Source of the DNA: a virus
Lineage: Duplodnaviria > Caudoviricetes
Direction: 5' to 3' (one strand)
Length of the DNA stretch: 52,254 bases
IMG/VR virus record: IMGVR_UViG_3300048817_000118
Span: 1 to 52,254 of that record
The notes beneath the pieces are model-generated. The model searched no databases, had not been told where the DNA came from, and saw only the letters and a program-made list of their open reading frames with translations. Of the stretch, positions 1 through 52,254 are shown piece by piece. The position numbers and the translations under genes are program-made. How positions within the stretch are numbered: the first letter of the stretch is position 1; every line of letters starts with the position of its first letter.

Positions 1-1
1 A

Positions 2-439
2 CCCGCCGAAGTCTATGCGCGCAATTTTGAAACCTTCAGGCAGGTTCGCGCCACCCAGGTTCGCGCCACCCAGGTTCGCGCCGTACAGGTCCGCGCCGCA
101 CAGGTTCGCGCCGCACAGGTTCGCGCAGCACAGGTTCGCGCCGCACAGGTTCGCGCCGTACAGGTCCGCGTCGCACAGGTCCGCGCCGCACAGGTTCGCG
201 CCGCACAGGTTCGCGCCGCGCAGGTTCGCGCCGCACAGGTTCGCACCGTACAGGTCCGCGCCGCACAGGTTCGCACCGTACAGGTCCACGCCGTACAGGT
301 CCGCACCGCGCAGGTCCGCGCCGTACAGGTCCGCACCGCGCAGGTTCGCACTGCACAGGTCCGCGCCGTGCAGGTTCGCGCCGTGCAGGTTCGCGTCGCA
401 CAGGTTGGGATACTTTTCTAATATTTCGTTTTTCGTCAT
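2..439 (-). CDS. Pentapeptide-repeat protein (3' end runs off the window)
   Basis: Not in the ORF track. ATG at 439 after GGGAGGG RBS; reads MTKNEILEKYPNLCDANLHGANLHGADLCSANLRGADLYG...ANLGGANLPEGFKIARIDFGG with A(N/D)LxG repeats and no stop before base 1. Confidence 0.9.
   Translation of the reverse strand, partial: MTKNEILEKYPNLCDANLHGANLHGADLCSANLRGADLYGADLRGADLYGVDLYGANLCGADLYGANLCGANLRGANLCGANLCGADLCDADLYGANLCGANLCCANLCGANLCGADLYGANLGGANLGGANLPEGFKIARIDFGG
41..405. repeat. 15-bp tandem repeat, about 25 units (CAGGT[T/C]CGCGCCGCA-like), coding the pentapeptide repeats
   Basis: CAGGT recurs every 15 nt from 41 to 401. Confidence 0.95.
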
Positions 440-449
440 AATTCCCTCC

Positions 450-1064
450 CTATATCCGAGTGCAGCTTACCTTCTTGGCGAGGAACACCGTCAGCCCGGC
501 CTTGTCGCCTTGGCCCGCGTCCAGCCTTTCTTTTGCAGCGCCCTCACTTAGCCGCCGCTGTAGCAGCTCCCAGGCGTTATTCTTCTTCACGTAGGCGTAC
601 AGCCGGTCCCAGTCGGCAACCTGCGCTACGGCCTTGGTCTCCACCTGCACGCGCGCCACTCGGCCCGCCACGCCCGTCTGCCCGGCGGGCAGCGTCTCGA
701 CGAACCAGTTGCTGATCTGGGACTCCAGCTTGGCTATTTTCTCCGTCTCGCGCTGCATCTCCAGGCGGCGCTCCCGGGAGCGGTACAGCAAGTCCGCGCA
801 CTCGGCGGCGCTGGGCGGCAAAACGTAGTTGCCGTCACTATCCATTTGCACGGTTACGCCCTTGCCCAGGATCGCGGTGGCCAGCTGCCCCGGCCTACGG
901 GGCCGTAGCAGTGGGATAAGGTCCTCAGTCTTAGCACTCTCAACCGTTCCCCTCAGGGTATCAATGTTCAAAGCTCCGCGCGCTATGATCTTGCCATTTT
1001 GGTCATGGAAGGCAACGTCAGCCCTAGTGCTAGCGCCTTGATGCTTCATAAATCTATTTTTCAT
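450..1064 (-). CDS. Phage hypothetical protein
   Basis: About 204-aa ORF; C-terminal VADWDRLYAYVKKNNAWELLQRRL resembles a motif recalled from phage early proteins; function unknown. Confidence 0.65.
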   Translation of the reverse strand: MKNRFMKHQGASTRADVAFHDQNGKIIARGALNIDTLRGTVESAKTEDLIPLLRPRRPGQLATAILGKGVTVQMDSDGNYVLPPSAAECADLLYRSRERRLEMQRETEKIAKLESQISNWFVETLPAGQTGVAGRVARVQVETKAVAQVADWDRLYAYVKKNNAWELLQRRLSEGAAKERLDAGQGDKAGLTVFLAKKVSCTRI

Positions 1065-1228
1065 CAACTCGCCCTCCCGGCCAACAGTTGGTTAGACATG
1101 GCGTTCTCAATTCTTGCTTCCGGTAGTCGCATATCGAAATTCTCCTTGTATTAACACTGCGCTGCTCTCATTGCAATCCTCCTAGAACTTGGCGGAGGAT
1201 AAACAGCGCCCCGTCACGTCTATCCGCA

Positions 1229-1444
1229 TCATTCGGATTCATGTCTGCCGGGGTCATGGCCAGCAGGCGATTTTCGATTGCTTTGAGGGCGGCGATCAAT
1301 ACTCGTTTCACGGGCCGCAAAAGCGGCGGCAAAGTCGAATGTGTCCTTCGGGTTTCCTGTGGATTGGTGCCGCCACAACTGATAGAAGCCTTCTGCGCGT
1401 TTAACTCGTTCGCAGGGGACACCAGTGTAATCGGAATAGTCCAT
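1229..1444 (-). CDS. Small hypothetical protein
   Basis: Strong RBS AAGGAGG before ATG at 1444 (MDYSDYTG...). Overlaps another plausible frame ending at 1168, so it may be a chimeric remnant. Confidence 0.4.
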   Translation of the reverse strand: MDYSDYTGVPCERVKRAEGFYQLWRHQSTGNPKDTFDFAAAFAARETSIDRRPQSNRKSPAGHDPGRHESE

Positions 1445-1481
1445 AAATACTCCTCCTTTTATCTGTTTTCTTACTGACATA

Positions 1482-1751
1482 CTATTTCTCCTTGTGTTGT
1501 TGGCGAGTGCCTTGGTAATCTTCGTGATCCACCCAAGAGCTGACCCAGCCGCAACCTCTTGCGAATTCTGGATGCCACATCAAGCCGTCCTTCACAAACC
1601 ATTCCGACATGCGCTGGCCGCACTGACAGTGAGCGTATTGGTCCGTTTCTAAGCGTCGCGCGCGAATCCTCTGATGTTCTCGGTGGTTGATAACGCACTG
1701 CCCTATCAGGCAGATCATTAATACGACGTAAGCGAACCAGCCGTAACTCAT
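1482..1751 (-). CDS. Small membrane-anchored Cys/His-containing protein
   Basis: MSYGWFAYVVLMICLIG hydrophobic start, CQCG...WHP...GCGW; GGAG upstream. Confidence 0.55.
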   Translation of the reverse strand: MSYGWFAYVVLMICLIGQCVINHREHQRIRARRLETDQYAHCQCGQRMSEWFVKDGLMWHPEFARGCGWVSSWVDHEDYQGTRQQHKEK

Positions 1752-1824
1752 CTCACCATCTCCTTTCAGCAAACATCGAAATTCTCCTTGTATTACCGGC
1801 AGGAGCGAGCCGACCCGCCCCCGC

Positions 1825-1863
1825 CGATTACGGGCATATGTTGCCCATTAGCGAGATGGATGA
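1825..1863. repeat. Exact 39-bp copy of terS coding sequence 9694-9732
   Basis: CGATTACGGGCATATGTTGCCCATTAGCGAGATGGATGA is identical at both sites. Confidence 0.95.
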
Positions 1864-1878
1864 AGCACTACGCTGGGG

Positions 1879-2076
1879 CTAGGCACGGCAAGGCATGATC
1901 ACGCCGATGGCCTCTGTTCGGCTCACCTTTACCAACACGGGTGACTGTGTGTCTTTCACAGTTAACGTCACGATAAGAGGATCGTTCGGTCCAGTCATGG
2001 CCTTGGCTAGTCGATAGAGCAGGTCCACATCTAGCCTGACCGTGGCTGGGTTGGTCGCCGGAATCATTTTGCTCAT
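1879..2076 (-). CDS. Small protein resembling the C-terminus of beta-clamp-like phage proteins
   Basis: 65 aa ending SPVLVKV...AIGVIMPCRA; overlaps the upstream gene by ATGA. Confidence 0.5.
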   Translation of the reverse strand: MSKMIPATNPATVRLDVDLLYRLAKAMTGPNDPLIVTLTVKDTQSPVLVKVSRTEAIGVIMPCRA

Positions 2077-2309
2077 GCCAACGCTCCATCCGCGTCAGTC
2101 TCAATGATCACCAAGTTATCGTCCAGCCTTATCTCCTCAACGTACATCTTGGCTGACAGATGCGCTTTGCAATACCGCTCGGCTTTGGCGGAGGCATCCT
2201 CGACTCCCGTGGCAATCACGCACGCGGTCAGATACGTGGCTTTATTCGACCTCCCCGGTCCCGGCTTGGCATCGGTAAACGACGCGGTGTATGCTCGGAT
2301 ACCTTTCAT
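2073..2309 (-). CDS. Hypothetical protein
   Basis: MKGIRAYTASF..., 78 aa; AAAGGA before ATG; coupled to the next gene. Confidence 0.55.
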   Translation of the reverse strand: MKGIRAYTASFTDAKPGPGRSNKATYLTACVIATGVEDASAKAERYCKAHLSAKMYVEEIRLDDNLVIIETDADGALA

Positions 2310-2439
2310 TCGTCCGATCCTTTCTCGACCGAATTCTCCTTGTATTACCGGCAGGAGCGAGCCGACCCGCCCCCGCCGGTTCCCGGAACTACACTTACTC
2401 CACACTGGCCGGATTGGATCGCGCTTCCGACCAGCCCTT

Positions 2440-2468
2440 AGCTTAACCTACCGCTTACCGAAAGTAAA
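2440..2468 (-). promoter_or_regulatory. Sigma70-like leftward promoter
   Basis: TTTACT-17 nt-TAAGCT on the - strand; same CTTTACTT -35 context as the promoters at 8415 and 8757. Confidence 0.6.
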
Positions 2469-2472
2469 GCTT

Positions 2473-2649
2473 TTATTTTTTACGCAGCGCCTTAAGGTCA
2501 ATCTCCAGCTCGCGGCACAGCCAATTGATGGTGTTGCGGTGCACACCCATCGCCCGCGCCGCCCGGCAGGCGTTGCCCCCGTTCTCCTTTAGCATGCGCA
2601 GCACCAGCTCCCGCTTAAACGCGCGCACCGCCTCGTGCAGGCTCGTCAC
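2473..2649 (-). CDS. Stand-alone Fis-family HTH protein (58 aa)
   Basis: Below ORF-track cutoff. MTSLHEAVRAFKRELVLRMLKENGGNACRAARAMGVHRNTINWLCRELEIDLKALRKK has the HTH_8 pattern GN..AA..G.HRNT. Confidence 0.8.
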   Translation of the reverse strand: MTSLHEAVRAFKRELVLRMLKENGGNACRAARAMGVHRNTINWLCRELEIDLKALRKK

Positions 2650-2839
2650 CGGTTACGCTCTACGTACAGCGCGAACTGCACATCGCGCATTTCCTTGTCA
2701 ATTGCGGCTATCTTCCTCGCAGTGTCCTTGCAGGTTTGGCAGGAGTCTTCCGTCCCGCATTTTAGCAGTGCCGCACACCAGTCGTTCAGCAGTATTTCCA
2801 TTTCCTCGTTGTTCATACTATCCTCTTTTTCAAAGGGAA

Positions 2840-2977
2840 TTATATAGATAACTCGCTCCTTCGACGCTTTGCATATTGATCCCTTCGCTTCCGGCGCTTG
2901 GCCGCTTTTGTCTTGGGTTTCGGACGATACACGAGAACTTTGTCCGCGATGTGGTCTAGCTCTGGGGGAGTTTTCAT
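2840..2977 (-). CDS. Small basic protein (45 aa) with its stop inside the TIR
   Basis: MKTPPELDHIADKVLVYRPKPKTKAAKRRKRRDQYAKRRRSELSI; overlaps the upstream ORF by ATGA. Confidence 0.6.
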   Translation of the reverse strand: MKTPPELDHIADKVLVYRPKPKTKAAKRRKRRDQYAKRRRSELSI

Positions 2978-3219
2978 AGGGCGTCGTCGCCTTCAGTGGC
3001 TTCTTTCCATGTCATCCCTCGAGGACGCTTAAAATATGAAATTTCGGTGTTTACATCGGCTAATTCCGCTTTCAGCATAACCATATTGGCCAAGGCTGCG
3101 GCCAGTGCTTTCTGGCAATCCTGCAACGCTGTGAGATTGTAATTAGCGCGTTCGTGTTCAGCCCGGAGTGCAGTGAAGTTTCCACACAAAAGAGCACAGT
3201 TGTTCTCGATATTATTCAT
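2974..3219 (-). CDS. Hypothetical coiled-coil passenger protein
   Basis: MNNIENNCALL..., 81 aa; AAGGA RBS inside the element. Confidence 0.55.
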   Translation of the reverse strand: MNNIENNCALLCGNFTALRAEHERANYNLTALQDCQKALAAALANMVMLKAELADVNTEISYFKRPRGMTWKEATEGDDAL

Positions 3220-3277
3220 GCTGTCAGTTCCTTGTAGGTGAAGTGACTCATGTATATAATTCCCTTTCAAAGGTTAC

Positions 3278-3454
3278 TTACCTGAAGAGAAAGAACTCGA
3301 TCGTAAAGCTCAACACGAGCATTAAAAAGCCGATCAGCCCGTAATACCATCGGTATGCGCTGCCTAAAATCATTGCAACCGTCGCCACCAAATAGGTAAG
3401 CACTCCCAGCACGCAACAAAAAATCACTACGAAATGCCACACATTGTTGTTCAT
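3278..3454 (-). CDS. Small two-TM membrane protein (58 aa)
   Basis: MNNNVWHFVVIFCCVLGVLTYLVATVAMILG...LIGFLMLVLSFTIEFFLFR; GAGGA RBS. Confidence 0.6.
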   Translation of the reverse strand: MNNNVWHFVVIFCCVLGVLTYLVATVAMILGSAYRWYYGLIGFLMLVLSFTIEFFLFR

Positions 3455-4361
3455 ACTATCCTCTTTTTCAAAGGGAATTATATACATTACAATTGCACAT
3501 TTTCTGAAAATAATCCAAATTATTTTCGCCCCTCGATACGTTTCCGCGCTAACTCGCAGTATTCATTGGATATATCAATTCCAATAAACTCACGATTGTT
3601 AAGAACGGCCATCTTTCCTGTAGTTCCACTGCCCACGAAAGGGTCTAATACCAAATCCCCGGGATTGCTCCACGAAAGGATGTGGTCAGCCGCTAAGGAT
3701 TCAGGAAATATAGCAGGATGGTCTCCGCGTTCTGGCGCAATGTACCACCAATTATTTCGGCGGCTGAACTCAGCGCACAGCTTTCGCTTTTCTATTTTAT
3801 GAACGCCATCAACCGTTCTCCGGCCCACACCGCTCTTGTCTTTACCAGCAGATTTATTTGGCTTGTCCCTAAGCAGATTCACAACCTTTGGGCGGCCTTT
3901 CGAGAACACAAACATGAACTCCCAATTTTGTGTATAGCAAAGATTACTTCCGATAGCACCGCCGCCATCTTTAACCCATATCATCGTGTCGTGTAGATTG
4001 AATCTGCACTCTTTGAAAAACAAGGCTTGTAGAAAACTGGTTCCAGATTCGGAACCGTATTTTGTGCCATCGGCAACAACCCATACGACTACTCCGCCAA
4101 TTTTTGTAACGCGATAAAGTTGCTTTGCGATATTTTCAAAGTCGAAAGAGTAACCGTTGTATGTTCGCAGCCCATCATACGGTGGAGATGTAACCGTAAG
4201 GTCTATGCTCTCTGCTGGCAGCAGACTCATTTCTGTAGCGCAATCCCCTTCAATAATTCTCATAGCGTTTCCTCCACATCAATCCACGTTCTGCCCTTTG
4301 TTAATTGGGCATTAAGCACTCCCAGCACGCAACAAAAAATCTTCGCGAAATGCCACACATT
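3397..4361. repeat. 49-bp direct repeat (3397-3445, 4313-4361; 45/49 identical) flanking the methyltransferase
   Basis: TAAGCACTCCCAGCACGCAACAAAAAATC....CGAAATGCCACACATT. A separate exact 39-bp repeat links 2808-2846 and 3446-3484. Confidence 0.9.
3520..4263 (-). CDS. Beta-class N4-cytosine/N6-adenine DNA methyltransferase
   Basis: TSPPY catalytic motif followed by HPAIFP and DPFVGSGTT SAM-binding motif. Confidence 0.93.
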   Translation of the reverse strand: MRIIEGDCATEMSLLPAESIDLTVTSPPYDGLRTYNGYSFDFENIAKQLYRVTKIGGVVVWVVADGTKYGSESGTSFLQALFFKECRFNLHDTMIWVKDGGGAIGSNLCYTQNWEFMFVFSKGRPKVVNLLRDKPNKSAGKDKSGVGRRTVDGVHKIEKRKLCAEFSRRNNWWYIAPERGDHPAIFPESLAADHILSWSNPGDLVLDPFVGSGTTGKMAVLNNREFIGIDISNEYCELARKRIEGRK

Positions 4362-4381
4362 AGCCATATCCTAAACTCTCC

Positions 4382-4855
4382 TTAGAACTCGCGCAGCGGT
4401 CCGAACTGCCTTATTACGCCCAGCCCCGGGGCCAGCAGCACGTCCCTCGGCGTCAGGTGGCAGTCGGGGATGAAGGTGTGGTTAACCAGCGGGTTGCCGG
4501 TCTCCCGAAACGCCCAGAACGTCAGCACGTCGCAGATCCAGTGCCCGGCGGTCGCCCAGTTCTTGCCCAGCTCGATGCCGGCGATGTCCAGCAGCCCGTA
4601 CGGCCTGCCCAGCTGCGTCGCCATACGCGCCAGCGCCAGGTCGGAGCCCGCACACGCCAGCAGCAATATCTTTTGGGTAGGCAGCACCGCGCGCCACGCA
4701 ACACCTTTACCGTCGAACATCGCCGAGAGTGTCATATTGGTACTCTGCAGATACAGCCCCACGTGGCTCCAGTCGCAATTCGTCTTCTCCCGTATCATCA
4801 CCGACACCGGGTCGTATTGCTGCGTAGCCATGTAGATGCAGGCGTCGTCGGTCAT
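4382..4855 (-). CDS. Permuted papain-like (YiiX/YaeF, NlpC/P60 superfamily) enzyme
   Basis: WSHVG...GRPY...WIC order (His before Cys), C-terminal TPRDV. Confidence 0.75.
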   Translation of the reverse strand: MTDDACIYMATQQYDPVSVMIREKTNCDWSHVGLYLQSTNMTLSAMFDGKGVAWRAVLPTQKILLLACAGSDLALARMATQLGRPYGLLDIAGIELGKNWATAGHWICDVLTFWAFRETGNPLVNHTFIPDCHLTPRDVLLAPGLGVIRQFGPLREF

Positions 4856-4919
4856 GTCATCACCGCCGAGCCCCACCGTATCAGCAAGTGGCCATTCACG
4901 TTGCCGTAGAATTCGATGA

Positions 4920-5312
4920 TCATTGCCTCCCTCCTATAAGCCGTGCCCACGCGCGCCCACCCTGTATGTGCTTTACCCCCACCACGCCCGGCCCCCCCAC
5001 CAGCCCCGCGAAGAGCCACGTCCGCGAGCGGAACACGTAGCCCAGGATGCTGGGCGTGGAGGCCAGACCTATTATCGGTATGTCACGCAGGTAAAGCGCG
5101 CGGGCGGAGGGATGGGTGCCGACTAAAAACGTGTTGCCCTCCACCGCCACGCCCAACCTAAGCCCTCGCTCTGTCTCGCGCGCGTCGTAGACGTTCGCGG
5201 CCACGGCAAAGCCTACGGCCCCCGCCAGCGCCGCCAGGCCGGATTTATGGCGCGGTGGCTCCTCGGCCGCTGCGGAGGATGCGAGAATAAGTAGCAGCAG
5301 TAGTCGGGTCAT
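4920..5312 (-). CDS. Membrane protein with signal-peptide-like N-terminus
   Basis: MTRLLLLLILASSAAAEE, hydrophobic helices, D..ET....G..EGN motif. Confidence 0.6.
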   Translation of the reverse strand: MTRLLLLLILASSAAAEEPPRHKSGLAALAGAVGFAVAANVYDARETERGLRLGVAVEGNTFLVGTHPSARALYLRDIPIIGLASTPSILGYVFRSRTWLFAGLVGGPGVVGVKHIQGGRAWARLIGGRQ

Positions 5313-5740
5313 TTTGTCACCCCGCCCAGGTCCACGCAAGTTATATTGCCCGCAGTATCCACACGCAAGTATTTACTAGAATCGCAAATGGGCTTCACCA
5401 GAATGCTGCTTGCCGTGGGCCGGGAGCGCTCCAGCGCCGTTACGCGCCTAGAGATGTCGTACGCGTGCACTAGTGCCAACAGCATGACAATAAGTATGGC
5501 GTACGAAGCCAGCGACGGCTTCGGCGCGGGGGGCAGCAGGCCCCGGATGCGGGCGTCCAGGGACTCGGCGCTTGTTACCTTAAACCACTCGCTGGCCGTG
5601 CCGTTGGCCCGCTCCTCCAGGTCCGCGACGCGCGTCTTCAGCGCGCTTAATTCTGGCCATGCCGCTAGGCGTATTGCGTACTCCGAGTCTGCGCGCAATT
5701 CTAGGTTAGCTACCCGTGTCTTCAGATTCGTAATCTTCAT
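5309..5740 (-). CDS. Coiled-coil plus TM hypothetical protein
   Basis: MKITNLKTRVANLE... with internal repeat LKTRVADLE, TM segment YAILIVMLLALV; GGAG RBS. Confidence 0.6.
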   Translation of the reverse strand: MKITNLKTRVANLELRADSEYAIRLAAWPELSALKTRVADLEERANGTASEWFKVTSAESLDARIRGLLPPAPKPSLASYAILIVMLLALVHAYDISRRVTALERSRPTASSILVKPICDSSKYLRVDTAGNITCVDLGGVTK

Positions 5741-6036
5741 GGCTTCTCCTCCTGCCCCGTCGCGCCGCACTTGGCGCACAGCCTACGTCCCCACATGTAC
5801 CCGCTTCCCCTGCACGCCCGGCACTGGCCTCCCGCCAGCTTAAGCTTGGCGTCGTAGGCGGCACGTTGCCTGGAATCTTTCAAGGTCGCCCAAGCTAAGG
5901 TCAACTCGCGAAACTTCTCTTCGTCCCCGTGCTTGTCGGGGTGGTACAGCACGGCCAGCTGGATGTAGGCCGCGTGCAGCGCCCCCAACGTCGCGCCGGG
6001 GGGCATGCCCAGGACAGAATAGAGAGTGGGCTTCAT
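5737..6036 (-). CDS. J-domain protein with C-terminal DnaJ-type Zn finger
   Basis: LYSVLG...YHPDKHG...F..L..AW.TL.D...RAAYD followed by CRACRGSG...CAKCGATG. Confidence 0.9.
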   Translation of the reverse strand: MKPTLYSVLGMPPGATLGALHAAYIQLAVLYHPDKHGDEEKFRELTLAWATLKDSRQRAAYDAKLKLAGGQCRACRGSGYMWGRRLCAKCGATGQEEKP

Positions 6037-8072
6037 AAACGACCTGCTTTCCGTTCCTCGTCGTAGGCAGCACCTATTTTCGCAGGACTCAGTTGCTCCA
6101 ATGCCTTACGATCACCCTGCACAATCCACAGCTTTACTACGCGCTTTTCCACCGGGCTCCAGATAGGCTCACCTTGGTGCGCCTGCCTAAACCCACCGGC
6201 TTTTAATGACCTCATCAATCCTTGTTTAGTCAGCTTCTTTTTTGCTTCTGGGTCCCAAAAGTTGAACAACGTTTCCAAGGTAACCAGCGTATACGCGAGC
6301 GGTACGGGCAGCATCGCAGACTTTAACACGTTCTCGGGATGCTCTTTTAACTCTGCCACCCACGCCTCTGCATCGCTGCGGCCTAGCTCAATCATGGCCT
6401 TGCGGCTAACTGTTTCTCGCGCCGGAGCTGTAGGATCGAAGCCAGTTAAGTTCAAATGTAAAAAATAATAGAATAACGCTCCTGCACCTTCCGGTGACTT
6501 TATCCATTTTACATACTGCTTAAGAAATTCGGGGGCAATGTCCACCAACCGTCCACAACGCACTTCGTGGATAAATAAGCGGCGGTCGCCATCTTCTACA
6601 AAAAAGCTATCATGGTGGTTAGAATTAAAGTAATAGTTCATACAATCGGGCAGCACATAAGTAGGTAAGTGCTTTGCATTGATACGTATCGTGGGCCGGG
6701 TAATCATGCCCTTTAGCTTATCGGCAATGCCGCGTTTATCGCCTCCGGCAATTTCTTCGGCCATAATGAACTGCTTATTCTGGGCCCATTCGTTAAAGTC
6801 TCCTTTTAGCTGGTCTTCATCCAGTTCTTCAAAGTTAAGTCCGTAAATTTCCTTCATACTGTGACCCAATAAACTCTTACCGCAGCCTTTTACTGTACTG
6901 TGCACCACTAAGGCCGTGTACAACTTAGTGCCGGGATGCTGCAGCGGGTAAGCCAGCCATTGTTCCATCCAACGACGATCGGCAGCGGCGGTCGGATCGT
7001 CCTTAAAAAAGTAATCCATAAACTCACGCCACAAGCTTGTGTCACCTTTCTTAATGTACGCTGGCGCTACGCCCCATCCACGCCATAAATTGGCCTCGCG
7101 CTCGTCCGTAATCCGCTCTTGTCCGGGTGCATAGGTAAGCCTTAATACTTCGCTCCGCGAAGGCCACTTAATCCACTCCTCGGCGGCACCGCGCTTTTCT
7201 ATTTTTGTTTTACCCTTTGCAGCAACTACTTCCTCTTCCCAGATGCGGTTAGCATATACACTGCGGGCGAACATATCGCGGGACATACGCTGTAGCGTGT
7301 CGTGTCGCAATACCAAACCAGGGTCTTGGATAAATACTACTTCTTCGTTTAGCTCATGCAGAGTACGACTAGGGGCCCAGGGTTGCGCAGCATTAAGCAG
7401 TTCCTTAAAAGCTTCAACGCCCCGGGCCATAATAAAATCGTCCAATCCGGTCTTGGTGGTGGCGGTTAGAGCGGGTAAATCTACGGGAAACACTTGTGCA
7501 TTAAGAGCTAGGAATTCCGCAGATAATGCATTGCGCGCCCGTACAACCTGGAAGTTACTGCTGGCATCACTATCATACACAATACATACAGTTGACTCAC
7601 TCCAGTCTATTTGTCGTAGTCCTTCTATAAATGCTTCCTTACGGCTGCGGAAGTTGTACACGCCACCTAGGCCAATGCAAGGCACTCCATACTTACAAGC
7701 ACAATCGGCTTTAAGCTCACCTTCCGTAATCACTACAGCGCGAGCCTCGCCTTTATGTGAATCTAAATACTGTACCCATGGAAACAATTTAGAAAAGTAA
7801 GGTTGAGGGGCGGCTCCAGCAGGTTGGGTGTAGCGGATAAGCTTACCTTTTTCGTCGTAAATTTTCTCTAGATACCGATAACGTAAGAATCCATTACGTT
7901 GGCCCGTAATCTTATGGTAGGGTAGGACGAACCCCGCAGCACGGATTGATATTTCTACAGGCGGCAGTAACATAGCATTAAATCCCAGCTTATGCGCATC
8001 TTCGGCAGACAACCCACTGGCGGCAATTTTCTCCAGCATGCGGTGGCGTACCTCCGCAATAGTAAGCGACAC
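6033..8072 (-). CDS. Phage primase-helicase (DUF3854 Toprim-like plus SF3/DUF5906 helicase)
   Basis: ITEGELKA, YDSD and GLDDF primase motifs; GCGKS Walker A, FIMAEEI Walker B, FNSNH motif C. Confidence 0.88.
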   Translation of the reverse strand: MSLTIAEVRHRMLEKIAASGLSAEDAHKLGFNAMLLPPVEISIRAAGFVLPYHKITGQRNGFLRYRYLEKIYDEKGKLIRYTQPAGAAPQPYFSKLFPWVQYLDSHKGEARAVVITEGELKADCACKYGVPCIGLGGVYNFRSRKEAFIEGLRQIDWSESTVCIVYDSDASSNFQVVRARNALSAEFLALNAQVFPVDLPALTATTKTGLDDFIMARGVEAFKELLNAAQPWAPSRTLHELNEEVVFIQDPGLVLRHDTLQRMSRDMFARSVYANRIWEEEVVAAKGKTKIEKRGAAEEWIKWPSRSEVLRLTYAPGQERITDEREANLWRGWGVAPAYIKKGDTSLWREFMDYFFKDDPTAAADRRWMEQWLAYPLQHPGTKLYTALVVHSTVKGCGKSLLGHSMKEIYGLNFEELDEDQLKGDFNEWAQNKQFIMAEEIAGGDKRGIADKLKGMITRPTIRINAKHLPTYVLPDCMNYYFNSNHHDSFFVEDGDRRLFIHEVRCGRLVDIAPEFLKQYVKWIKSPEGAGALFYYFLHLNLTGFDPTAPARETVSRKAMIELGRSDAEAWVAELKEHPENVLKSAMLPVPLAYTLVTLETLFNFWDPEAKKKLTKQGLMRSLKAGGFRQAHQGEPIWSPVEKRVVKLWIVQGDRKALEQLSPAKIGAAYDEERKAGRL

Positions 8073-8102
8073 GCGAGGCTCCTTACAGGTTGCCAGAGAG
8101 GG

Positions 8103-8381
8103 TTACGGTTTAGCGCTACCGTTGCCATTACGGTTAAAATAGTCCGCAATGATCATTTTAATTACGGCAGAGCGGCTGCGCAGTCGAGTACCGTCACGAC
8201 GGCTGGCTTCGTAGGCGGCATAATCTTCTTGATATTTTTTATAGCGTTCTTGCTGAGAACGAGTAAGAGTGCCGGGAGCTACGTTTTTTGTAGGAAAAGG
8301 CCAAGTGGGTTCAGGTAGATCTTCTACCAAAGCGTCAATCTTAATTGCCAGTTCATCTGACAAATCAGCGGATATCAACAT
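8103..8381 (-). CDS. Putative ribbon-helix-helix-like regulator with internal insertion
   Basis: MLISADLSDELAIKIDALV...RSRSAVIKMIIADYF; first gene after the leftward promoter; AGAGGGG RBS. Confidence 0.5.
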   Translation of the reverse strand: MLISADLSDELAIKIDALVEDLPEPTWPFPTKNVAPGTLTRSQQERYKKYQEDYAAYEASRRDGTRLRSRSAVIKMIIADYFNRNGNGSAKP

Positions 8382-8414
8382 AAACCATCAACCCCTCTTG
8401 TTTACAGTAAATAT

Positions 8415-8443
8415 AAATTACGCTGTTTATATTAAAAAGTAAA
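8415..8443 (-). promoter_or_regulatory. Sigma70-like leftward (early) promoter
   Basis: TTTACT-17 nt-TAATTT on the - strand, 33 nt upstream of the ATG at 8381. Confidence 0.6.
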
Positions 8444-8449
8444 GGGTTA

Positions 8450-8750
8450 ACTTACGCCTGTGTTTGAGCGGCGTAAGGGGCTTTTGTAAATGGCAACCTA
8501 GCATAAACAGAGGCTATTTTTAATCTTTTACAAAAGCCCCTTACGCTACCCCCCCTTTCGGGTTGGACCTATAGGAATTCACTACTATTATTATAATGAG
8601 TATTTCTCTATATATAAGTTAAAAAGCCGTAAGGCCGTAAGGGCGTAAGGGGATTTTTGTAGAACCGTGCTCCGCACGGGTTTCCAATTACTGACCTCCC
8701 CTTACGCCTTTGTTTATGCGGGTCCCAGCACTTAGCTGTTTACCGCCTTT
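8450..8750. repeat. Putative replication origin/operator: GCGTAAGG/CCTTACGC repeats, 20-bp perfect inverted repeat, AT-rich core
   Basis: GCGTAAGGGGCTTTTGTAAA (8471-8490) is inverted at 8527-8546; CGTAAGG three times in tandem at 8628-8650; CCCTTACGCC at about 8699; AT-rich 8575-8625. Confidence 0.65.
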
Positions 8751-8756
8751 TTACCC

Positions 8757-8786
8757 TTTACTTCCACCTTCCACCCCGCGTAAAGT
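8757..8786 (+). promoter_or_regulatory. Sigma70-like rightward promoter
   Basis: TTTACT-18 nt-TAAAGT facing the morphogenesis operon. Confidence 0.5.
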
Positions 8787-8872
8787 TAATTAGTAATCTG
8801 TGTTTCCTGTTCACACTCGTCGCACAACAGGCTTTGCCGGACAACGCGGTAGTTACGCCCCAAATACCGGAA

Positions 8873-9214
8873 ATGAAAATCGGAATCCTTGAGTTCCACC
8901 AATCGCATGACGAGTTACCTAAACATTCTGTATCTTCCGTCCGAGCTACAAAGCTTCTCGGACTTAATGTTGTGGCTTGGGTTACGGAAGGTCGCTTGTT
9001 GCGTTTAATAGTCCGTGCTGGTTGGAGTTCCGTGAAAGAACTTCTCCGCCCCGCCTGCTTTAGTACCACTCCTATCTTGTTGTTGGCTCCGCTTCCTTAT
9101 TATGATTTGGACACTAACTATCCGCGCTTGGGTCAGGAGACGGATGCCCAAGAGCGGCGTAGGCAGTTGTGGAGCGGGCAGGCCATGGTGCCGGCAAGGG
9201 AAAGAGTGGAATGA
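8873..9214 (+). CDS. Hypothetical protein upstream of terS
   Basis: Open frame MKIGILEF...; start uncertain (8834 or 8873). Confidence 0.4.
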   Translation: MKIGILEFHQSHDELPKHSVSSVRATKLLGLNVVAWVTEGRLLRLIVRAGWSSVKELLRPACFSTTPILLLAPLPYYDLDTNYPRLGQETDAQERRRQLWSGQAMVPARERVE

Positions 9215-9435
9215 AGATTACCAGATTGCAACCTCCGACAATTGAAGAGGTTCAGTGGACGATTTCCGCTCTGGAAAAAGAGTTTCGCGTCAGCAGCGGG
9301 AAGTTTGCGTCCAATGAAAGGGCGTATCGCTCCGTTCCCGAGGACATTGCTGCCAATTGGGATTTGGCGCTGCATCAACTTGATGTATTGCGGCCGTTAG
9401 TGCCGGCAAGGGAAAGAGTGGATTGTGGGAACTAA
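9211..9435 (+). CDS. Small protein, possibly antitoxin-like, between 23-bp direct repeats
   Basis: MKITRLQPPTIEEVQWTISALEKEFRVSSGKF...W; GTGCCGGCAAGGGAAAGAGTGGA at 9188-9210 and 9400-9422. Confidence 0.55.
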   Translation: MKITRLQPPTIEEVQWTISALEKEFRVSSGKFASNERAYRSVPEDIAANWDLALHQLDVLRPLVPARERVDCGN

Positions 9436-10003
9436 AAAGACTAAGAAACACCGCAAGCCCCGAGAGCTTAAGCCTAACGAGGCCTTGTTCGTGGCCGAGA
9501 GTGTCAAGCCCGGATTGAGCAAGGTCGAGGCCTCGCGACGCGCTGGTCTGGATCACGTGCCCCACGGGGCACACGTGAATCGTTATCGTCAGGAAGTGCT
9601 GCAGCAGCAGATGTCGATCGCGGACGTAACGGTAGGGCGTATTGTGGTGGAGTTGGCGCGTGTGGCGTTCTCGGATCCTGGCAAGATGTTCGACGATTAC
9701 GGGCATATGTTGCCCATTAGCGAGATGGATGAGGATACGCGCCGAGCTATTAGCGGCTTCGATGTGGAGAAGAGAACGGAACGACACGGCGACGACACGG
9801 AAACGTATTATGTCTTAAAGCCCCGGCTGTGGAACAAGAACGCGGCCCTGGATACGCTAGCCAAGCTGCACTACACTGAGGCCGGAGAGCTGCGTATGCC
9901 TACTAACGGTGGCACGCTAGCACCGCAGCAGCCGGTTGTTCATGTACACTTTGTAGCTCCGCCGCAACAACTAGAGAATGGCAGCAGCGGTACTACCTCC
10001 TGA
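9425..10003 (+). CDS. terS: Terminase small subunit
   Basis: ELARVAFSDPGKMFD..G.M.PISEMDED..RAI pattern; immediately upstream of terL. Confidence 0.85.
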   Translation: MGTKKTKKHRKPRELKPNEALFVAESVKPGLSKVEASRRAGLDHVPHGAHVNRYRQEVLQQQMSIADVTVGRIVVELARVAFSDPGKMFDDYGHMLPISEMDEDTRRAISGFDVEKRTERHGDDTETYYVLKPRLWNKNAALDTLAKLHYTEAGELRMPTNGGTLAPQQPVVHVHFVAPPQQLENGSSGTTS

Positions 10004-11264
10004 ACTCGATGTACGGCTACCCGACGGTTACGAGTACCTGTTCGAGCCGCACCGCTACAAGGTGGCCCACGGGGGCCGGGGCAGTACCAAGTCTTGGTCT
10101 TTCGCGCGTGCGCTTATCATTAAAGCGTACCACTATAAGTTGCGCATCCTCTGCGCCCGCGAGCTGCAGACCTCCATCGGCGAGAGCGTCCACAAGCTGC
10201 TCGCGGACCAGATCGAGCTCATGGGGCTCGGCAAGTTCTTCGAGGTGCAGCAGCAGGGCATCTATGGCCACCGGGGCAGTGAGTTCTTCTTCTACGGTAT
10301 TCGCAACAACATTACTAAAGTTAAGTCCGCCGAGGGCATCGACATTTGTTGGTGTGAGGAAGCTGAGAAAATTAGCGACAACAGCTGGCAGGTGCTTATT
10401 CCCACTATCCGCAAGACGGGCAGTGAGATATGGATTACCTTTAACCCCGACGAGGAGATGGATCCCACCTACCAGCGCTTTATCGCTAACGCAAAACAAC
10501 TGCCTGGCAACAGCGTCGTCCGCGAGTTTAACTGGAACCACAATCCCTGGTGGTACACGGACGACTGCAAGAGTATGCGGGACGAGAAGGACTACCTCTA
10601 CCGCGTGGACCCCGAGGCTGCGAACCACGTGTGGGGTGGGCTGTGCCGGCAGAACGCTAGCAGCCAAATATTCCGGGGCAAGTATGCGGTCGAGGATTTC
10701 GACGCGCCTACGAACGATTCCGTCCTGTTCCGCGAGCAGGGCTGGGACGGGCCGTACTTCGGCGCGGACTGGGGATTTTCGCAGGACCCGGCCTGCATCG
10801 TCAAGTGTTGGGTAAAGGGCTATGTATACGGCAAGACAATGGGAAAGCTTTATGTGGAGTATGACGAAGGCGGCGTCGGCATCGAGCTGGACGACCTGCC
10901 CGCCGTGTTTAAGCGGGTGCCTGGTGTGTGCGATTATCTCATACGAGGCGACAGCTCGCGGCCCGAGACTATTAGCCACGTCGCCCGTCACGGCAACATG
11001 CGCATAGACCCCAGCGAAAAGTGGAAGGGCTCGGTGGAGGACGGCATTGCTTTCCTTAAGAGCTTCGAGCAGATCGTCATCCACAGTCGTTGTGTTGCCA
11101 CCCAGCAAGAGGCCCGGCTGTACAGCTACAAGCGTGACCGGCTTACGGGCGATGTGCTGGCGGATATCGTAGACGCCAATAACCACCGCTTCGACGCTGT
11201 GCGCTACGCCTTGGAGCCGCTGATCATGGCGGGCAACGCGGCACACGTATGGGCACGGATGTGA
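9978..11264 (+). CDS. terL: Terminase large subunit, PBSX family
   Basis: GGRGSTKS, CAREL, WCEEAE, TFNP, GADWGF, NNHRFDAVRY. Confidence 0.95.
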   Translation: MAAAVLPPELDVRLPDGYEYLFEPHRYKVAHGGRGSTKSWSFARALIIKAYHYKLRILCARELQTSIGESVHKLLADQIELMGLGKFFEVQQQGIYGHRGSEFFFYGIRNNITKVKSAEGIDICWCEEAEKISDNSWQVLIPTIRKTGSEIWITFNPDEEMDPTYQRFIANAKQLPGNSVVREFNWNHNPWWYTDDCKSMRDEKDYLYRVDPEAANHVWGGLCRQNASSQIFRGKYAVEDFDAPTNDSVLFREQGWDGPYFGADWGFSQDPACIVKCWVKGYVYGKTMGKLYVEYDEGGVGIELDDLPAVFKRVPGVCDYLIRGDSSRPETISHVARHGNMRIDPSEKWKGSVEDGIAFLKSFEQIVIHSRCVATQQEARLYSYKRDRLTGDVLADIVDANNHRFDAVRYALEPLIMAGNAAHVWARM

Positions 11265-11389
11265 GTGACCCGGTCGCGGTGCTTCCTGGTGTTCGAGGAC
11301 TGGATGTACCACGTGTTCCACCTGGCGGGCGGTATGCCGGAAGCAAAAGACTGCAAGATTTGCGTGTGGTACGCCAAGCTAAAGCGTAA

Positions 11390-11542
11390 ATGAGCGCCCA
11401 GCAACCCAGGCTGTCCGGCACTAAGAACAAGCCGGTTAAGCACATTGGCAACCCGAGCGCGGCGTGCGCGGCGGGCCGCCACCGCGAGTGCTACAAGTTG
11501 GACTGCCCCTGCGGGTGCCACAGGATCGCGAGGCTGCAATAA
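11390..11542 (+). CDS. Small Cys/His peptide (50 aa)
   Basis: MSAQQPRL...CAAGRHRECYKLDCPCGCH; overlaps its neighbours by ATGA and TAATG. Confidence 0.45.
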   Translation: MSAQQPRLSGTKNKPVKHIGNPSAACAAGRHRECYKLDCPCGCHRIARLQ

Positions 11543-11688
11543 TGCTTTGGACAATTTTGGTGGTCCTGCTGGTGCTGTGGCTGCTCGGGTTTGGAGCAGG
11601 CATAGGCGGCGGGGCCATCCATCTAATACTGGTGGTGTGCGTGGTGTTGCTGGTGCTAGGACTAGTGCAAAGGAGGAACGTGCCATGA
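11542..11688 (+). CDS. lmo0937/DUF5670-like small membrane protein
   Basis: MLWTILVVLLVLWLLGFGAGIGGGAIHLILVV matches the recalled family pattern. Confidence 0.8.
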   Translation: MLWTILVVLLVLWLLGFGAGIGGGAIHLILVVCVVLLVLGLVQRRNVP

Positions 11689-11936
11689 CAGCGAAAAAGA
11701 AGGGCAAGATGAAGCTGGTGACCAAGGCGGTGCAGCGGGCCGAGAAAGACGCCCGGCGGGCCAAGATCAAGATCGCTCGTGTCGCGGCCCTGGAGGACGG
11801 TAAGCACGTGGTGGAGCTGCACGTGGAGGACGCGCCGCCGTTACCCGCCGATCTGAGCCTGTACGACACGGCCCCGGTGGCGCTGGAGGAGCTGCCTCCG
11901 GAGCACAGGACGTGGTGGGACAAGCTGTGGGACTGA
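11685..11936 (+). CDS. Hypothetical protein
   Basis: AGGAGG RBS; MTAKKKGKMK...WWDKLWD. Confidence 0.6.
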   Translation: MTAKKKGKMKLVTKAVQRAEKDARRAKIKIARVAALEDGKHVVELHVEDAPPLPADLSLYDTAPVALEELPPEHRTWWDKLWD

Positions 11937-12037
11937 AGTTAGCCCTGGCGCCAAGCGCGGAGCGAGCTGAGGGCGGCCACTCCACCGAGCGGAGACCCGA
12001 CTGCGACGACCCCCGCGCTTCGCGGCGAGGCTAACTT
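11936..12037 (+). ncRNA. Candidate structured RNA element
   Basis: Nested stems AAGTTAGCC/GGCTAACTT, CGCC/GGCG, AAGCGCGG/CCGCGCTT and CTCC/GGAG span the whole intergenic gap. Confidence 0.45.
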
Positions 12038-12253
12038 ATGGCTGAGAACTACAAGGCGGTTACCGACAGCACACTGGCCGACATCAACGCCCGCAACCGG
12101 GACATGTGGGATAGCAACGCCGCCAAAATGCCGGAGCGCATCATTGAGGACGAAGCGAAGGGCGAAGAGGAAGAGCCTGATTCTACCGAGGACCGCGCCG
12201 TGCACTTGCCGCGCCGGGCCAGCCGCAAGTGGCGAGGGAGCAATTTTAGTTGA
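12038..12253 (+). CDS. Small acidic protein before the portal
   Basis: 71 aa; LADINARNRDMW resembles the DUF2213 C-terminus (EDINKKNADFW). Confidence 0.6.
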   Translation: MAENYKAVTDSTLADINARNRDMWDSNAAKMPERIIEDEAKGEEEEPDSTEDRAVHLPRRASRKWRGSNFS

Positions 12254-13761
12254 GTAAGGTATCCATCAAGAATACCGTCCGCGACGCCAAGCGCGAGGAT
12301 AAGGCCGCGCGCCTGGCCCGCACCGCGTCGAAGACCACCGACAGCATGGTGAACTTCGCGGCCAACTTCGGCATCGGGGCCGACAATTTAATGTCGACCA
12401 CCACCTACGGCTTCAACCCCATCACGCGCAACCGCATTCTGCTGGAGTGGATCCATCGGGGCAGTTGGTTGGGCGGCGTTGCGGTGGACGTGGTGGCGGA
12501 CGACATGACGCGCGCCGGGGTAGACATCCGGGGCGAGCTCAAGCCGGACAAGATCGAGCAGATCGAGCAGGCGGTCAGTCGGTTGGGCGTATGGTCCGCC
12601 GTCTCCGATACGGTGAAGTGGTCCCGGCTGTACGGCGGGGCCATCGCCGTCATGCTGATCGAAGGCCAGGACATGGCCACGCCGCTCCGGTTGGAGACCG
12701 TAGCCAAGGACCAGTTCAAGGGGCTGCTGGCGCTGGACCGCTGGATGGTGGACCCATCGCTTAACGATCTAGTCACCGACCTTGGGCCCGACTTGGGCAA
12801 CCCCAAATTTTATACTGTCCTGGCCACGGCTCCGGCCGTGATAAAGAAGCGTATCCACTACTCGCGCTGCCTGCGGCTGGAAGGCATCCGGCTGTCGTAC
12901 TGGCAGCGCGTGATGGAGAACCTCTGGGGCATATCGGTATTAGAGCGCCTGTACGACCGCATGGTGGCGTTCGACTCTGCCACCACGGGCGCGGCGCAGC
13001 TGGTGTATAAGGCATACCTGCGCTGCTACAAGATTAAGGGCCTGCGGGAGGTGATCTCGGCGGGCGGGCCTGCGATGCAGAACCTGCTCCGGTTTACGGA
13101 GTTCATGCGCTCGCTGCAGTCGATCGAGGGCATTACCTTAATCGACGCCGACGACGACCTAGCCGCTATAACGCAGCCGAGCTTCGCCGGGCTAAGCGAC
13201 GCGCTTATGCAGTTCGGCCAGCAGCTGGGCGGGGCGCTGCAGATCCCGCTTACGCGGCTGTTCGGCCAGTCGCCCACGGGCATGAACGCTACCGGCGAGA
13301 GCGACCTGCGCACGTACTACGACGGCATTAAACAGCGGCAAAACCGGGAGCTGCTGGTGCCGATGACCAACGTCTACCGCGCCGTGGCGCAGAGCGAGGG
13401 CATTAAGCTGACGGACAGCTTCTCGCTCGACTTCCGCAGCCTGTGGGTGCTGTCGGACGACCAGAAGGCATCTATCGGCAGCACGGACTCCACGGCGGTG
13501 ACGGGCGTGTTCAACGCCGGGGTCATCAGCCCCAAGGTGGCGCTCAAGGAGCTGCGGCAGCTGTCCAAGACCAGCGGGCGGTTTACCAACATTACGGACA
13601 AGGACATCAACGCCGCCAGCGACGAGACGGGCGCGGGCATGGTGGAAGAGCAGCACGGCATGGGGATGGAGACGGGCGCGGCCAGCCTGCAGCAGATGGA
13701 GGACGAGCCTGCCGGGGGCGCGCCCAACGGCAAAGCCAAGAAGAAGCAGGCGGCGGCGTGA
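12250..13761 (+). CDS. Portal protein (DUF1073 family)
   Basis: VDVVADDMTRAG, WSRLYGG, IHYSR, IPLTRLFGQSPTGMNATGESDLRTYYD. Confidence 0.92.
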   Translation: MSKVSIKNTVRDAKREDKAARLARTASKTTDSMVNFAANFGIGADNLMSTTTYGFNPITRNRILLEWIHRGSWLGGVAVDVVADDMTRAGVDIRGELKPDKIEQIEQAVSRLGVWSAVSDTVKWSRLYGGAIAVMLIEGQDMATPLRLETVAKDQFKGLLALDRWMVDPSLNDLVTDLGPDLGNPKFYTVLATAPAVIKKRIHYSRCLRLEGIRLSYWQRVMENLWGISVLERLYDRMVAFDSATTGAAQLVYKAYLRCYKIKGLREVISAGGPAMQNLLRFTEFMRSLQSIEGITLIDADDDLAAITQPSFAGLSDALMQFGQQLGGALQIPLTRLFGQSPTGMNATGESDLRTYYDGIKQRQNRELLVPMTNVYRAVAQSEGIKLTDSFSLDFRSLWVLSDDQKASIGSTDSTAVTGVFNAGVISPKVALKELRQLSKTSGRFTNITDKDINAASDETGAGMVEEQHGMGMETGAASLQQMEDEPAGGAPNGKAKKKQAAA

Positions 13762-13852
13762 AGTATAGGCCCCTGTGGGTAGATTTGTTCATAACCCTGG
13801 TTCTAGTGGCTACGTTCGCCATGGTCATCTACAGCTGCACGGTGCATCATTC

Positions 13853-15238
13853 GTGAACTATTACACAAGGGAAAGACTGGGCCCGAAGCAGGCGCTAACG
13901 CCGGAAGGGTTCCTGCTGTGCAGCGACGTTCCGATCGCCCGCACCGGGACCATGTTATACGGTTACGGCGAGGTGTCTACCGAGGACGGCACGCCGCTGG
14001 AGGTGGACGGTGACCGCGTCACGTACGTGGACCGCGCGGCGGAGGACGTGTTCCGGGCGGAGACGCTGGCCAGCTTCGACGGCAAGCCGTTGGTCAACAG
14101 CCACCCCGAGGACGACGTCGGGCCACACAACTGGCGGCAGCTGGCGGCGGGAACGGTGATGCGCGTAAGGCGCGGGGCCGGGGTACTGGACGACGTGATG
14201 CTGGCCGACGTGCTGGTTACCAACCATGACGAAATACAGGCCGTGCGCGCCGGGCTGCGGGAAGTAAGCTGCGGCTACACCGCCAAGTACCAGCGCACTG
14301 CCCCGGCGCGATATCGGCAATACGACATTATTGGGAATCACGTGGCCCTGGTAGAGAGTGGTCGCTGCGGGTCACGGTGCTCTATAGGCGACACAATCAG
14401 CAACGAGGAGAAGCGCATGACGGTGAAAGAGCGGTTTCGAGCTGCATTCAAGTCCAAGGATGAGGCGGCTTTCGACGCCGTTCTCGCGGAGGTCCCCGCA
14501 GAAGGCAGTAATAACGGCGGACCGGAAATCCACATTCACAACGAGCATCGCCCGACGCGCGACGCCGAGCACAAGGAAGACTGCGACTGCGCCGAGTGCA
14601 AGGGCAAGACTAAAGATCGTACTATGGACGCCCGCATGAAGAAGGTCGAGGACTCCGTGGACTCCATCGGGCGGGACGTTAAGTCCATGAAGGACGCCTG
14701 GGAGAAGAAGGACAAGGAAGACGAGGAAGAGGAAGACGAGAAGGAGACTAAGGACAACACGGCCATCGAGGGCTCCTTGGAGATGGAGGCACCTCCGGGC
14801 ACGGACGACGGCGTGGCCGCCAAGGCCAAAGACTCGGCCTACCTGGCCGACAGCTGGGAGGAGGCCATCAGCCTGGGCGAGATCATCTCGCCGGGGTACC
14901 GGGCTCCCACGTTCGACGCTAAGAGCGACCCGAAAAAGACGTTCGACAGCCTTTGCCGGTTCCGCCGTAGCGTGCTAGACCTGGCGGAGAAGGAGCCCGC
15001 GACGCGCAGCTTTATGGAGAGCGTTACGGCGGGGCGTGAGTGGAAGACCTACGACTGCAACGGCATGCGGACTTTATTCCGGGCCGTGGGCGCGCACAAG
15101 AAGGACGCCAACAACCGGTCGCAGCAGACGGCGGACGAGCGACCGCTGCAGGCGGTCGGAGGCGGGCTGGGCACCAAGATGTACCCGGAAGACATCAACA
15201 AGAAGAACGCTGATTTTTGGTCCAAACAACCGGCCTAG
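13853..15238 (+). CDS. DUF2213 prohead protease/scaffold
   Basis: TPEGFL...PIARTG, GKPL..HP, EVSCGY, GNHVALVESGRCG.RC.IGD, then a charged scaffold tail; likely GTG start. Confidence 0.9.
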   Translation: MNYYTRERLGPKQALTPEGFLLCSDVPIARTGTMLYGYGEVSTEDGTPLEVDGDRVTYVDRAAEDVFRAETLASFDGKPLVNSHPEDDVGPHNWRQLAAGTVMRVRRGAGVLDDVMLADVLVTNHDEIQAVRAGLREVSCGYTAKYQRTAPARYRQYDIIGNHVALVESGRCGSRCSIGDTISNEEKRMTVKERFRAAFKSKDEAAFDAVLAEVPAEGSNNGGPEIHIHNEHRPTRDAEHKEDCDCAECKGKTKDRTMDARMKKVEDSVDSIGRDVKSMKDAWEKKDKEDEEEEDEKETKDNTAIEGSLEMEAPPGTDDGVAAKAKDSAYLADSWEEAISLGEIISPGYRAPTFDAKSDPKKTFDSLCRFRRSVLDLAEKEPATRSFMESVTAGREWKTYDCNGMRTLFRAVGAHKKDANNRSQQTADERPLQAVGGGLGTKMYPEDINKKNADFWSKQPA

Positions 15239-15261
15239 AGCGGCCAAAGGGAGAACAACGC

Positions 15262-15933
15262 ATGAACTGGAACGAGCTTAAAACAGTGCTGGAGACGGGT
15301 CGGCACGACTACGACCCGGAGTCGCTCGAACAGTCGCCGCTGGGCTTAAAGCGCTACGCGGCCATTGCCCGAGACCACCGCCGTAAAACTGCCGGGCGCA
15401 CGCAGGACATCAGCTACTTGGGCCGCATGCCGGCCGGATTCGCCGGGGCCGTAAACCGCTCGCATCCGATGAGCATCGAGCCCTGCCTGATCGACTACGT
15501 CGCCCCGCCGCTGTACTACGGGCAGTGCGTGGTGGTTGATCCGACTACACAGGGCGTGCGTCCGCTGGTGGCCGGGGACTCGGGGCTAACGGACGTGTAC
15601 GGGATTACCGTGCGCCCTTTCCCGTACCAGCAGACTACGGGCGGCAGCTTCCCGCTCAGCGCCACGATCGGGGCGGCTACGCCTCCGGTGGCCGGGTTTA
15701 TGGGGATCTTGAAGCAAGGCTATATCATGGTCCCTATTAACGCCAGCGGCAACGCTCCGGTAAAGGGCACTCCCACGTATGCCTGGGTAGCGGCCACCAG
15801 CGGCGCGCACATCCAGGGCCTGTGGGAGGCGACGGACAACGGCAGCTCCATCCAGGTGGGCACCGTTCCGCGCAACGTGTACCAGGGTGGCTGGGACGCC
15901 AACAACGTTGGGGAGTTGATTTTCCACGACTAA
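15262..15933 (+). CDS. Head decoration/cement protein
   Basis: RMPAGFAGAVNR, YGITVRPFP, ILKQGYIMV; lies between protease and capsid. Confidence 0.8.
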   Translation: MNWNELKTVLETGRHDYDPESLEQSPLGLKRYAAIARDHRRKTAGRTQDISYLGRMPAGFAGAVNRSHPMSIEPCLIDYVAPPLYYGQCVVVDPTTQGVRPLVAGDSGLTDVYGITVRPFPYQQTTGGSFPLSATIGAATPPVAGFMGILKQGYIMVPINASGNAPVKGTPTYAWVAATSGAHIQGLWEATDNGSSIQVGTVPRNVYQGGWDANNVGELIFHD

Positions 15934-15978
15934 CACGGCCCGGAAACGCGATAAAAATCTAAAGGGAGAATAGCGAAG

Positions 15979-17112
15979 ATGCTTACATTCGACGATTGCG
16001 TTAAACTCCGGCAGTCTGGTATGGAAGACGCGCCGGGCAAGTTCTTGGACAAGAAATTCCACCGCACCACTAAGGACGGGCGCACCATCGACAGCACGGG
16101 CGCGTTCATGGTGGGCGAGCTAGAGCGGCTGGACCAGACGCTCCATGATCCGCTGGCCAGCGTCACCTGGGGCCGGGACATCGACCTGCGGGAGGACGTC
16201 ACCATCGCCGACGAGATCAGCAGCTACACGCTGAGCACCTACGGTAGCGCCGGGGGCCTGGGCGCGGGGCAGAGCATCGGCAACGGCAAGGCGTGGCTGG
16301 ACCAGAATTCTACCCAGATGACCGGGATCGACCTGGACCTCGCTAAGATCACCGTTCCGCTGAACCCTTGGGCCATCGAGCTCAAGTACACCATCATCGA
16401 GCTGGAGTCCGCCGCCAAGCTGGGCCGCCCCATCGACCAGCAGAAGTACGAGGGGCTGCAGCTGAAGCACCAGATGGACATCGACGAGATGGTGTACATC
16501 GGGGACACCACCGTGCGCAACCAGCTGCAAAGCGGCACTCCGCTGATCACCGGGCTGCTGAACACCACCAGCGGCGTGCAGGCCGTGGGCTATAATGCCA
16601 ACGTGGCCACCGTGGGCGGCAACACCACGTGGGCTGCGAAAATAGCGGCGGGGAACTATATTGCAGTGGCGACGGACGTAAACACGCTGCTGTACAACGT
16701 GTGGCAAAACTCCGGGTTCGCCGTGGTGCCGGACCGGCTGCTGCTTCCGCCCAACGACTTCGGGCTGATCAGCACGGCCATCATCAGCACGGCGGGCAAC
16801 GTCAGCATCCTGAAGTACATCCAGGAGAACAACATCCTTACCACCAGCGGACGGGGCAAGCTTACGATCTTTCCCTGCAAGTGGTGTCAGGGAACGGCGG
16901 TGGGCGGCGTTCCCCTTACGGGCGGCACGGGGTACGACGTGATGCTGGCCTATACCAAGGACAAGAAGCGCGTCCGCTACCCGATGACCATGCTGCAGCG
17001 CACTCCGGTGCAGTACGACGGGATGTGGCACAAGACGGCATATTTCTGCAAGCTGGGGAGTCTGGAGATCGTCTATCCAGAAACGCTCGGGCTCGCCACG
17101 GCACTCAGCTAG
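15979..17112 (+). CDS. Major capsid protein (DUF2184 family)
   Basis: GAFMVGELERLDQTLHDPL..VTWGRDIDLREDV, GRPIDQQK, VYIGD, IVYPET. Confidence 0.92.
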   Translation: MLTFDDCVKLRQSGMEDAPGKFLDKKFHRTTKDGRTIDSTGAFMVGELERLDQTLHDPLASVTWGRDIDLREDVTIADEISSYTLSTYGSAGGLGAGQSIGNGKAWLDQNSTQMTGIDLDLAKITVPLNPWAIELKYTIIELESAAKLGRPIDQQKYEGLQLKHQMDIDEMVYIGDTTVRNQLQSGTPLITGLLNTTSGVQAVGYNANVATVGGNTTWAAKIAAGNYIAVATDVNTLLYNVWQNSGFAVVPDRLLLPPNDFGLISTAIISTAGNVSILKYIQENNILTTSGRGKLTIFPCKWCQGTAVGGVPLTGGTGYDVMLAYTKDKKRVRYPMTMLQRTPVQYDGMWHKTAYFCKLGSLEIVYPETLGLATALS

Positions 17113-17118
17113 AGGAAG

Positions 17119-17144
17119 AGGGGGCGGGGCCATGCCGCTCCTTT
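17119..17144 (+). terminator. Possible weak intrinsic terminator after the capsid gene
   Basis: GGGGCGG...CCGCTCC stem with a short T tract. Confidence 0.3.
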
Positions 17145-17172
17145 AGTATAATAAAAATTCGGAGGAACCTAT

Positions 17173-17721
17173 ATGGACGTAAAGCAGATGAACGAGCGGC
17201 CCACGATGACGCTGGGCCAGAAGTACAACCCCATGCTCCCTGCGCACCTCCAGGGCGAGCCCACGGTAACAATGGTGTTCCCGCACAAGATGGGGCTCCA
17301 GCTGGACGACGGGGGCGGGTACCTCCAGTTCCAGGAGGGGGTGCAGGAAGTGCCGCAGAGCGTGGCCCAGCACCCGCACCTGCGCAAGAACGGCGCCAAG
17401 CCCTACGCCAAGCCCGCGCTGCCCAATGCGGCGGAGGAGGCCGCGCTGATCGAGCGCCTTAGGGCACGGGGGTACTACGTGGCCCCGCCCACGGCGGAAT
17501 CCGAAACGGCGGCGGCCATCGAGAGCTCCGAGAAGCTTGACGCCAACAGGCCGCGGACGGCCCAGGAAGCCGCCGCCGCCAATGCCAAGGCTGGTAGGCC
17601 GCTGACGGTGCAGGAAGCTGCCGCCGCCGAGCAGGAGGAAGAGGAAGAGGAGCAGCCGGTAAAGCCGTTCGGCCAGCAGAAGGCGGAGCTTAAGAAGAAT
17701 GCCGCTCCAACAAGGAAGTAG
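17173..17721 (+). CDS. Post-capsid hypothetical virion-associated protein
   Basis: GGAGG RBS; F.EGVQEVP..VA.H..L motif; Ala/Glu-rich tail. Confidence 0.7.
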   Translation: MDVKQMNERPTMTLGQKYNPMLPAHLQGEPTVTMVFPHKMGLQLDDGGGYLQFQEGVQEVPQSVAQHPHLRKNGAKPYAKPALPNAAEEAALIERLRARGYYVAPPTAESETAAAIESSEKLDANRPRTAQEAAAANAKAGRPLTVQEAAAAEQEEEEEEQPVKPFGQQKAELKKNAAPTRK

Positions 17722-18409
17722 CGAGAAGACCGTTTCGCGCAACATCCGCGAGATGGTCGAGAGCGGGCATCCGCAGAAGCAGGCGGTCGCCGCAGCACTA
17801 CATACAGCGAGGGACAATATGGGCATTGCGATGACGGCGGCAGAAGTGAACAAGCGGGCCGAGCGATTTTGGAACGGCGAGGATGGGAACATCGGCCCTG
17901 CTGAGAGTAAGGCGGAAGCTCCGATGCTGGCCGGAACTGCGGTTTCTAAGATCCCGGTGTGGCGCGGGGCGGGCATGGGCGACGCCATGGACGAGGTCAG
18001 CCCGACTCAGTCGGCCCCTCCAGATACGCGCAGCGATAACTTGCTGGAGCGCGGGCACGGCGGGATTCCGGGGACGGAGCCGCTGAACAGCGGCAGTGTG
18101 CCCAGTCCGCTGGCCAAGGACGACTTGGTGCAAGGCTCGGAGGCGATGGAGACTTCCGAACACCAAACGGACGGCATCGTCGGCGAGGTGAAGGGGGCGG
18201 CGCGGGCGGGCGCGGCGGCGGGGCGCAAGCTGGCGTCCGGAGAGGTGGTGGACGCTTCTCCCGATCCCGAAGCCGCTTTATCTAGGAAGCTAAAAGAGTC
18301 CAAGGAAAAGCGTGACTACGAAGCAGTCCACAAACGTGCTGCAGCCATTAAGGCTAACCCGAACGAGGCCAACCGGGGAGCGAAGCGCGACGTCAACCTA
18401 GGCAACTAA
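17699..18409 (+). CDS. Putative internal head protein
   Basis: N-terminal MPL..GSS..TVSRNIREM..SGHPQKQAVAAAL phage motif; low-complexity remainder. Confidence 0.65.
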   Translation: MPLQQGSSEKTVSRNIREMVESGHPQKQAVAAALHTARDNMGIAMTAAEVNKRAERFWNGEDGNIGPAESKAEAPMLAGTAVSKIPVWRGAGMGDAMDEVSPTQSAPPDTRSDNLLERGHGGIPGTEPLNSGSVPSPLAKDDLVQGSEAMETSEHQTDGIVGEVKGAARAGAAAGRKLASGEVVDASPDPEAALSRKLKESKEKRDYEAVHKRAAAIKANPNEANRGAKRDVNLGN

Positions 18410-18411
18410 CC

Positions 18412-18954
18412 GTGCCCATCACCACCCCAACCATCGCACCCGCGGCCTTGGAGTTTCTGGCGGACTTTCCGGAGTTCGACACCACGCTGGTGACGGACCC
18501 CGCCGCGCTGCAGTTCTCCCCGAGCGCTATAACTTACTGGCTCACGGTGGCGGGCTACATGCTGAACCAGAGCCGGTGGGGCAACCTGTACTACACGGGG
18601 ATCGAGCTGTTCGCGGCCCACAACCTCAGTTTAGAAGCCTGGAGCTCGCAGGGTGGCCCGCAGACCGTGCCCGGCATAGCAAAAGGCCCGATCGCCTCCA
18701 CGGGCGCGGGGGACGTGAGCGTAGCGTACAACACCGCCGCCGTGCTGGAGCTGGACGCCGGGCACTGGGCCTACACCACCTACGGCCAGCGCATGATACA
18801 CCTTATCCGGCTGATGGGTGTTGGTCCATTATATGTAGGCGGCGGGTTTGGGTTCGGAGGATACGGTTGCGGCGGCGGCTACGGCTACGGCGGGGGATTC
18901 TTCCAGGCGTGGCAGGGCCCCTGGACGTTCAACGTTCCCAATCCCAACGGATAA
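18412..18954 (+). CDS. Head-tail adaptor (DUF4054)
   Basis: F.ADFPEF, RWG, LFAAH.L, G.VSV.Y, W..TTYGQ. Confidence 0.85.
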   Translation: MPITTPTIAPAALEFLADFPEFDTTLVTDPAALQFSPSAITYWLTVAGYMLNQSRWGNLYYTGIELFAAHNLSLEAWSSQGGPQTVPGIAKGPIASTGAGDVSVAYNTAAVLELDAGHWAYTTYGQRMIHLIRLMGVGPLYVGGGFGFGGYGCGGGYGYGGGFFQAWQGPWTFNVPNPNG

Positions 18955-18956
18955 TA

Positions 18957-19151
18957 ATGTCTAGGAAAGACCTGGTTGTAACTCCGGGGTTCGAGGCGCA
19001 CGTGGCGCTGGTGTGCGCGTGTGGCCAGATCATGCAGCTTACCGAGCAAGGTGCTTATTGCGTCAACCCGGTGTGCGTGCTTAGTGCCAACCTGTACCAG
19101 GTCACGGTGCGCGTGGACGAGCTGCCCTATCCGGAAGGGGCCAGCGCGTGA
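18957..19151 (+). CDS. Small Zn-ribbon-like protein
   Basis: CACG...CVNPVC, 64 aa. Confidence 0.5.
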   Translation: MSRKDLVVTPGFEAHVALVCACGQIMQLTEQGAYCVNPVCVLSANLYQVTVRVDELPYPEGASA

Positions 19152-19531
19152 CGCCACGCGAGCGGCAGGTGGCGGGGCTGCTGCTCCAGGGCTGCGAGAA
19201 CCCCGAGATCGCGCGGCGGCTGCACATAGCCCAGCGGACGGTAAAGATCCACTTTAACCGGTTGTTCCACCGCTTCGGGATCAGCGGCGGAATTAAGCGG
19301 GTAAAGCTGGCGGTGCTCCTCTACGAGGCCGAACTATGTCAAGAAGGATTTCTCCCATCGTCGATCGGTACGGCTCCCGCGTGCTTCGCGAGCGGGAGTG
19401 GCGAGTTCTCGCGCTCATCGCGGAGGGGTGCAAGAACCAGGAGATTGCGGACATCTGCGGAACTACCAAAGATGTCGCTAAAAACTGGCTCCGAGCCATC
19501 TACGACAAGCTCGGCATGTCCAACCGGGTAG
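19148..19531 (+). CDS. LuxR/GerE-type HTH protein 1
   Basis: TPRERQV..LLLQG.EN.EIA..L.I..RTVK.H. Confidence 0.8.
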   Translation: MTPRERQVAGLLLQGCENPEIARRLHIAQRTVKIHFNRLFHRFGISGGIKRVKLAVLLYEAELCQEGFLPSSIGTAPACFASGSGEFSRSSRRGARTRRLRTSAELPKMSLKTGSEPSTTSSACPTG

Positions 19532-19572
19532 AGCTGGCAATGTGGTACGTGAAGCAGAGGAGCGGCATATGA
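19336..19572 (+). CDS. LuxR/GerE-type HTH protein 2
   Basis: L.ERE..VL.LIAEG.KN.EIA...G.T...VAKN.LRAIYDKLGMSNRVELA. Confidence 0.85.
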   Translation: MSRRISPIVDRYGSRVLREREWRVLALIAEGCKNQEIADICGTTKDVAKNWLRAIYDKLGMSNRVELAMWYVKQRSGI

Positions 19573-20276
19573 AGAGTTTAGCGCTTATGCTCGTATTGGT
19601 AGCTCTGGCGTTTACTTCCGGATGCAAGAAGTTACCGGACCAGGTCACGGTGCTGCGCAACAGTGGTAAGACCCTGGAGGAGCGGGTTACGGTGGGCACC
19701 TCGGGCGGCCCCAGCGTGATGTTAAGCTGTTCGCCGGGCGCGGTGACGGCGCAGAACGGCGCGGCCACCAGCTTCGCGTTCTCGCGCGGCACCACTGCCG
19801 GCACGTCCTGCTCCCCGCTGCCCACCATGTCGCCGCTGGCCACGGCCACTACCTGCGGACTGATCGACCTTACGGTGGCGGCTGGCGCCAACTACTGCTA
19901 CGAGGTGGCTGGCGTAAACTCCGCCGGGACCAGCGCCCCCGACGGCCCGGTGTACGCTTCGGTGCCCGCTGTCGCGGGGCCACCCAACCCGCCCACCGGG
20001 CTGGCCGTGGTTACTATTACGAGCAAGAACGTATTGCTAAAGTGGACCGCGCCCGCGCCGCAGCCCGGCGTGGCCGTGGTTAACTACGCGCTGTACAACT
20101 GCTACGACGCCGCTTGCCCTAGCCCCCCCGCGCCCGTCGCGGTGAGCGGGACTGGGTACACTGCCGTTTGCAACCACCAGAATAAGACCTGCTACTTCAT
20201 GCTGCGGGCCAACGATACGGTGGCGGGCAAGGCGGTGCAGAGTGCGCCCAGCAACATCGCGAAGGCCACGGTTTAA
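19569..20276 (+). CDS. Predicted lipoprotein with two FN3-like domains
   Basis: MKSLALMLVLVALAFTSG/C lipobox-like; YCYEVAGVNSAG.S and PPNPPTGL...LKWTAP...Y.LY FN3 motifs; several Cys. Confidence 0.7.
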   Translation: MKSLALMLVLVALAFTSGCKKLPDQVTVLRNSGKTLEERVTVGTSGGPSVMLSCSPGAVTAQNGAATSFAFSRGTTAGTSCSPLPTMSPLATATTCGLIDLTVAAGANYCYEVAGVNSAGTSAPDGPVYASVPAVAGPPNPPTGLAVVTITSKNVLLKWTAPAPQPGVAVVNYALYNCYDAACPSPPAPVAVSGTGYTAVCNHQNKTCYFMLRANDTVAGKAVQSAPSNIAKATV

Positions 20277-21094
20277 TGAACTGGCAGCCCCGAAAGCGCA
20301 CGGAGCAAGAGTACGAGCGGTCGATCTTCGGCCTGTTTGCTAATGCCCTGGAGGAGTCGGAGCGCAGCGGCGTGCCCGTGCGGCTGCTGAGCGGTGTGGA
20401 GTTCCTGGCGCGCTACGCGGAGCAGGCCGCGTTAAGGATGATCACGGCGCTGTACTTCGCCGGGGCGCGGACCTGGCGCGAGGCGGCGCGGGCCAGCGGG
20501 AAGACGGCGTTGATGTACCAAGCCCTGCAGCGGGAGATGCGGGGGCCGGTGGGCGCGCGGGTAAGGGAGCTGGTTCGGGAGAACGCCAGGCTAATAGGCA
20601 GTTTCCCGCAGAGCGTTGCCAGCGCAGTGGCAGCGCGGGCGGCGGCGCAACAACAGGCGGGCGGTCGCGCGTCGGAGCTAGCTGCTAGGTCCTCCTTACT
20701 CCGGCGCGCCGCCCGCTGGCGCGCAAGGCTGGTGGCCCGCACGGAAGTCTCCAAGGCGTCTACGGCGCTTACGCAGGCGCGGAGCGAGGCGCTGGGGCTG
20801 CCGTGGTACGTGTGGGAGACCTCTCAGGACCAGCGCGTACGGGCCAGCCACAGGAAGATGCAGGGCGTGCTGGTGGCATGGGCTGACCCTCCGTCGCCCG
20901 AGCTGCTGGTGGGGGAGAAGGGCGAGGGGCACTACTACAACGCCGGGGACATCTACAATTGCCGGTGCTATCCCGCGCCGCTAGTGCGGCTGGACCAGAT
21001 CAGCTGGCCCCACCGCGTCTACCGCGACGGGGCCGTACGCTACATGACGCTCTCGCAGTTTAAACGTCTAAACCAACAGGAGGTGGCCGCATGA
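20276..21094 (+). CDS. Head morphogenesis protein (SPP1 gp7/Mu F-like)
   Basis: RARLVARTE, YVW.TS.D.RVR.SH, YNCRCYP.P. Confidence 0.9.
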   Translation: MNWQPRKRTEQEYERSIFGLFANALEESERSGVPVRLLSGVEFLARYAEQAALRMITALYFAGARTWREAARASGKTALMYQALQREMRGPVGARVRELVRENARLIGSFPQSVASAVAARAAAQQQAGGRASELAARSSLLRRAARWRARLVARTEVSKASTALTQARSEALGLPWYVWETSQDQRVRASHRKMQGVLVAWADPPSPELLVGEKGEGHYYNAGDIYNCRCYPAPLVRLDQISWPHRVYRDGAVRYMTLSQFKRLNQQEVAA

Positions 21095-23943
21095 GACTTT
21101 TTAAGGCGCTGGGGGCAGTGCTGCTGTTTTCCGCCCTGGCGCTCGCGCAGGCAACGCACCCGCTGTCGTGCTCGCTGGCGACTACGCAGACCTGCACCAT
21201 CGGCAACGGCAACGGGGCCTTCGCCGCCAGCTTCGAGGAGGTGCCTTCTGGGTCGCCCGCCACTGTGAGCGTCACGGTGCAGGGCTGCATGAACACCGGG
21301 AACACCTGCGACGCGGCGGCCGACACTAACACGGCCACTACGGCCGCAATCCGGGGCGTGACGTTCACCAAGGTGTACGACTACTTTAAGGTGACGGCTA
21401 CGCTCTCCGGCGGGACCGCCCCCGTCATCGTCGTCAACCCAACCATTAGCACCGCTAATAGCCATGCAGGGAGCAGTGTAACCGGCACTGCTCCTATCGT
21501 GGTATCGGGTACAGCCATTTCCTGCCCAACTTGCGGCACTGGCACCGGATCAGTCAGCAGCGCTTCGGTCACCACAGCCAACGGCGTTTCAGGAACGGTT
21601 GCAACACCCACTACCACACCGGCGATCACTTTGACGCTGGGAGCGATCACGCCAACGTCGGTAGCGATTGGCGGCGGCACGGCCCTCACCAGCAGCAATC
21701 AGACGGGTACAGGAAGCTTGGTATTGGCAGATTCCCCTGCCTTGGTTACTCCTACTTTGGACGTAGCCACAGGAACGTCGTTGGCGCTTGGCGGAGGAAC
21801 AGCGTTAGCTACTACGAATCAGACCGGCACGGGGAGTCTCGTACTCGCCACGTCTCCCACGCTGGTTACTCCCGCGCTTGGAACGCCCGCTTCTGGAGTA
21901 GCAACGAACCTTACGGGATTTCCTACGCTGAATCAGAATACGACCGGAACTGCCGCCAATCTCTCCGGCACGCCTGCGTTGCCTAGCGGTACTACGGCAA
22001 CAACTCAAACGGCTGGAGATATCTCGACCGATCTGTCGAACGATGCGTTCGTAGCAGCGGCAGTGGCAGCAGCCGTCGCTTCTGGAACAGTTGGTCAACC
22101 CTCCGTATATACATCTACAGGTGGAATTGGATCGTCCCCCATTTATTACGATGTTACTAAGTTTACTGGGGCGACTGCGGACATCAAACTGTCGAATTGC
22201 CTGACCGCAGTCTCTTCAGGCGGAGTCTGCGACGCTCGGGGCTATGGGGCTACTACGCAAACGATTGCAGCCACCGTGAGCATTGGGCTTGTCGCGGCAG
22301 GAAATAAACAAGTGGTAGTATTTTCGCCAGCGACTTCCTTTATCCCATCGACTTCCTCTACCCAAATGTTCACGCTTGGGCCTTGGGCAGATGTCGCGGG
22401 TTTGCATATTGATACCAGTAGTCAAGTGTCTTATTCAGTAGCCGCGATTATTATCGCCGGGTATTACGGAGGAACGAACGGAGCCTACCAAGCAGCAATT
22501 CTTAAAGATTCTTGGGTAAATGGCGGCGCAAATTGGACCTCCGGCTCAGCGTGCTTAGAGTTAACGACGCCAAGTACCAGCGCCAGCACTTATTACGCAA
22601 GAGTGAACGGTTTTGAGTGTAACAACCTTTACGACGGAATTTTACTTTATGCTCCGAATACCAGCACTGGTGGCGTCAACGCCAACACACTGACAAACAT
22701 CAAATTGGGTGGTAGCGTCTATCCCATTGAACTAAATGGCAGTTCGGGGTTTGCGAACCCAGCGTTGCAGATGTCGGGCAACGTGTTCTCGAACGTCACC
22801 TCGGAATGGAACTCCTCCAACACAATCTACCAGATCTATGTTCATGGAAATGCATACGCCAACAACTTTACTGGATTGGAATTGTTTGATGCAACGACGA
22901 CTATATTCTTATCTGGAACCTCAGGCGGAACTGGTGGCAGCGGAGTCAATGGAAATTTCTTTGAAGGTTACATCTCTCCATATAGCGACACTACTACGGG
23001 ATTGCCGAATAACCCAAATATGTTTATTTGTCAAAATTGTTTGCAAGGGCAGTCTAACTTTGGTGGGGTTAATTCCTTGTGGCTAAATACTTCCGGCCAC
23101 GTTCAGACCAGCGACTACACTAATCCGGGGGGCTACATTGCGTGCTGCGTTGGTTCTACGGCTTCAGAAGAATTTATCTCATCCCCCGGAATTAGTGGCG
23201 CGGGAACGACTGGATGGCACTGGTATACGGCGAATAACTCAACAGGCGCACTTAACGCATTTGTAATGTCGCTTGACAATACAGGACTGCTCACTACGGG
23301 AAGCACGATCAGGGCTGGCGGTGGAGTCTATGAGGCGAGCACATCATCCCAAGCTCTTTCGCTTCTTGGGGGCTTGAGTTCGTCAGGAATAAATCAGACT
23401 CAAGGTGGTCTATTTGCCCGTGGAGCGGATAGCACCGGAACGGGCGCGAGCGAGGCAGGAGGGTTTGCGCTTCTTCGTGGTGGTATGTTGACCAACACCA
23501 CCCCGAGCGCAACAGCACTCGAAGGCGTCGTCCAGATAAGCGCTGGATTCTTAAAAGGGACAGCTGTTGCAAATGTAGGTGACGTGGTTTGTGGAACTAC
23601 GACAGCCTTTACCGTGACGGACTGCTCCCACACCGGGCCAGCGGTGAACATTATCGGCATTGCCACTTATACCGCGAATCCGCTTGGTGTGATTACGAAT
23701 GGGCTCGCTCTGGTGAAACTGAGTGCGGCCCTGACTGCTATTGGAGATACGGTTTGCATGGGAACGACCACGGACGGGCTAGCGGTGGATAGCGGCGGAG
23801 TAGGTGTGTGTGCTACCGCCGGAACCAGTATTGGGGTGATCGTCGCCGACTCTGGCACTGTTACAACTGCCTTTGGAGCTAACACGGCTGCGATCGCCAT
23901 GAGCACGACGTTGCCCTTGGTGAAATTAAACATTGGCAAATAA
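21091..23943 (+). CDS. 950-aa signal-peptide protein with stalk repeats and beta-helix-like domain
   Basis: MRLFKALGAVLLFSALALA/Q; TGTGSLVLA.SP.LVTP repeats; Asn-rich beta-helix-like middle region. Confidence 0.75.
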   Translation: MRLFKALGAVLLFSALALAQATHPLSCSLATTQTCTIGNGNGAFAASFEEVPSGSPATVSVTVQGCMNTGNTCDAAADTNTATTAAIRGVTFTKVYDYFKVTATLSGGTAPVIVVNPTISTANSHAGSSVTGTAPIVVSGTAISCPTCGTGTGSVSSASVTTANGVSGTVATPTTTPAITLTLGAITPTSVAIGGGTALTSSNQTGTGSLVLADSPALVTPTLDVATGTSLALGGGTALATTNQTGTGSLVLATSPTLVTPALGTPASGVATNLTGFPTLNQNTTGTAANLSGTPALPSGTTATTQTAGDISTDLSNDAFVAAAVAAAVASGTVGQPSVYTSTGGIGSSPIYYDVTKFTGATADIKLSNCLTAVSSGGVCDARGYGATTQTIAATVSIGLVAAGNKQVVVFSPATSFIPSTSSTQMFTLGPWADVAGLHIDTSSQVSYSVAAIIIAGYYGGTNGAYQAAILKDSWVNGGANWTSGSACLELTTPSTSASTYYARVNGFECNNLYDGILLYAPNTSTGGVNANTLTNIKLGGSVYPIELNGSSGFANPALQMSGNVFSNVTSEWNSSNTIYQIYVHGNAYANNFTGLELFDATTTIFLSGTSGGTGGSGVNGNFFEGYISPYSDTTTGLPNNPNMFICQNCLQGQSNFGGVNSLWLNTSGHVQTSDYTNPGGYIACCVGSTASEEFISSPGISGAGTTGWHWYTANNSTGALNAFVMSLDNTGLLTTGSTIRAGGGVYEASTSSQALSLLGGLSSSGINQTQGGLFARGADSTGTGASEAGGFALLRGGMLTNTTPSATALEGVVQISAGFLKGTAVANVGDVVCGTTTAFTVTDCSHTGPAVNIIGIATYTANPLGVITNGLALVKLSAALTAIGDTVCMGTTTDGLAVDSGGVGVCATAGTSIGVIVADSGTVTTAFGANTAAIAMSTTLPLVKLNIGK

Positions 23944-24045
23944 TTGGATTCGTTGGCGTTCTATCATTTCGCCGGACTCGAGATTCCCATGACCGAAGAC
24001 GAGCTTGCGCAGGAATTTGACCGACTGTTTCCGCCCCAATAACCC

Positions 24046-24276
24046 ATGAACTCCCTCGTCCGTACCCAAACCATCGTCAACGAACCAGTTTCCTTGGCAG
24101 CCATGAAGAACTGGCTCAAATTACCCGCCACGGTGACCGCTGATGACGGTGACATCTTGGATCTCATCTCGGAAGCGCGCATCCAGTGCGAACTTTTGAC
24201 CAACTGCGCGCTCGTCCGGTCAACGTTCGTCCAGTATCTCGACGACGACAGGAACTTTACTCGGCGTGACCTGTAA
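24046..24276 (+). pseudogene. Truncated head-tail connector (HK97 gp6/phiE125 gp8-like)
   Basis: EPVSLA.MK.WLK....DD..I..LI..AR..CE..T..AL...T...LD, then ends after 76 aa. Confidence 0.7.
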
Positions 24277-24400
24277 CGTGACGCCGAGCACCATAAACCC
24301 CAGCGTAATCACGGCCAAGGTCGTGACTACGAGTTTCAGCTTTGCTATTACCACTCCGACGACGAACCCTGACTGCTTTCAATACCTGATTGTGAACTGA
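24242..24400 (+). pseudogene. Orphan start-less C-terminal fragment of a fibre-like gene
   Basis: TTTGTLLGVTCNVTPSTINPSVITAKVVTTSFSFAITTPTTNPDCFQYLIVN*. Confidence 0.55.
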
Positions 24401-24409
24401 GGGTGACTT

Positions 24410-25201
24410 ATGCAGCGTAAGTATGGACGCAAGAAGCCGGGGCCACTGCCTCTGAATATGATGCTGACGCGGGCCACGCCGCTGCTGCTGCCGGTGGTGG
24501 ACCTGCGCAAGTGGGACGGCCCCATTAAGAACCAAAACAGCTTGGGCAGCTGCACCGGGCACGCCTTCGCGGAGACCGGAGAGCACATATTCCGCAAATA
24601 CTACGGCAAGCAGCCCATCTTCAGCCCGCTGTACACCTACGCCCTGGAACTCATCGCGGACGGCAACTTCCCGAACGACGCGGGCTCCGACGGGACCACG
24701 GGCTGCGAGGTGGTGGTGGCGAACGGCTACTGCGAGGACGCGCTGTACCCGGACGCCGGGCAGAACATCATCACCCCCACCGCCGCCATGAACGCCAACG
24801 CCGCACTGTGGCGTCTTACGGGACTGGGCGGCAACGGCGCTTACCACGGGCTGACGGGTTCGCAGGTGGCGCTTAGCGTCCTGGGCGACCCGGTGCCTTG
24901 GCCCGTGTGCATGGGCTTTACCGTAATGGCCTCGTTCGAGTCCGCCACGGTGGCCGAGACAGGCGTGTACTTGCCGCAGCCGGATGAGCAGATGGTGGGC
25001 GGGCACGAGGTGAAGGCCAGCGGCTACGACATCGGCACCATGGCCACCCTGCGCCCGTTTAACTGCCCGCCCGCCGTGCTGTTCCAGAACTCCTGGGGCG
25101 CGGATTGGGGGCTGAACGGCTATTTCTGGTGCCCGTTGAGTGTGCTTGACGACCCAAATTCGGATCTTAAAATTATCCATTCCGGTGGAATCTGGAAGTA
25201 G
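24410..25201 (+). CDS. Papain-family (C1A) cysteine peptidase
   Basis: VDLR...PIKNQ.SLGSC, GGHEV, QNSWG.DWG.NGYF: Gln, Cys, His and Asn catalytic residues present. Confidence 0.9.
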   Translation: MQRKYGRKKPGPLPLNMMLTRATPLLLPVVDLRKWDGPIKNQNSLGSCTGHAFAETGEHIFRKYYGKQPIFSPLYTYALELIADGNFPNDAGSDGTTGCEVVVANGYCEDALYPDAGQNIITPTAAMNANAALWRLTGLGGNGAYHGLTGSQVALSVLGDPVPWPVCMGFTVMASFESATVAETGVYLPQPDEQMVGGHEVKASGYDIGTMATLRPFNCPPAVLFQNSWGADWGLNGYFWCPLSVLDDPNSDLKIIHSGGIWK

Positions 25202-25209
25202 GTGAACCC

Positions 25210-25560
25210 GTGGAAGAGCCTCTACCTTATCAACCCGTACAGCAAACCTGGTTTCAGCGCTTGCAATCCATAATCAACCTAATCCTTGCCAAGGTGCAGC
25301 AGCTCCTTACCGGGCAGCAGCGCACTAATGCCGGAATCCAAGAGATCGAGCAGCACCTGGCGAAGCTGGACCTGGCCGCGCTCATGGAAGCCATTGCCGC
25401 GCTTGGCGCAGCCGTGGCGCAGCTGGGCAACGCCGAGTCCGCCGGGTTCGCCGGGCTGAACCAGCAGATCGCCACCTTGCAGGCCGAAGTAGAAGAGCTT
25501 TTAACCGCCCCCGTACAACAGATCGCCGGGTGTACGGCGACCTTAAACATCGATGAATAG
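25210..25560 (+). CDS. Coiled-coil hypothetical protein
   Basis: 116 aa, heptad-like, in the operon. Confidence 0.6.
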   Translation: MEEPLPYQPVQQTWFQRLQSIINLILAKVQQLLTGQQRTNAGIQEIEQHLAKLDLAALMEAIAALGAAVAQLGNAESAGFAGLNQQIATLQAEVEELLTAPVQQIAGCTATLNIDE

Positions 25561-25598
25561 TAACTAACGAGTTCCTAACTTAGGAAAAAAGGAGCATT

Positions 25599-26033
25599 AT
25601 GACACTACCAGCAAGAAAAGTAGCCAAGAAGGCCACCGCCACGCTGAACGTTCTGGACGACGGAACGGCATCCATCTCCCTTAACTTCACCGACGTAGAC
25701 GGCCTGCCCATTACCGGGCTTACCGCCTACCCGTCGCAACTGGCCCAGCCCACGTTCGCCAGCTCGGACCAGACGCCGGGGCCTAGCGCGTTCCTGATAA
25801 CGCCCTCGGCGCTGCCTAGCTCCAACGCCGTCACGGGCGGACTGACGGTAGCCAGCGTGTCCTGCGTCGCGCCGGTGGTGCAGCCTCCGGCCGCCAACGT
25901 GGACTTCACGGTTACCATCGCCAGCGGGTTTACCAACCAGACGGCCCCGCTCGTCATGGATGCCGGGGACCTGAGCATCGTGGCCGACCCCAGCGCGCTG
26001 GGCGGGTTCGCGGCGGTAACCAGTACCCCGTAG
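25599..26033 (+). CDS. Beta-rich hypothetical protein
   Basis: AAGGAG RBS; 144 aa. Confidence 0.65.
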   Translation: MTLPARKVAKKATATLNVLDDGTASISLNFTDVDGLPITGLTAYPSQLAQPTFASSDQTPGPSAFLITPSALPSSNAVTGGLTVASVSCVAPVVQPPAANVDFTVTIASGFTNQTAPLVMDAGDLSIVADPSALGGFAAVTSTP

Positions 26034-26039
26034 GCTGCT

Positions 26040-26600
26040 ATGCGCCCAACGGTCGGGCTTACTACCGGGAGCAGCAAGGTTCAGCAGAACTTGATGCAGA
26101 GCCTTGCTGCGCTCCGCAAGTCCCAAGTGTACGTGGGCATCCCGGCCACTAACGCTATGGAGCGCAAGCGGCAGATGATGGGCGCGGCGGGCCGGAGTAG
26201 CGGCAAGAAGCGGGCGCGGCTGGAGAAGGCGGCGGTGGAGTCCGGGGTGAACAATGCCGAGCTCCTGTACATACATTCCAACGGCAGTCCGCTGCGGCAT
26301 ATTCCGGCGCGGCCTGTTATAGAGCCCGCCATCACGGAGCCCGGTAATAAGGCGCTTATTACTAAGGAGCTGGGCAAGGCCGCCGAGGCGGGGCTGGCGG
26401 GCAACGCTGCCGACGTGACCATGCGATTGAACCGCGCCGGGATGCTGGCTCAGAATATTTGTCGTGCTTGGTTTGTTGATCCTAGGAACGGCTGGGCCCC
26501 GAACGCGCCGAGCACGATTCGACGCAAGGGCTCGGATCGTCCACTTATAGATACCGGGGCACTTCGGCAAGCAATTACTTACATCGTGGTGCAAGAATAA
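26040..26600 (+). CDS. Neck/tail-completion protein
   Basis: VYVGIP, HSNG...IPARP, PNAPSTI.RKGS..PLIDTG.LR..ITY. Confidence 0.85.
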   Translation: MRPTVGLTTGSSKVQQNLMQSLAALRKSQVYVGIPATNAMERKRQMMGAAGRSSGKKRARLEKAAVESGVNNAELLYIHSNGSPLRHIPARPVIEPAITEPGNKALITKELGKAAEAGLAGNAADVTMRLNRAGMLAQNICRAWFVDPRNGWAPNAPSTIRRKGSDRPLIDTGALRQAITYIVVQE

Positions 26601-26962
26601 TGCTGCAAGAGCTAGGCGACGTTGTCAACAATCCCGACATCGCTGAAAACTTCCAGATACTGCGCAACCCCGGCGTGTACGCGCAGGGCGGGTGGCAGGG
26701 CAGCACGCAGCAATCCTTTTCGGTGTATGGAACTGTCAGTCTGGCCAGCCAGAAGGAGATCCAGATGCTGCCCGACGCGGACCACGTGACCGAAGCTAGA
26801 ATCTTCCACAGTTCCACGCCGATGTACGTCACGAGCGAGGACAAGGGGATCACCTCCGACATTCTGGTGTGGAAGAACATCAACTACCGCGTAGCGCGGG
26901 AGCTGCCCTACGGCGTGCGCGGCTACTACGGGGCGATTGCCGTTAGGATGGCGGGTCAGTAA
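26600..26962 (+). CDS. Head-closure protein
   Basis: Position and size; D..VW....YRV......YG..GY..A.A pattern. Confidence 0.7.
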   Translation: MLQELGDVVNNPDIAENFQILRNPGVYAQGGWQGSTQQSFSVYGTVSLASQKEIQMLPDADHVTEARIFHSSTPMYVTSEDKGITSDILVWKNINYRVARELPYGVRGYYGAIAVRMAGQ

Positions 26963-26963
26963 G

Positions 26964-27992
26964 ATGGCGACTTTGCCGCTCACTCCGCCGCAGATCGACA
27001 CTGTGGTGCAAACGGCCACCATTGCCATGCTGGGGCTGCCTGTACCGCAGTCGACCACGGACCCAGTGTACGAGCGAGTTCGGATAGGTTGGCAGCAGCA
27101 GGGGCAGCCCTTCGAGACTATCGACGAGGACATCATTACCTTGCGCTGCGTGGAGGTGGACGACCTGTACAATCGAGTGCGGGACGTGAGCTACGTGCAG
27201 AACAACTTTGTAAAGCTCACGCAGTACACCCGCGTGTGGCAGGTGTTCTGGGTGGTCTACGGGCCCAACAGCTTCGACAACTGCCGCCGCCTGCGCAGTC
27301 GCCTGTTCGACCAGGACATCCACGACATCTTCAGCAGCTCGCTTCTATATTTAGTCACCGACCCGGCGGCCCCCACGCGCGTGCCGGAAGAGCACGACGG
27401 GCAGTGGTGGGAGCGCGTCGACTTCTGGGCCAAGTTCAACGAGTTCGTCACTGAGGAGTACGGCTCGCAAGCCGTGCTGAGCGCCGAGGTCATCGTGATC
27501 GACAGCAAGGCTGGGGAGATCGCCGACATCACGGTGTCCAACCTGCCTACTGCTCTTGTTCCAGCCTGCGCAATGTCAACGTCGGGCGGCATGATCACGC
27601 TGGACGAGGCGGCCCTGATTTTGCAGCAGCAGGGCAACCAGATCAACTTCGTGCAGGTCGGCGCGCAGACGTACTCCGGCGACCTGGGCACTTGCGCCAT
27701 CACCACCGGGGAGCTGGTCGCGGGCGACTTCCAGCACGGTTGCACCCTGGCGGACGGCGGGCGGCTGCTCGTTACCATGCCGGGAGCGCCCAACATACAA
27801 TATGCGGCCACGCTACAAGGCACTGTCTGGGCGCTGGTCACGACGCTCGACGGCTCGAATTCCTACACTCTAACGGCCAACCTGGTTTCCGGGCAGGGCA
27901 ACGGCACTTTTACGTTGGAGACCGTGAGCATTGGCTCTGGGCTGTGGAGCGTCGCGGCGGCGGTGCAGGGCATGTCCCTGAATTTGGTTTAG
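26964..27992 (+). CDS. Neck/tail terminator with about 150-aa C-terminal extension
   Basis: VRIGWQ..GQP, YTRVW.V.W..YGPNS.D, P.RVPE...GQWWERVD, then an extra beta-rich domain. Confidence 0.75.
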   Translation: MATLPLTPPQIDTVVQTATIAMLGLPVPQSTTDPVYERVRIGWQQQGQPFETIDEDIITLRCVEVDDLYNRVRDVSYVQNNFVKLTQYTRVWQVFWVVYGPNSFDNCRRLRSRLFDQDIHDIFSSSLLYLVTDPAAPTRVPEEHDGQWWERVDFWAKFNEFVTEEYGSQAVLSAEVIVIDSKAGEIADITVSNLPTALVPACAMSTSGGMITLDEAALILQQQGNQINFVQVGAQTYSGDLGTCAITTGELVAGDFQHGCTLADGGRLLVTMPGAPNIQYAATLQGTVWALVTTLDGSNSYTLTANLVSGQGNGTFTLETVSIGSGLWSVAAAVQGMSLNLV

Positions 27993-28004
27993 GAGATCAT
28001 CAAT

Positions 28005-29396
28005 ATGGCCAGTCCCTCTCTACCGCTCAGTCTTATCGTAGACGTCACCGTCCAGGTGGCCGCGCAGGCCGCCGCCGCTCCGCAATTTAACCAAGGTTTG
28101 ATAATCGGCCCCAGCGCCGTGATTCCCTCCGTCGGGGTCGCCTCGCGCACCCGGCTGTACCTAGGGCTCGCCGGGATGCTCTCGGACGGGTTCACCTCCG
28201 CCTCGCCCGAGTACATCGCGGCGCAGATTTACTTTAGCCAGAGTCCGGCCCCGCAATATCTGTGGATCGGGCGGCAGGACCTGACCTCGCTCAACACCGT
28301 GGTGCCGCACTCCGGCTCGGAGGGCACGGGCTACGTGGTGGGCGACATTATCACCGTGGTACAGGTGGGCGCTAGTGGCGGAACGCTCCAAGTTACTGCC
28401 GTGGGCGGCAGCGGCCAGGTTACCGGAGTAAGCATCCTCACCGACGGCACCGGGTACACCGTGGCCACTGGGCTGCCCACTAGCGGCGGCACGGGTTCGG
28501 GCGCGGAGGTGGACATCTCCGTGATCGGCGAGACGCCGCTTACCGCCGTGCAGGCTTGCCGTGTGTCGTCGCCTTCCTGGTGGGGCTGCATGGTCACCGA
28601 CGCCGCTACTGCCGACAACGAGGCCATTGCTGGGTTCGTGCAGGCCATGACGCCCGTGGGGGCTTACTTCTGCACCACCGGCGACGCCGCCGTGCTGAAC
28701 AACGTCACCAACAACTTGGGCGCGTACCTTAAGGCCGCAGCGCTCAACCGCACGTTCGTCGACTACGCCACCACCCAGGGCGGGGCCGCCCCCAACAACA
28801 TCTACGCCTGCGCCGCTGTCATGGGGGTAATGATGGGGCTGAACACGGGGCTGCCCAGCTCCGCCTTCACTATGAAGTTTAAGCTGATGACGGGGATCAT
28901 CCCGGAGCCGCTCACCATCTCCCAGATTAACGCCATCGAGGGTAACAACGTCAACCTGTACTTGGGCTACGCCAACGACGACTACACCATCTTCGAGCAG
29001 GGCACTACCCCGGTAAGCGGCACCTACATGGACCAGATCCTCAGCCGGGACATCATCGCCGCAGCCATCCAGTTTAACGTGATGAACCTGCTGGTCGGCA
29101 CTCCCAGCATTCCCCAGACCGATCCGGGCGAGACGCAGCTCATCCACGCCGTAAACCAGTCGGCCAACGCCCAGGTCATTACCGGGTGGATCGCGCCCGG
29201 CACCTGGGAAGGCGTCACCATCATTAACCTGGTGGCCGGGGACCCGCTGCCCTTGGGCTATCTGGCTCAGTCGTACCCGTACGCCACCCAGACGCCAGCC
29301 AACCGGGCGGCGCGGCAGGCCATGCCAATTTATTTGGCGATCATCGAGGCGGGCGCGACGCACAGCCTGCTGGTAGGGATCTACATCCAACCGTAA
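28005..29396 (+). CDS. Contractile tail sheath (DUF3383)
   Basis: DV.V, SPEY.AAQIYFSQSPAP..L.IGR, T.KFK...GI, IPQTD.G, G.IAPG.W. Confidence 0.9.
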   Translation: MASPSLPLSLIVDVTVQVAAQAAAAPQFNQGLIIGPSAVIPSVGVASRTRLYLGLAGMLSDGFTSASPEYIAAQIYFSQSPAPQYLWIGRQDLTSLNTVVPHSGSEGTGYVVGDIITVVQVGASGGTLQVTAVGGSGQVTGVSILTDGTGYTVATGLPTSGGTGSGAEVDISVIGETPLTAVQACRVSSPSWWGCMVTDAATADNEAIAGFVQAMTPVGAYFCTTGDAAVLNNVTNNLGAYLKAAALNRTFVDYATTQGGAAPNNIYACAAVMGVMMGLNTGLPSSAFTMKFKLMTGIIPEPLTISQINAIEGNNVNLYLGYANDDYTIFEQGTTPVSGTYMDQILSRDIIAAAIQFNVMNLLVGTPSIPQTDPGETQLIHAVNQSANAQVITGWIAPGTWEGVTIINLVAGDPLPLGYLAQSYPYATQTPANRAARQAMPIYLAIIEAGATHSLLVGIYIQP

Positions 29397-29413
29397 CTTA
29401 GGAGCGTAACACC

Positions 29414-29872
29414 ATGGCACAGTCGGCAACGTACAGCTTTAAGGACACTTCCGGGGCGTTCACCAACCCGCTGCTGCCCGCTCCCATCGTGTTCGCGGGG
29501 CAGATCGGTATGGGCCGGTTTGTGGTTAACATGCACACGCCGCGGTCTATTTTAGACACCGCCGCCGACGGCACCATCATGCCGACGTACGCGGCGGGCA
29601 ACAGCGGCCAGATATCCATCGAGGTGCAGCAGACTAGCATCCTCCATGCTTTATTGCTGGACCTGTATAACAACCTGGTCCTGGCCGGGGATGCCGGGGA
29701 TCCGTCGGCCTGGGCTGCCGGGCAGATTACGCTCCGCAACACGGCGGTGGGCAACCAGCACGTGCTCACCGGCGTGGCCTTCGAGAAGAAGCCTGACAAG
29801 CCGTACGAGGCGCAGGGCACTCGCATCACGTGGGTGTTGCTGGCCTGCGACGTGACGGAGACGACTTCGTAG
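29414..29872 (+). CDS. Tail tube protein (DUF3277-like)
   Basis: TYSFKD, AADG, G.I.I..QQTS, F.K.PD..Y...G...TW; follows the sheath. Confidence 0.82.
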   Translation: MAQSATYSFKDTSGAFTNPLLPAPIVFAGQIGMGRFVVNMHTPRSILDTAADGTIMPTYAAGNSGQISIEVQQTSILHALLLDLYNNLVLAGDAGDPSAWAAGQITLRNTAVGNQHVLTGVAFEKKPDKPYEAQGTRITWVLLACDVTETTS

Positions 29873-29889
29873 CCTGGAAGAATGCCACA

Positions 29890-30417
29890 ATGACTGCCAC
29901 AAAAGAAGTGACCTTCGGGGATACCTCCTACCAGATCGGGCGGCTGTCCGCCCGCGACGGCTCTTGGATCGTAGGCCAGCTGATGAGCCGGGGGCTGCTG
30001 AACGCGGCCTTTAATCGAATCGAGGAGAAGTCCTCGGAACCCTTGGAAAAATTGCTGGGGCTGGCGTTGACCTACGCCTTCCCGGACATGCCGGAGGAGG
30101 TGTTCCAGGGTGTGCAAAACCGCTGCTTCGCCGTGTGCCGGCAGTATCGGCAGAACGGGGATGCTACTGTGGCGGAGCCGCTGCTGCGGCAGGACGGCTC
30201 CAACCGCTGGAACGGCCGGGACGAGCCCGACCCGCTGGTGAGCATGGCGCTGCTCATGTCGGCGCTGACATTCAACCTAGAAAGTTTTTTCGCCCCAGGG
30301 GCGAGGAAGACCTTGCTGCAGATATTCCCGGACCTGAGCCTGATGGTCGCTCCTGCGGAATCGACGGCTTCCTCTTCCGCCCCGTCGCCGCCGGGCTCTG
30401 GCGGCAGCGCGAGGTAG
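29890..30417 (+). CDS. Tail assembly chaperone (G-like)
   Basis: Between tube and tape measure; contains T TTT TTC slippery site at 30285-30291. Confidence 0.75.
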   Translation: MTATKEVTFGDTSYQIGRLSARDGSWIVGQLMSRGLLNAAFNRIEEKSSEPLEKLLGLALTYAFPDMPEEVFQGVQNRCFAVCRQYRQNGDATVAEPLLRQDGSNRWNGRDEPDPLVSMALLMSALTFNLESFFAPGARKTLLQIFPDLSLMVAPAESTASSSAPSPPGSGGSAR

Positions 30418-30509
30418 ACACTTACACGTTCGCCGATTTGGTCGAGATACATGAGTTGCTGGACATCCAGGACCGGGCGCGGGAAGAGGCACTAAGGCAA
30501 AGTAGTTAA
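30285..30509 (+). CDS. -1 frameshift extension of the chaperone (GT-like)
   Basis: -1 frame reads ...FLFRPVAAGLWRQREVDTYTFADLVEIHELLD... and stops 3 nt before the tape-measure ATG. Confidence 0.7.
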   Translation, partial: FFRPRGEEDLAADIPGPEPDGRSCGIDGFLFRPVAAGLWRQREVDTYTFADLVEIHELLDIQDRAREEALRQSS

Positions 30510-30512
30510 TTT

Positions 30513-31901
30513 ATGGAAAGCATCAAGGAATATTTAGTTTCGCTCGGGTTTTCCGTAGATAATGTCAGCCTCCGTCGCTTCGAGGATGGGCTTAAGCGGG
30601 CCTCGGTCAACACCGAGAAGTTCGCTAAGAACGTCGTCGGGGATTTCGCCGTGGTGGGTGCGGCAGTGGTCACGGCATTCACGGCCGTGGGCGCTGGTAC
30701 TATTGGCCTGATGTCACATGTTGCAAAAGCAGATTTGGGGTATCAAATGTTTGCCCGGCGCATGTTCATGGGGGTGGACGCCGCCAAGAAGATGAAGATC
30801 GCGACCGACGCCCTGGGCGTGTCGCTGGAAGAGATCGTATGGGGGCCTCCGGAGTTGGCCGAGCGCTACCGGGCGCTGGTCAAGGACCAGACCGAGATGA
30901 TGAAGTTCCTGGGAGGGGACAAGTTCGAGAAGTCGATGCGCAGCATCCGGGACATCGGGTTCCAGTTTACTCGTATGGTACCGGAGCTGCAGTACTTCAG
31001 CATGCGGTTTACCGAAGACATCATGAACAAGCTGTTCGGTACTCCCAAGTCGCTGGAGAATAGGCTTAAAGACTTCAACGCCTGGTTCATAGCCAACATG
31101 CCACGCATCTCGGACGAGATCTCCAGCGTGATCGCTCCTGCTTTTAAGAAGCTGGCGGGCGCGGCAGAGAGCTTGTTCACCAAAAAGAACGTGGACTGGG
31201 TGGTGAATATCGTCACGAAGGGTGCCGACAATTTGGGCATGTTGTTCAACTGGCTCCAGTCCGATAACAAGTGGGGCCTGCTGTGGGATAAAGACAAGAA
31301 TACTAACTCCAACATGAACACCATGCTGGGGCTGGACAAGGACCAAGTCATCGGCAAGGTCGCCGGGGTGGCCAAGAAGTACGGCGGCCCCGAGGCCATC
31401 GCGGAGTTCCTGGCCTTGATCCAGCAGGAGTCCGGGTTTAATTCCAATGCCCGTAATAACCGCACCGGGGCAATGGGGTTGGGGCAGGTGATGCCTTTTA
31501 ATTCTCAGGGCAAGGATTTGTCTGACCCGGACCAGAACCTGGCCGTCGCCGCACAGATGTTCTTCGGTGCGCGGGCTAGGCACAGCGGCAGCGTAGAGGA
31601 AGCCCTGCACGACTACTACGGGCACGGTAAGCCGGGGCCAGGCGAGCCCACCTTCGATCAGTACTACCAGCAGTACGTGGAGAAGTACAACAAGTGGCGC
31701 GGTGACCCGTTGGCCAACCCGAACGGCGGGAATTTGCAGAATCAGGCCATGCACACCACCATCGACGTGGGCGGCATCCACATCAACCAGCCCAACGCCA
31801 CGCCGGACCAGATCAAGCGAGCGGTGAAGGACGGCATCGACGAGGCCACCAAGAAGGCAAACCAGCGCGCCATGGCCACCCGGCAGGGGGCGTACGCGTG
31901 A
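30513..31901 (+). CDS. Short tape-measure protein with lytic transglycosylase domain
   Basis: IKEYLVSLGF.VD start; QQESGFN..A....GAMGLGQVMP SLT motif. Confidence 0.85.
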   Translation: MESIKEYLVSLGFSVDNVSLRRFEDGLKRASVNTEKFAKNVVGDFAVVGAAVVTAFTAVGAGTIGLMSHVAKADLGYQMFARRMFMGVDAAKKMKIATDALGVSLEEIVWGPPELAERYRALVKDQTEMMKFLGGDKFEKSMRSIRDIGFQFTRMVPELQYFSMRFTEDIMNKLFGTPKSLENRLKDFNAWFIANMPRISDEISSVIAPAFKKLAGAAESLFTKKNVDWVVNIVTKGADNLGMLFNWLQSDNKWGLLWDKDKNTNSNMNTMLGLDKDQVIGKVAGVAKKYGGPEAIAEFLALIQQESGFNSNARNNRTGAMGLGQVMPFNSQGKDLSDPDQNLAVAAQMFFGARARHSGSVEEALHDYYGHGKPGPGEPTFDQYYQQYVEKYNKWRGDPLANPNGGNLQNQAMHTTIDVGGIHINQPNATPDQIKRAVKDGIDEATKKANQRAMATRQGAYA

Positions 31902-32635
31902 GCGCGCTAGGATTCTTTACTTCCTTACTGGCCCTGCAGCCCGCGCCCGTGCTGGGCTCCAGCGGCCCGTGGCGCCCGCCGCAGTGGAATCAGCCGCAGC
32001 AGTACTCCATGACGTTCACCATGCCGGGCGAGCCTACTGCTTCCGTGACTACTTCCAGCACGGGCGGCGCTCCGGCGGCCCCGCTGACCACCAGCAGTCC
32101 GGGCACGTCGGGGCAGACCACCGTGCTGTTCTTCGACGCCGTATTGCGGGCGGAGCACAACCAGGAGCTGGTTCTTACCAAGCACCCGGTGCAGGTCGGC
32201 CCTGCCATTGTGGACCACGCCTACCTGCTGCCCGCGCGCGTGATGCTGGACATCCTAATGTCGGACGCGGCCGACTCGTACACGGCGGGCCAGTACTCCG
32301 GCGACCCCAGCAAGTCGGTGGCGGCGTTCGCGCAGTTCCTTAGCACGCAGGCGACGCGCATTCCCATCACCCTGGCCACGCGGCTCAAGGCGTACCAGAA
32401 TATGGCGATTACCGACGTGCGGGCGCAGGACGACAGCCGCACGGCCCACGCCCTAAAGTGTACGCTGTACTTCGAGCAGATCATTAGCGCGTCCACCACC
32501 ACAGCTACCCAGAGCGCCCGGCCCGACCAGACCGGGGCCACCAACGAGGGCACTAAGAGCACCGACACGCTGGACCCAGTTACCAGTAGCATCATCAACG
32601 GGATGGGCGCGTTCCCCAGCACTCCGAGCCAGTAA
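31898..32635 (+). CDS. Baseplate tube-initiator (Dit-like) protein
   Basis: FDAVL..EH....TKHPVQ.G..I.DHAY..P, L.TRL..Y.NM. Confidence 0.8.
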   Translation: MSALGFFTSLLALQPAPVLGSSGPWRPPQWNQPQQYSMTFTMPGEPTASVTTSSTGGAPAAPLTTSSPGTSGQTTVLFFDAVLRAEHNQELVLTKHPVQVGPAIVDHAYLLPARVMLDILMSDAADSYTAGQYSGDPSKSVAAFAQFLSTQATRIPITLATRLKAYQNMAITDVRAQDDSRTAHALKCTLYFEQIISASTTTATQSARPDQTGATNEGTKSTDTLDPVTSSIINGMGAFPSTPSQ

Positions 32636-33066
32636 TGTCCCAGCAGATAGTCCCCCTTGATAACTCGCCTAACCAGACGTGGCAGGTGTCGCCCCTGATC
32701 GACGGGGCCACGCAGACGTTCTTCGTCGCGCTGCGCTACAACGAGGTGGCGAATTATTGGTGCATGACTATTGACGACGTCAACGGCAACCTGCTGCTGG
32801 ACTCGGTGCCGCTCGTGACCGGGGTGAACATCTTGCAGCAGCATGCCTACCTGGAGATCGGCAGCATATTTATCATCAACGTCAGTGGTACGGCGCTGGA
32901 CCTGCCTAATAACACCGATCTGGGCACGGACTTCGTCATGGTGTGGGCTGACGACCCGCTGATAGGGGAGGTGCTGGCCGGGGTGGCCAGCGGCCTGGCG
33001 GGCGGCGGCAAGGGAAGCAGCCCGTACCAGCCCATAGGGCCGGGGGAGCACCAGCCGATATTCTAA
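32635..33066 (+). CDS. Small baseplate protein
   Basis: PL...PNQT, LRYNE..YW.M.I.D..G..LL..VPLVTG.N.L.Q. Confidence 0.75.
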   Translation: MSQQIVPLDNSPNQTWQVSPLIDGATQTFFVALRYNEVANYWCMTIDDVNGNLLLDSVPLVTGVNILQQHAYLEIGSIFIINVSGTALDLPNNTDLGTDFVMVWADDPLIGEVLAGVASGLAGGGKGSSPYQPIGPGEHQPIF

Positions 33067-34181
33067 TGAGCACCCTACCCAACTCGCCGCCGCAGCCGAC
33101 CGCTAGCGGCAACCCGCTGTTCGGGCGGAAGTACAACTTGCAGATTAAGTCCAACCCGGACTCTTCCGGGAACCAGACCGTGCTCACCGTGACGGACTCC
33201 GCGTTCGAGCCCGAGGCGCTGCGCATCACCTTCGACGTGGTTACCATGGGGCGACAGGTGCCCTGGTACGCCGAGATCTGCATCTACAATCTTAATGAGC
33301 AGACGGCCAACTACATCCTTACCCAGGGCACCAACTCCGCCATCCCTCCAGCTGCCGCGCCCAACGCGGCGGCGCAGGCCGTGCCGATCCAGCAGGGCAT
33401 GGAGGTGATACTCTCGGCCGGGTACTTGAACGGCAAGTACGGCGTGATCTGGGACGGGTTCATCCTGCAGCCGCTGTGGGAGCGGGAGAACCAGGTGGAC
33501 TTCAAGCTCACCCTGCACTGCATGAACTGGCTGGGCATAGTGGCCCGCAACAACGTGCTGCCCCAGGCGTACGCCGCCGGGAGCACCCAGCTGCAGATCG
33601 TCCAGTCCATCATGCAGAATTCGTTCCACCCGGTGCAGCAGGGCACTATTTCCCCCAACCTTAGCACTAAGGCTCTACCGCGCGGCAAGGTGGTGTTCGG
33701 GTCCATCAATAAGTACATCGGGGAGATCGCGCGGGACAACAACTTGCAGTGGTGGCTGGACAAGAAGGGCCTGATGAACCTGAACAGTCCGGGAGGACCC
33801 ACGCTTACCTTGAGTACTGACCCGCCCGTGGTGTTCACCCCTACCACCGGGATAGTTGACACCCCGGCGCAGACGCAGGAGGGCATCTACATGCGCCTGC
33901 TGCTGGACCCCACGGTGGAGGTGAAGCTTCCCTATATGACGGTAAAGGTGGACAATTCCCAGATCCGGCAGCTGCTGCGCCAGGCCGGAGAATACCCCAG
34001 CTTTTTAGCCCAGGATAATACCTATGTAGTCATGGGAGCTCGGTACTTGGGTGACACTCGTGGGCAGGACTGGTACGTGGACGTCACCGGGTACCTTACG
34101 GCGGCGGCGAGAAATCTGGCGTTGGCGCAGGTCACCGGCACTACCGTAGACGCAGCGGGGTTGCAACTCGATGGCGGCTAG
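33066..34181 (+). CDS. Baseplate hub protein
   Basis: LRI.F, A.I.IYNL...T, L.AGY....G.I..G, LPRG.V.FG, G....P.QT..G, GDTRG.DWY. Confidence 0.82.
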   Translation: MSTLPNSPPQPTASGNPLFGRKYNLQIKSNPDSSGNQTVLTVTDSAFEPEALRITFDVVTMGRQVPWYAEICIYNLNEQTANYILTQGTNSAIPPAAAPNAAAQAVPIQQGMEVILSAGYLNGKYGVIWDGFILQPLWERENQVDFKLTLHCMNWLGIVARNNVLPQAYAAGSTQLQIVQSIMQNSFHPVQQGTISPNLSTKALPRGKVVFGSINKYIGEIARDNNLQWWLDKKGLMNLNSPGGPTLTLSTDPPVVFTPTTGIVDTPAQTQEGIYMRLLLDPTVEVKLPYMTVKVDNSQIRQLLRQAGEYPSFLAQDNTYVVMGARYLGDTRGQDWYVDVTGYLTAAARNLALAQVTGTTVDAAGLQLDGG

Positions 34182-34845
34182 CGCTCCCAGCTTTATTAAC
34201 CTGGCCACGCTGCTGGGCTCCTCTGATGCCTCGTTGGAAGAAATGTTCTGGCAGCGGTTGGCCGAACTGCGCGTGGCCGTTCCGGTGGTGGTGGTGAGCT
34301 TCGACGACGTTACCCAGACCGTGGTGGTTCAACCGGCCATCCAGGAAAATTTGCTGCAAAATTCCATCCCGGTGCCGACCAATCTGCCCAACTTGGTGAA
34401 GGTGCCCATCGGCATGATACGCGCTGGGGGATTTTGCATTACTATGCCCATTCAGCCCGGCGACGAGGGGCTGGTGGTGTTCGCCGACATGTGCATTGAC
34501 GCCTGGTGGCAGTCGGGGGGCGTGGCCAATAACCAGGTGGAGCGCCGCCGCCACGACCTGTCGGACGGGTTCTTCCTGCCAATGTTTTGGTCCCAGCCGC
34601 GCGTGCTGCCTAACTATGCGGCCTCCATCATGCAGATCCGCAACGACATCGGGACCATACTCATCAGCCTGCTGGACAACGGCATCTCCATCACCCCGGA
34701 CGGCGGGACCACCAGCCTGACCATCACGGCGGGCCAAATCTCCATTCAGGCGGCCACCTTAAGCATCAACGGCGCGCCGTACGCCACCCATATCCACTCG
34801 GCGGTGCAGACGGGCACGAGCGACTCCGGGCCGGTGGTGCCATGA
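34171..34845 (+). CDS. Baseplate spike (Gp138-like)
   Basis: V.VQP, P..PGDEGLVVFAD..ID.WWQSGG, RRHDLSDG, C-terminal HIH metal-binding tip. Confidence 0.88.
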   Translation: MAASAPSFINLATLLGSSDASLEEMFWQRLAELRVAVPVVVVSFDDVTQTVVVQPAIQENLLQNSIPVPTNLPNLVKVPIGMIRAGGFCITMPIQPGDEGLVVFADMCIDAWWQSGGVANNQVERRRHDLSDGFFLPMFWSQPRVLPNYAASIMQIRNDIGTILISLLDNGISITPDGGTTSLTITAGQISIQAATLSINGAPYATHIHSAVQTGTSDSGPVVP

Positions 34846-35507
34846 GCACTTCGGCAATTGTACCCAGCCCGCTCGTCACCGTCCGCCAGATCGGTGGCGG
34901 AACGTTTTATGTGGTGAACACTATAACCGAGTCCGTAATAACTACGCTGGGCGTGTCAATAGGTTTGCTGGTGGAGGAGATCGCCAACATCGTGGCGGGG
35001 CAAAATCTCACTATAGATCTGCCCCCGAACCAAGAAGTGGTCACCGTGCTGAGCGTCTCCACCTTATCCCCCGCGTTCTTCGCCGTGTTTACCAAGCAGC
35101 ACACCGCCGTGGGCATCCCTGTCACCTACCAGATCTCCAGCGGGTACGAGCCGCTGTACGGCGCGGGGCAGGCCGACTTCCTCACCAACTTGGCGGCGGT
35201 GGCGCAGATCATCGCCACCCGACTGCGGTTGTTCCAGGGCGAGTGGTGGGCGTCGCAGACCGACGGCCTCCCGCTGTGGCAGAGCATATTGGCCCAGCCC
35301 GCCAGCCAGAAGAGCCAGCAGCAGATCGCCACTTTAATTACGGCGCGGATACTGGGCACGCCCTACGTCACCGGGATAGGCAACGTGCAGACCTCGTTCT
35401 CGCCCATCACCCGCGCCTTCGGTTACACCGCCCAGGTGCAGACGCAGTTCGGGCCGGTTACTGTCTCCAACATACCCGTCCCGCCCAGTCAGGCGCTGCC
35501 CTCGTGA
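34842..35507 (+). CDS. Baseplate wedge/sheath-initiator protein with N-terminal insertion
   Basis: AVAQ.I.TRL.LF.GEWW...DGLP.WQ.IL...RIL.TP.V..I...V.T.FG. Confidence 0.78.
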   Translation: MSTSAIVPSPLVTVRQIGGGTFYVVNTITESVITTLGVSIGLLVEEIANIVAGQNLTIDLPPNQEVVTVLSVSTLSPAFFAVFTKQHTAVGIPVTYQISSGYEPLYGAGQADFLTNLAAVAQIIATRLRLFQGEWWASQTDGLPLWQSILAQPASQKSQQQIATLITARILGTPYVTGIGNVQTSFSPITRAFGYTAQVQTQFGPVTVSNIPVPPSQALPS

Positions 35508-35713
35508 AGCTGCTGGAGTTCCATGTGTTCAACGGAGGCAGCCGGATTGCCATAAACCCGGAAGCGGTGGTCAGCGTGGGCGAGATGCCCAATCGGGACA
35601 GCTCCACGGGGGTTAAGGTAAACGAGGCGCTGCACGCCGAGATTAAGCGCATCGACGGCAGCTCGGTGGAGCTGCGGGAGAGCTACGACAGCGTTCTGGA
35701 GGAGCTGACCTAG
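35504..35713 (+). CDS. Small FlbD-like hypothetical protein
   Basis: MKLLEF...IAINP..V..V...I...DG....LRES...V; coupled to both neighbours. Confidence 0.55.
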   Translation: MKLLEFHVFNGGSRIAINPEAVVSVGEMPNRDSSTGVKVNEALHAEIKRIDGSSVELRESYDSVLEELT

Positions 35714-35715
35714 AT

Positions 35716-36906
35716 ATGAGCACGCCAGCCTACCTTCCGCCGCAGATCGGGACCGCCGGGCTCACCATTCCGGGGTACAACAGCATATTGGCGCAGCTCG
35801 TCCTTAACTACCAAGGCATCTACGGGCAGAACGTGTACCTGGGGAACGACTCCTCCGACTTTCAGTGGATATCGGTATTGGCCCTAATGATCGCCGATAC
35901 CTTGGCCGGGCAGCAGCAGGTGTATAACAACCAGTCCCCCGCTACCGCTATCGGGGCCGGGCTGGACTTGATAGTTGCCATCAACGGGCTGACCCGCAAG
36001 TCGGCGTCGTATTCTACCTGCCAAGTTACGCTGACCGGGGTGGCGGGGTCCGTAATTAATAACGGCCAAGTCCAGGACGTCAACGGCAACCTGTGGAACT
36101 TGCCCACTCCGCTTACCATCGGCGCGGGGGGGACGGTTAACGCCGTGGTTACTGCCCAGACGTCCGGCCCGGTGAACGCCTTGGCCAACCAGATTTCTAA
36201 TATCTTCACCCCCACCGCCGGATGGGTATCCGTTACCAACGGGCCGAACGTCGCCGCCCTGGGGCAGCCCGTAGAGACCGACGCCCAGTTGCGCGGGCGG
36301 CAGGCGCTGAGCACCGAGTTGCCCAGCGAGACTTTATTGGCGGGCACCATCGCCGCCGTAGCCGCTACCTCCGGGGTGACCCGGTACAACGTGCTGGAGA
36401 ACTATACCAACGTGACCGACGGATTCGGCAACCCGCCCCACTCGATTACCGCCGTGGTAGAGGGTGGCGCCAGCGTGGCCGTGGCCACGGCCATCTACAA
36501 CAACCGGGGCATCGGCGTGCTGACCAACGGCACGGTTACCGTGGACGTCACCGACCCCAACTCCGGCGTGGTCACGGCCATAAGCTTCAACCTGCCCGCC
36601 TACGTCCCCGTCTACGTCATAGTAAATGCGCACTTGCTGAACGGCGGCACGGCCAGCACCATCGCCGCCATTCAGACCGCGCTGGTCGCCTACCTCAACA
36701 GTTTGCAGATCGGAGAGCTGGTCAGCTACGGCGCGCTGATCGCCGTGGCCATGGGCGTGAACGCCAACTTGTCCAACCCGGTGGTGTCGGTGCACTCCCT
36801 GTTCTTCGGGACCGCGCCCGCCCCCGCCGCCACCACGGACATACCGATATTTTTTAACCAGGTCAGCCAGGGGCTGGTGGCCAACGTAGCAGTGAACTCG
36901 GTCTAA
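35716..36906 (+). CDS. Baseplate J-like protein
   Basis: IYG..VYL..DS.D.Q, A.G.GLD.....NG..RK, GW.SVTN, ETDA.LR.RQ, ENYT...D..G.P.HSI..VVEGG. Confidence 0.9.
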   Translation: MSTPAYLPPQIGTAGLTIPGYNSILAQLVLNYQGIYGQNVYLGNDSSDFQWISVLALMIADTLAGQQQVYNNQSPATAIGAGLDLIVAINGLTRKSASYSTCQVTLTGVAGSVINNGQVQDVNGNLWNLPTPLTIGAGGTVNAVVTAQTSGPVNALANQISNIFTPTAGWVSVTNGPNVAALGQPVETDAQLRGRQALSTELPSETLLAGTIAAVAATSGVTRYNVLENYTNVTDGFGNPPHSITAVVEGGASVAVATAIYNNRGIGVLTNGTVTVDVTDPNSGVVTAISFNLPAYVPVYVIVNAHLLNGGTASTIAAIQTALVAYLNSLQIGELVSYGALIAVAMGVNANLSNPVVSVHSLFFGTAPAPAATTDIPIFFNQVSQGLVANVAVNSV

Positions 36907-36919
36907 GGAGGCACTAATC

Positions 36920-37966
36920 ATGGCAGTCGACTTTGTAGAGCCCGGCGGCGAGTACTACTACAGCTTGGCCACCCCTTTAGCCCCTGGCGCGTGGTCCGGG
37001 GCACCGTTCGGCGGGGCCGGGTTGGTGAACAACGCTCCGGCGGGCGCTAGCACCACCTACGCCATATCCCTGACCCCAGGGGCATTTCTGTACAAGAACT
37101 TGTCCACTAACTTCGCCACCTTTATCCACGGGGAGCGGCTGTACATCTCCGGGGCGTTCACGCCCAATAGCATTGTGTTCCAGTTCATGGACGAAGCCAC
37201 TAACCAGGTGGAGATTCGGGTAGACGCCCTAGGCCACCTGTACGCCACCCGCAATGGCACCCAGGTGGGAACTAGCTCCACCTTGCAGCTGGTGGCTGCT
37301 TCGGGCTGGAACTACATCGAAGCCCAGGTTACGTTCAATTCCACCACGGGCGCGGTCGAGGTCTGGGCGAACAACGCGGTGTTCCTCAACCTCACCGGCC
37401 TGAACACAGTGAACTCCGGGAACTCCTACTGTAACCGGATACAGCTGGGCAACCCCTGCGGGGCCACCGTGTACGTGAAGGACGTGTACATGCTTGACAC
37501 CTCCACCGGCGTGAACACCACCCGGCTGGGCGACATCACGGTAGGGATCCTGTGGCCCAACGCGGCGGGCGTGAACCAGTCGTGGTCCAACAACGGCGGA
37601 GCCAGCCAGACGGCCAGCGTCCAGGACGGCATCGCGCAGACCGGCACCTGGCCCGACGGGGACGCCACCTACATTAGCAGCAACACACCCAACCAGATCA
37701 GCGATTTCGCGCACCAGACGCTAGCCCTGACCGGCACCATCTTCGCCGTCCTACACGTCATGTACACCCGGAAGGACGACGCCGGGGCGCGGCAGATCGC
37801 AGGTGTGTGCCTGTCCTCCGCGACCACGGCGGTAGGCGCGACGCAGAACCTGGGCAACACCTACCAATACTTTATGGACGTGATCGAGAACGACCCCAAT
37901 ACCAGCGCTCCATGGCTCGTGGCGGGGCTTAATTCCGCAACTTTCGGCGTGAAAGAAATTTCTTGA
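36920..37966 (+). CDS. Tail-associated lectin (ConA)-like protein
   Basis: W.YIE..VT....G.VEVW.N ... YV.DVY.LD beta-sandwich pattern; AAGGAGG RBS. Confidence 0.6.
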   Translation: MAVDFVEPGGEYYYSLATPLAPGAWSGAPFGGAGLVNNAPAGASTTYAISLTPGAFLYKNLSTNFATFIHGERLYISGAFTPNSIVFQFMDEATNQVEIRVDALGHLYATRNGTQVGTSSTLQLVAASGWNYIEAQVTFNSTTGAVEVWANNAVFLNLTGLNTVNSGNSYCNRIQLGNPCGATVYVKDVYMLDTSTGVNTTRLGDITVGILWPNAAGVNQSWSNNGGASQTASVQDGIAQTGTWPDGDATYISSNTPNQISDFAHQTLALTGTIFAVLHVMYTRKDDAGARQIAGVCLSSATTAVGATQNLGNTYQYFMDVIENDPNTSAPWLVAGLNSATFGVKEIS

Positions 37967-37974
37967 GGATTTAA

Positions 37975-38886
37975 GTGGCAGGTCGCGACAGCCAAGATGT
38001 AAGCCTTCCCGTAACCCAGCCGACCACGGCTGCGGCGCGGGACTCGCAGGACGTTGTCCTGCCCGTAACCGGTCCCTCCACTGCCAAGGCCCGCGACTCG
38101 CAGGACGTTGTCCTGCCCATAACCGGGCCTTCCACCGCCAGCGCCCGCAACTCGCAGGACTTGCTCCTGTTTCTGATGGCCTTCCTGGGCGCGCGGGACT
38201 CGCAGGACGTAGTCCTCCCCGTCAACCAGCCTTCCACCGCTCTGGCCCGGCTGTCCCAAGACGTGCTGCTCTACATCCAGACCAACGCTCCCCCGGCTCC
38301 GCCGGTCGAGCCTTGCTATGGCTACTACACCAGTCTGATCACCAGCCAATACCAGAACTCCCCGGCGTTCCTGGCGTGGTTGGCCAGCAACCTGCAGTTC
38401 TACTGCGACATCATGGCGTGCACCGACTCCATGAACCAGAAGTTCTCCGTAGCCACGGCGGTGGGGGCGCAGCTGGACACGCTGGGCCTTATCATAGGAG
38501 TTAGCCGAATGGTGCAGTTCCAGCCCACGGGCGGCATCAGCCCGATGCTAAGCGACTCCAACTACCGAATACTGCTGAAGGCCACCATTATCCAGAACCA
38601 ATTCAACGGCCAGTACATGGGGACCAACAGCACCTTGTGGGACGACTGGCAGGGGCTGTTCCCTGGCGGCTCCATCTACGTCATCGACAACCAGAACATG
38701 ACGGTTACGGTGATTGTGTCGGGGGGGTTCACCCCGATCATGCAGCAGCTGATACTAAACGGCTACATCGTGCCCCAGGCCGAGGCCGTCATGTTCAACT
38801 ACATATTCGCCACGCTGCCCGTATTCGGGTTCGACGGGGTCAACCCGGCCATCATCGCGGGGTTCGACGTGGGGCACTTCGGATAA
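37975..38886 (+). CDS. DUF2612 baseplate wedge protein with N-terminal tandem repeats
   Basis: LITSQY..SP.F, AVG.QLD.LG.IIGVSR, L.D..YR.LLKA.I..N, DNQNM, FGFD...GFD.G; six ARDSQDV-type repeats. Confidence 0.85.
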   Translation: MAGRDSQDVSLPVTQPTTAAARDSQDVVLPVTGPSTAKARDSQDVVLPITGPSTASARNSQDLLLFLMAFLGARDSQDVVLPVNQPSTALARLSQDVLLYIQTNAPPAPPVEPCYGYYTSLITSQYQNSPAFLAWLASNLQFYCDIMACTDSMNQKFSVATAVGAQLDTLGLIIGVSRMVQFQPTGGISPMLSDSNYRILLKATIIQNQFNGQYMGTNSTLWDDWQGLFPGGSIYVIDNQNMTVTVIVSGGFTPIMQQLILNGYIVPQAEAVMFNYIFATLPVFGFDGVNPAIIAGFDVGHFG

Positions 38887-38895
38887 GGAGACACT

Positions 38896-39504
38896 ATGCC
38901 GGGCAGCTCTAATTTCTTAGTTTTTAATCCCACTTGTGCCAACCAAGAGCTCGACGCCACTTACTCGGCGGATGTGACCCGCACGGGCGGTATCGTCTTC
39001 GACCAAACCATGTCCTCGCTGCTTGCTAATAAGCTGATGTACCAGGTCAGCGTAGGGGTGGCCGGTCTGATGGCCGCTATGGCAAATAAAGGGTTCAATC
39101 CGAACGACGGCAACGGCGATCCGGCTCCGGCGCTGGCCAATCTAGCCGCTGTAATGGCCAACGTGCTGACCACCGCCGACTACTCCTCCATAATCGCGGC
39201 GGTGTTCCCCGGAGTAGCGTTTAATTTTACCCTCGGGGGCAGCTCCTACCTTAAGATGGGTTCCAACTTCGGGGGCCTGATCCTGCAGTTCGGGCTGGTC
39301 TCGCTCACCACTAACCCGCAAACCTTCACGCTTCCCGTGGCGTTTACCACCTCCCGACTGGCGGGGTTCATCAGCACGCCCTCCATCGGCAACCCCAACA
39401 CCGCCGGGATTGCGTTCAGTGGCGGGCTGAGCAACTTCGAGATCGAGGTATTCACTGGGTTCACCTCCGGGATCGAGTACTGGTACTTGGTGCTGGGACA
39501 CTAA
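38896..39504 (+). CDS. Short tail-fibre protein (baseplate anchor plus gp53-like C-terminus)
   Basis: NF..F....AN......Y..D..R..G......S..ANK..YQ.S; GLILQFG....F.LPVAF...YL.LG. Confidence 0.75.
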   Translation: MPGSSNFLVFNPTCANQELDATYSADVTRTGGIVFDQTMSSLLANKLMYQVSVGVAGLMAAMANKGFNPNDGNGDPAPALANLAAVMANVLTTADYSSIIAAVFPGVAFNFTLGGSSYLKMGSNFGGLILQFGLVSLTTNPQTFTLPVAFTTSRLAGFISTPSIGNPNTAGIAFSGGLSNFEIEVFTGFTSGIEYWYLVLGH

Positions 39505-39506
39505 AC

Positions 39507-42500
39507 ATGCGAAAATTCCTATCCGTACTGCTCTTGCTGGCCGCGACATTGATGACAGCAGCGGCCCAGAACACCACCACCTTTACCGCCTCGAACAGCG
39601 TCACCACGCTCACTGCCGCAGCCATCTACAGCGGTCCCGGCAGCCTTACGCCGCTGCCTACGGGCACCGCGCTGTTCCAAGCGACCAATGCCCTGGGAGT
39701 CCCGATCAGCTACCAGCTGGGCGGAGGCGGGCAGCAGATTTCGGTTCCCACCATATGCAGCATCGTGAACGGGGCCATAGTCCAGCCCTGCATGCTGGCC
39801 AACGTAGCTACTGCTAATCCGACCAACTTCTGCTACTCGCTTACCATCAAGAACAGCGCCAACCACGTGGTACTGGGCGGCCCTAGCTCCGGCTATCAGT
39901 GCTTGCAGCCGACCTTCACCAACACCTGGTGCTCGGCCGCCACCTGCGACCTGGACAACTTCAGCCCGACCGTTCCCCAGCAGATATTCACCCTGTCCAC
40001 GCCTACGCTGACCACGCTGGGCGGGGTCTACGGCGGCGACTGCCCCACCGGCCAGGCGGCCACGGGGTACAACGCCACCGGCCACCCGGACTGCGCCGTG
40101 GTAAGCGGCGGAGGCGGGGGAGCGGGCGTCTGGGGGGCGATTACCGGCACCTTGACCAACCAGACGGACCTGGAGAACGCGCTAGCTCTGCTGTCGCCGG
40201 TCGCCAGCCCGGTGTTTACCGGCATCCCCACCGCGCCCACGCCCATCACCAGCAGCAACGGCACCCAGGTGGCCAACACGGCCTACGTGCAGAACAACTT
40301 AGCCGGGTTCGCACCCATCAACAGCCCGGCGTTTACCGGCACTCCGTTGGCCCCCACCGTGGGGCTGAGCGACAGCTCCACCAAGCTGGCCACCACCGGG
40401 TACGTGCAGGGGCAGAACTACGTTACCGCCGTCAGCCCGGCGCTGACCGGCGTGCCCACCGCGCCCACGGCGGCTGTCAATACGAACACTACGCAGATCG
40501 CCACTACTCAGTTCGTAATTGGGCAAGGGTACGCGCCCATCACCAGCCCGACGTTCACCGGAGTCCCGGCAGCCCCCACGCCCCTTATTTCCGACAGCAG
40601 CACCAAGCTGGCCACCACCGCCTGGGTAAACGAGCAGGGCTACGGCACCGCCACGGGCAACGTGGCGGGGCCGGGTAGCAGCATACTTAACGACATCACG
40701 CTATTCGGAGGCACGAATGGAAAATCCATCGTCGACGCAGGTTTTGGATTCCCTTTGGCCGCAGCCCATATTGGGACCTTAGCAGCTGGAAGCAATGGGC
40801 TGGCAGCCTCTGCTACTACCGACACCACCAATGCTAGCAACATTAGCAGCGGTACTCTATCGCATGCAAGACTACCGGCACTGCTCAGCGGCGACATCCC
40901 TAACAACGCCGCCAACACCACTGGTACCGCTTCTAATGCCACTCTAGCCGCCCTAGCCACCGCCCTAGCCGCCGCGCCAGCGCAGTGCCTGGTGGCCGGG
41001 CAATTCGCCACCGGCATCACCGCCGCCGGGGTCGCCAACTGCTCCACGCCCACCGGCTCCGGCAACGTCACCGGGCCCGTGTCCTCCGTGGCCAACGACC
41101 TGGCCGTGTTCAACAACAACCTAGGCACCCTGCTGAGTGACTCCGCCGTGCCACTGAACACGCTGGCTACTTTAACTGGCACGCAGACGCTAACCAACAA
41201 GTCCATCTCCGCCAGCCAGATCAACAGCGGGGCGCTGGCCACGGCGGTAGGCGGCACTGGCACCAGCACCGGGCTCACAGGTATAGTGCGCGGCGGCAAC
41301 CCGTTCGCGGCCTCCGAGCTGAGCGGCGACGCCGCCACTTCCGGGTCGAATCTAGTCACCGTGAACGGGCTGAAGGGCGCGGCGCTGCCCGCGCCCATCA
41401 CCGGGTACCTGAACTACGTGGCCGGCACCGGGTGGGAGCTAAACGCCCTGCCCGGCGGCGGCAACGTCAACACTTCCGGGACGCCTACTGCAGGACAGAT
41501 CGGACTGTGGGTGACTAGCACGGCCATCCAGGGCGTGACCGCGCTGCCCGCCAGTGCCGAGCCCGCGCATACAGGCGACGTGACCAACGCCGCCGGGTCG
41601 CTGGCAACTACCGTGGTCCAAGTCGAGGGTGGGGCAATTCCCGCATCGGCGGCCTTGGTCGGCACCAACTCCAGCAAGCAGCTGGTTGCCAATACCGGCA
41701 CTATTACTAATAGCACGTCCGGGAACGCCGCCACGGCCACGGCTGCCGTAGCCCTGGCCTCCACCCCGGCGCAGTGCACTAGTGGGCAGTTCGCCACCGG
41801 CATCGCGGCCAACGGCACCGCCAACTGCACCACCCCGCCGGGCGGGGGCAACGTGAGCAACTCCGGCACTCCCACCGTGGGACAGATCGCGGCGTTCACC
41901 AGCGCCACCGTAATCCAAGGATTAACTACTCTCCCCACTTCCGCCGAGCCAGCGCACACCGGGGACGTAAGCAACTCGGCGGGGTCGCTGGGCATGACCG
42001 TGCTGCGGCTGAACGGAGGAACTATTCCGGTGTCGGCGGCGCTGGTCGGAACCAACTCCGGCTCACAGCTGGTGGCCAACACGGGGACCATTGCCAACAA
42101 CACCAGCGGCAATGCCGCCACAGCAACTTCCGCTACTACCGCCGCCACGGCCACGGCCCTAGGTGCCACGCCCGCGCAGTGTTCGGGCTCCACGTTCGCC
42201 ACCGGCATCACGGCCAACGGCACCGCCAACTGCGCCACCCCGGCTGGGTCGGGGAACGTCAGCAACACGGGCACCCCCACTACCGGGCAGCTCGCGGCGT
42301 TTACCAGCGCTACCGTGATCCAAGGCGTTACCACGCTGCCCACGGCGGCGGTTCCGGGGTTCACCGGCGACATGACCAACGGGGCCGGGTCGCTGGCCAC
42401 TATGGTGGGCAAGGTTAACGGCGGGCTGGTGCCCACTTCGGCTGCGCTGGTGGCCACCAACTCCTCCGCGCAGCCTGTGGCGGCGGCGCTGGCGCAGGGG

Positions 42501-45500
42501 AGCATCTTCGCGGGGAATTCGTCGAATCTACCGGTGGCGCAGGCCAAGCCAGTCATTGACGTAAGAGACATTCCGGGTGTGGACTGCACAGGAGTTTCTG
42601 ACAGTTCCACGGCGCTTAACGCGCTGACCGGTAATCCCCCTACCTCGAACAATGCGATCACAGGGAGAACACTGTCGTTTGGGAACTGCCCTAGCATCAA
42701 TTTGGCGAACACCTGGGTGGTCTACAACCAGGCCAGTTTCGTCATCAGCGGAGTTACGCGGAGCGGAGCGGCAGGCAAAGGACCGACAATCACATGGAGC
42801 GGATCATCTGGCGGGACGATGATCTCCATGAACTACGATGACGGGTGGCAAGTGGAAGGACTCAATTTCTTCGGGTCCACCGGGGCTGGTGTCGATGTCT
42901 TGTTCGACAAAAATGGTCCAGGAGGAATTTGGAATAGCACAGACGGGAAGTTTGTCAATGATACCTTCCAAGGTGCGAACTCGAACTGGATTGGCGTCTC
43001 CATCTCTCCTGTTTCAAAGGTAAATGTCGAAGACGTGCGGGTTGAGGACTCGTCATTCTACTGCAATGCTGCCGTGAGCACGACTGCGGCGATTGGAATC
43101 GAAGTGGGGGCCAGTTATAACGCCAAAAACGAAATTTACGCCCGCAACACGTTCCAGAATTGTTATTACGGGATCTACCAGAAGAACGGGTCTTTTGTAG
43201 CAAGTTACAATGAGTTTACGTCGAACGGCGGAACGTGCGGAAGCGGAGGCGGTGCAGACATCCGCGGCGATACAAGCAGTGACGTGGATATTATTGAAGG
43301 GAACCTAGACGAGAACAGCCTTCAAGGCTTCAGTATGAATGGCGATGTGCCGGGATTCGGATTTGGTCATCCTGTTATCTTCCGAGGGAATCATGCGGCT
43401 CCTGCTGGCTGCGAGAACCTTAGTCGTTATTGGTACAACGTTTTGGGAGGCACGGACTGGATTTTCCAAGGCAATTCATGGGACGCAGACAGTAGCCTAG
43501 TAAATGTCATTGGTTCTAACTATGCTGGCGGAAGCAACAATACCCACGTCTATGCATCTGGGAATAATTATCCCAACGCTGCCTTTACGCCGTGGTGGAC
43601 CAATGCAGCGGGAGGTTTCTCCGATGAACTGGGAATTACCAATGATCGACTTTTTACCTACGGCATAAAGCCGAATAGCGAACCTTCCGCTAGTGGAACG
43701 GAACCATCCCCATTGCTAGTGCTTCGCAGTTATGAAAATGGGGCCGTGTCCTCAGACGACATAGCATTTCAAAATATTGCCGGAAGAGGTAATGGACCCG
43801 GAACGCTACTGGTGAAGCACACAGGTTACGGAACAGACGTATTTGGTTGGGATGGCGCATACTCCGACATCAACATCATCGCGCTATCAACACCTTCGGT
43901 GTACCAGGTTTCATACGGGGGCACTACCGGATCAACCAGTTATACATACGCGATTGTAGCTTATGATTCGCTGGGAAATAGCGCAGGAAGCTCAACGTCT
44001 ACCTATGCCTCGGGCAACGCCATGCTTTCATCCACAAATTACAACCAAGTTCAGTGGTATCCCTTAGCCGGAGCGACTAAGTATTGCATTTGGAGAACGG
44101 CATCTAGCGGAACCCCATCAAGTACTGGTGACATTGGCTGCACGCCAGCGGTTGAGGCTAATGGGGGGCTGGGGAATTATCAGGCGCTTGTGTTTGGATA
44201 TGCACTCAACGGAAATCCGGTAACTGGCGCTTATACGTTCAATGACACAGGACTTGCGGGAGATTCATCGGTACTGCCGAGTACAAATACAACCGGCAGA
44301 ATCTCGGTTGCGGGTGAGATCACGTCCACTCTCACCACTGGCACTGCTCCATTCTCTGTGGCCTCCACCACAGTAGTACCCAACCTCAACGTTGAAGTCC
44401 TAAACGGCGTCACCGTCACTGGGACGCCCGCCACGGGCTACGTACCGACCGCGACCGGAGCCTCGACGGCAACGTGGCAGGCTCAAAGCGGCGGCGGACT
44501 CACTTTAGGCACCGCCGCTCAGGTCCCCGTGATGAACTCGGGGGCCACGGCTTACGCCCCGGTTACTATTTCCGGCGATGCCTCGATGACCAGCGCGGGC
44601 GTCCACACCAACAAGGGCATAAACGGCGTGCTGCTGTCCGGCCTGGCCACGGGCATAGTCAAGAACACTACTGCTACGGGAGTCCCCAGCATCGCCGTCG
44701 CCGCCGACTTCCCCACGTTGAACCAAGCCACCACGGGCAACGCCGCCACGGCCACCCTGGCCAGCACGGCCACGGCCCTGGCCTCCACCCCGGCGCAGTG
44801 CACTGGGTCCACGTTCGCCACCGGCATTACCGCTGCTGGCACTGCCAACTGCGCCACGCCTTCAGGTTCCGGCAATGTCAGCAACACTGGGACTCCTACG
44901 GCGGGCCAAATCGCAGCTTTCACTAGCGCCACCGTGATCCAAGGGCTATCGGCCATCCCCAACGGCATCACGGCCACCACCCAGACCACCGGCGACAACA
45001 CCACCAAATTGGCCACCGACGCCTTCGTGCTGGCCAACAGTAGTTTCACAGCGTACCAAACCAACAGCGTGCCCCTTACCTCCTCCGCGACCGTCAATTT
45101 CCAAAACTCCACCGCGTTCAACGGGCTGACGGCCACTTTTACTAACCCCTCGGCGGGCAACGTGCAGCTGGGGTTTAACGGCGCTCTGGGCAATGGCGGG
45201 CTGGCCAACTCCACCATCGGCGTCGCCGGCACGGCCAACCAGATCGTCAGCAGCGTTGCCGCCCCGGCGCTAGGGGGCTCGACTACATTAAGCATCGCCA
45301 ACCCATTCTCGTTCCCCGGAAAGTTCACCGCTTCCCTAAGCACCACCAGCGCCGCTAGCTACAACATTCCCAACGGAGCCGCTCCCACTGTCCCTGTAAA
45401 CGGGGACGAGTGGAGCCTGGCCGGGATTCGTCAATTTTACGATGGCACCCACACCAACTCGTTTACCACAATTCAGGGCGCGGTCACCAGCGGCCACTGT

Positions 45501-48500
45501 CCAGTGTTCAGCGGCACGGCCGGGCTGTTCGTGGACTCGGGAGCGAACTGCGGAGGCGTCCAAGTTTACCCTGGCGCGGGAGTGCCGAGCAGCACCGGGT
45601 CAGCCTGGGGCGCGTCCTACACGGTCGGCATCGTTGCTAACGATCTGGTGCAGCTTAACTCCAGCGCCCAGCTTCCGGCGGTGAGCGCGGCGCTGCTGAC
45701 TAACTTCCCCACCCTGAACCAATCCACCACGGGCAACGCCGCCACGGCCACCACGGCCACTTCCGCCACCACGGCGTCTACGGCTACGGCCCTGGCAGCT
45801 ACCCCGGCGCAATGCACTTCCGGACAATTTGCTACCGGTGTAACTGCAGCGGGCACCGCCAACTGCTCTACCCCGGCTGGATCAGGGAACGTCAGCAACA
45901 GCGGCACGCCCACGGCGGGCCAGATCGCAGCCTGGACCAGCTCCACCGTGATCCAGGGGCTATCGGCCATCCCCAACGGCATCACGGCCACCACCCAGAC
46001 CACTGGAGACAGCACTACTAAGATTGCCACTGATGCTTTTGTGTTGGCCAACAGCAGCTCCACCGCGTTCCAGGCCAACGGCACGGCTCTTACCTCCTCT
46101 GCGACTGTCAACTATGAGAACTCGGCCGCTTTTAACGGCCTGACCGTAACCTTCGCTAACCCCTCCGCCGGAAACGTGCAGGCGGGGCTTACGGGCACGC
46201 TGGGCAACGCCGGGCTGGCCAACTCCACCGTAGGCATCGTGGGCACGGCTAACCAGATCACCAGCAGCACCGCCGCCCCGGCGCTGGGCGGCAGCACTAC
46301 GATCGGCATCGCCAACCCCTTCTCGTTCCTCGGAAAGTTCACCGCCGCGCTAGGCACCACCAGCGCAGCCAGCTTTAACGTTCCTAGCGGGTCCGCACCG
46401 ACTGCCCCCGTTAGTGGGGACGAGTGGAACCTGGCGGGTGTGCACCAGTTCTACGACGGCACGCACACTAATTCTTTTACAACCATCCAAGGAGCCGTTA
46501 CCACTGGCCACTGTCCGCAGTTCAGCGGCACCGCAGGGCTGTTCGTGGACTCCGGCGCGGGCTGCGGCGGGGTCCAGGTCTACCCCGGCGCGGGCGTGCC
46601 CAGCAGCACCGGCTCGGCCTGGGGGGCGTCCTACACCGTGGGCACTGGGGTCAACAACTTGGTGCAGCTGAACTCCAGCTCGCAGCTGCCCGCCGTGAGC
46701 GCGGCGTTGCTAACTAACTTCCCCACCTTTAACCAGAATACCACCGGCACGGCCTCCAACCTTTCCGGAACGCCCGCTTTGCCGAGCGGGACGACGGGCA
46801 CTACGCAGACCACTGGGGACAACACCACTAAGCTGGCCACCGACGCCTTCGTGCTGGCCAACGGCGGAGCGGCCCCCCCGCTGGGGACCGCCGCTCAGAT
46901 TCCGGTAGTGAACTCGGGGGCCACGGCCTACGCGCCTGTAACCGTTTCGGGTGATGCTGTTTTGACCGCTGCGGGTGCCGTCACCAATAAGGGCATGAAC
47001 GGCGTGCTAATGTCAGGATTAGCCACGGGGATCGTAAAGAACACCACCACTACTGGAATCCCTAGCATAGCCGTGGCAGCGGACTTTCCAACGTTAAACC
47101 AAACCACCACGGGCAACGCCGCCACGGCCACCAGCGCGACCACGGCCACTACGGCCACCAGTGCGACCACGGCGGCCAACCTGAGTGGCACTCCGGCCCT
47201 GCCCAACGGCACCACCGGCACCACGCAGACCGTGGGTGATGGCAGCACTAAGCTGGCCACCGACGCCTTCGTGCTGGCCAACGCGGGAGGGGGCGGCGGT
47301 CCCACGCTAGGCACCGCCACGCAAATGCCAATCATGAACTCCGGGGCCACCGCCTACGTCCCCCAAACTATCTCTGGGGACGTGTCGGGCATCACGGCGG
47401 CGGGGGTCACCACGGTGGCGTCTTTGCACCTGGCCAGCCCCACCACCAACGCTATACTTAAGGAAACCTCCGGCGGCAACGCAGTGCCCTCCACCCTGCT
47501 GGACAACGGCACCACCGTTAGCACCTCGGAGCCGCTCACGGTGGGCGCTTCCGCCAACTTCACCATCGACGCCACCGGCGTAAGCACGGCGTACTCGTGG
47601 AAGCCGCCGGTAATCTCCGGGGCCACCACGGGCGCGCAGGTGTGGACCGGGACGGGCTCGGTGGAGCAGGGCAGCCTGTTCCCACTCCAGGGCACCGACG
47701 CCAACATCCTGAGCTCCGGGACCATTTCCGGCACGGGCGCGGCGCTGTGTACGGACGCCAACGGCGGCGCAAGCACCAGCGGCTGCTCCCCCGTGGGCCT
47801 TACCGGCCCGCTGCAGATCCCCGCGTCTTTGTCTACCGACATTTGCGGCGGCACTAGCAGCATCAAGTCCCTGCTGATAGCGCAGAACTCCAACACCGAC
47901 GCGGCCACCATCGACTTGCGGGCGCTAGTGGGGACCACGCTGGCCTGCCAGTCCGACCCGTTCGCCGGGTTTACCGGGTCGGGCCAGGTCATACAAGGCG
48001 GCTTCACGCTGGCCACCGACGTGCCCATCCTAGTCCCCACCGAGGTGAACTGGCACGGGGTGGGCGCGCCGGAAGGCGGCGGGTCGGCCATCCAGGCCAG
48101 CGCGACCTTCCACACCAACTTCCCGATGGTCGCCGGGGGCAGCGGCAGCGCGACCCTATGCGTCACTCCCGGTAGCGACGCCATTAAGATGGGGACCAAC
48201 GTGGCCGGAACCTGTACGGCGGGCGGCACCGGAACGTTTACCCCCGCCGGGCCCACTTCGCTGGTCCACTACGCCGTGGGCATTTGCCCTACCGGGGCCA
48301 CCTGCACCCCGATCAACACGGTCTTCATCGGCACGATTAACTCGGTTACGACCGCGTCCGCCGCCGTAATGGACGAGCAGCTGAACAGCCCGTTCACGCT
48401 GCCCGCCACCAGCGCGGGCTACCAGTACGTGTTCGTCATGCCGGTCACCATGCCCAGCCTGCGGAACACGGCCTGCATAGGTACCTCCGCCGCTTGCGAC

Positions 48501-49700
48501 TCCGAGCACCAGGAGATGGACCACGTTACGGTGGACTGCAACGACACCGCGACGGCCAACGACCAGCACATCGGGTACCTGCAGCTTTACGGGCAGGAGG
48601 GCACCAAGCTCCACGACGCCTCTCTGGTCAACTGCTACTGGTCGGACTTCGTAATCCACGGCAATAAGGGATCGCACAGCGGGCCATACTCCAACATCAA
48701 CGCCGGGAAGAACAACAACGCCGCCACCGTCCCGGTCTCGCTGTGGGGTATCCCGCCACTGGGAGGAATCAGCACCGTCACCATAGTGCCCAACACGGCC
48801 GTCCCGGTGGATATGTTCATATCGATGGACCCCGCTGGAGGGGGCGCGACGGACATAGGCCCCGAGATACACATGGAGAACGCCACCACCGGCATCCAGT
48901 GCGGCGACCTGGTGTCGTTCCCATGGGAGACGGGCGGCACGGGCTGCAGCAACGTCCGGTTCTCCACTTTGAGCGGGAACTCCAACCTGACCACCGTCCT
49001 TCACTTTGTCGCCGCGACCGGGGTGCCTTCGGTAAACGACGTGGTGGAGAATTCGATCACGGCGCAGTCCACGGTCGCAATATTGGACGACATCCACAGC
49101 GCGTCCATTGCCACATTTCCCCCGGTCTACGCCATCAGCACCGGGCAGTATCCGGACGGGTTGGCCGCCAGCCAGCTGACGGGGTCCACCGCCATGCTGA
49201 ATTTAACCTCCACCGCCAACGTGGAGGTCTCCCCCGTTTCCAGCGGCACCAACTACTTTAAGGTCAACATCGCCGGCACCGCCGCGCAACCAGCCTTGGT
49301 CAGCTCTACTAGCACTACAACGGGGCTGTACTTCCCGGCGGGTGGAGTGGGCGTGTCGGCGGCGGGCGCGAGCGTCGGGGTGTTCACCGCCAACGGTCTT
49401 GCCACTAGCGCGGTCGTGTCCACGGGGACCAAGTTCACGGCCTCGGGCTGCTCGAACTCTACCACGGTGGGCGGCGCGACGGCGGGCCGGTTTACCAGCC
49501 CCACCACGGGCCCTTGCACGGTCACCATCACGATGGGCAGCGGGGACACGGCCCCCAACGGGTGGGCATGCTTCGCCTCGGACCAGACGACCCCCGCCAA
49601 CCTGTACGACCAGAAGTCGGGCGGCTCCACGACTACGGCAGTGCTCAGTGGGTCTACGTTGGCGGGGGACGTGATCAGCTTCGGGTGCATCGGGTACTGA
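39507..49700 (+). CDS. Giant (3397 aa) signal-peptide fibre/adhesin-like protein
   Basis: MRKFLSVLLLLAATLMTAAA/Q; SP.FTG.PTAPT fibre repeats, Cys-paired modules, beta-helix-like domains. Confidence 0.8.
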   Translation: MRKFLSVLLLLAATLMTAAAQNTTTFTASNSVTTLTAAAIYSGPGSLTPLPTGTALFQATNALGVPISYQLGGGGQQISVPTICSIVNGAIVQPCMLANVATANPTNFCYSLTIKNSANHVVLGGPSSGYQCLQPTFTNTWCSAATCDLDNFSPTVPQQIFTLSTPTLTTLGGVYGGDCPTGQAATGYNATGHPDCAVVSGGGGGAGVWGAITGTLTNQTDLENALALLSPVASPVFTGIPTAPTPITSSNGTQVANTAYVQNNLAGFAPINSPAFTGTPLAPTVGLSDSSTKLATTGYVQGQNYVTAVSPALTGVPTAPTAAVNTNTTQIATTQFVIGQGYAPITSPTFTGVPAAPTPLISDSSTKLATTAWVNEQGYGTATGNVAGPGSSILNDITLFGGTNGKSIVDAGFGFPLAAAHIGTLAAGSNGLAASATTDTTNASNISSGTLSHARLPALLSGDIPNNAANTTGTASNATLAALATALAAAPAQCLVAGQFATGITAAGVANCSTPTGSGNVTGPVSSVANDLAVFNNNLGTLLSDSAVPLNTLATLTGTQTLTNKSISASQINSGALATAVGGTGTSTGLTGIVRGGNPFAASELSGDAATSGSNLVTVNGLKGAALPAPITGYLNYVAGTGWELNALPGGGNVNTSGTPTAGQIGLWVTSTAIQGVTALPASAEPAHTGDVTNAAGSLATTVVQVEGGAIPASAALVGTNSSKQLVANTGTITNSTSGNAATATAAVALASTPAQCTSGQFATGIAANGTANCTTPPGGGNVSNSGTPTVGQIAAFTSATVIQGLTTLPTSAEPAHTGDVSNSAGSLGMTVLRLNGGTIPVSAALVGTNSGSQLVANTGTIANNTSGNAATATSATTAATATALGATPAQCSGSTFATGITANGTANCATPAGSGNVSNTGTPTTGQLAAFTSATVIQGVTTLPTAAVPGFTGDMTNGAGSLATMVGKVNGGLVPTSAALVATNSSAQPVAAALAQGSIFAGNSSNLPVAQAKPVIDVRDIPGVDCTGVSDSSTALNALTGNPPTSNNAITGRTLSFGNCPSINLANTWVVYNQASFVISGVTRSGAAGKGPTITWSGSSGGTMISMNYDDGWQVEGLNFFGSTGAGVDVLFDKNGPGGIWNSTDGKFVNDTFQGANSNWIGVSISPVSKVNVEDVRVEDSSFYCNAAVSTTAAIGIEVGASYNAKNEIYARNTFQNCYYGIYQKNGSFVASYNEFTSNGGTCGSGGGADIRGDTSSDVDIIEGNLDENSLQGFSMNGDVPGFGFGHPVIFRGNHAAPAGCENLSRYWYNVLGGTDWIFQGNSWDADSSLVNVIGSNYAGGSNNTHVYASGNNYPNAAFTPWWTNAAGGFSDELGITNDRLFTYGIKPNSEPSASGTEPSPLLVLRSYENGAVSSDDIAFQNIAGRGNGPGTLLVKHTGYGTDVFGWDGAYSDINIIALSTPSVYQVSYGGTTGSTSYTYAIVAYDSLGNSAGSSTSTYASGNAMLSSTNYNQVQWYPLAGATKYCIWRTASSGTPSSTGDIGCTPAVEANGGLGNYQALVFGYALNGNPVTGAYTFNDTGLAGDSSVLPSTNTTGRISVAGEITSTLTTGTAPFSVASTTVVPNLNVEVLNGVTVTGTPATGYVPTATGASTATWQAQSGGGLTLGTAAQVPVMNSGATAYAPVTISGDASMTSAGVHTNKGINGVLLSGLATGIVKNTTATGVPSIAVAADFPTLNQATTGNAATATLASTATALASTPAQCTGSTFATGITAAGTANCATPSGSGNVSNTGTPTAGQIAAFTSATVIQGLSAIPNGITATTQTTGDNTTKLATDAFVLANSSFTAYQTNSVPLTSSATVNFQNSTAFNGLTATFTNPSAGNVQLGFNGALGNGGLANSTIGVAGTANQIVSSVAAPALGGSTTLSIANPFSFPGKFTASLSTTSAASYNIPNGAAPTVPVNGDEWSLAGIRQFYDGTHTNSFTTIQGAVTSGHCPVFSGTAGLFVDSGANCGGVQVYPGAGVPSSTGSAWGASYTVGIVANDLVQLNSSAQLPAVSAALLTNFPTLNQSTTGNAATATTATSATTASTATALAATPAQCTSGQFATGVTAAGTANCSTPAGSGNVSNSGTPTAGQIAAWTSSTVIQGLSAIPNGITATTQTTGDSTTKIATDAFVLANSSSTAFQANGTALTSSATVNYENSAAFNGLTVTFANPSAGNVQAGLTGTLGNAGLANSTVGIVGTANQITSSTAAPALGGSTTIGIANPFSFLGKFTAALGTTSAASFNVPSGSAPTAPVSGDEWNLAGVHQFYDGTHTNSFTTIQGAVTTGHCPQFSGTAGLFVDSGAGCGGVQVYPGAGVPSSTGSAWGASYTVGTGVNNLVQLNSSSQLPAVSAALLTNFPTFNQNTTGTASNLSGTPALPSGTTGTTQTTGDNTTKLATDAFVLANGGAAPPLGTAAQIPVVNSGATAYAPVTVSGDAVLTAAGAVTNKGMNGVLMSGLATGIVKNTTTTGIPSIAVAADFPTLNQTTTGNAATATSATTATTATSATTAANLSGTPALPNGTTGTTQTVGDGSTKLATDAFVLANAGGGGGPTLGTATQMPIMNSGATAYVPQTISGDVSGITAAGVTTVASLHLASPTTNAILKETSGGNAVPSTLLDNGTTVSTSEPLTVGASANFTIDATGVSTAYSWKPPVISGATTGAQVWTGTGSVEQGSLFPLQGTDANILSSGTISGTGAALCTDANGGASTSGCSPVGLTGPLQIPASLSTDICGGTSSIKSLLIAQNSNTDAATIDLRALVGTTLACQSDPFAGFTGSGQVIQGGFTLATDVPILVPTEVNWHGVGAPEGGGSAIQASATFHTNFPMVAGGSGSATLCVTPGSDAIKMGTNVAGTCTAGGTGTFTPAGPTSLVHYAVGICPTGATCTPINTVFIGTINSVTTASAAVMDEQLNSPFTLPATSAGYQYVFVMPVTMPSLRNTACIGTSAACDSEHQEMDHVTVDCNDTATANDQHIGYLQLYGQEGTKLHDASLVNCYWSDFVIHGNKGSHSGPYSNINAGKNNNAATVPVSLWGIPPLGGISTVTIVPNTAVPVDMFISMDPAGGGATDIGPEIHMENATTGIQCGDLVSFPWETGGTGCSNVRFSTLSGNSNLTTVLHFVAATGVPSVNDVVENSITAQSTVAILDDIHSASIATFPPVYAISTGQYPDGLAASQLTGSTAMLNLTSTANVEVSPVSSGTNYFKVNIAGTAAQPALVSSTSTTTGLYFPAGGVGVSAAGASVGVFTANGLATSAVVSTGTKFTASGCSNSTTVGGATAGRFTSPTTGPCTVTITMGSGDTAPNGWACFASDQTTPANLYDQKSGGSTTTAVLSGSTLAGDVISFGCIGY
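44709..46718 (+). repeat. About 1-kb diverged tandem duplication inside the giant gene
   Basis: FPTLNQ...LPAVSAALLTN block occurs twice (44709-45704, 45705-46718). Confidence 0.9.
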
Positions 49701-52254
49701 TGCGCCGGTTGATCCTACTGCTGTTTATGGCGACGGGCTTCACGTTCGCGTCGGACATTTACTTCGCTCCGAGTTCGGCGGGGTCGAACAACGGAACTTC
49801 CTGTAGCAATGCCTACGCATATAGTGACGGCTCGCACGGCTGGAGCGTAGCTGGGCAGCAAGTAGCCGGAAACAATCTTCATGTCTGCGCCGGAACGTAC
49901 ACGATTTCGTCCGGCGGAACCGCGCTAACCACTCACACCAATGGCTCGAGCGGCAGCCCAATCACGTTCATTGCCGATCAGGGGATTGCGATTCTTCAGT
50001 CTCCTGCCTTTGGCACTGCGCTATCTCTCAACAATACCTACTGGGTAATCAACGGCGTCCAGTCTATAGGCACGGTGAATACACAGAATGCTGCTACCGG
50101 AGGTTGCGCCGCCAATTGTGTCAGTTGGGTGTCGGGGCCAACCTTTAAGACTAACCAGCCCGCAATCGCCATCGCCGGACAATACTATCCGGTTGCCTCG
50201 GTCATCAGTTCGACACTGCTTCAGGTCACAGACCAAAGCGGCAGTGGAGTGTTCGCTCCCGGTACGCAGACCGGTGTACCCTATGCCGCCAACAACCTAA
50301 CAATTCAGAACACGCTGAACGGCACGTCTGGCGCGACTTGCGCCGGAGGCTCTTGCAGTCTTCAGAATTCGACAATCGCAGCGGATATCAGCGCCAACAA
50401 CGTCACGATTGAGAACGTTCATATCCAGAACATGTACGTTCACAACTACTTGAATCCATCGAACGATGTTACGGCGGGCGTGCTGTTCGGCATCGAGGGG
50501 TTGGGCGTGAACAACGTCACGATCAGCGGGAATACGTTCAGCGAAACGCGGCTGGCGATAACGCTTTGGGGCAACAGCGTCACCATTAACAATAACTCCT
50601 TCTTCGACAATGCCGCGACGTGGTGGTTCGGTCCTAACACGACGACGACGGGCGGGGTGTACCACGACAATTACATGTCAAACATCGGGAACTGGAACCA
50701 TAGCGGCCACCTGGAGTATGTCCACCACTTCAGCAGTCCCGGCATAGAAACCGGGATGATGCTTTATAACAACTTCTACGGAAGCACGAACTGCGCCTAC
50801 GGACCGCCTCCGCCTGCTCTGGGTGATTGTAGCGGCACGGCGAAATTCTACCACGAAGGATCGAGCGCGAACGAGACGCACTTTAACGAAGTGTTCATCA
50901 GCGATGACGGTATTGGTTACCTCCCCGGAATCGAATACGAAAACGGCACGCTGGGCGGAGGTCACACTCACACTAATCTGACCGTGGTTAATGAAACCTT
51001 TCTCCAGGGTTCGGAAGTCGGAACAGGGAACGTTGGGATGCAGTGGGATAGCGGCATGAGCAACGCCACCTTCCAGAACAATTTGGTAGGTGGTGGAATC
51101 ACTCTGGCGTTCTTCACTCAGAGTGTGGGAGCTTTTATTTCAGATGGTATCAACTACAACGTCTACGAGAACATTAACGCTGATTTAGGTGCCACAAATA
51201 ACTGGGGTGCGCCTTGTACCAGTGGCGGCGGTTGCGTACCCCTAGCAACTTGGCAGGCGGCATTGCCTTCGGGCAGTGGAACCGACGCAAACTCAGTCCT
51301 GAACACACTTACAAACCTGAAGGTAAGCGCCACCACAGGTCTACTCAGTTCAGGTTCTCCCGCTATCGGGTTGGGCGTGAATCTGACCGGAACACTTTCA
51401 CTTCCAGCCGCATGGAATACCGGGGCTCCGCAATTCTTTGGAGCGGGCGGAACATGTGGAACCGGCTGCGTGGCGCGACCTTCGACTGGCGCTGTGGATG
51501 TGGGTGCTTACCCCTTTTCCTCTGGTGGTGGTAGCTTCGCGCTCACAGTCACCGACGTCGGCACCGGCACGGTGACCAGCTCGCCCTCGGGCATCAGCTG
51601 CCCCGGCACCTGCTCCGCCAGCTACGCCTCCGGCACCGTGGTCACGCTTACCGCCGCCGCTGGGACGGGATACACCTTTACCGGGTGGTCCGGAGCAAGC
51701 TGCAGCGGCACCGGTACCTGCGCGGTGACCATGTCGGCTGCGAAGTCGGTCACGGCCACATTCGCCGTGCAAAATTTGCCTACCTTGCCTCGGTTGTGGG
51801 TCAACAATAACGAAGGCAACGCGGCGTTCAGTTACGAATTGAGCCTGCCGTCTACTTGGATCACGGGACCGCCGGGGGGGTGCACCTTCCACGTACCGTA
51901 CTGGTCCGGGGTTCCCACGCTGGTCGGATTTCAGTCGGCGATTGTGGACATAGAGGTGTGTCGCACAGCTACTGGGGTAGGAATAATGCTGGACATTCCT
52001 CCGGCGCTTTATACCGGCGCTTCGGGGTTGTATGTTCCTCAGTCCAACACGGTGCAGGCGACCACTTTCCTAGGAATGCGTTCCAATCAAGATGCGTTCT
52101 TGCCGAACGGTACCACAGTTTGCTCCCACGGTATCCAGGACAACTTAGCCACCTCGACCGACATAGGCTTGGATAATCCGGATTGCGCCGGAGACGTGAT
52201 GTACTACCAGTTGGGAACGACGCAGACCACGGTGTCGGTTGGACCGATTACGCT
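49700..52254 (+). CDS. >850-aa signal-peptide beta-helix protein with choice-of-anchor-Q-like and InlB-B/Flg_new-like domains (truncated)
   Basis: Not in the ORF track; translated by hand with no stop to the window end. TGATG overlap with the giant gene; MRRLILLLFMATGFTFA/SDIYFA; GSPAIG.G...RP...DVGAY; GTGTVTSSPSGISC..C...GT.VTLTA....FTGWSG..C.GTG.C.VTM. Confidence 0.85.
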   Translation, partial: MRRLILLLFMATGFTFASDIYFAPSSAGSNNGTSCSNAYAYSDGSHGWSVAGQQVAGNNLHVCAGTYTISSGGTALTTHTNGSSGSPITFIADQGIAILQSPAFGTALSLNNTYWVINGVQSIGTVNTQNAATGGCAANCVSWVSGPTFKTNQPAIAIAGQYYPVASVISSTLLQVTDQSGSGVFAPGTQTGVPYAANNLTIQNTLNGTSGATCAGGSCSLQNSTIAADISANNVTIENVHIQNMYVHNYLNPSNDVTAGVLFGIEGLGVNNVTISGNTFSETRLAITLWGNSVTINNNSFFDNAATWWFGPNTTTTGGVYHDNYMSNIGNWNHSGHLEYVHHFSSPGIETGMMLYNNFYGSTNCAYGPPPPALGDCSGTAKFYHEGSSANETHFNEVFISDDGIGYLPGIEYENGTLGGGHTHTNLTVVNETFLQGSEVGTGNVGMQWDSGMSNATFQNNLVGGGITLAFFTQSVGAFISDGINYNVYENINADLGATNNWGAPCTSGGGCVPLATWQAALPSGSGTDANSVLNTLTNLKVSATTGLLSSGSPAIGLGVNLTGTLSLPAAWNTGAPQFFGAGGTCGTGCVARPSTGAVDVGAYPFSSGGGSFALTVTDVGTGTVTSSPSGISCPGTCSASYASGTVVTLTAAAGTGYTFTGWSGASCSGTGTCAVTMSAAKSVTATFAVQNLPTLPRLWVNNNEGNAAFSYELSLPSTWITGPPGGCTFHVPYWSGVPTLVGFQSAIVDIEVCRTATGVGIMLDIPPALYTGASGLYVPQSNTVQATTFLGMRSNQDAFLPNGTTVCSHGIQDNLATSTDIGLDNPDCAGDVMYYQLGTTQTTVSVGPIT

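What the first reader, a model, noticed from the sequence alone, without database searches (positions are those of the whole stretch)
1780..1863. Exact 39-nt piece of terS, antisense in the early transcript, fused to a hairpin leader
Seen: 1825-1863 is identical to terS 9694-9732 and abuts a 47-bp duplicated element (2-nt overlap) whose 13-bp stem pairs fully only as - strand RNA. Genes here are on the - strand, so the RNA would be complementary to terS mRNA. The piece holds its own palindrome GGGCA-N5-TGCCC. Inference: (a) a guide/antisense RNA with a 3' hairpin that delays packaging or targets related phages; (b) a captured pac-site fragment, since pac often lies in terS; (c) recombination filler.
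Basis: partly seen in the sequence, partly recalled or inferred. Interest (0 to 1): 0.75.

Follow-up and report, generated by a model that had tools for sequence, protein, structure and literature searches.

The report
Stray terS fragment in early-gene spacer
A phage from peat and permafrost carries an exact 39-base copy of part of its own DNA-packaging gene in a gap between two small early genes, most likely a scar of sloppy recombination and not a dedicated regulatory RNA.

Summary
Window 1825-1863 equals 9694-9732 (39/39, direct orientation). None of 100 shuffles gave a match. It is the only significant early-versus-late match in the genome. It abuts, with a 2-nt overlap, a 47-nt module repeated at 1780-1826 and 2332-2378. 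That module holds a 13-15-bp GC hairpin, which pairs fully only as minus-strand RNA, followed by an AAGGAG ribosome-binding site. Genes here run on the minus strand and terS on the plus strand, so early RNA would carry 39 nt complementary to terS mRNA. terS is the source: the piece encodes codons 90-103, the most conserved block of the family. Per-run contigs from two studies reach both junctions, which argues against misassembly.

Nothing supports a dedicated antisense or guide RNA. I found no promoter-like or terminator-like site, no Rfam match, no second such piece and no relative with a comparable arrangement. The borders are sharp. The piece sits at a hairpin foot, in a 2.5-kb zone unusually rich in short exact duplications and cassette swaps.

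Best reading: a templated recombination patch (about 0.55). A functional antisense (about 0.2) and a second pac site (about 0.1) remain open.

The parts
1825..1863 (+). Ectopic 39-nt copy of an internal terS coding segment, in the same DNA orientation as terS. It lies in the spacer between two minus-strand genes, so it reads antisense in minus-strand RNA. It contains the palindrome GGGCA-N5-TGCCC at 1832-1846.
   Evidence: Exact identity; E 1.4e-15; no ORF; no flank homology.
9694..9732 (+). Source copy inside terS, from the last base of codon 90 to the second base of codon 103 (peptide D-Y-G-H-M-L-P-I-S-E-M-D).
   Evidence: Falls in the most conserved block of 12 aligned TerS proteins.
9425..10003 (+). 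terS, small terminase subunit, 192 aa counted from GTG 9425.
   Evidence: Pfam Terminase_2, E 2.7e-6, 28.5 bits against cutoff 26.1; PHROG 51. Homologues align from residue 1.
1795..1828 (-). GC-rich RNA hairpin, copy 1. It has 15 uninterrupted pairs including 4 G-U, and loop UCGG. Its outermost C-G (1826, 1825) is shared with the terS piece.
   Evidence: (-27.8 kcal/mol).
2347..2380 (-). The same hairpin, copy 2, in the leader upstream of the 78-aa gene.
   Evidence: (-30.4 kcal/mol).
1780..1826 (-). 47-nt repeated module (hairpin plus TAATACAAGGAGAATT ribosome-binding segment), copy 1.
   Evidence: 47/47 identity with 2332-2378. The ribosome-binding part recurs 4 times: 1133, 1479, 1775 and 2327 (family D16).
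2332..2378 (-). 47-nt repeated module, copy 2.
   Evidence: Contigs of run X1 break 30 nt into it. The X2 contig crosses copy 1 without a break, which suggests copy 2 is missing from the main X2 variant (inference).
1753..1776 (-). Seven-codon mini-ORF (MFAERRW, then stop) placed at the right distance from the module's AAGGAG. It overlaps the ribosome-binding site of the next gene.
   Evidence: Read; one search shows the frame.
1482..1751 (-). 89-aa gene downstream of the module. No family hit.
1879..2076 (-). 65-aa gene whose stop codon (1881-1879) lies 15 nt before the piece on the minus strand.
   Evidence: Only a weak PHROG hit, E 7.8e-4.
2073..2309 (-). 78-aa cargo gene. The cassette 2068-2330 occurs with other flanks in runs X3 and X23.
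   Evidence: tables 3, 7 and 8.

Best explanation
The 39 bases are a templated patch: a short stretch copied from the phage's own terS gene and laid into a new DNA joint during illegitimate recombination or a replication template switch.

The joint sits between the end of a small cargo cassette (the 78-aa and 65-aa genes) and a reusable expression module made of a strong RNA hairpin and a ribosome-binding site. The GC-rich inverted repeat is the likely stalling or breakage point, and the copy starts on its outermost CG pair. This part of the early operon is assembled from swappable cassettes that recombine at short repeated boundary sequences.

As a by-product, the leftward early polycistronic RNA carries 39 nt perfectly complementary to terS mRNA, just 5' of the hairpin. 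Where both RNAs coexist, a 39-bp duplex could form and would be an RNase III-type substrate. I see no sign that the phage makes a discrete RNA from the piece or depends on it.

Shown: the identity, the orientation, the direction of copying, the sharp borders, the position at the hairpin foot, the presence of the junction in more than one sample, and the local excess of duplications.

Inferred: the mechanism of origin, and the lack of a selected function.
For: 1. terS is the donor. The piece encodes codons 90-103, inside the best conserved block of the family (consensus MFDxxGNMxPIxEMDEDTRRAISGFDVEKRTE). The early copy lies in no ORF.

2. The borders are clean. Local alignment of 100-nt flanks scores 12 on the right (270 of 300 shuffles do as well or better) and 14 on the left (93 of 300). 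The only junction microhomology is the CG at 1825-1826, the first pair of the hairpin stem.

3. It is a singleton. No other early-versus-late match exceeds chance.

4. The neighbourhood is a recombination hot spot. There are 4 exact dispersed repeat pairs of 25 nt or more in window 460-39500, each with at least one copy in 1780-4341. Among 50 IMG/VR loci sharing terL (721,659 bases), 3 loci have one such pair each. The ribosome-binding module occurs 4 times.

5. Cassette exchange is visible in nature.
- The 2068-2330 cassette occurs in runs X3 and X23 with unlike sequence on both sides. Its border lies 2 nt from the module's end at 2332.
- Run X2 carries 1000-1854 with 0 differences but has little depth over 2268-2584 (5.7, against 30-108 nearby).
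- Its contig does not break at the 47-nt repeat.

6. There are no hallmarks of a separate RNA gene.
- No minus-strand promoter-like site lies between 1000 and 3400, and no terminator-like site lies at the hairpin. The scan found 9 promoter-like sites (7.2 expected) and 11 terminator-like sites (9.9 expected), all elsewhere.
- Rfam gives nothing at the locus.

7. The 39/39 identity carries no weight for selection. Samples from different studies are identical over kilobases, so point mutation is slow relative to rearrangement in this population.
Against: - No sister genome lacking the patch was found, so neutrality and recency are not shown. No search returned a relative that holds the early region.
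- The arrangement occurs in at least two population variants from different studies (X1 and X2). It is therefore not a private, just-arisen lesion.
- The antisense orientation, the placement directly 5' of a very stable RNA-specific hairpin (3-4 G-U pairs, so selected as RNA), and the piece's own small hairpin (-10 kcal/mol) are what a processed antisense RNA would look like.
- Templated patches of this length at bacterial or phage joints are not a well documented class. My search listed 12 of 65 matching papers, and no listed title or abstract start described a phage or bacterial case.
- Two nucleotides of microhomology are weak evidence.
Confidence: 0.55

Rival explanations
1. Functional trans-acting antisense. 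The early transcript, or an RNA processed from it and protected at its 3' end by the hairpin, pairs with terS mRNA over 39 nt. This triggers double-strand-specific cleavage or blocks translation. The effect would hold back packaging until late transcription outruns early RNA, or would hit the terS of a co-infecting close relative.
For: - Perfect 39-nt complementarity on the transcribed strand.
- Cofolding 141 nt of early RNA with 131 nt of terS mRNA gains -40.2 kcal/mol over the two monomers.
- The adjacent hairpin is RNA-specific and very stable.
- The piece forms a 7-bp hairpin whose loop is complementary to the loop of the same hairpin in terS mRNA, a possible kissing start (inference).
- The target is the most conserved part of terS.
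- The arrangement is present in two studies.
- There is precedent for phage immunity RNAs processed from longer transcripts that act through short duplicated complementary segments (P4 CI RNA; passage in PMC4825925).
Against: - No promoter-like or terminator-like signal; the hairpin is not followed by a U-tract.
- The target is mid-CDS, not the ribosome-binding site.
- It is a single instance in the genome and no relative is available for comparison.
- The same hairpin also sits in a 5' leader with no antisense cargo (2347-2380), so the hairpin's role does not depend on the piece.
- An RNA that targets the phage's own essential gene needs a timing mechanism, for which I have no evidence.
Confidence: 0.2
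2. Second packaging site. The 39 bp contain the pac or TerS recognition sequence, which in some headful phages lies inside terS. The ectopic direct copy would act as an additional or decoy TerS-binding site.
For: - TerL is of the Terminase_3 family. By my recollection many members are headful packagers.
- The native P22 pac site lies inside the terS ORF (passages of PMC11260489).
- The piece is mid-terS, direct in orientation, lower in GC (49%) than terS (57%) and the genome (60%), and contains a 5-bp palindrome.
Against: - There are no data on DNA ends; only assembled contigs could be laid.
- This TerS is Terminase_2. By my recollection its best-studied member, SPP1 G1P, uses a pac region at and upstream of the 5' end of its gene, not mid-gene.
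- A 5-bp palindrome with a 5-nt spacer in 39 nt is not unusual by chance (my estimate, about 0.2).
- No other partial copies exist (up to 3 mismatches).
Confidence: 0.1
3. Local cis-regulator. The 5' part of the antisense piece pairs with the ribosome-binding region of the downstream 89-aa gene, so that its translation depends on the mini-ORF.
For: The minimum-energy fold of 1885-1745 (minus strand) pairs UUCAUCCAUCUC with GGAGAUGGUGAG across the hairpin.
Against: The pairing is not better than chance. The duplex energy is -21.8 kcal/mol. It is matched or beaten by 155 of 1000 shuffled pieces and by 44 of 181 other antisense 39-mers of terS.
Confidence: 0.04
4. Assembly artefact: a chimeric join made by the assembler.
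For: The contig comes from a metagenome, and repeats of 39 and 47 nt invite misjoins.
Against: - Independent per-run contigs carry the junctions.
- X2 (a different study) has one contig covering 1000-1854 with 0 differences at depth 69.
- X1 has one covering 1834-2361.
- Contigs stop exactly 30 nt into each repeat at both loci (1809, 1834, 1854, 2349, 2361, 9703, 9723), as a k=31 graph must if the repeat is real.
Confidence: 0.03

Closest known systems
Mosaic joints in tailed-phage genomes: illegitimate recombination, and exchange at short conserved boundary sequences (discussed in Martinsohn, Radman and Petit 2008, PMC2327257; passages read)
   Same: Small cargo genes are bracketed by short repeated boundary segments. 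Module borders lie at gene starts. Variants with different neighbours coexist in nature.
   Different: Here the joint also holds a 39-nt insert copied from a distant essential gene of the same genome. The passages I read do not describe that kind of insert.
Phage immunity antisense RNAs that act through short duplicated segments: P4 CI RNA with seqA/seqC (passage in PMC4825925); P1/P7 c4 RNA (recalled, not checked)
   Same: A short segment is complementary to a second site of the same genome. The RNA is cut out of a longer transcript and not made from its own gene. A stable stem-loop sits next to the pairing segment.
   Different: Those RNAs act within their own operon on regulatory sites (termination or ribosome binding) in temperate elements, and their processing is known. 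Here the target is mid-CDS of a late structural-operon gene 7.9 kb away on the other strand. No processing or function is shown, and I found no integrase or repressor in the early genes I scanned.
pac site inside the small terminase gene (P22; PMC11260489, passages read)
   Same: A short sequence sits inside the terS ORF of a phage with a headful-type large terminase family.
   Different: No ends are mapped here. The TerS families differ (Terminase_2 here). I know of no natural phage with an ectopic second pac copy (recollection only; no literature search was made for this point).
Intercistronic processing and stabilising hairpins of early polycistronic phage mRNAs, such as the T7 RNase III sites (recalled, not checked in a paper)
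   Same: A strong, repeated, RNA-specific hairpin lies between cistrons of an early operon, directly upstream of a ribosome-binding site.
   Different: This hairpin has 13-15 uninterrupted pairs without the internal loop typical of T7 sites. There are only two copies, identical to each other, so no covariation test is possible.

Membership tests
Trans-acting antisense small RNA | Extended complementarity to a target RNA made from the opposite strand elsewhere | tested here: met
   39/39 complementarity; terS is on the plus strand and the local genes on the minus strand.
Trans-acting antisense small RNA | Own promoter, or a defined processing site that yields a discrete RNA | tested here: inconclusive
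   No sigma-70-like site on the minus strand near the locus. Other promoter types and processing cannot be judged from sequence.
Trans-acting antisense small RNA | Defined 3' end (intrinsic terminator: stem plus U-tract) | tested here: not met
   The stem is present, but the tail is UAAUACAAGG and the scan does not call it.
Trans-acting antisense small RNA | Conservation, or co-variation with the target, in relatives | not testable with these tools
pac site | Virion DNA ends or a packaging series start at the site | not testable with these tools
   Only contigs could be laid.
pac site | Lies in or next to terS of a headful-type terminase | tested here: inconclusive
   The source copy is mid-terS and TerL is Terminase_3. 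The packaging type itself is not shown.
Intrinsic terminator | GC-rich stem followed by a run of T | tested here: not met
   None of the 11 terminator-like sites lies at 1795-1828 or 2347-2380.
CRISPR-like repeat-spacer unit (mini-array) | Spacer flanked by repeats at regular short spacing; repeat resembles a known CRISPR repeat family | tested here: not met
   The second repeat copy is 505 nt away and includes a ribosome-binding site in front of a gene. No Rfam match of any kind at the locus with E up to 1.
Templated patch at an illegitimate-recombination joint | Insert with sharp borders, no flanking homology, donor elsewhere in the genome | tested here: met
Templated patch at an illegitimate-recombination joint | Lies at a junction between independently moving modules | tested here: met
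   It lies between the 3' end of the cargo cassette and the repeated module. Cassette borders at 2068 and 2330 are seen in other runs.
Templated patch at an illegitimate-recombination joint | Sister lineages without the insert | not testable with these tools
   No sister genome was retrieved. The one read-laying run showed only forms that contain the junction.

The most novel reading that the evidence does not exclude
The phage uses a captured fragment of its own small-terminase gene as a built-in antisense. The fragment is transcribed as part of the early operon and stabilised by the adjacent RNA hairpin. It would time or throttle DNA packaging, or sabotage co-infecting relatives that share this highly conserved terS block. 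This would be a trans-antisense regulator born by self-capture of a late-gene fragment.
Probability: 0.17. Interest if true: 0.65.

Novelty: new member of a known kind. Interest (0 to 1): 0.3.

Why it matters
If it is a scar, it is a clean natural example of how phage early regions are built. Cassettes are joined at reusable hairpin-plus-ribosome-binding modules, and a datable 39-nt templated insert marks one joint. That is useful for understanding mosaicism but not surprising.

If the antisense reading were true, it would show a simple route by which a phage gains a regulator of its own packaging gene, or a weapon against relatives: copying a gene fragment backwards into an early transcript. 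That would be testable and of wider interest.

On the practical side, the exact 39- and 47-nt repeats break short-read assemblies at these points. That matters for anyone binning or annotating this phage.

Tried and rejected
Comparative route, which led nowhere.
- blastn of 1000-3500 against 50,697 phage records: no match.
- tblastn of TerS against the same records: 8 records, all Ralstonia phages, at 27.7-33.7% identity.
- Exact and degenerate hairpin patterns and a 32-nt part of the piece in IMG/VR: 0 hits each.
- TerS as query in IMG/VR and in GTDB genomes: pattern hits, but no confirmed relative.
- Degenerate hairpin pattern in JGI metagenome contigs: 15 loci. All are generic GC-rich perfect hairpins with unrelated flanks and no ribosome-binding module.
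- A 24-nt right-arm-plus-RBS pattern in GTDB genomes: 0 hits.
- TerL in IMG/VR: 50 loci at 33-77% identity. By tblastn with 22 window proteins, 0 of 50 encode a TerS relative. Only 2 early-side proteins had one weak hit each: the methylase in L028 and ORF 8834-9214 in L016.
- The first 12 of these loci had no exact repeat of 20 nt or more, apart from one 30-nt inverted pair in L020.
- The 89-aa gene, the 78-aa gene and the primase-like gene as queries in IMG/VR: none.
- Earlier-findings look-ups by sequence and by relatives gave nothing outside this window.

Expression. The one RNA-library run laid (X23) had no contig over 1634-1950 or over terS. Its only pieces lie at 2068-2330 and 2846-3264 and come from a diverged relative. 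Missing cover proves nothing either way.

Other rejected ideas.
- Anti-SD pairing: not above chance.
- A longer decayed terS duplication: no flank similarity.
- CRISPR-like unit and intrinsic terminator: defining features not met.
- A coding role: the plus-strand frame keeps the TerS reading (ADYGHMLPISEMDE) in a 62-codon stop-to-stop frame that lies opposite the 89-aa gene; I did not check it for a start codon and do not take it as a gene.

Literature.
- (terms: bacteriophage, antisense RNA, small terminase, late gene) listed 15 of 147 papers. No title or abstract start described an antisense to terS made from a duplicated fragment.
- (terms: templated insertion, filler DNA, bacteria, phage) listed 12 of 65 papers. 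None described phage templated patches.
- These are listings only, so I make no claim that such cases are absent from print. Supplementary files were not consulted.

Full report
**What the window is**

The window is the whole record: one contig of 52,254 bases at 60% GC. Pieces of it are held by peat, permafrost and soil metagenome runs from 17 studies.

- Genes from about 8,400 down to the left end run on the minus strand. They include a primase-like protein (PHROG DNA primase, E 6e-34), an N6/N4 DNA methylase (Pfam, E 1.6e-41), a Fis-type HTH protein and many small ORFs without family.
- From about 8,800 rightwards the genes are on the plus strand. They begin with terS (9425-10003; Terminase_2, 28.5 bits against a cutoff of 26.1) and terL (9978-11264; Terminase_3, E 3.5e-35).

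**Checking the observation**

- 1825-1863 and 9694-9732 are identical over 39 nt in the same orientation. With up to three mismatches there are only these two sites, and none in 100 shuffles.
- In a blastn-short comparison of the early part (460-8800) with the rest, this pair scores E 1.4e-15. Everything else is a 13-15-mer at E 0.29 or worse.
- 1780-1826 equals 2332-2378 (47 nt). The two repeats overlap by the CG at 1825-1826.

Read on the minus strand, the order is:
1. the 65-aa gene, 2076-1879, stop TAG;
2. 15 nt;
3. the terS piece in antisense, 1863-1825;
4. a hairpin, 1828-1795;
5. TAATACAAGGAGAATT;
6. a 7-codon mini-ORF, 1776-1753;
7. the 89-aa gene, from ATG 1751.

- Alone it folds at -27.8 kcal/mol (copy 1) and -30.4 kcal/mol (copy 2) as minus-strand RNA. 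The plus-strand RNA gives only -14.9 kcal/mol and a broken stem.
- The 141-nt minus-strand stretch folds at -57.8 kcal/mol, z -3.2, with 0 of 200 shuffles as good. The plus strand gives z -1.3.

**Is it an assembly artefact?**

One read-laying run put per-run contigs (k=31) of X1, X2, X3 and an RNA library, X23, on 1000-10500.
- In X1, contigs cover 1000-1809, 1834-2361 and 2349-2846. They end exactly 30 nt into each repeat.
- In X2, from another study, one contig covers 1000-1854 with no difference at depth 69. It runs through the whole hairpin module and 30 nt into the piece.
- At terS, X2 contigs cover 8705-9723 and 9694-10500. An X3 contig ends at 9723 and an X1 contig starts at 9703.

Breaks at k-1 on both sides of both copies are what a real 39-nt repeat must produce. 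The junction-specific words are present in reads of at least two studies. Thirty letters is one short of the tool's own bridging rule of 31. That is the ceiling for this kind of data, so spanning raw reads are still desirable. I put the artefact reading at about 3%.

**Direction of copying**

Twelve TerS proteins were found among 275 candidates, including the window's own gene call, and then aligned. The piece covers codons 90-103, inside the best conserved block of the family (consensus MFDxxGNMxPIxEMDEDTRRAISGFDVEKRTE). The early copy lies in no plausible ORF. terS is therefore the donor and the early copy is derived.

Beyond the 39 nt there is no residual similarity. Local scores of the 100-nt flanks are no better than shuffles: right flank 12, reached by 270 of 300 shuffles; left flank 14, reached by 93 of 300. 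So it is a clean patch, not the remnant of a larger duplication.

**The neighbourhood**

- The ribosome-binding segment of the 47-nt module recurs four times in front of minus-strand genes: 1133, 1479, 1775 and 2327.
- Outside the fibre genes and the 15-nt tandem array, the window has four exact dispersed repeat pairs of 25 nt or more: 1780/2332, 2808/3446, 1825/9694 and 3397/4313. Each has at least one copy in 1780-4341. Among 50 IMG/VR loci that share terL (721,659 bases in all), only 3 loci have one such pair each.
- In runs X3 and X23, a roughly 95% identical copy of the 78-aa gene cassette (2068-2330) continues on both sides into unlike sequence (tables 3, 7, 8). The cassette border lies 2 nt from the end of the module at 2332.
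- In X2 the depth over 2268-2584 falls to 5.7, against 30-108 nearby. The X2 contig crosses 1780-1826 without a break. This suggests that the main X2 variant lacks the second module copy yet keeps the piece-hairpin junction (inference).

The early left arm is thus a fast-rearranging cargo region. Samples that differ by whole cassettes are otherwise identical base for base, so the 39/39 identity says nothing about selection.

**Tests of a dedicated function**

- The consensus scans find no minus-strand promoter-like site between 1000 and 3400 and no terminator-like site at either hairpin copy. In all they found 9 promoter-like sites against 7.2 expected, and 11 terminator-like sites against 9.9 expected.
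- Rfam at E up to 1 gives two irrelevant hits near 11,600 and nothing at the locus.
- The minimum-energy fold pairs the 5' part of the antisense piece with the ribosome-binding region of the 89-aa gene. That duplex (-21.8 kcal/mol) is matched by 155 of 1000 shuffled pieces and by 44 of 181 other antisense 39-mers of terS. I drop this idea.
- The antisense potential itself is real. Cofolding the early RNA with terS mRNA gains -40.2 kcal/mol.
- The same hairpin also occurs at 2380-2347 in a 5' leader with no antisense cargo.

**Relatives**

No search returned a genome that shares the early region. The searches are listed under Tried and rejected. The 50 terL relatives do not even share terS (0 of 50). 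Within this genome the piece is a singleton.

**Verdict**

- Most likely (about 0.55): a templated patch laid down at an illegitimate-recombination or template-switch joint, at the foot of a strong inverted repeat, in a cassette-shuffling region. Its antisense character would be a by-product.
- A selected trans-antisense RNA is about 0.2.
- A second pac or TerS-binding site is about 0.1. The P22 precedent, a pac site inside the terS ORF, is confirmed by passages of PMC11260489.
- Both rivals need wet-lab or raw-read data.

The nearest known frames are phage mosaic joints and boundary sequences (PMC2327257, passages) and, for the bolder reading, immunity RNAs such as P4 CI (PMC4825925, passage). 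Interest is modest at 0.3: a real and neat feature, a single case, with no support yet for a new mechanism.

Noticed in passing
window 10-459: At least 19 in-register copies of a 15-nt unit. On the minus strand this reads as a pentapeptide-repeat ORF (ATG 439) that runs off the left end of the contig. A 913-codon plus-strand ORF runs off the right end. The contig probably breaks in this repeat.
   Followed up: no
window 2846-3264: Polymorphic stretch. Contigs of X1 and X3 skip 2972 to 3215 (242 nt). X23 replaces it with 127 other letters. X2 has an opposite-strand joint at 2914/2977. There are many single-base variants between 2870 and 2947.
   Followed up: partly
window 2068-2330: The 78-aa gene cassette occurs at about 95% identity, with different flanks, in run X3 and in an RNA library, X23. 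It looks like a mobile cargo gene shared among peat phages.
   Followed up: partly
window 8471-8546: Perfect 20-nt inverted repeat with a 36-nt spacer, in the divergent region between the leftward and rightward gene blocks. Possibly an operator or a bidirectional element.
   Followed up: no
window 9188-9210 and 9400-9422: A 23-nt exact direct repeat just upstream of two plus-strand starts, the second being terS. An X1 contig diverges into unlike sequence right at 9400. This may be another module boundary.
   Followed up: no
window 9425-10003: The database's own gene call for terS is 142 aa (P0001). Homologues align from the first residue of the 192-aa form that starts at GTG 9425, so the long form is probably right.
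   Followed up: partly
L016-L065: Fifty IMG/VR loci share terL at 33-77% identity, but none has a detectable relative of this terS. The small and large terminase genes appear to be exchanged independently in this group.
   Followed up: partly
window 39507-49700: A single 3397-codon ORF with many internal repeat families, in the tail-fibre region.
   Followed up: no

What the first reader, a model, noticed from the sequence alone, without database searches (positions are those of the whole stretch)
39507..52254. Exported, Cys-paired giant proteins at the tail-fibre locus
Seen: right after a very short 202-aa fibre gene come a 3397-aa gene and a >850-aa gene, tightly coupled (2-nt gap, then TGATG overlap). 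Both start with a Sec-type signal (basic, hydrophobic, A-x-A-like), are Thr/Gly/Ser/Asn-rich and carry many regularly spaced Cys pairs. They mix phage fibre motifs (SP.FTG.PTAPT, T.IATT.FV) with bacterial secreted-protein modules. Known: tailed virions assemble in the reducing cytoplasm and fibres normally lack signal peptides. Inference: either receptor-binding appendages folded oxidatively in the periplasm and loaded on virions at lysis, perhaps via the short fibre as adaptor, or phage-encoded surface adhesins. This is the best candidate for an undescribed system.
Basis: partly seen in the sequence, partly recalled or inferred. Interest (0 to 1): 0.85.

Follow-up and report, generated by a model that had tools for sequence, protein, structure and literature searches.

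The report
Phage fibre-like proteins carrying export signals
An uncultured contractile-tailed soil phage, like a very large group of its relatives, puts ordinary bacterial secretion signals and paired cysteines on the giant fibre-like proteins encoded after its tail fibre gene, so these proteins almost certainly fold outside the cytoplasm where the phage particle is built.

Summary
A 3397-aa gene (39507-49700) and a 3'-open gene of more than 851 aa (49700-52252) follow a 202-aa fibre gene. Both begin with Sec-type signal peptides and have even cysteine counts (48 and 20).

The giant's leader precedes a conserved ~180-aa N-domain:
- The leader is present in all 23 related viral loci.
- It is present, or cut only by a truncated gene call, in 147 of 148 database representatives. 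The family has 1254 clusters.
- The predicted cleavage site follows the -3/-1 rule, with Gln at +1.
- 134 of 153 members have an even cysteine count.

Export and oxidative folding are therefore well supported, by sequence only.

The adaptor idea is not supported. The short fibre carries its own pyocin-type receptor-binding foot, and relatives without leader-bearing genes have a complete tail module. The N-domain's best fold match is the baseplate-anchoring ring domain of cyanophage A-1(L)'s short tail fibre. It also occurs in lambda-like siphophage tail loci, where no window-encoded partner protein is shared.

My best reading (0.5): these are exported, non-virion proteins that target envelope glycans, resembling Bdellovibrio MAT fibres and Pantoea WceF. 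Joining to virions at lysis remains possible (0.2).

This scan has noted export signals on phage fibres on other DNA several times. I found no description in print.

The parts
38896..39504 (+). Short tail fibre (202 aa). N-terminal ~95 aa conserved with the baseplate module; C-terminal receptor-binding 'foot' domain.
   Evidence: Pfam Gp53-like_C, E 9e-5, 23.4 bits against a cut-off of 24.9, so below threshold. AF2 model pLDDT 67.9. Residues 105-202 match AP22 gp53 (4mtm: Z 10.8, rmsd 2.3, 94 aligned) and the R2 pyocin fibre foot (6cl6_A: Z 9.1). Alignment of 21 homologues.
39507..49700 (+). Giant exported fibre-like protein (3397 aa, 48 Cys).
   Evidence: ORF and translation. No full-length relative: 30 other hits cover 2-10 % of it. 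No Pfam family, whole or in six pieces.
39507..39566 (+). Predicted Sec/SPase I signal peptide, residues 1-20, cleavage AAA|QN.
   Evidence: Sequence. An ATG leader is present in 24 of 24 loci.
39567..40106 (+). Conserved N-domain, residues 21-200: a beta-sandwich with four cysteine pairs.
   Evidence: Alignments A1 and A2. AF2 mean pLDDT 77.5, with residues ~8-135 of the mature chain at 83-97. Best fold match is 8kec_b, the cyanophage A-1(L) tail fibre, residues 1-105 (Z 9.6, rmsd 2.0, 95 aligned); the next match has Z 6.5. 1254 database clusters at E<=1e-3.
40125..40706 (+). Phage tail-fibre repeats (SPxFTGxPxAPT ... TxIATTxFV), residues ~207-400.
   Evidence: Sequence. PHROG tail-fibre families match residues 207-297 (E 4e-15 to 1e-2) when the first 298 aa are scanned alone. 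Internal repeat 230-263 against 343-376.
40977..42482 (+). Repeated modules that each hold one Cys pair spaced 17-18 (CxxGQFATGIxxxGxANC), residues ~491-992. Further copies lie near residues 1762 and 2102.
   Evidence: Cysteine positions. Self-comparison.
44907..46757 (+). Tandem duplication inside the gene: residues 1801-2079 against 2139-2417, 80-87 % identical.
   Evidence: Self-BLAST of tiles.
49700..52252 (+). Second exported protein (more than 851 aa, 3' open, 20 Cys). Right-handed beta-helix-like body plus an InlB B-repeat domain.
   Evidence: Translation. Pfam Flg_new_2 at residues 615-690, E 7.6e-10. ESM Atlas structural neighbours are Acidobacteriota hypothetical beta-helix proteins (TM 0.83-0.84 by row, 474-485 aligned) and Pel9A-like or Beta_helix clusters. 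Leader-bearing relatives lie downstream of the N-domain gene in L003 and L007.
49700..49750 (+). Predicted signal peptide of the second protein, residues 1-17, cleavage TFA|SD.
   Evidence: Sequence. Hydropathy. Heuristic.
21091..23943 (+). A further leader-bearing protein in the head module (950 aa, 18 Cys, MRLFKALGAVLLFSALALA|QA). It shares a 69-aa module with the giant (67 % identity).
   Evidence: Low G+C (0.514) at 22001-24000. No Pfam or PHROG family.
19569..20276 (+). Lipobox protein (MKSLALMLVLVALAFTSG|C) with a weak fn3 match.
   Evidence: (fn3 E 7e-4, below cut-off).

Best explanation
The two genes encode tail-fibre- and tailspike-like proteins that the host Sec system exports.

Proposed steps:
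1. Signal peptidase I cuts them, leaving Gln at the new N-terminus.
2. They fold with disulfide bonds in the periplasm.
3. They are made together with the late tail genes, because their starts abut the preceding stop codons.
4. They are not built into the particle in the cytoplasm.

I think they most likely act as free or envelope-anchored proteins. A conserved N-domain would hold or trimerise the molecule, and variable fibre, collagen and beta-helix parts would bind or cut the host's surface or matrix polysaccharides. They would act in the envelope of the infected cell and, once lysis frees them, on debris and neighbouring cells. That would ease escape of progeny and access to new hosts.

The particle's own receptor binding would be done by the leaderless 202-aa fibre with its pyocin-type foot.

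Status of each step:
- Shown by sequence statistics: signal peptide, cleavage-site rule, cysteine pairing, gene position.
- Inferred: export itself, disulfide bonds, the glycan target, and that the proteins are not virion parts.
For: Export signal:
- An ATG-initiated leader lies 0 to a few nt after the upstream stop in most of the 24 loci. No conserved internal start exists.
- 141 of 148 representatives have a hydrophobic 10-mer in the first 60 aa. Of the 7 misses, 3 have visible leaders just under my threshold, 3 are gene calls that start inside the leader, and 1 starts at the mature end.
- At -3, A occurs in 87 of 133. At -1, A in 107 and G in 20 of 133. Gln is at +1 in 133 of 153 by pattern, plus 11 more by eye.

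Cysteines:
- 134 of 153 members have an even count in the mature part (p 1.7e-22), with a median of 2.1 % Cys. Leaderless giant fibres that share the same repeats have 0-0.6 %.
- Cysteine pairs are lost together in P0004, L019 and L020.

Accessory nature:
- Related tail modules in four bacterial genomes end with the short fibre alone (L027, L028, L034; also the Firmicutes loci L030-L032 with leaderless fibres).
- The short fibre has its own receptor-binding foot.
- By one and the same rule, 34 of 44 ORFs of >=250 aa downstream in 16 non-redundant loci are leader-bearing, against 9 of 83 upstream. 16 of the 34 are the N-domain genes themselves.
- The cassette mixes N-domain proteins with host-type secreted beta-helix proteins such as the second gene.
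- Leader-bearing proteins also sit in the head module and between baseplate J and DUF2612 in L003 and L007.
- N-domain genes occur in lambda-like siphophage loci where no other of the 19 window proteins finds a match.
- A distant N-domain protein lies among ordinary chromosomal genes in one Acidobacteriota-phylum genome (L043).

Published analogues (passages read):
- Bdellovibrio MAT fibres: signal peptide, conserved ~130-aa beta-rich N-domain, phage-like trimeric fibre, variable tips with disulphides, exposed on the cell surface (PMC10769870).
- Pantoea WceF: an exported tailspike-like exopolysaccharide hydrolase that keeps a P22-type head-binding N-domain (PMC7949094).
Against: - The genes sit in the classical fibre slot. 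In cultured enterobacterial relatives (baseplate J ~39-41 % identical) that slot holds leaderless 659-aa and 267-aa proteins.
- The N-domain's best fold match, standing clear of the next hit, is a baseplate-anchoring domain of a myophage fibre. Weaker matches are the P22 and Sf6 tailspike particle-binding domains.
- The N-domain diverges at the same rate as baseplate J (0.52 against 0.49), as a docking domain would.
- The family is nearly confined to viral contigs: 23 viral loci, 0 confirmed in a pattern scan of 185,579 species genomes, and 2 weak matches in 301 genomes of the phylum.
- No enzymatic family was detected in the giant, so the glycan-cutting role is inference.
- Sec export alone does not carry a protein across the outer membrane.
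- No trained signal-peptide predictor and no experiment were available.
Confidence: 0.5

Rival explanations
1. Periplasm-matured virion fibres. The proteins are exported and oxidatively folded. They join completed particles only when holin, endolysin and spanin action mixes periplasm and cytoplasm, and the N-domain docks on the baseplate or tail tip.
For: - Fibre slot and translational coupling.
- Conserved N-domain with hypervariable C-terminal parts.
- Fold match to the A-1(L) short-tail-fibre ring domain, which encircles the wedges (Z 9.6; PMC10966104 passages).
- Two N-domain paralogues with different bodies in one phage, in L004, L013 and L019, as in phages with several receptor-binding proteins.
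- Leaderless occupants of the same slot in cultured relatives.
- The family is almost confined to phage contigs.
- Virions with disulfide bonds exist (Agrobacterium phage Milano, PMC10491603; search listing only).
- Recalled, from no call: T4 long fibres attach to finished particles in vitro.
Against: - No partner is shared between the myophage and siphophage loci.
- The short fibre is a complete receptor-binding protein, and relatives do without the leader-bearing genes.
- Cassette members without the N-domain resemble host secreted enzymes.
- WceF shows that a particle-binding fold can persist in a non-virion exported protein.
- No tailed phage is described in print with this assembly route in the searches I ran.
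Confidence: 0.2
2. Lysogenic-conversion surface fibres or polymorphic-toxin-like filaments. The proteins would be made from a prophage and displayed on the lysogen as adhesins, exclusion factors or toxin stalks.
For: - The architecture equals that of Bdellovibrio MAT surface fibres.
- Tail-fibre repeats are listed among the stalks of secreted polymorphic toxins (PMC3482391 tables).
- Prophage relatives in Acidobacteriota metagenome-assembled genomes carry leader-bearing genes before the lysis genes (L024, L025).
- One chromosomal, non-phage relative exists (L043).
Against: - There is no room for an own promoter, and no excess of promoter- or terminator-like sites (3 promoter-like sites against 4.5 expected).
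- The starts abut the late fibre gene.
- The family is rare in bacterial genomes (2 of 301; 0 of 4 genomes holding related prophages).
- No toxin or immunity family was found in the C-terminal piece.
Confidence: 0.12
3. Not exported. The hydrophobic N-terminus would be an assembly or membrane-tethering element of an ordinary cytoplasmic fibre, and the cysteines would oxidise only after release.
For: - All export evidence is sequence-based.
- Disulfide bonds can form in released virions (search listing only).
Against: - The -3/-1 rule and the +1 Gln are conserved, which matters only if the peptide is cut.
- The leader diverges freely in sequence while keeping its n/h/c layout in 24 of 24 loci.
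- Neighbouring host proteins in L042 and L043 show the same ...AQ| pattern.
- Cysteine-rich bodies go with leaders and cysteine-poor bodies go without.
Confidence: 0.08

Closest known systems
Bdellovibrio bacteriovorus mosaic adhesive trimer (MAT) fibres (Caulton et al. 2024, PMC10769870; passages read)
   Same: Signal peptide, then a conserved beta-rich N-domain of ~130 aa, then a phage-like trimeric fibre with swappable tips that hold disulphides. One end is conserved for retention and the other is diversified.
   Different: MATs are chromosomal genes of a predatory bacterium, shown to be on its surface. The proteins here are late phage genes in the fibre slot. I could not test homology of the two N-domains because no MAT sequence could be fetched. 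The paper says the MAT N-domain has no structural homologue in the PDB, whereas this one matches 8kec.
Short tail fibre gp33 of cyanophage A-1(L) (PDB 8KEC; PMC10966104; passages read)
   Same: The N-domain model superposes on residues 1-105 of the chain (Z 9.6, rmsd 2.0, 95 residues). The gene order baseplate J-like, gpI-like, fibre, fibre is also alike.
   Different: gp33 has no leader (the match starts at residue 1) and is part of the virion. No sequence similarity is detectable. That chain 8kec_b is gp33 is my inference, from its length of 280 and the domain limits given in the paper.
Pantoea stewartii WceF (PMC7949094; passages read)
   Same: An exported, trimeric, tailspike-like protein that keeps a phage-type N-terminal particle-binding fold and acts on the cell's own exopolysaccharide.
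   Different: It has a Tat rather than a Sec signal, is a bacterial gene inside a polysaccharide synthesis cluster, is a single beta-helix enzyme of 736 aa, and has demonstrated activity.
Leaderless tail fibres sharing the same repeats, for example 'GDSL lipase and tail fiber [Cryophage ML09]' (P0003), and the proteins after the short fibre in Klebsiella phage ST16-OXA48phi5.2 (MK448230.1)
   Same: SPxFTGxPxAPT fibre repeats (55 % identity over 4 % of the query). Same slot behind baseplate J, DUF2612 and the short fibre.
   Different: No signal peptide, few cysteines (3 in 1947 aa), and no N-domain.
Signal peptides on Porphyromonas gingivalis phage proteins and the Bacteroidetes Q-rule (Matrishin et al. 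2023, PMC10367356, search listing only; PMC10653852 and PMC5837995, passages read)
   Same: Phage proteins that adopt the host's leader style, with Gln at +1.
   Different: A different host phylum. PMC10653852 calls those phage proteins 'of yet unknown function'.

Membership tests
Sec/signal peptidase I substrates | Basic n-region, uncharged hydrophobic h-region of about 10-15 residues, and a c-region with small residues at -3 and -1 | tested here: met
   Window sequences. In the family, -3 is A in 87 of 133 and -1 is A or G in 127 of 133. This used my own rule, not SignalP.
Sec/signal peptidase I substrates | The leader is part of the translated protein in homologues, that is, no conserved start lies after it | tested here: met
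   24 of 24 loci have the ATG before the leader. 6 of 24 have no ATG or GTG at residues 12-42, and an SD-like site occurs in only a few.
Sec/signal peptidase I substrates | Demonstrated export and cleavage | not testable with these tools
   Needs a reporter fusion or N-terminal mass spectrometry.
Virion tail fibre / receptor-binding protein of tailed phages | Gene directly behind the baseplate or tail-tip genes, with a conserved N-terminus and a variable C-terminus | tested here: met
   In 18 of 23 viral loci the gene directly follows the short fibre, and in 1 more it comes after intervening leader-bearing genes. In A6 a consensus is visible only over the first ~200 columns.
Virion tail fibre / receptor-binding protein of tailed phages | Leaderless, assembled in the cytoplasm | tested here: not met
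   A leader is present in all homologues examined.
Virion tail fibre / receptor-binding protein of tailed phages | Present in purified particles | not testable with these tools
   No cultured member: tblastn of the N-domain found nothing in 50,697 GenBank phage records.
Bdellovibrio MAT superfamily | Signal peptide, conserved ~130-aa beta-rich N-domain, trimeric fibre, variable tip | tested here: met
   Architecture only: (Collagen in 4 of 68 and Beta_helix in 3 of 68), compared with the paper's passages.
Bdellovibrio MAT superfamily | Homology of the N-domain to the MAT N-domain | not tested
   No MAT sequence was at hand.
A-1(L) gp33-type baseplate ring domain | Same fold | tested here: met
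   Z 9.6, rmsd 2.0, 95 aligned; the next unrelated hit has Z 6.5. Foldseek alone gave E 0.08 for 8kec_a.
A-1(L) gp33-type baseplate ring domain | Detectable sequence homology | tested here: not met
   The A2 profile against PDB sequences gave only one unrelated hit at E 0.14.
R-pyocin / AP22 gp53 fibre foot (for the 202-aa fibre) | C-terminal foot fold | tested here: met
   4mtm Z 10.8; 6cl6_A Z 9.1; 6cxb Z 7.9. Pfam Gp53-like_C is just under its cut-off.
Polymorphic toxins with tail-fibre stalks | C-terminal toxin domain followed by an immunity gene | tested here: inconclusive
   No Pfam family in the last 698 aa. The next gene is another leader-bearing beta-helix-like protein. Toxin-specific libraries were not searched.
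Right-handed beta-helix polysaccharide lyases/hydrolases (for the second protein) | Beta-helix fold | tested here: inconclusive
   Atlas neighbours have TM 0.83-0.84 by row and 0.52-0.53 by query, and feature scores of 0.85-0.88, which are leads only. There is no Pfam Beta_helix hit.

The most novel reading that the evidence does not exclude
A very large, uncultured family of tail fibres of soil phages (1254 clusters at 50 % identity) may be exported through Sec, cut, and disulfide-bonded in the periplasm. These fibres would dock by a gp33-like ring domain onto finished myophage and siphophage tails only when lysis mixes the two compartments. That would be a two-compartment assembly route unknown for tailed phages.
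Probability: 0.2. Interest if true: 0.9.

Novelty: new variant of a known kind. Interest (0 to 1): 0.62.

Why it matters
Tailed phage particles are held to assemble wholly in the cytoplasm. Here a huge environmental family of fibre-like late proteins carries conserved secretion signals.

There are two possibilities:
- Many soil phages send host-recognition-type proteins into the envelope for a purpose not yet described, such as egress, receptor destruction or priming of neighbouring cells.
- Part of the particle matures outside the cytoplasm.

Either would change how fibre-slot genes in metagenomes are read, for host prediction and for mining of receptor-binding proteins and depolymerases. It also points to disulfide-stabilised glycan binders from acidic soils.

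The family offers a simple handle for experiments: a ~20-aa leader plus a ~180-aa domain.

Tried and rejected
Dual-start idea (a second start just after the leader giving a cytoplasmic isoform). Rejected: 6 of 24 loci have no ATG or GTG at residues 12-42, the window has Thr at the aligned position, and SD-like sites are sporadic.

Complex prediction of three short-fibre chains with three N-domains. It returned 'no answer' (score 0.00; the controls were not run). It is counted neither for nor against binding.

Co-variation:
- 13 of 15 loci with the N-domain gene have a short fibre ending W.A(I/V)G, while L024 and L025 (the other leader family) end L(H/R)PLT. The genes are adjacent and therefore linked, so I do not count this as evidence of contact.
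- Pairwise-distance correlations were weak throughout (0.04-0.34).

Family and sequence searches that found nothing:
- Pfam and PHROGs on the whole giant.
- Pfam on six pieces of the giant and one piece of the second protein.
- PHROGs on eight other leader-bearing proteins.
- Pfam on five prophage leader-bearing proteins, apart from Beta_helix/NosD in one.
- PDB sequence profiles for the N-domain and for the short fibre.

Other negative or unusable steps:
- Foldseek against the PDB gave no match at E<=1e-3 for the N-domain.
- The window's ends carry no terminal repeat, and its start does not continue the second gene.
- Searches of four genomes holding related prophages found no N-domain. The tool itself says an empty answer there shows nothing.

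Paper searches for a described export route of tailed-phage fibres gave no such paper in the listings. I read passages of PMC12210884 (irrelevant) and PMC3482391.

I could not verify that.
Full report
SETTING
The 'genome' held for this window is the 52,254-base contig itself. It is a contractile-tailed phage. The following genes all lie on the + strand:
- terminase (9978-11264)
- portal (12250-13761)
- protease (13775-15238)
- major head protein (15979-17112)
- sheath (28005-29396)
- tape-measure-like protein (30513-31901)
- baseplate hub (33066-34181)
- wedge (34842-35507)
- Baseplate_J (35716-36906)
- a phrog_2448 protein (36920-37966)
- DUF2612 (37975-38886)
- a 202-aa fibre (38896-39504)

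The finding's two genes follow, and the contig ends inside the second.

THE OBSERVATION
- a 2-nt gap before the ATG at 39507, and the TGATG overlap at 49698-49702
- two leader-like N-termini
- a T/A/G/S/N-rich composition
- 48 and 20 cysteines, with at least 10 pairs in the giant spaced 17-18 residues apart
- classical fibre repeats at residues ~207-400, which match tail-fibre PHROGs once that part is scanned alone (the whole protein gave nothing)

The giant is built of repeats. These include a Cys-pair module present about eight times and a tandem duplication of roughly 280-340 aa at 80-87 % identity.

By a crude rule of my own, 4 of 34 late-region genes carry a leader: the two genes of the finding, a 950-aa protein in the head module, and a lipobox protein. 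None of the 30 canonical structural genes does.

IS THE SIGNAL PEPTIDE REAL?
The giant has no full-length relative. Thirty other hits cover only 2-10 % of it. Three of them (P0004, P0006, P0007) share its first ~200 residues, leader included.

A scan of viral contigs with that alignment gave 23 loci.
- All 23 have M-(K/R)-K, a hydrophobic run, and A-x-A|Q directly before the conserved domain.
- In most loci the ATG lies within a few bases of the upstream stop. L020 is an exception, with ~190 nt between the genes.

A profile search of 1.84 billion representatives found 1254 proteins at E<=1e-3 and 937 at E<=1e-10. In the best 150 the domain almost always starts at residue 1-20. Of the 148 that were new:
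- 141 pass a hydrophobicity test.
- Of the 7 that miss, 3 have visible leaders just below threshold, 3 are gene calls that start inside the leader, and 1 (185 aa) starts at the mature end.

The cleavage region obeys the -3/-1 rule: A in 87 of 133 at -3, and A or G in 127 of 133 at -1. Gln is at +1 in 133 of 153 by pattern, and in 11 more by eye. Seven have A-x-A followed by T, A or E. A residue conserved at +1 matters only if the chain is cut there.

Host proteins next to a chromosomal relative show the same ...AQ| style. The published 'Q-rule' is described for Bacteroidetes only. Acidobacteria do not occur in the text of either Q-rule paper (term searches).

CYSTEINES
134 of 153 members have an even cysteine count after residue 30 (p 1.7e-22), with a median of 2.1 % Cys. 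The leaderless giant fibres that share the repeats have 0-0.6 %.

In the N-domain, the pairs 84/95 and 142/147 are lost together in P0004, L019 and L020.

Disulfide bonds also occur in some released virions (search listing). The cysteines alone would therefore not prove a periplasmic route. Together with the leader they fit it.

WHERE THE GENES SIT
- In 18 of 23 viral loci the N-domain gene directly follows homologues of the short fibre, DUF2612, Baseplate_J, wedge and hub. Five pairs of these loci are near-duplicates, which leaves 18 distinct loci.
- In L008, leader-bearing genes lie in between.
- L009 starts at the gene.
- L019-L021 share nothing else with the window.
- L019 and L020 are lambda-like siphophage tail tips with a J-like protein. 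L021 is another long-tail type. L019 has two N-domain paralogues in a row.

Downstream, 34 of 44 ORFs of >=250 aa in 16 non-redundant loci have a leader at some in-frame start. This count includes the 16 N-domain genes that defined the set, and it runs on into the lysis and later genes.

Upstream, 9 of 83 ORFs do. Of those 9:
- Seven are further genuine-looking leader-bearing proteins.
  - Two are in the window's head module.
  - Two lie between Baseplate_J and DUF2612 in L003 and L007.
  - Three belong to the cassettes of L008 and L019.
- Two look like false positives.

The cassette of one to six leader-bearing genes usually ends at small holin-like, endolysin-like and lipoprotein genes.

WHAT THE RELATIVES WITHOUT LEADERS SHOW
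A scan of species genomes with Baseplate_J gave 15 loci.
- Acidobacteriota metagenome-assembled genomes (L025; L024, labelled Actinomycetota) have two or three leader-bearing genes after the short fibre. These carry a different N-terminal motif.
- The Nitrospiraceae, Caldisericales and one Acidobacteria locus (L027, L028, L034) end the tail module with the short fibre alone.
- Firmicutes relatives have leaderless fibres.
- Cultured enterobacterial relatives (~39-41 % identity in Baseplate_J) have leaderless 659-aa and 267-aa proteins in the slot.

The short fibre's C-terminal half folds like AP22 gp53 and the R-pyocin foot (Z 10.8 and 9.1). It is also the fastest-evolving part of the locus. 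The short fibre is thus a receptor-binding protein in its own right, not an adaptor.

THE N-DOMAIN
AF2 with 18 sequences gives a confident beta-sandwich.
- Foldseek found no PDB match at E<=1e-3. Its best rows were the P22 and Sf6 tailspike particle-binding domains and cyanophage fibres.
- The second-look aligner puts the A-1(L) tail fibre chain 8kec_b, residues 1-105, clearly first (Z 9.6, rmsd 2.0, 95 residues; next Z 6.5).
- According to the paper, residues 2-110 of the short tail fibre gp33 form a ring of 18 domains around the wedges.
- That the chain is gp33 is my inference from its length.

This is the strongest point for a virion role. Against it, Pantoea WceF is an exported, non-virion enzyme that keeps a P22-type head-binding domain. 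All 21 Bdellovibrio MAT surface fibres have exactly this layout of leader, ~130-aa beta-rich domain and phage-like fibre.

The N-domain matches no PHROG family when the giant's first 298 aa are scanned and has no tblastn match in 50,697 GenBank phage records. It is rare in bacterial genomes: 0 confirmed in a pattern scan and 2 weak matches in 301 genomes of the phylum. One of those two lies among ordinary chromosomal genes.

THE SECOND PROTEIN
It has an InlB B-repeat domain. In the ESM Atlas its own model resembles Acidobacteriota hypothetical beta-helix proteins and Pel9A-like clusters (leads only). Leader-bearing relatives lie in the same position in L003 and L007. It lacks the N-domain.

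READING
Export and oxidative folding: about 0.9, from sequence evidence only.

Destination:
- I give 0.5 to exported, non-virion, glycan-targeting fibres and enzymes, made late and freed at lysis.
- I give 0.2 to fibres that join particles at lysis.
- I give 0.12 to lysogen surface fibres.
- I give 0.08 to no export at all.

- The genes are accessory, and relatives do without them.
- The cassette has a mixed make-up.
- Leader-bearing genes occur in several variable slots.
- The N-domain is used with two tail types without a shared partner.
- Two published analogues exist.

Points for the second reading:
- The genes occupy the fibre slot.
- The N-domain matches the fold of gp33.
- The N-domain diverges at the rate of baseplate proteins.
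- The family is almost confined to phages.

EARLIER NOTES OF THIS SCAN
The same phenomenon has been noted on other DNA. Later checks there priced the virion-joining reading at about 9-10 in 100. Those notes led me to the MAT and Q-rule papers, which I then read in passages. I did not take their conclusions as evidence.

Noticed in passing
window 41-406: Tandem array of a 15-nt unit (CAGGTTCGCGCCGCA), 24.4 copies at 86 % matches, at the left end of the contig. It is open in all three frames there.
   Followed up: partly
window 21091-23943: A 950-aa leader-bearing protein with 18 Cys sits in the head module behind a Mu F-like gene, in a low-G+C patch (0.514). It shares a 69-aa module (67 % identity) with the giant. 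It has no Pfam or PHROG family.
   Followed up: partly
window 24410-25201: A 263-aa protein with a papain-family (Peptidase_C1) match, E 2.9e-7, lies between the head and tail modules.
   Followed up: no
window 37975-38330: The DUF2612 protein starts with three copies of a ~17-residue repeat (..ARDSQDVVLPVT..) before the conserved part, which begins near residue 118.
   Followed up: no
L003 6679-8487; L007 1781-3166; L024 4894-9936; L025 12445-15072: A second family of leader-bearing proteins has the mature N-terminus Q-(I)TP-x-L-x-F-x-V/IP-x-x-G-x-x-NW...N..LD. It is placed either between Baseplate_J and DUF2612 or after the short fibre. No PHROG or Pfam family matches.
   Followed up: partly
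L042/L043 (G263:C1:70000-105900): Ordinary chromosomal exported proteins of this Acidobacteriota-phylum genome often show ...AQ| or ...GQ| before the mature chain. That is a Gln+1 habit published only for Bacteroidetes. I did not count it over a whole proteome.
   Followed up: no
window 39507-49700: A method caution. The whole 3397-aa protein gave no PHROG hit, but its first 298 aa alone hit 15 families, most of them tail-fibre families. Long repetitive proteins should be scanned in pieces.
   Followed up: yes
L008 2798-16610: One relative carries at least six consecutive leader-bearing genes (1323, 315, 762, 298, 297, 555 and 830 aa, among others) between its short fibre and the lysis-type genes.
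   Followed up: partly
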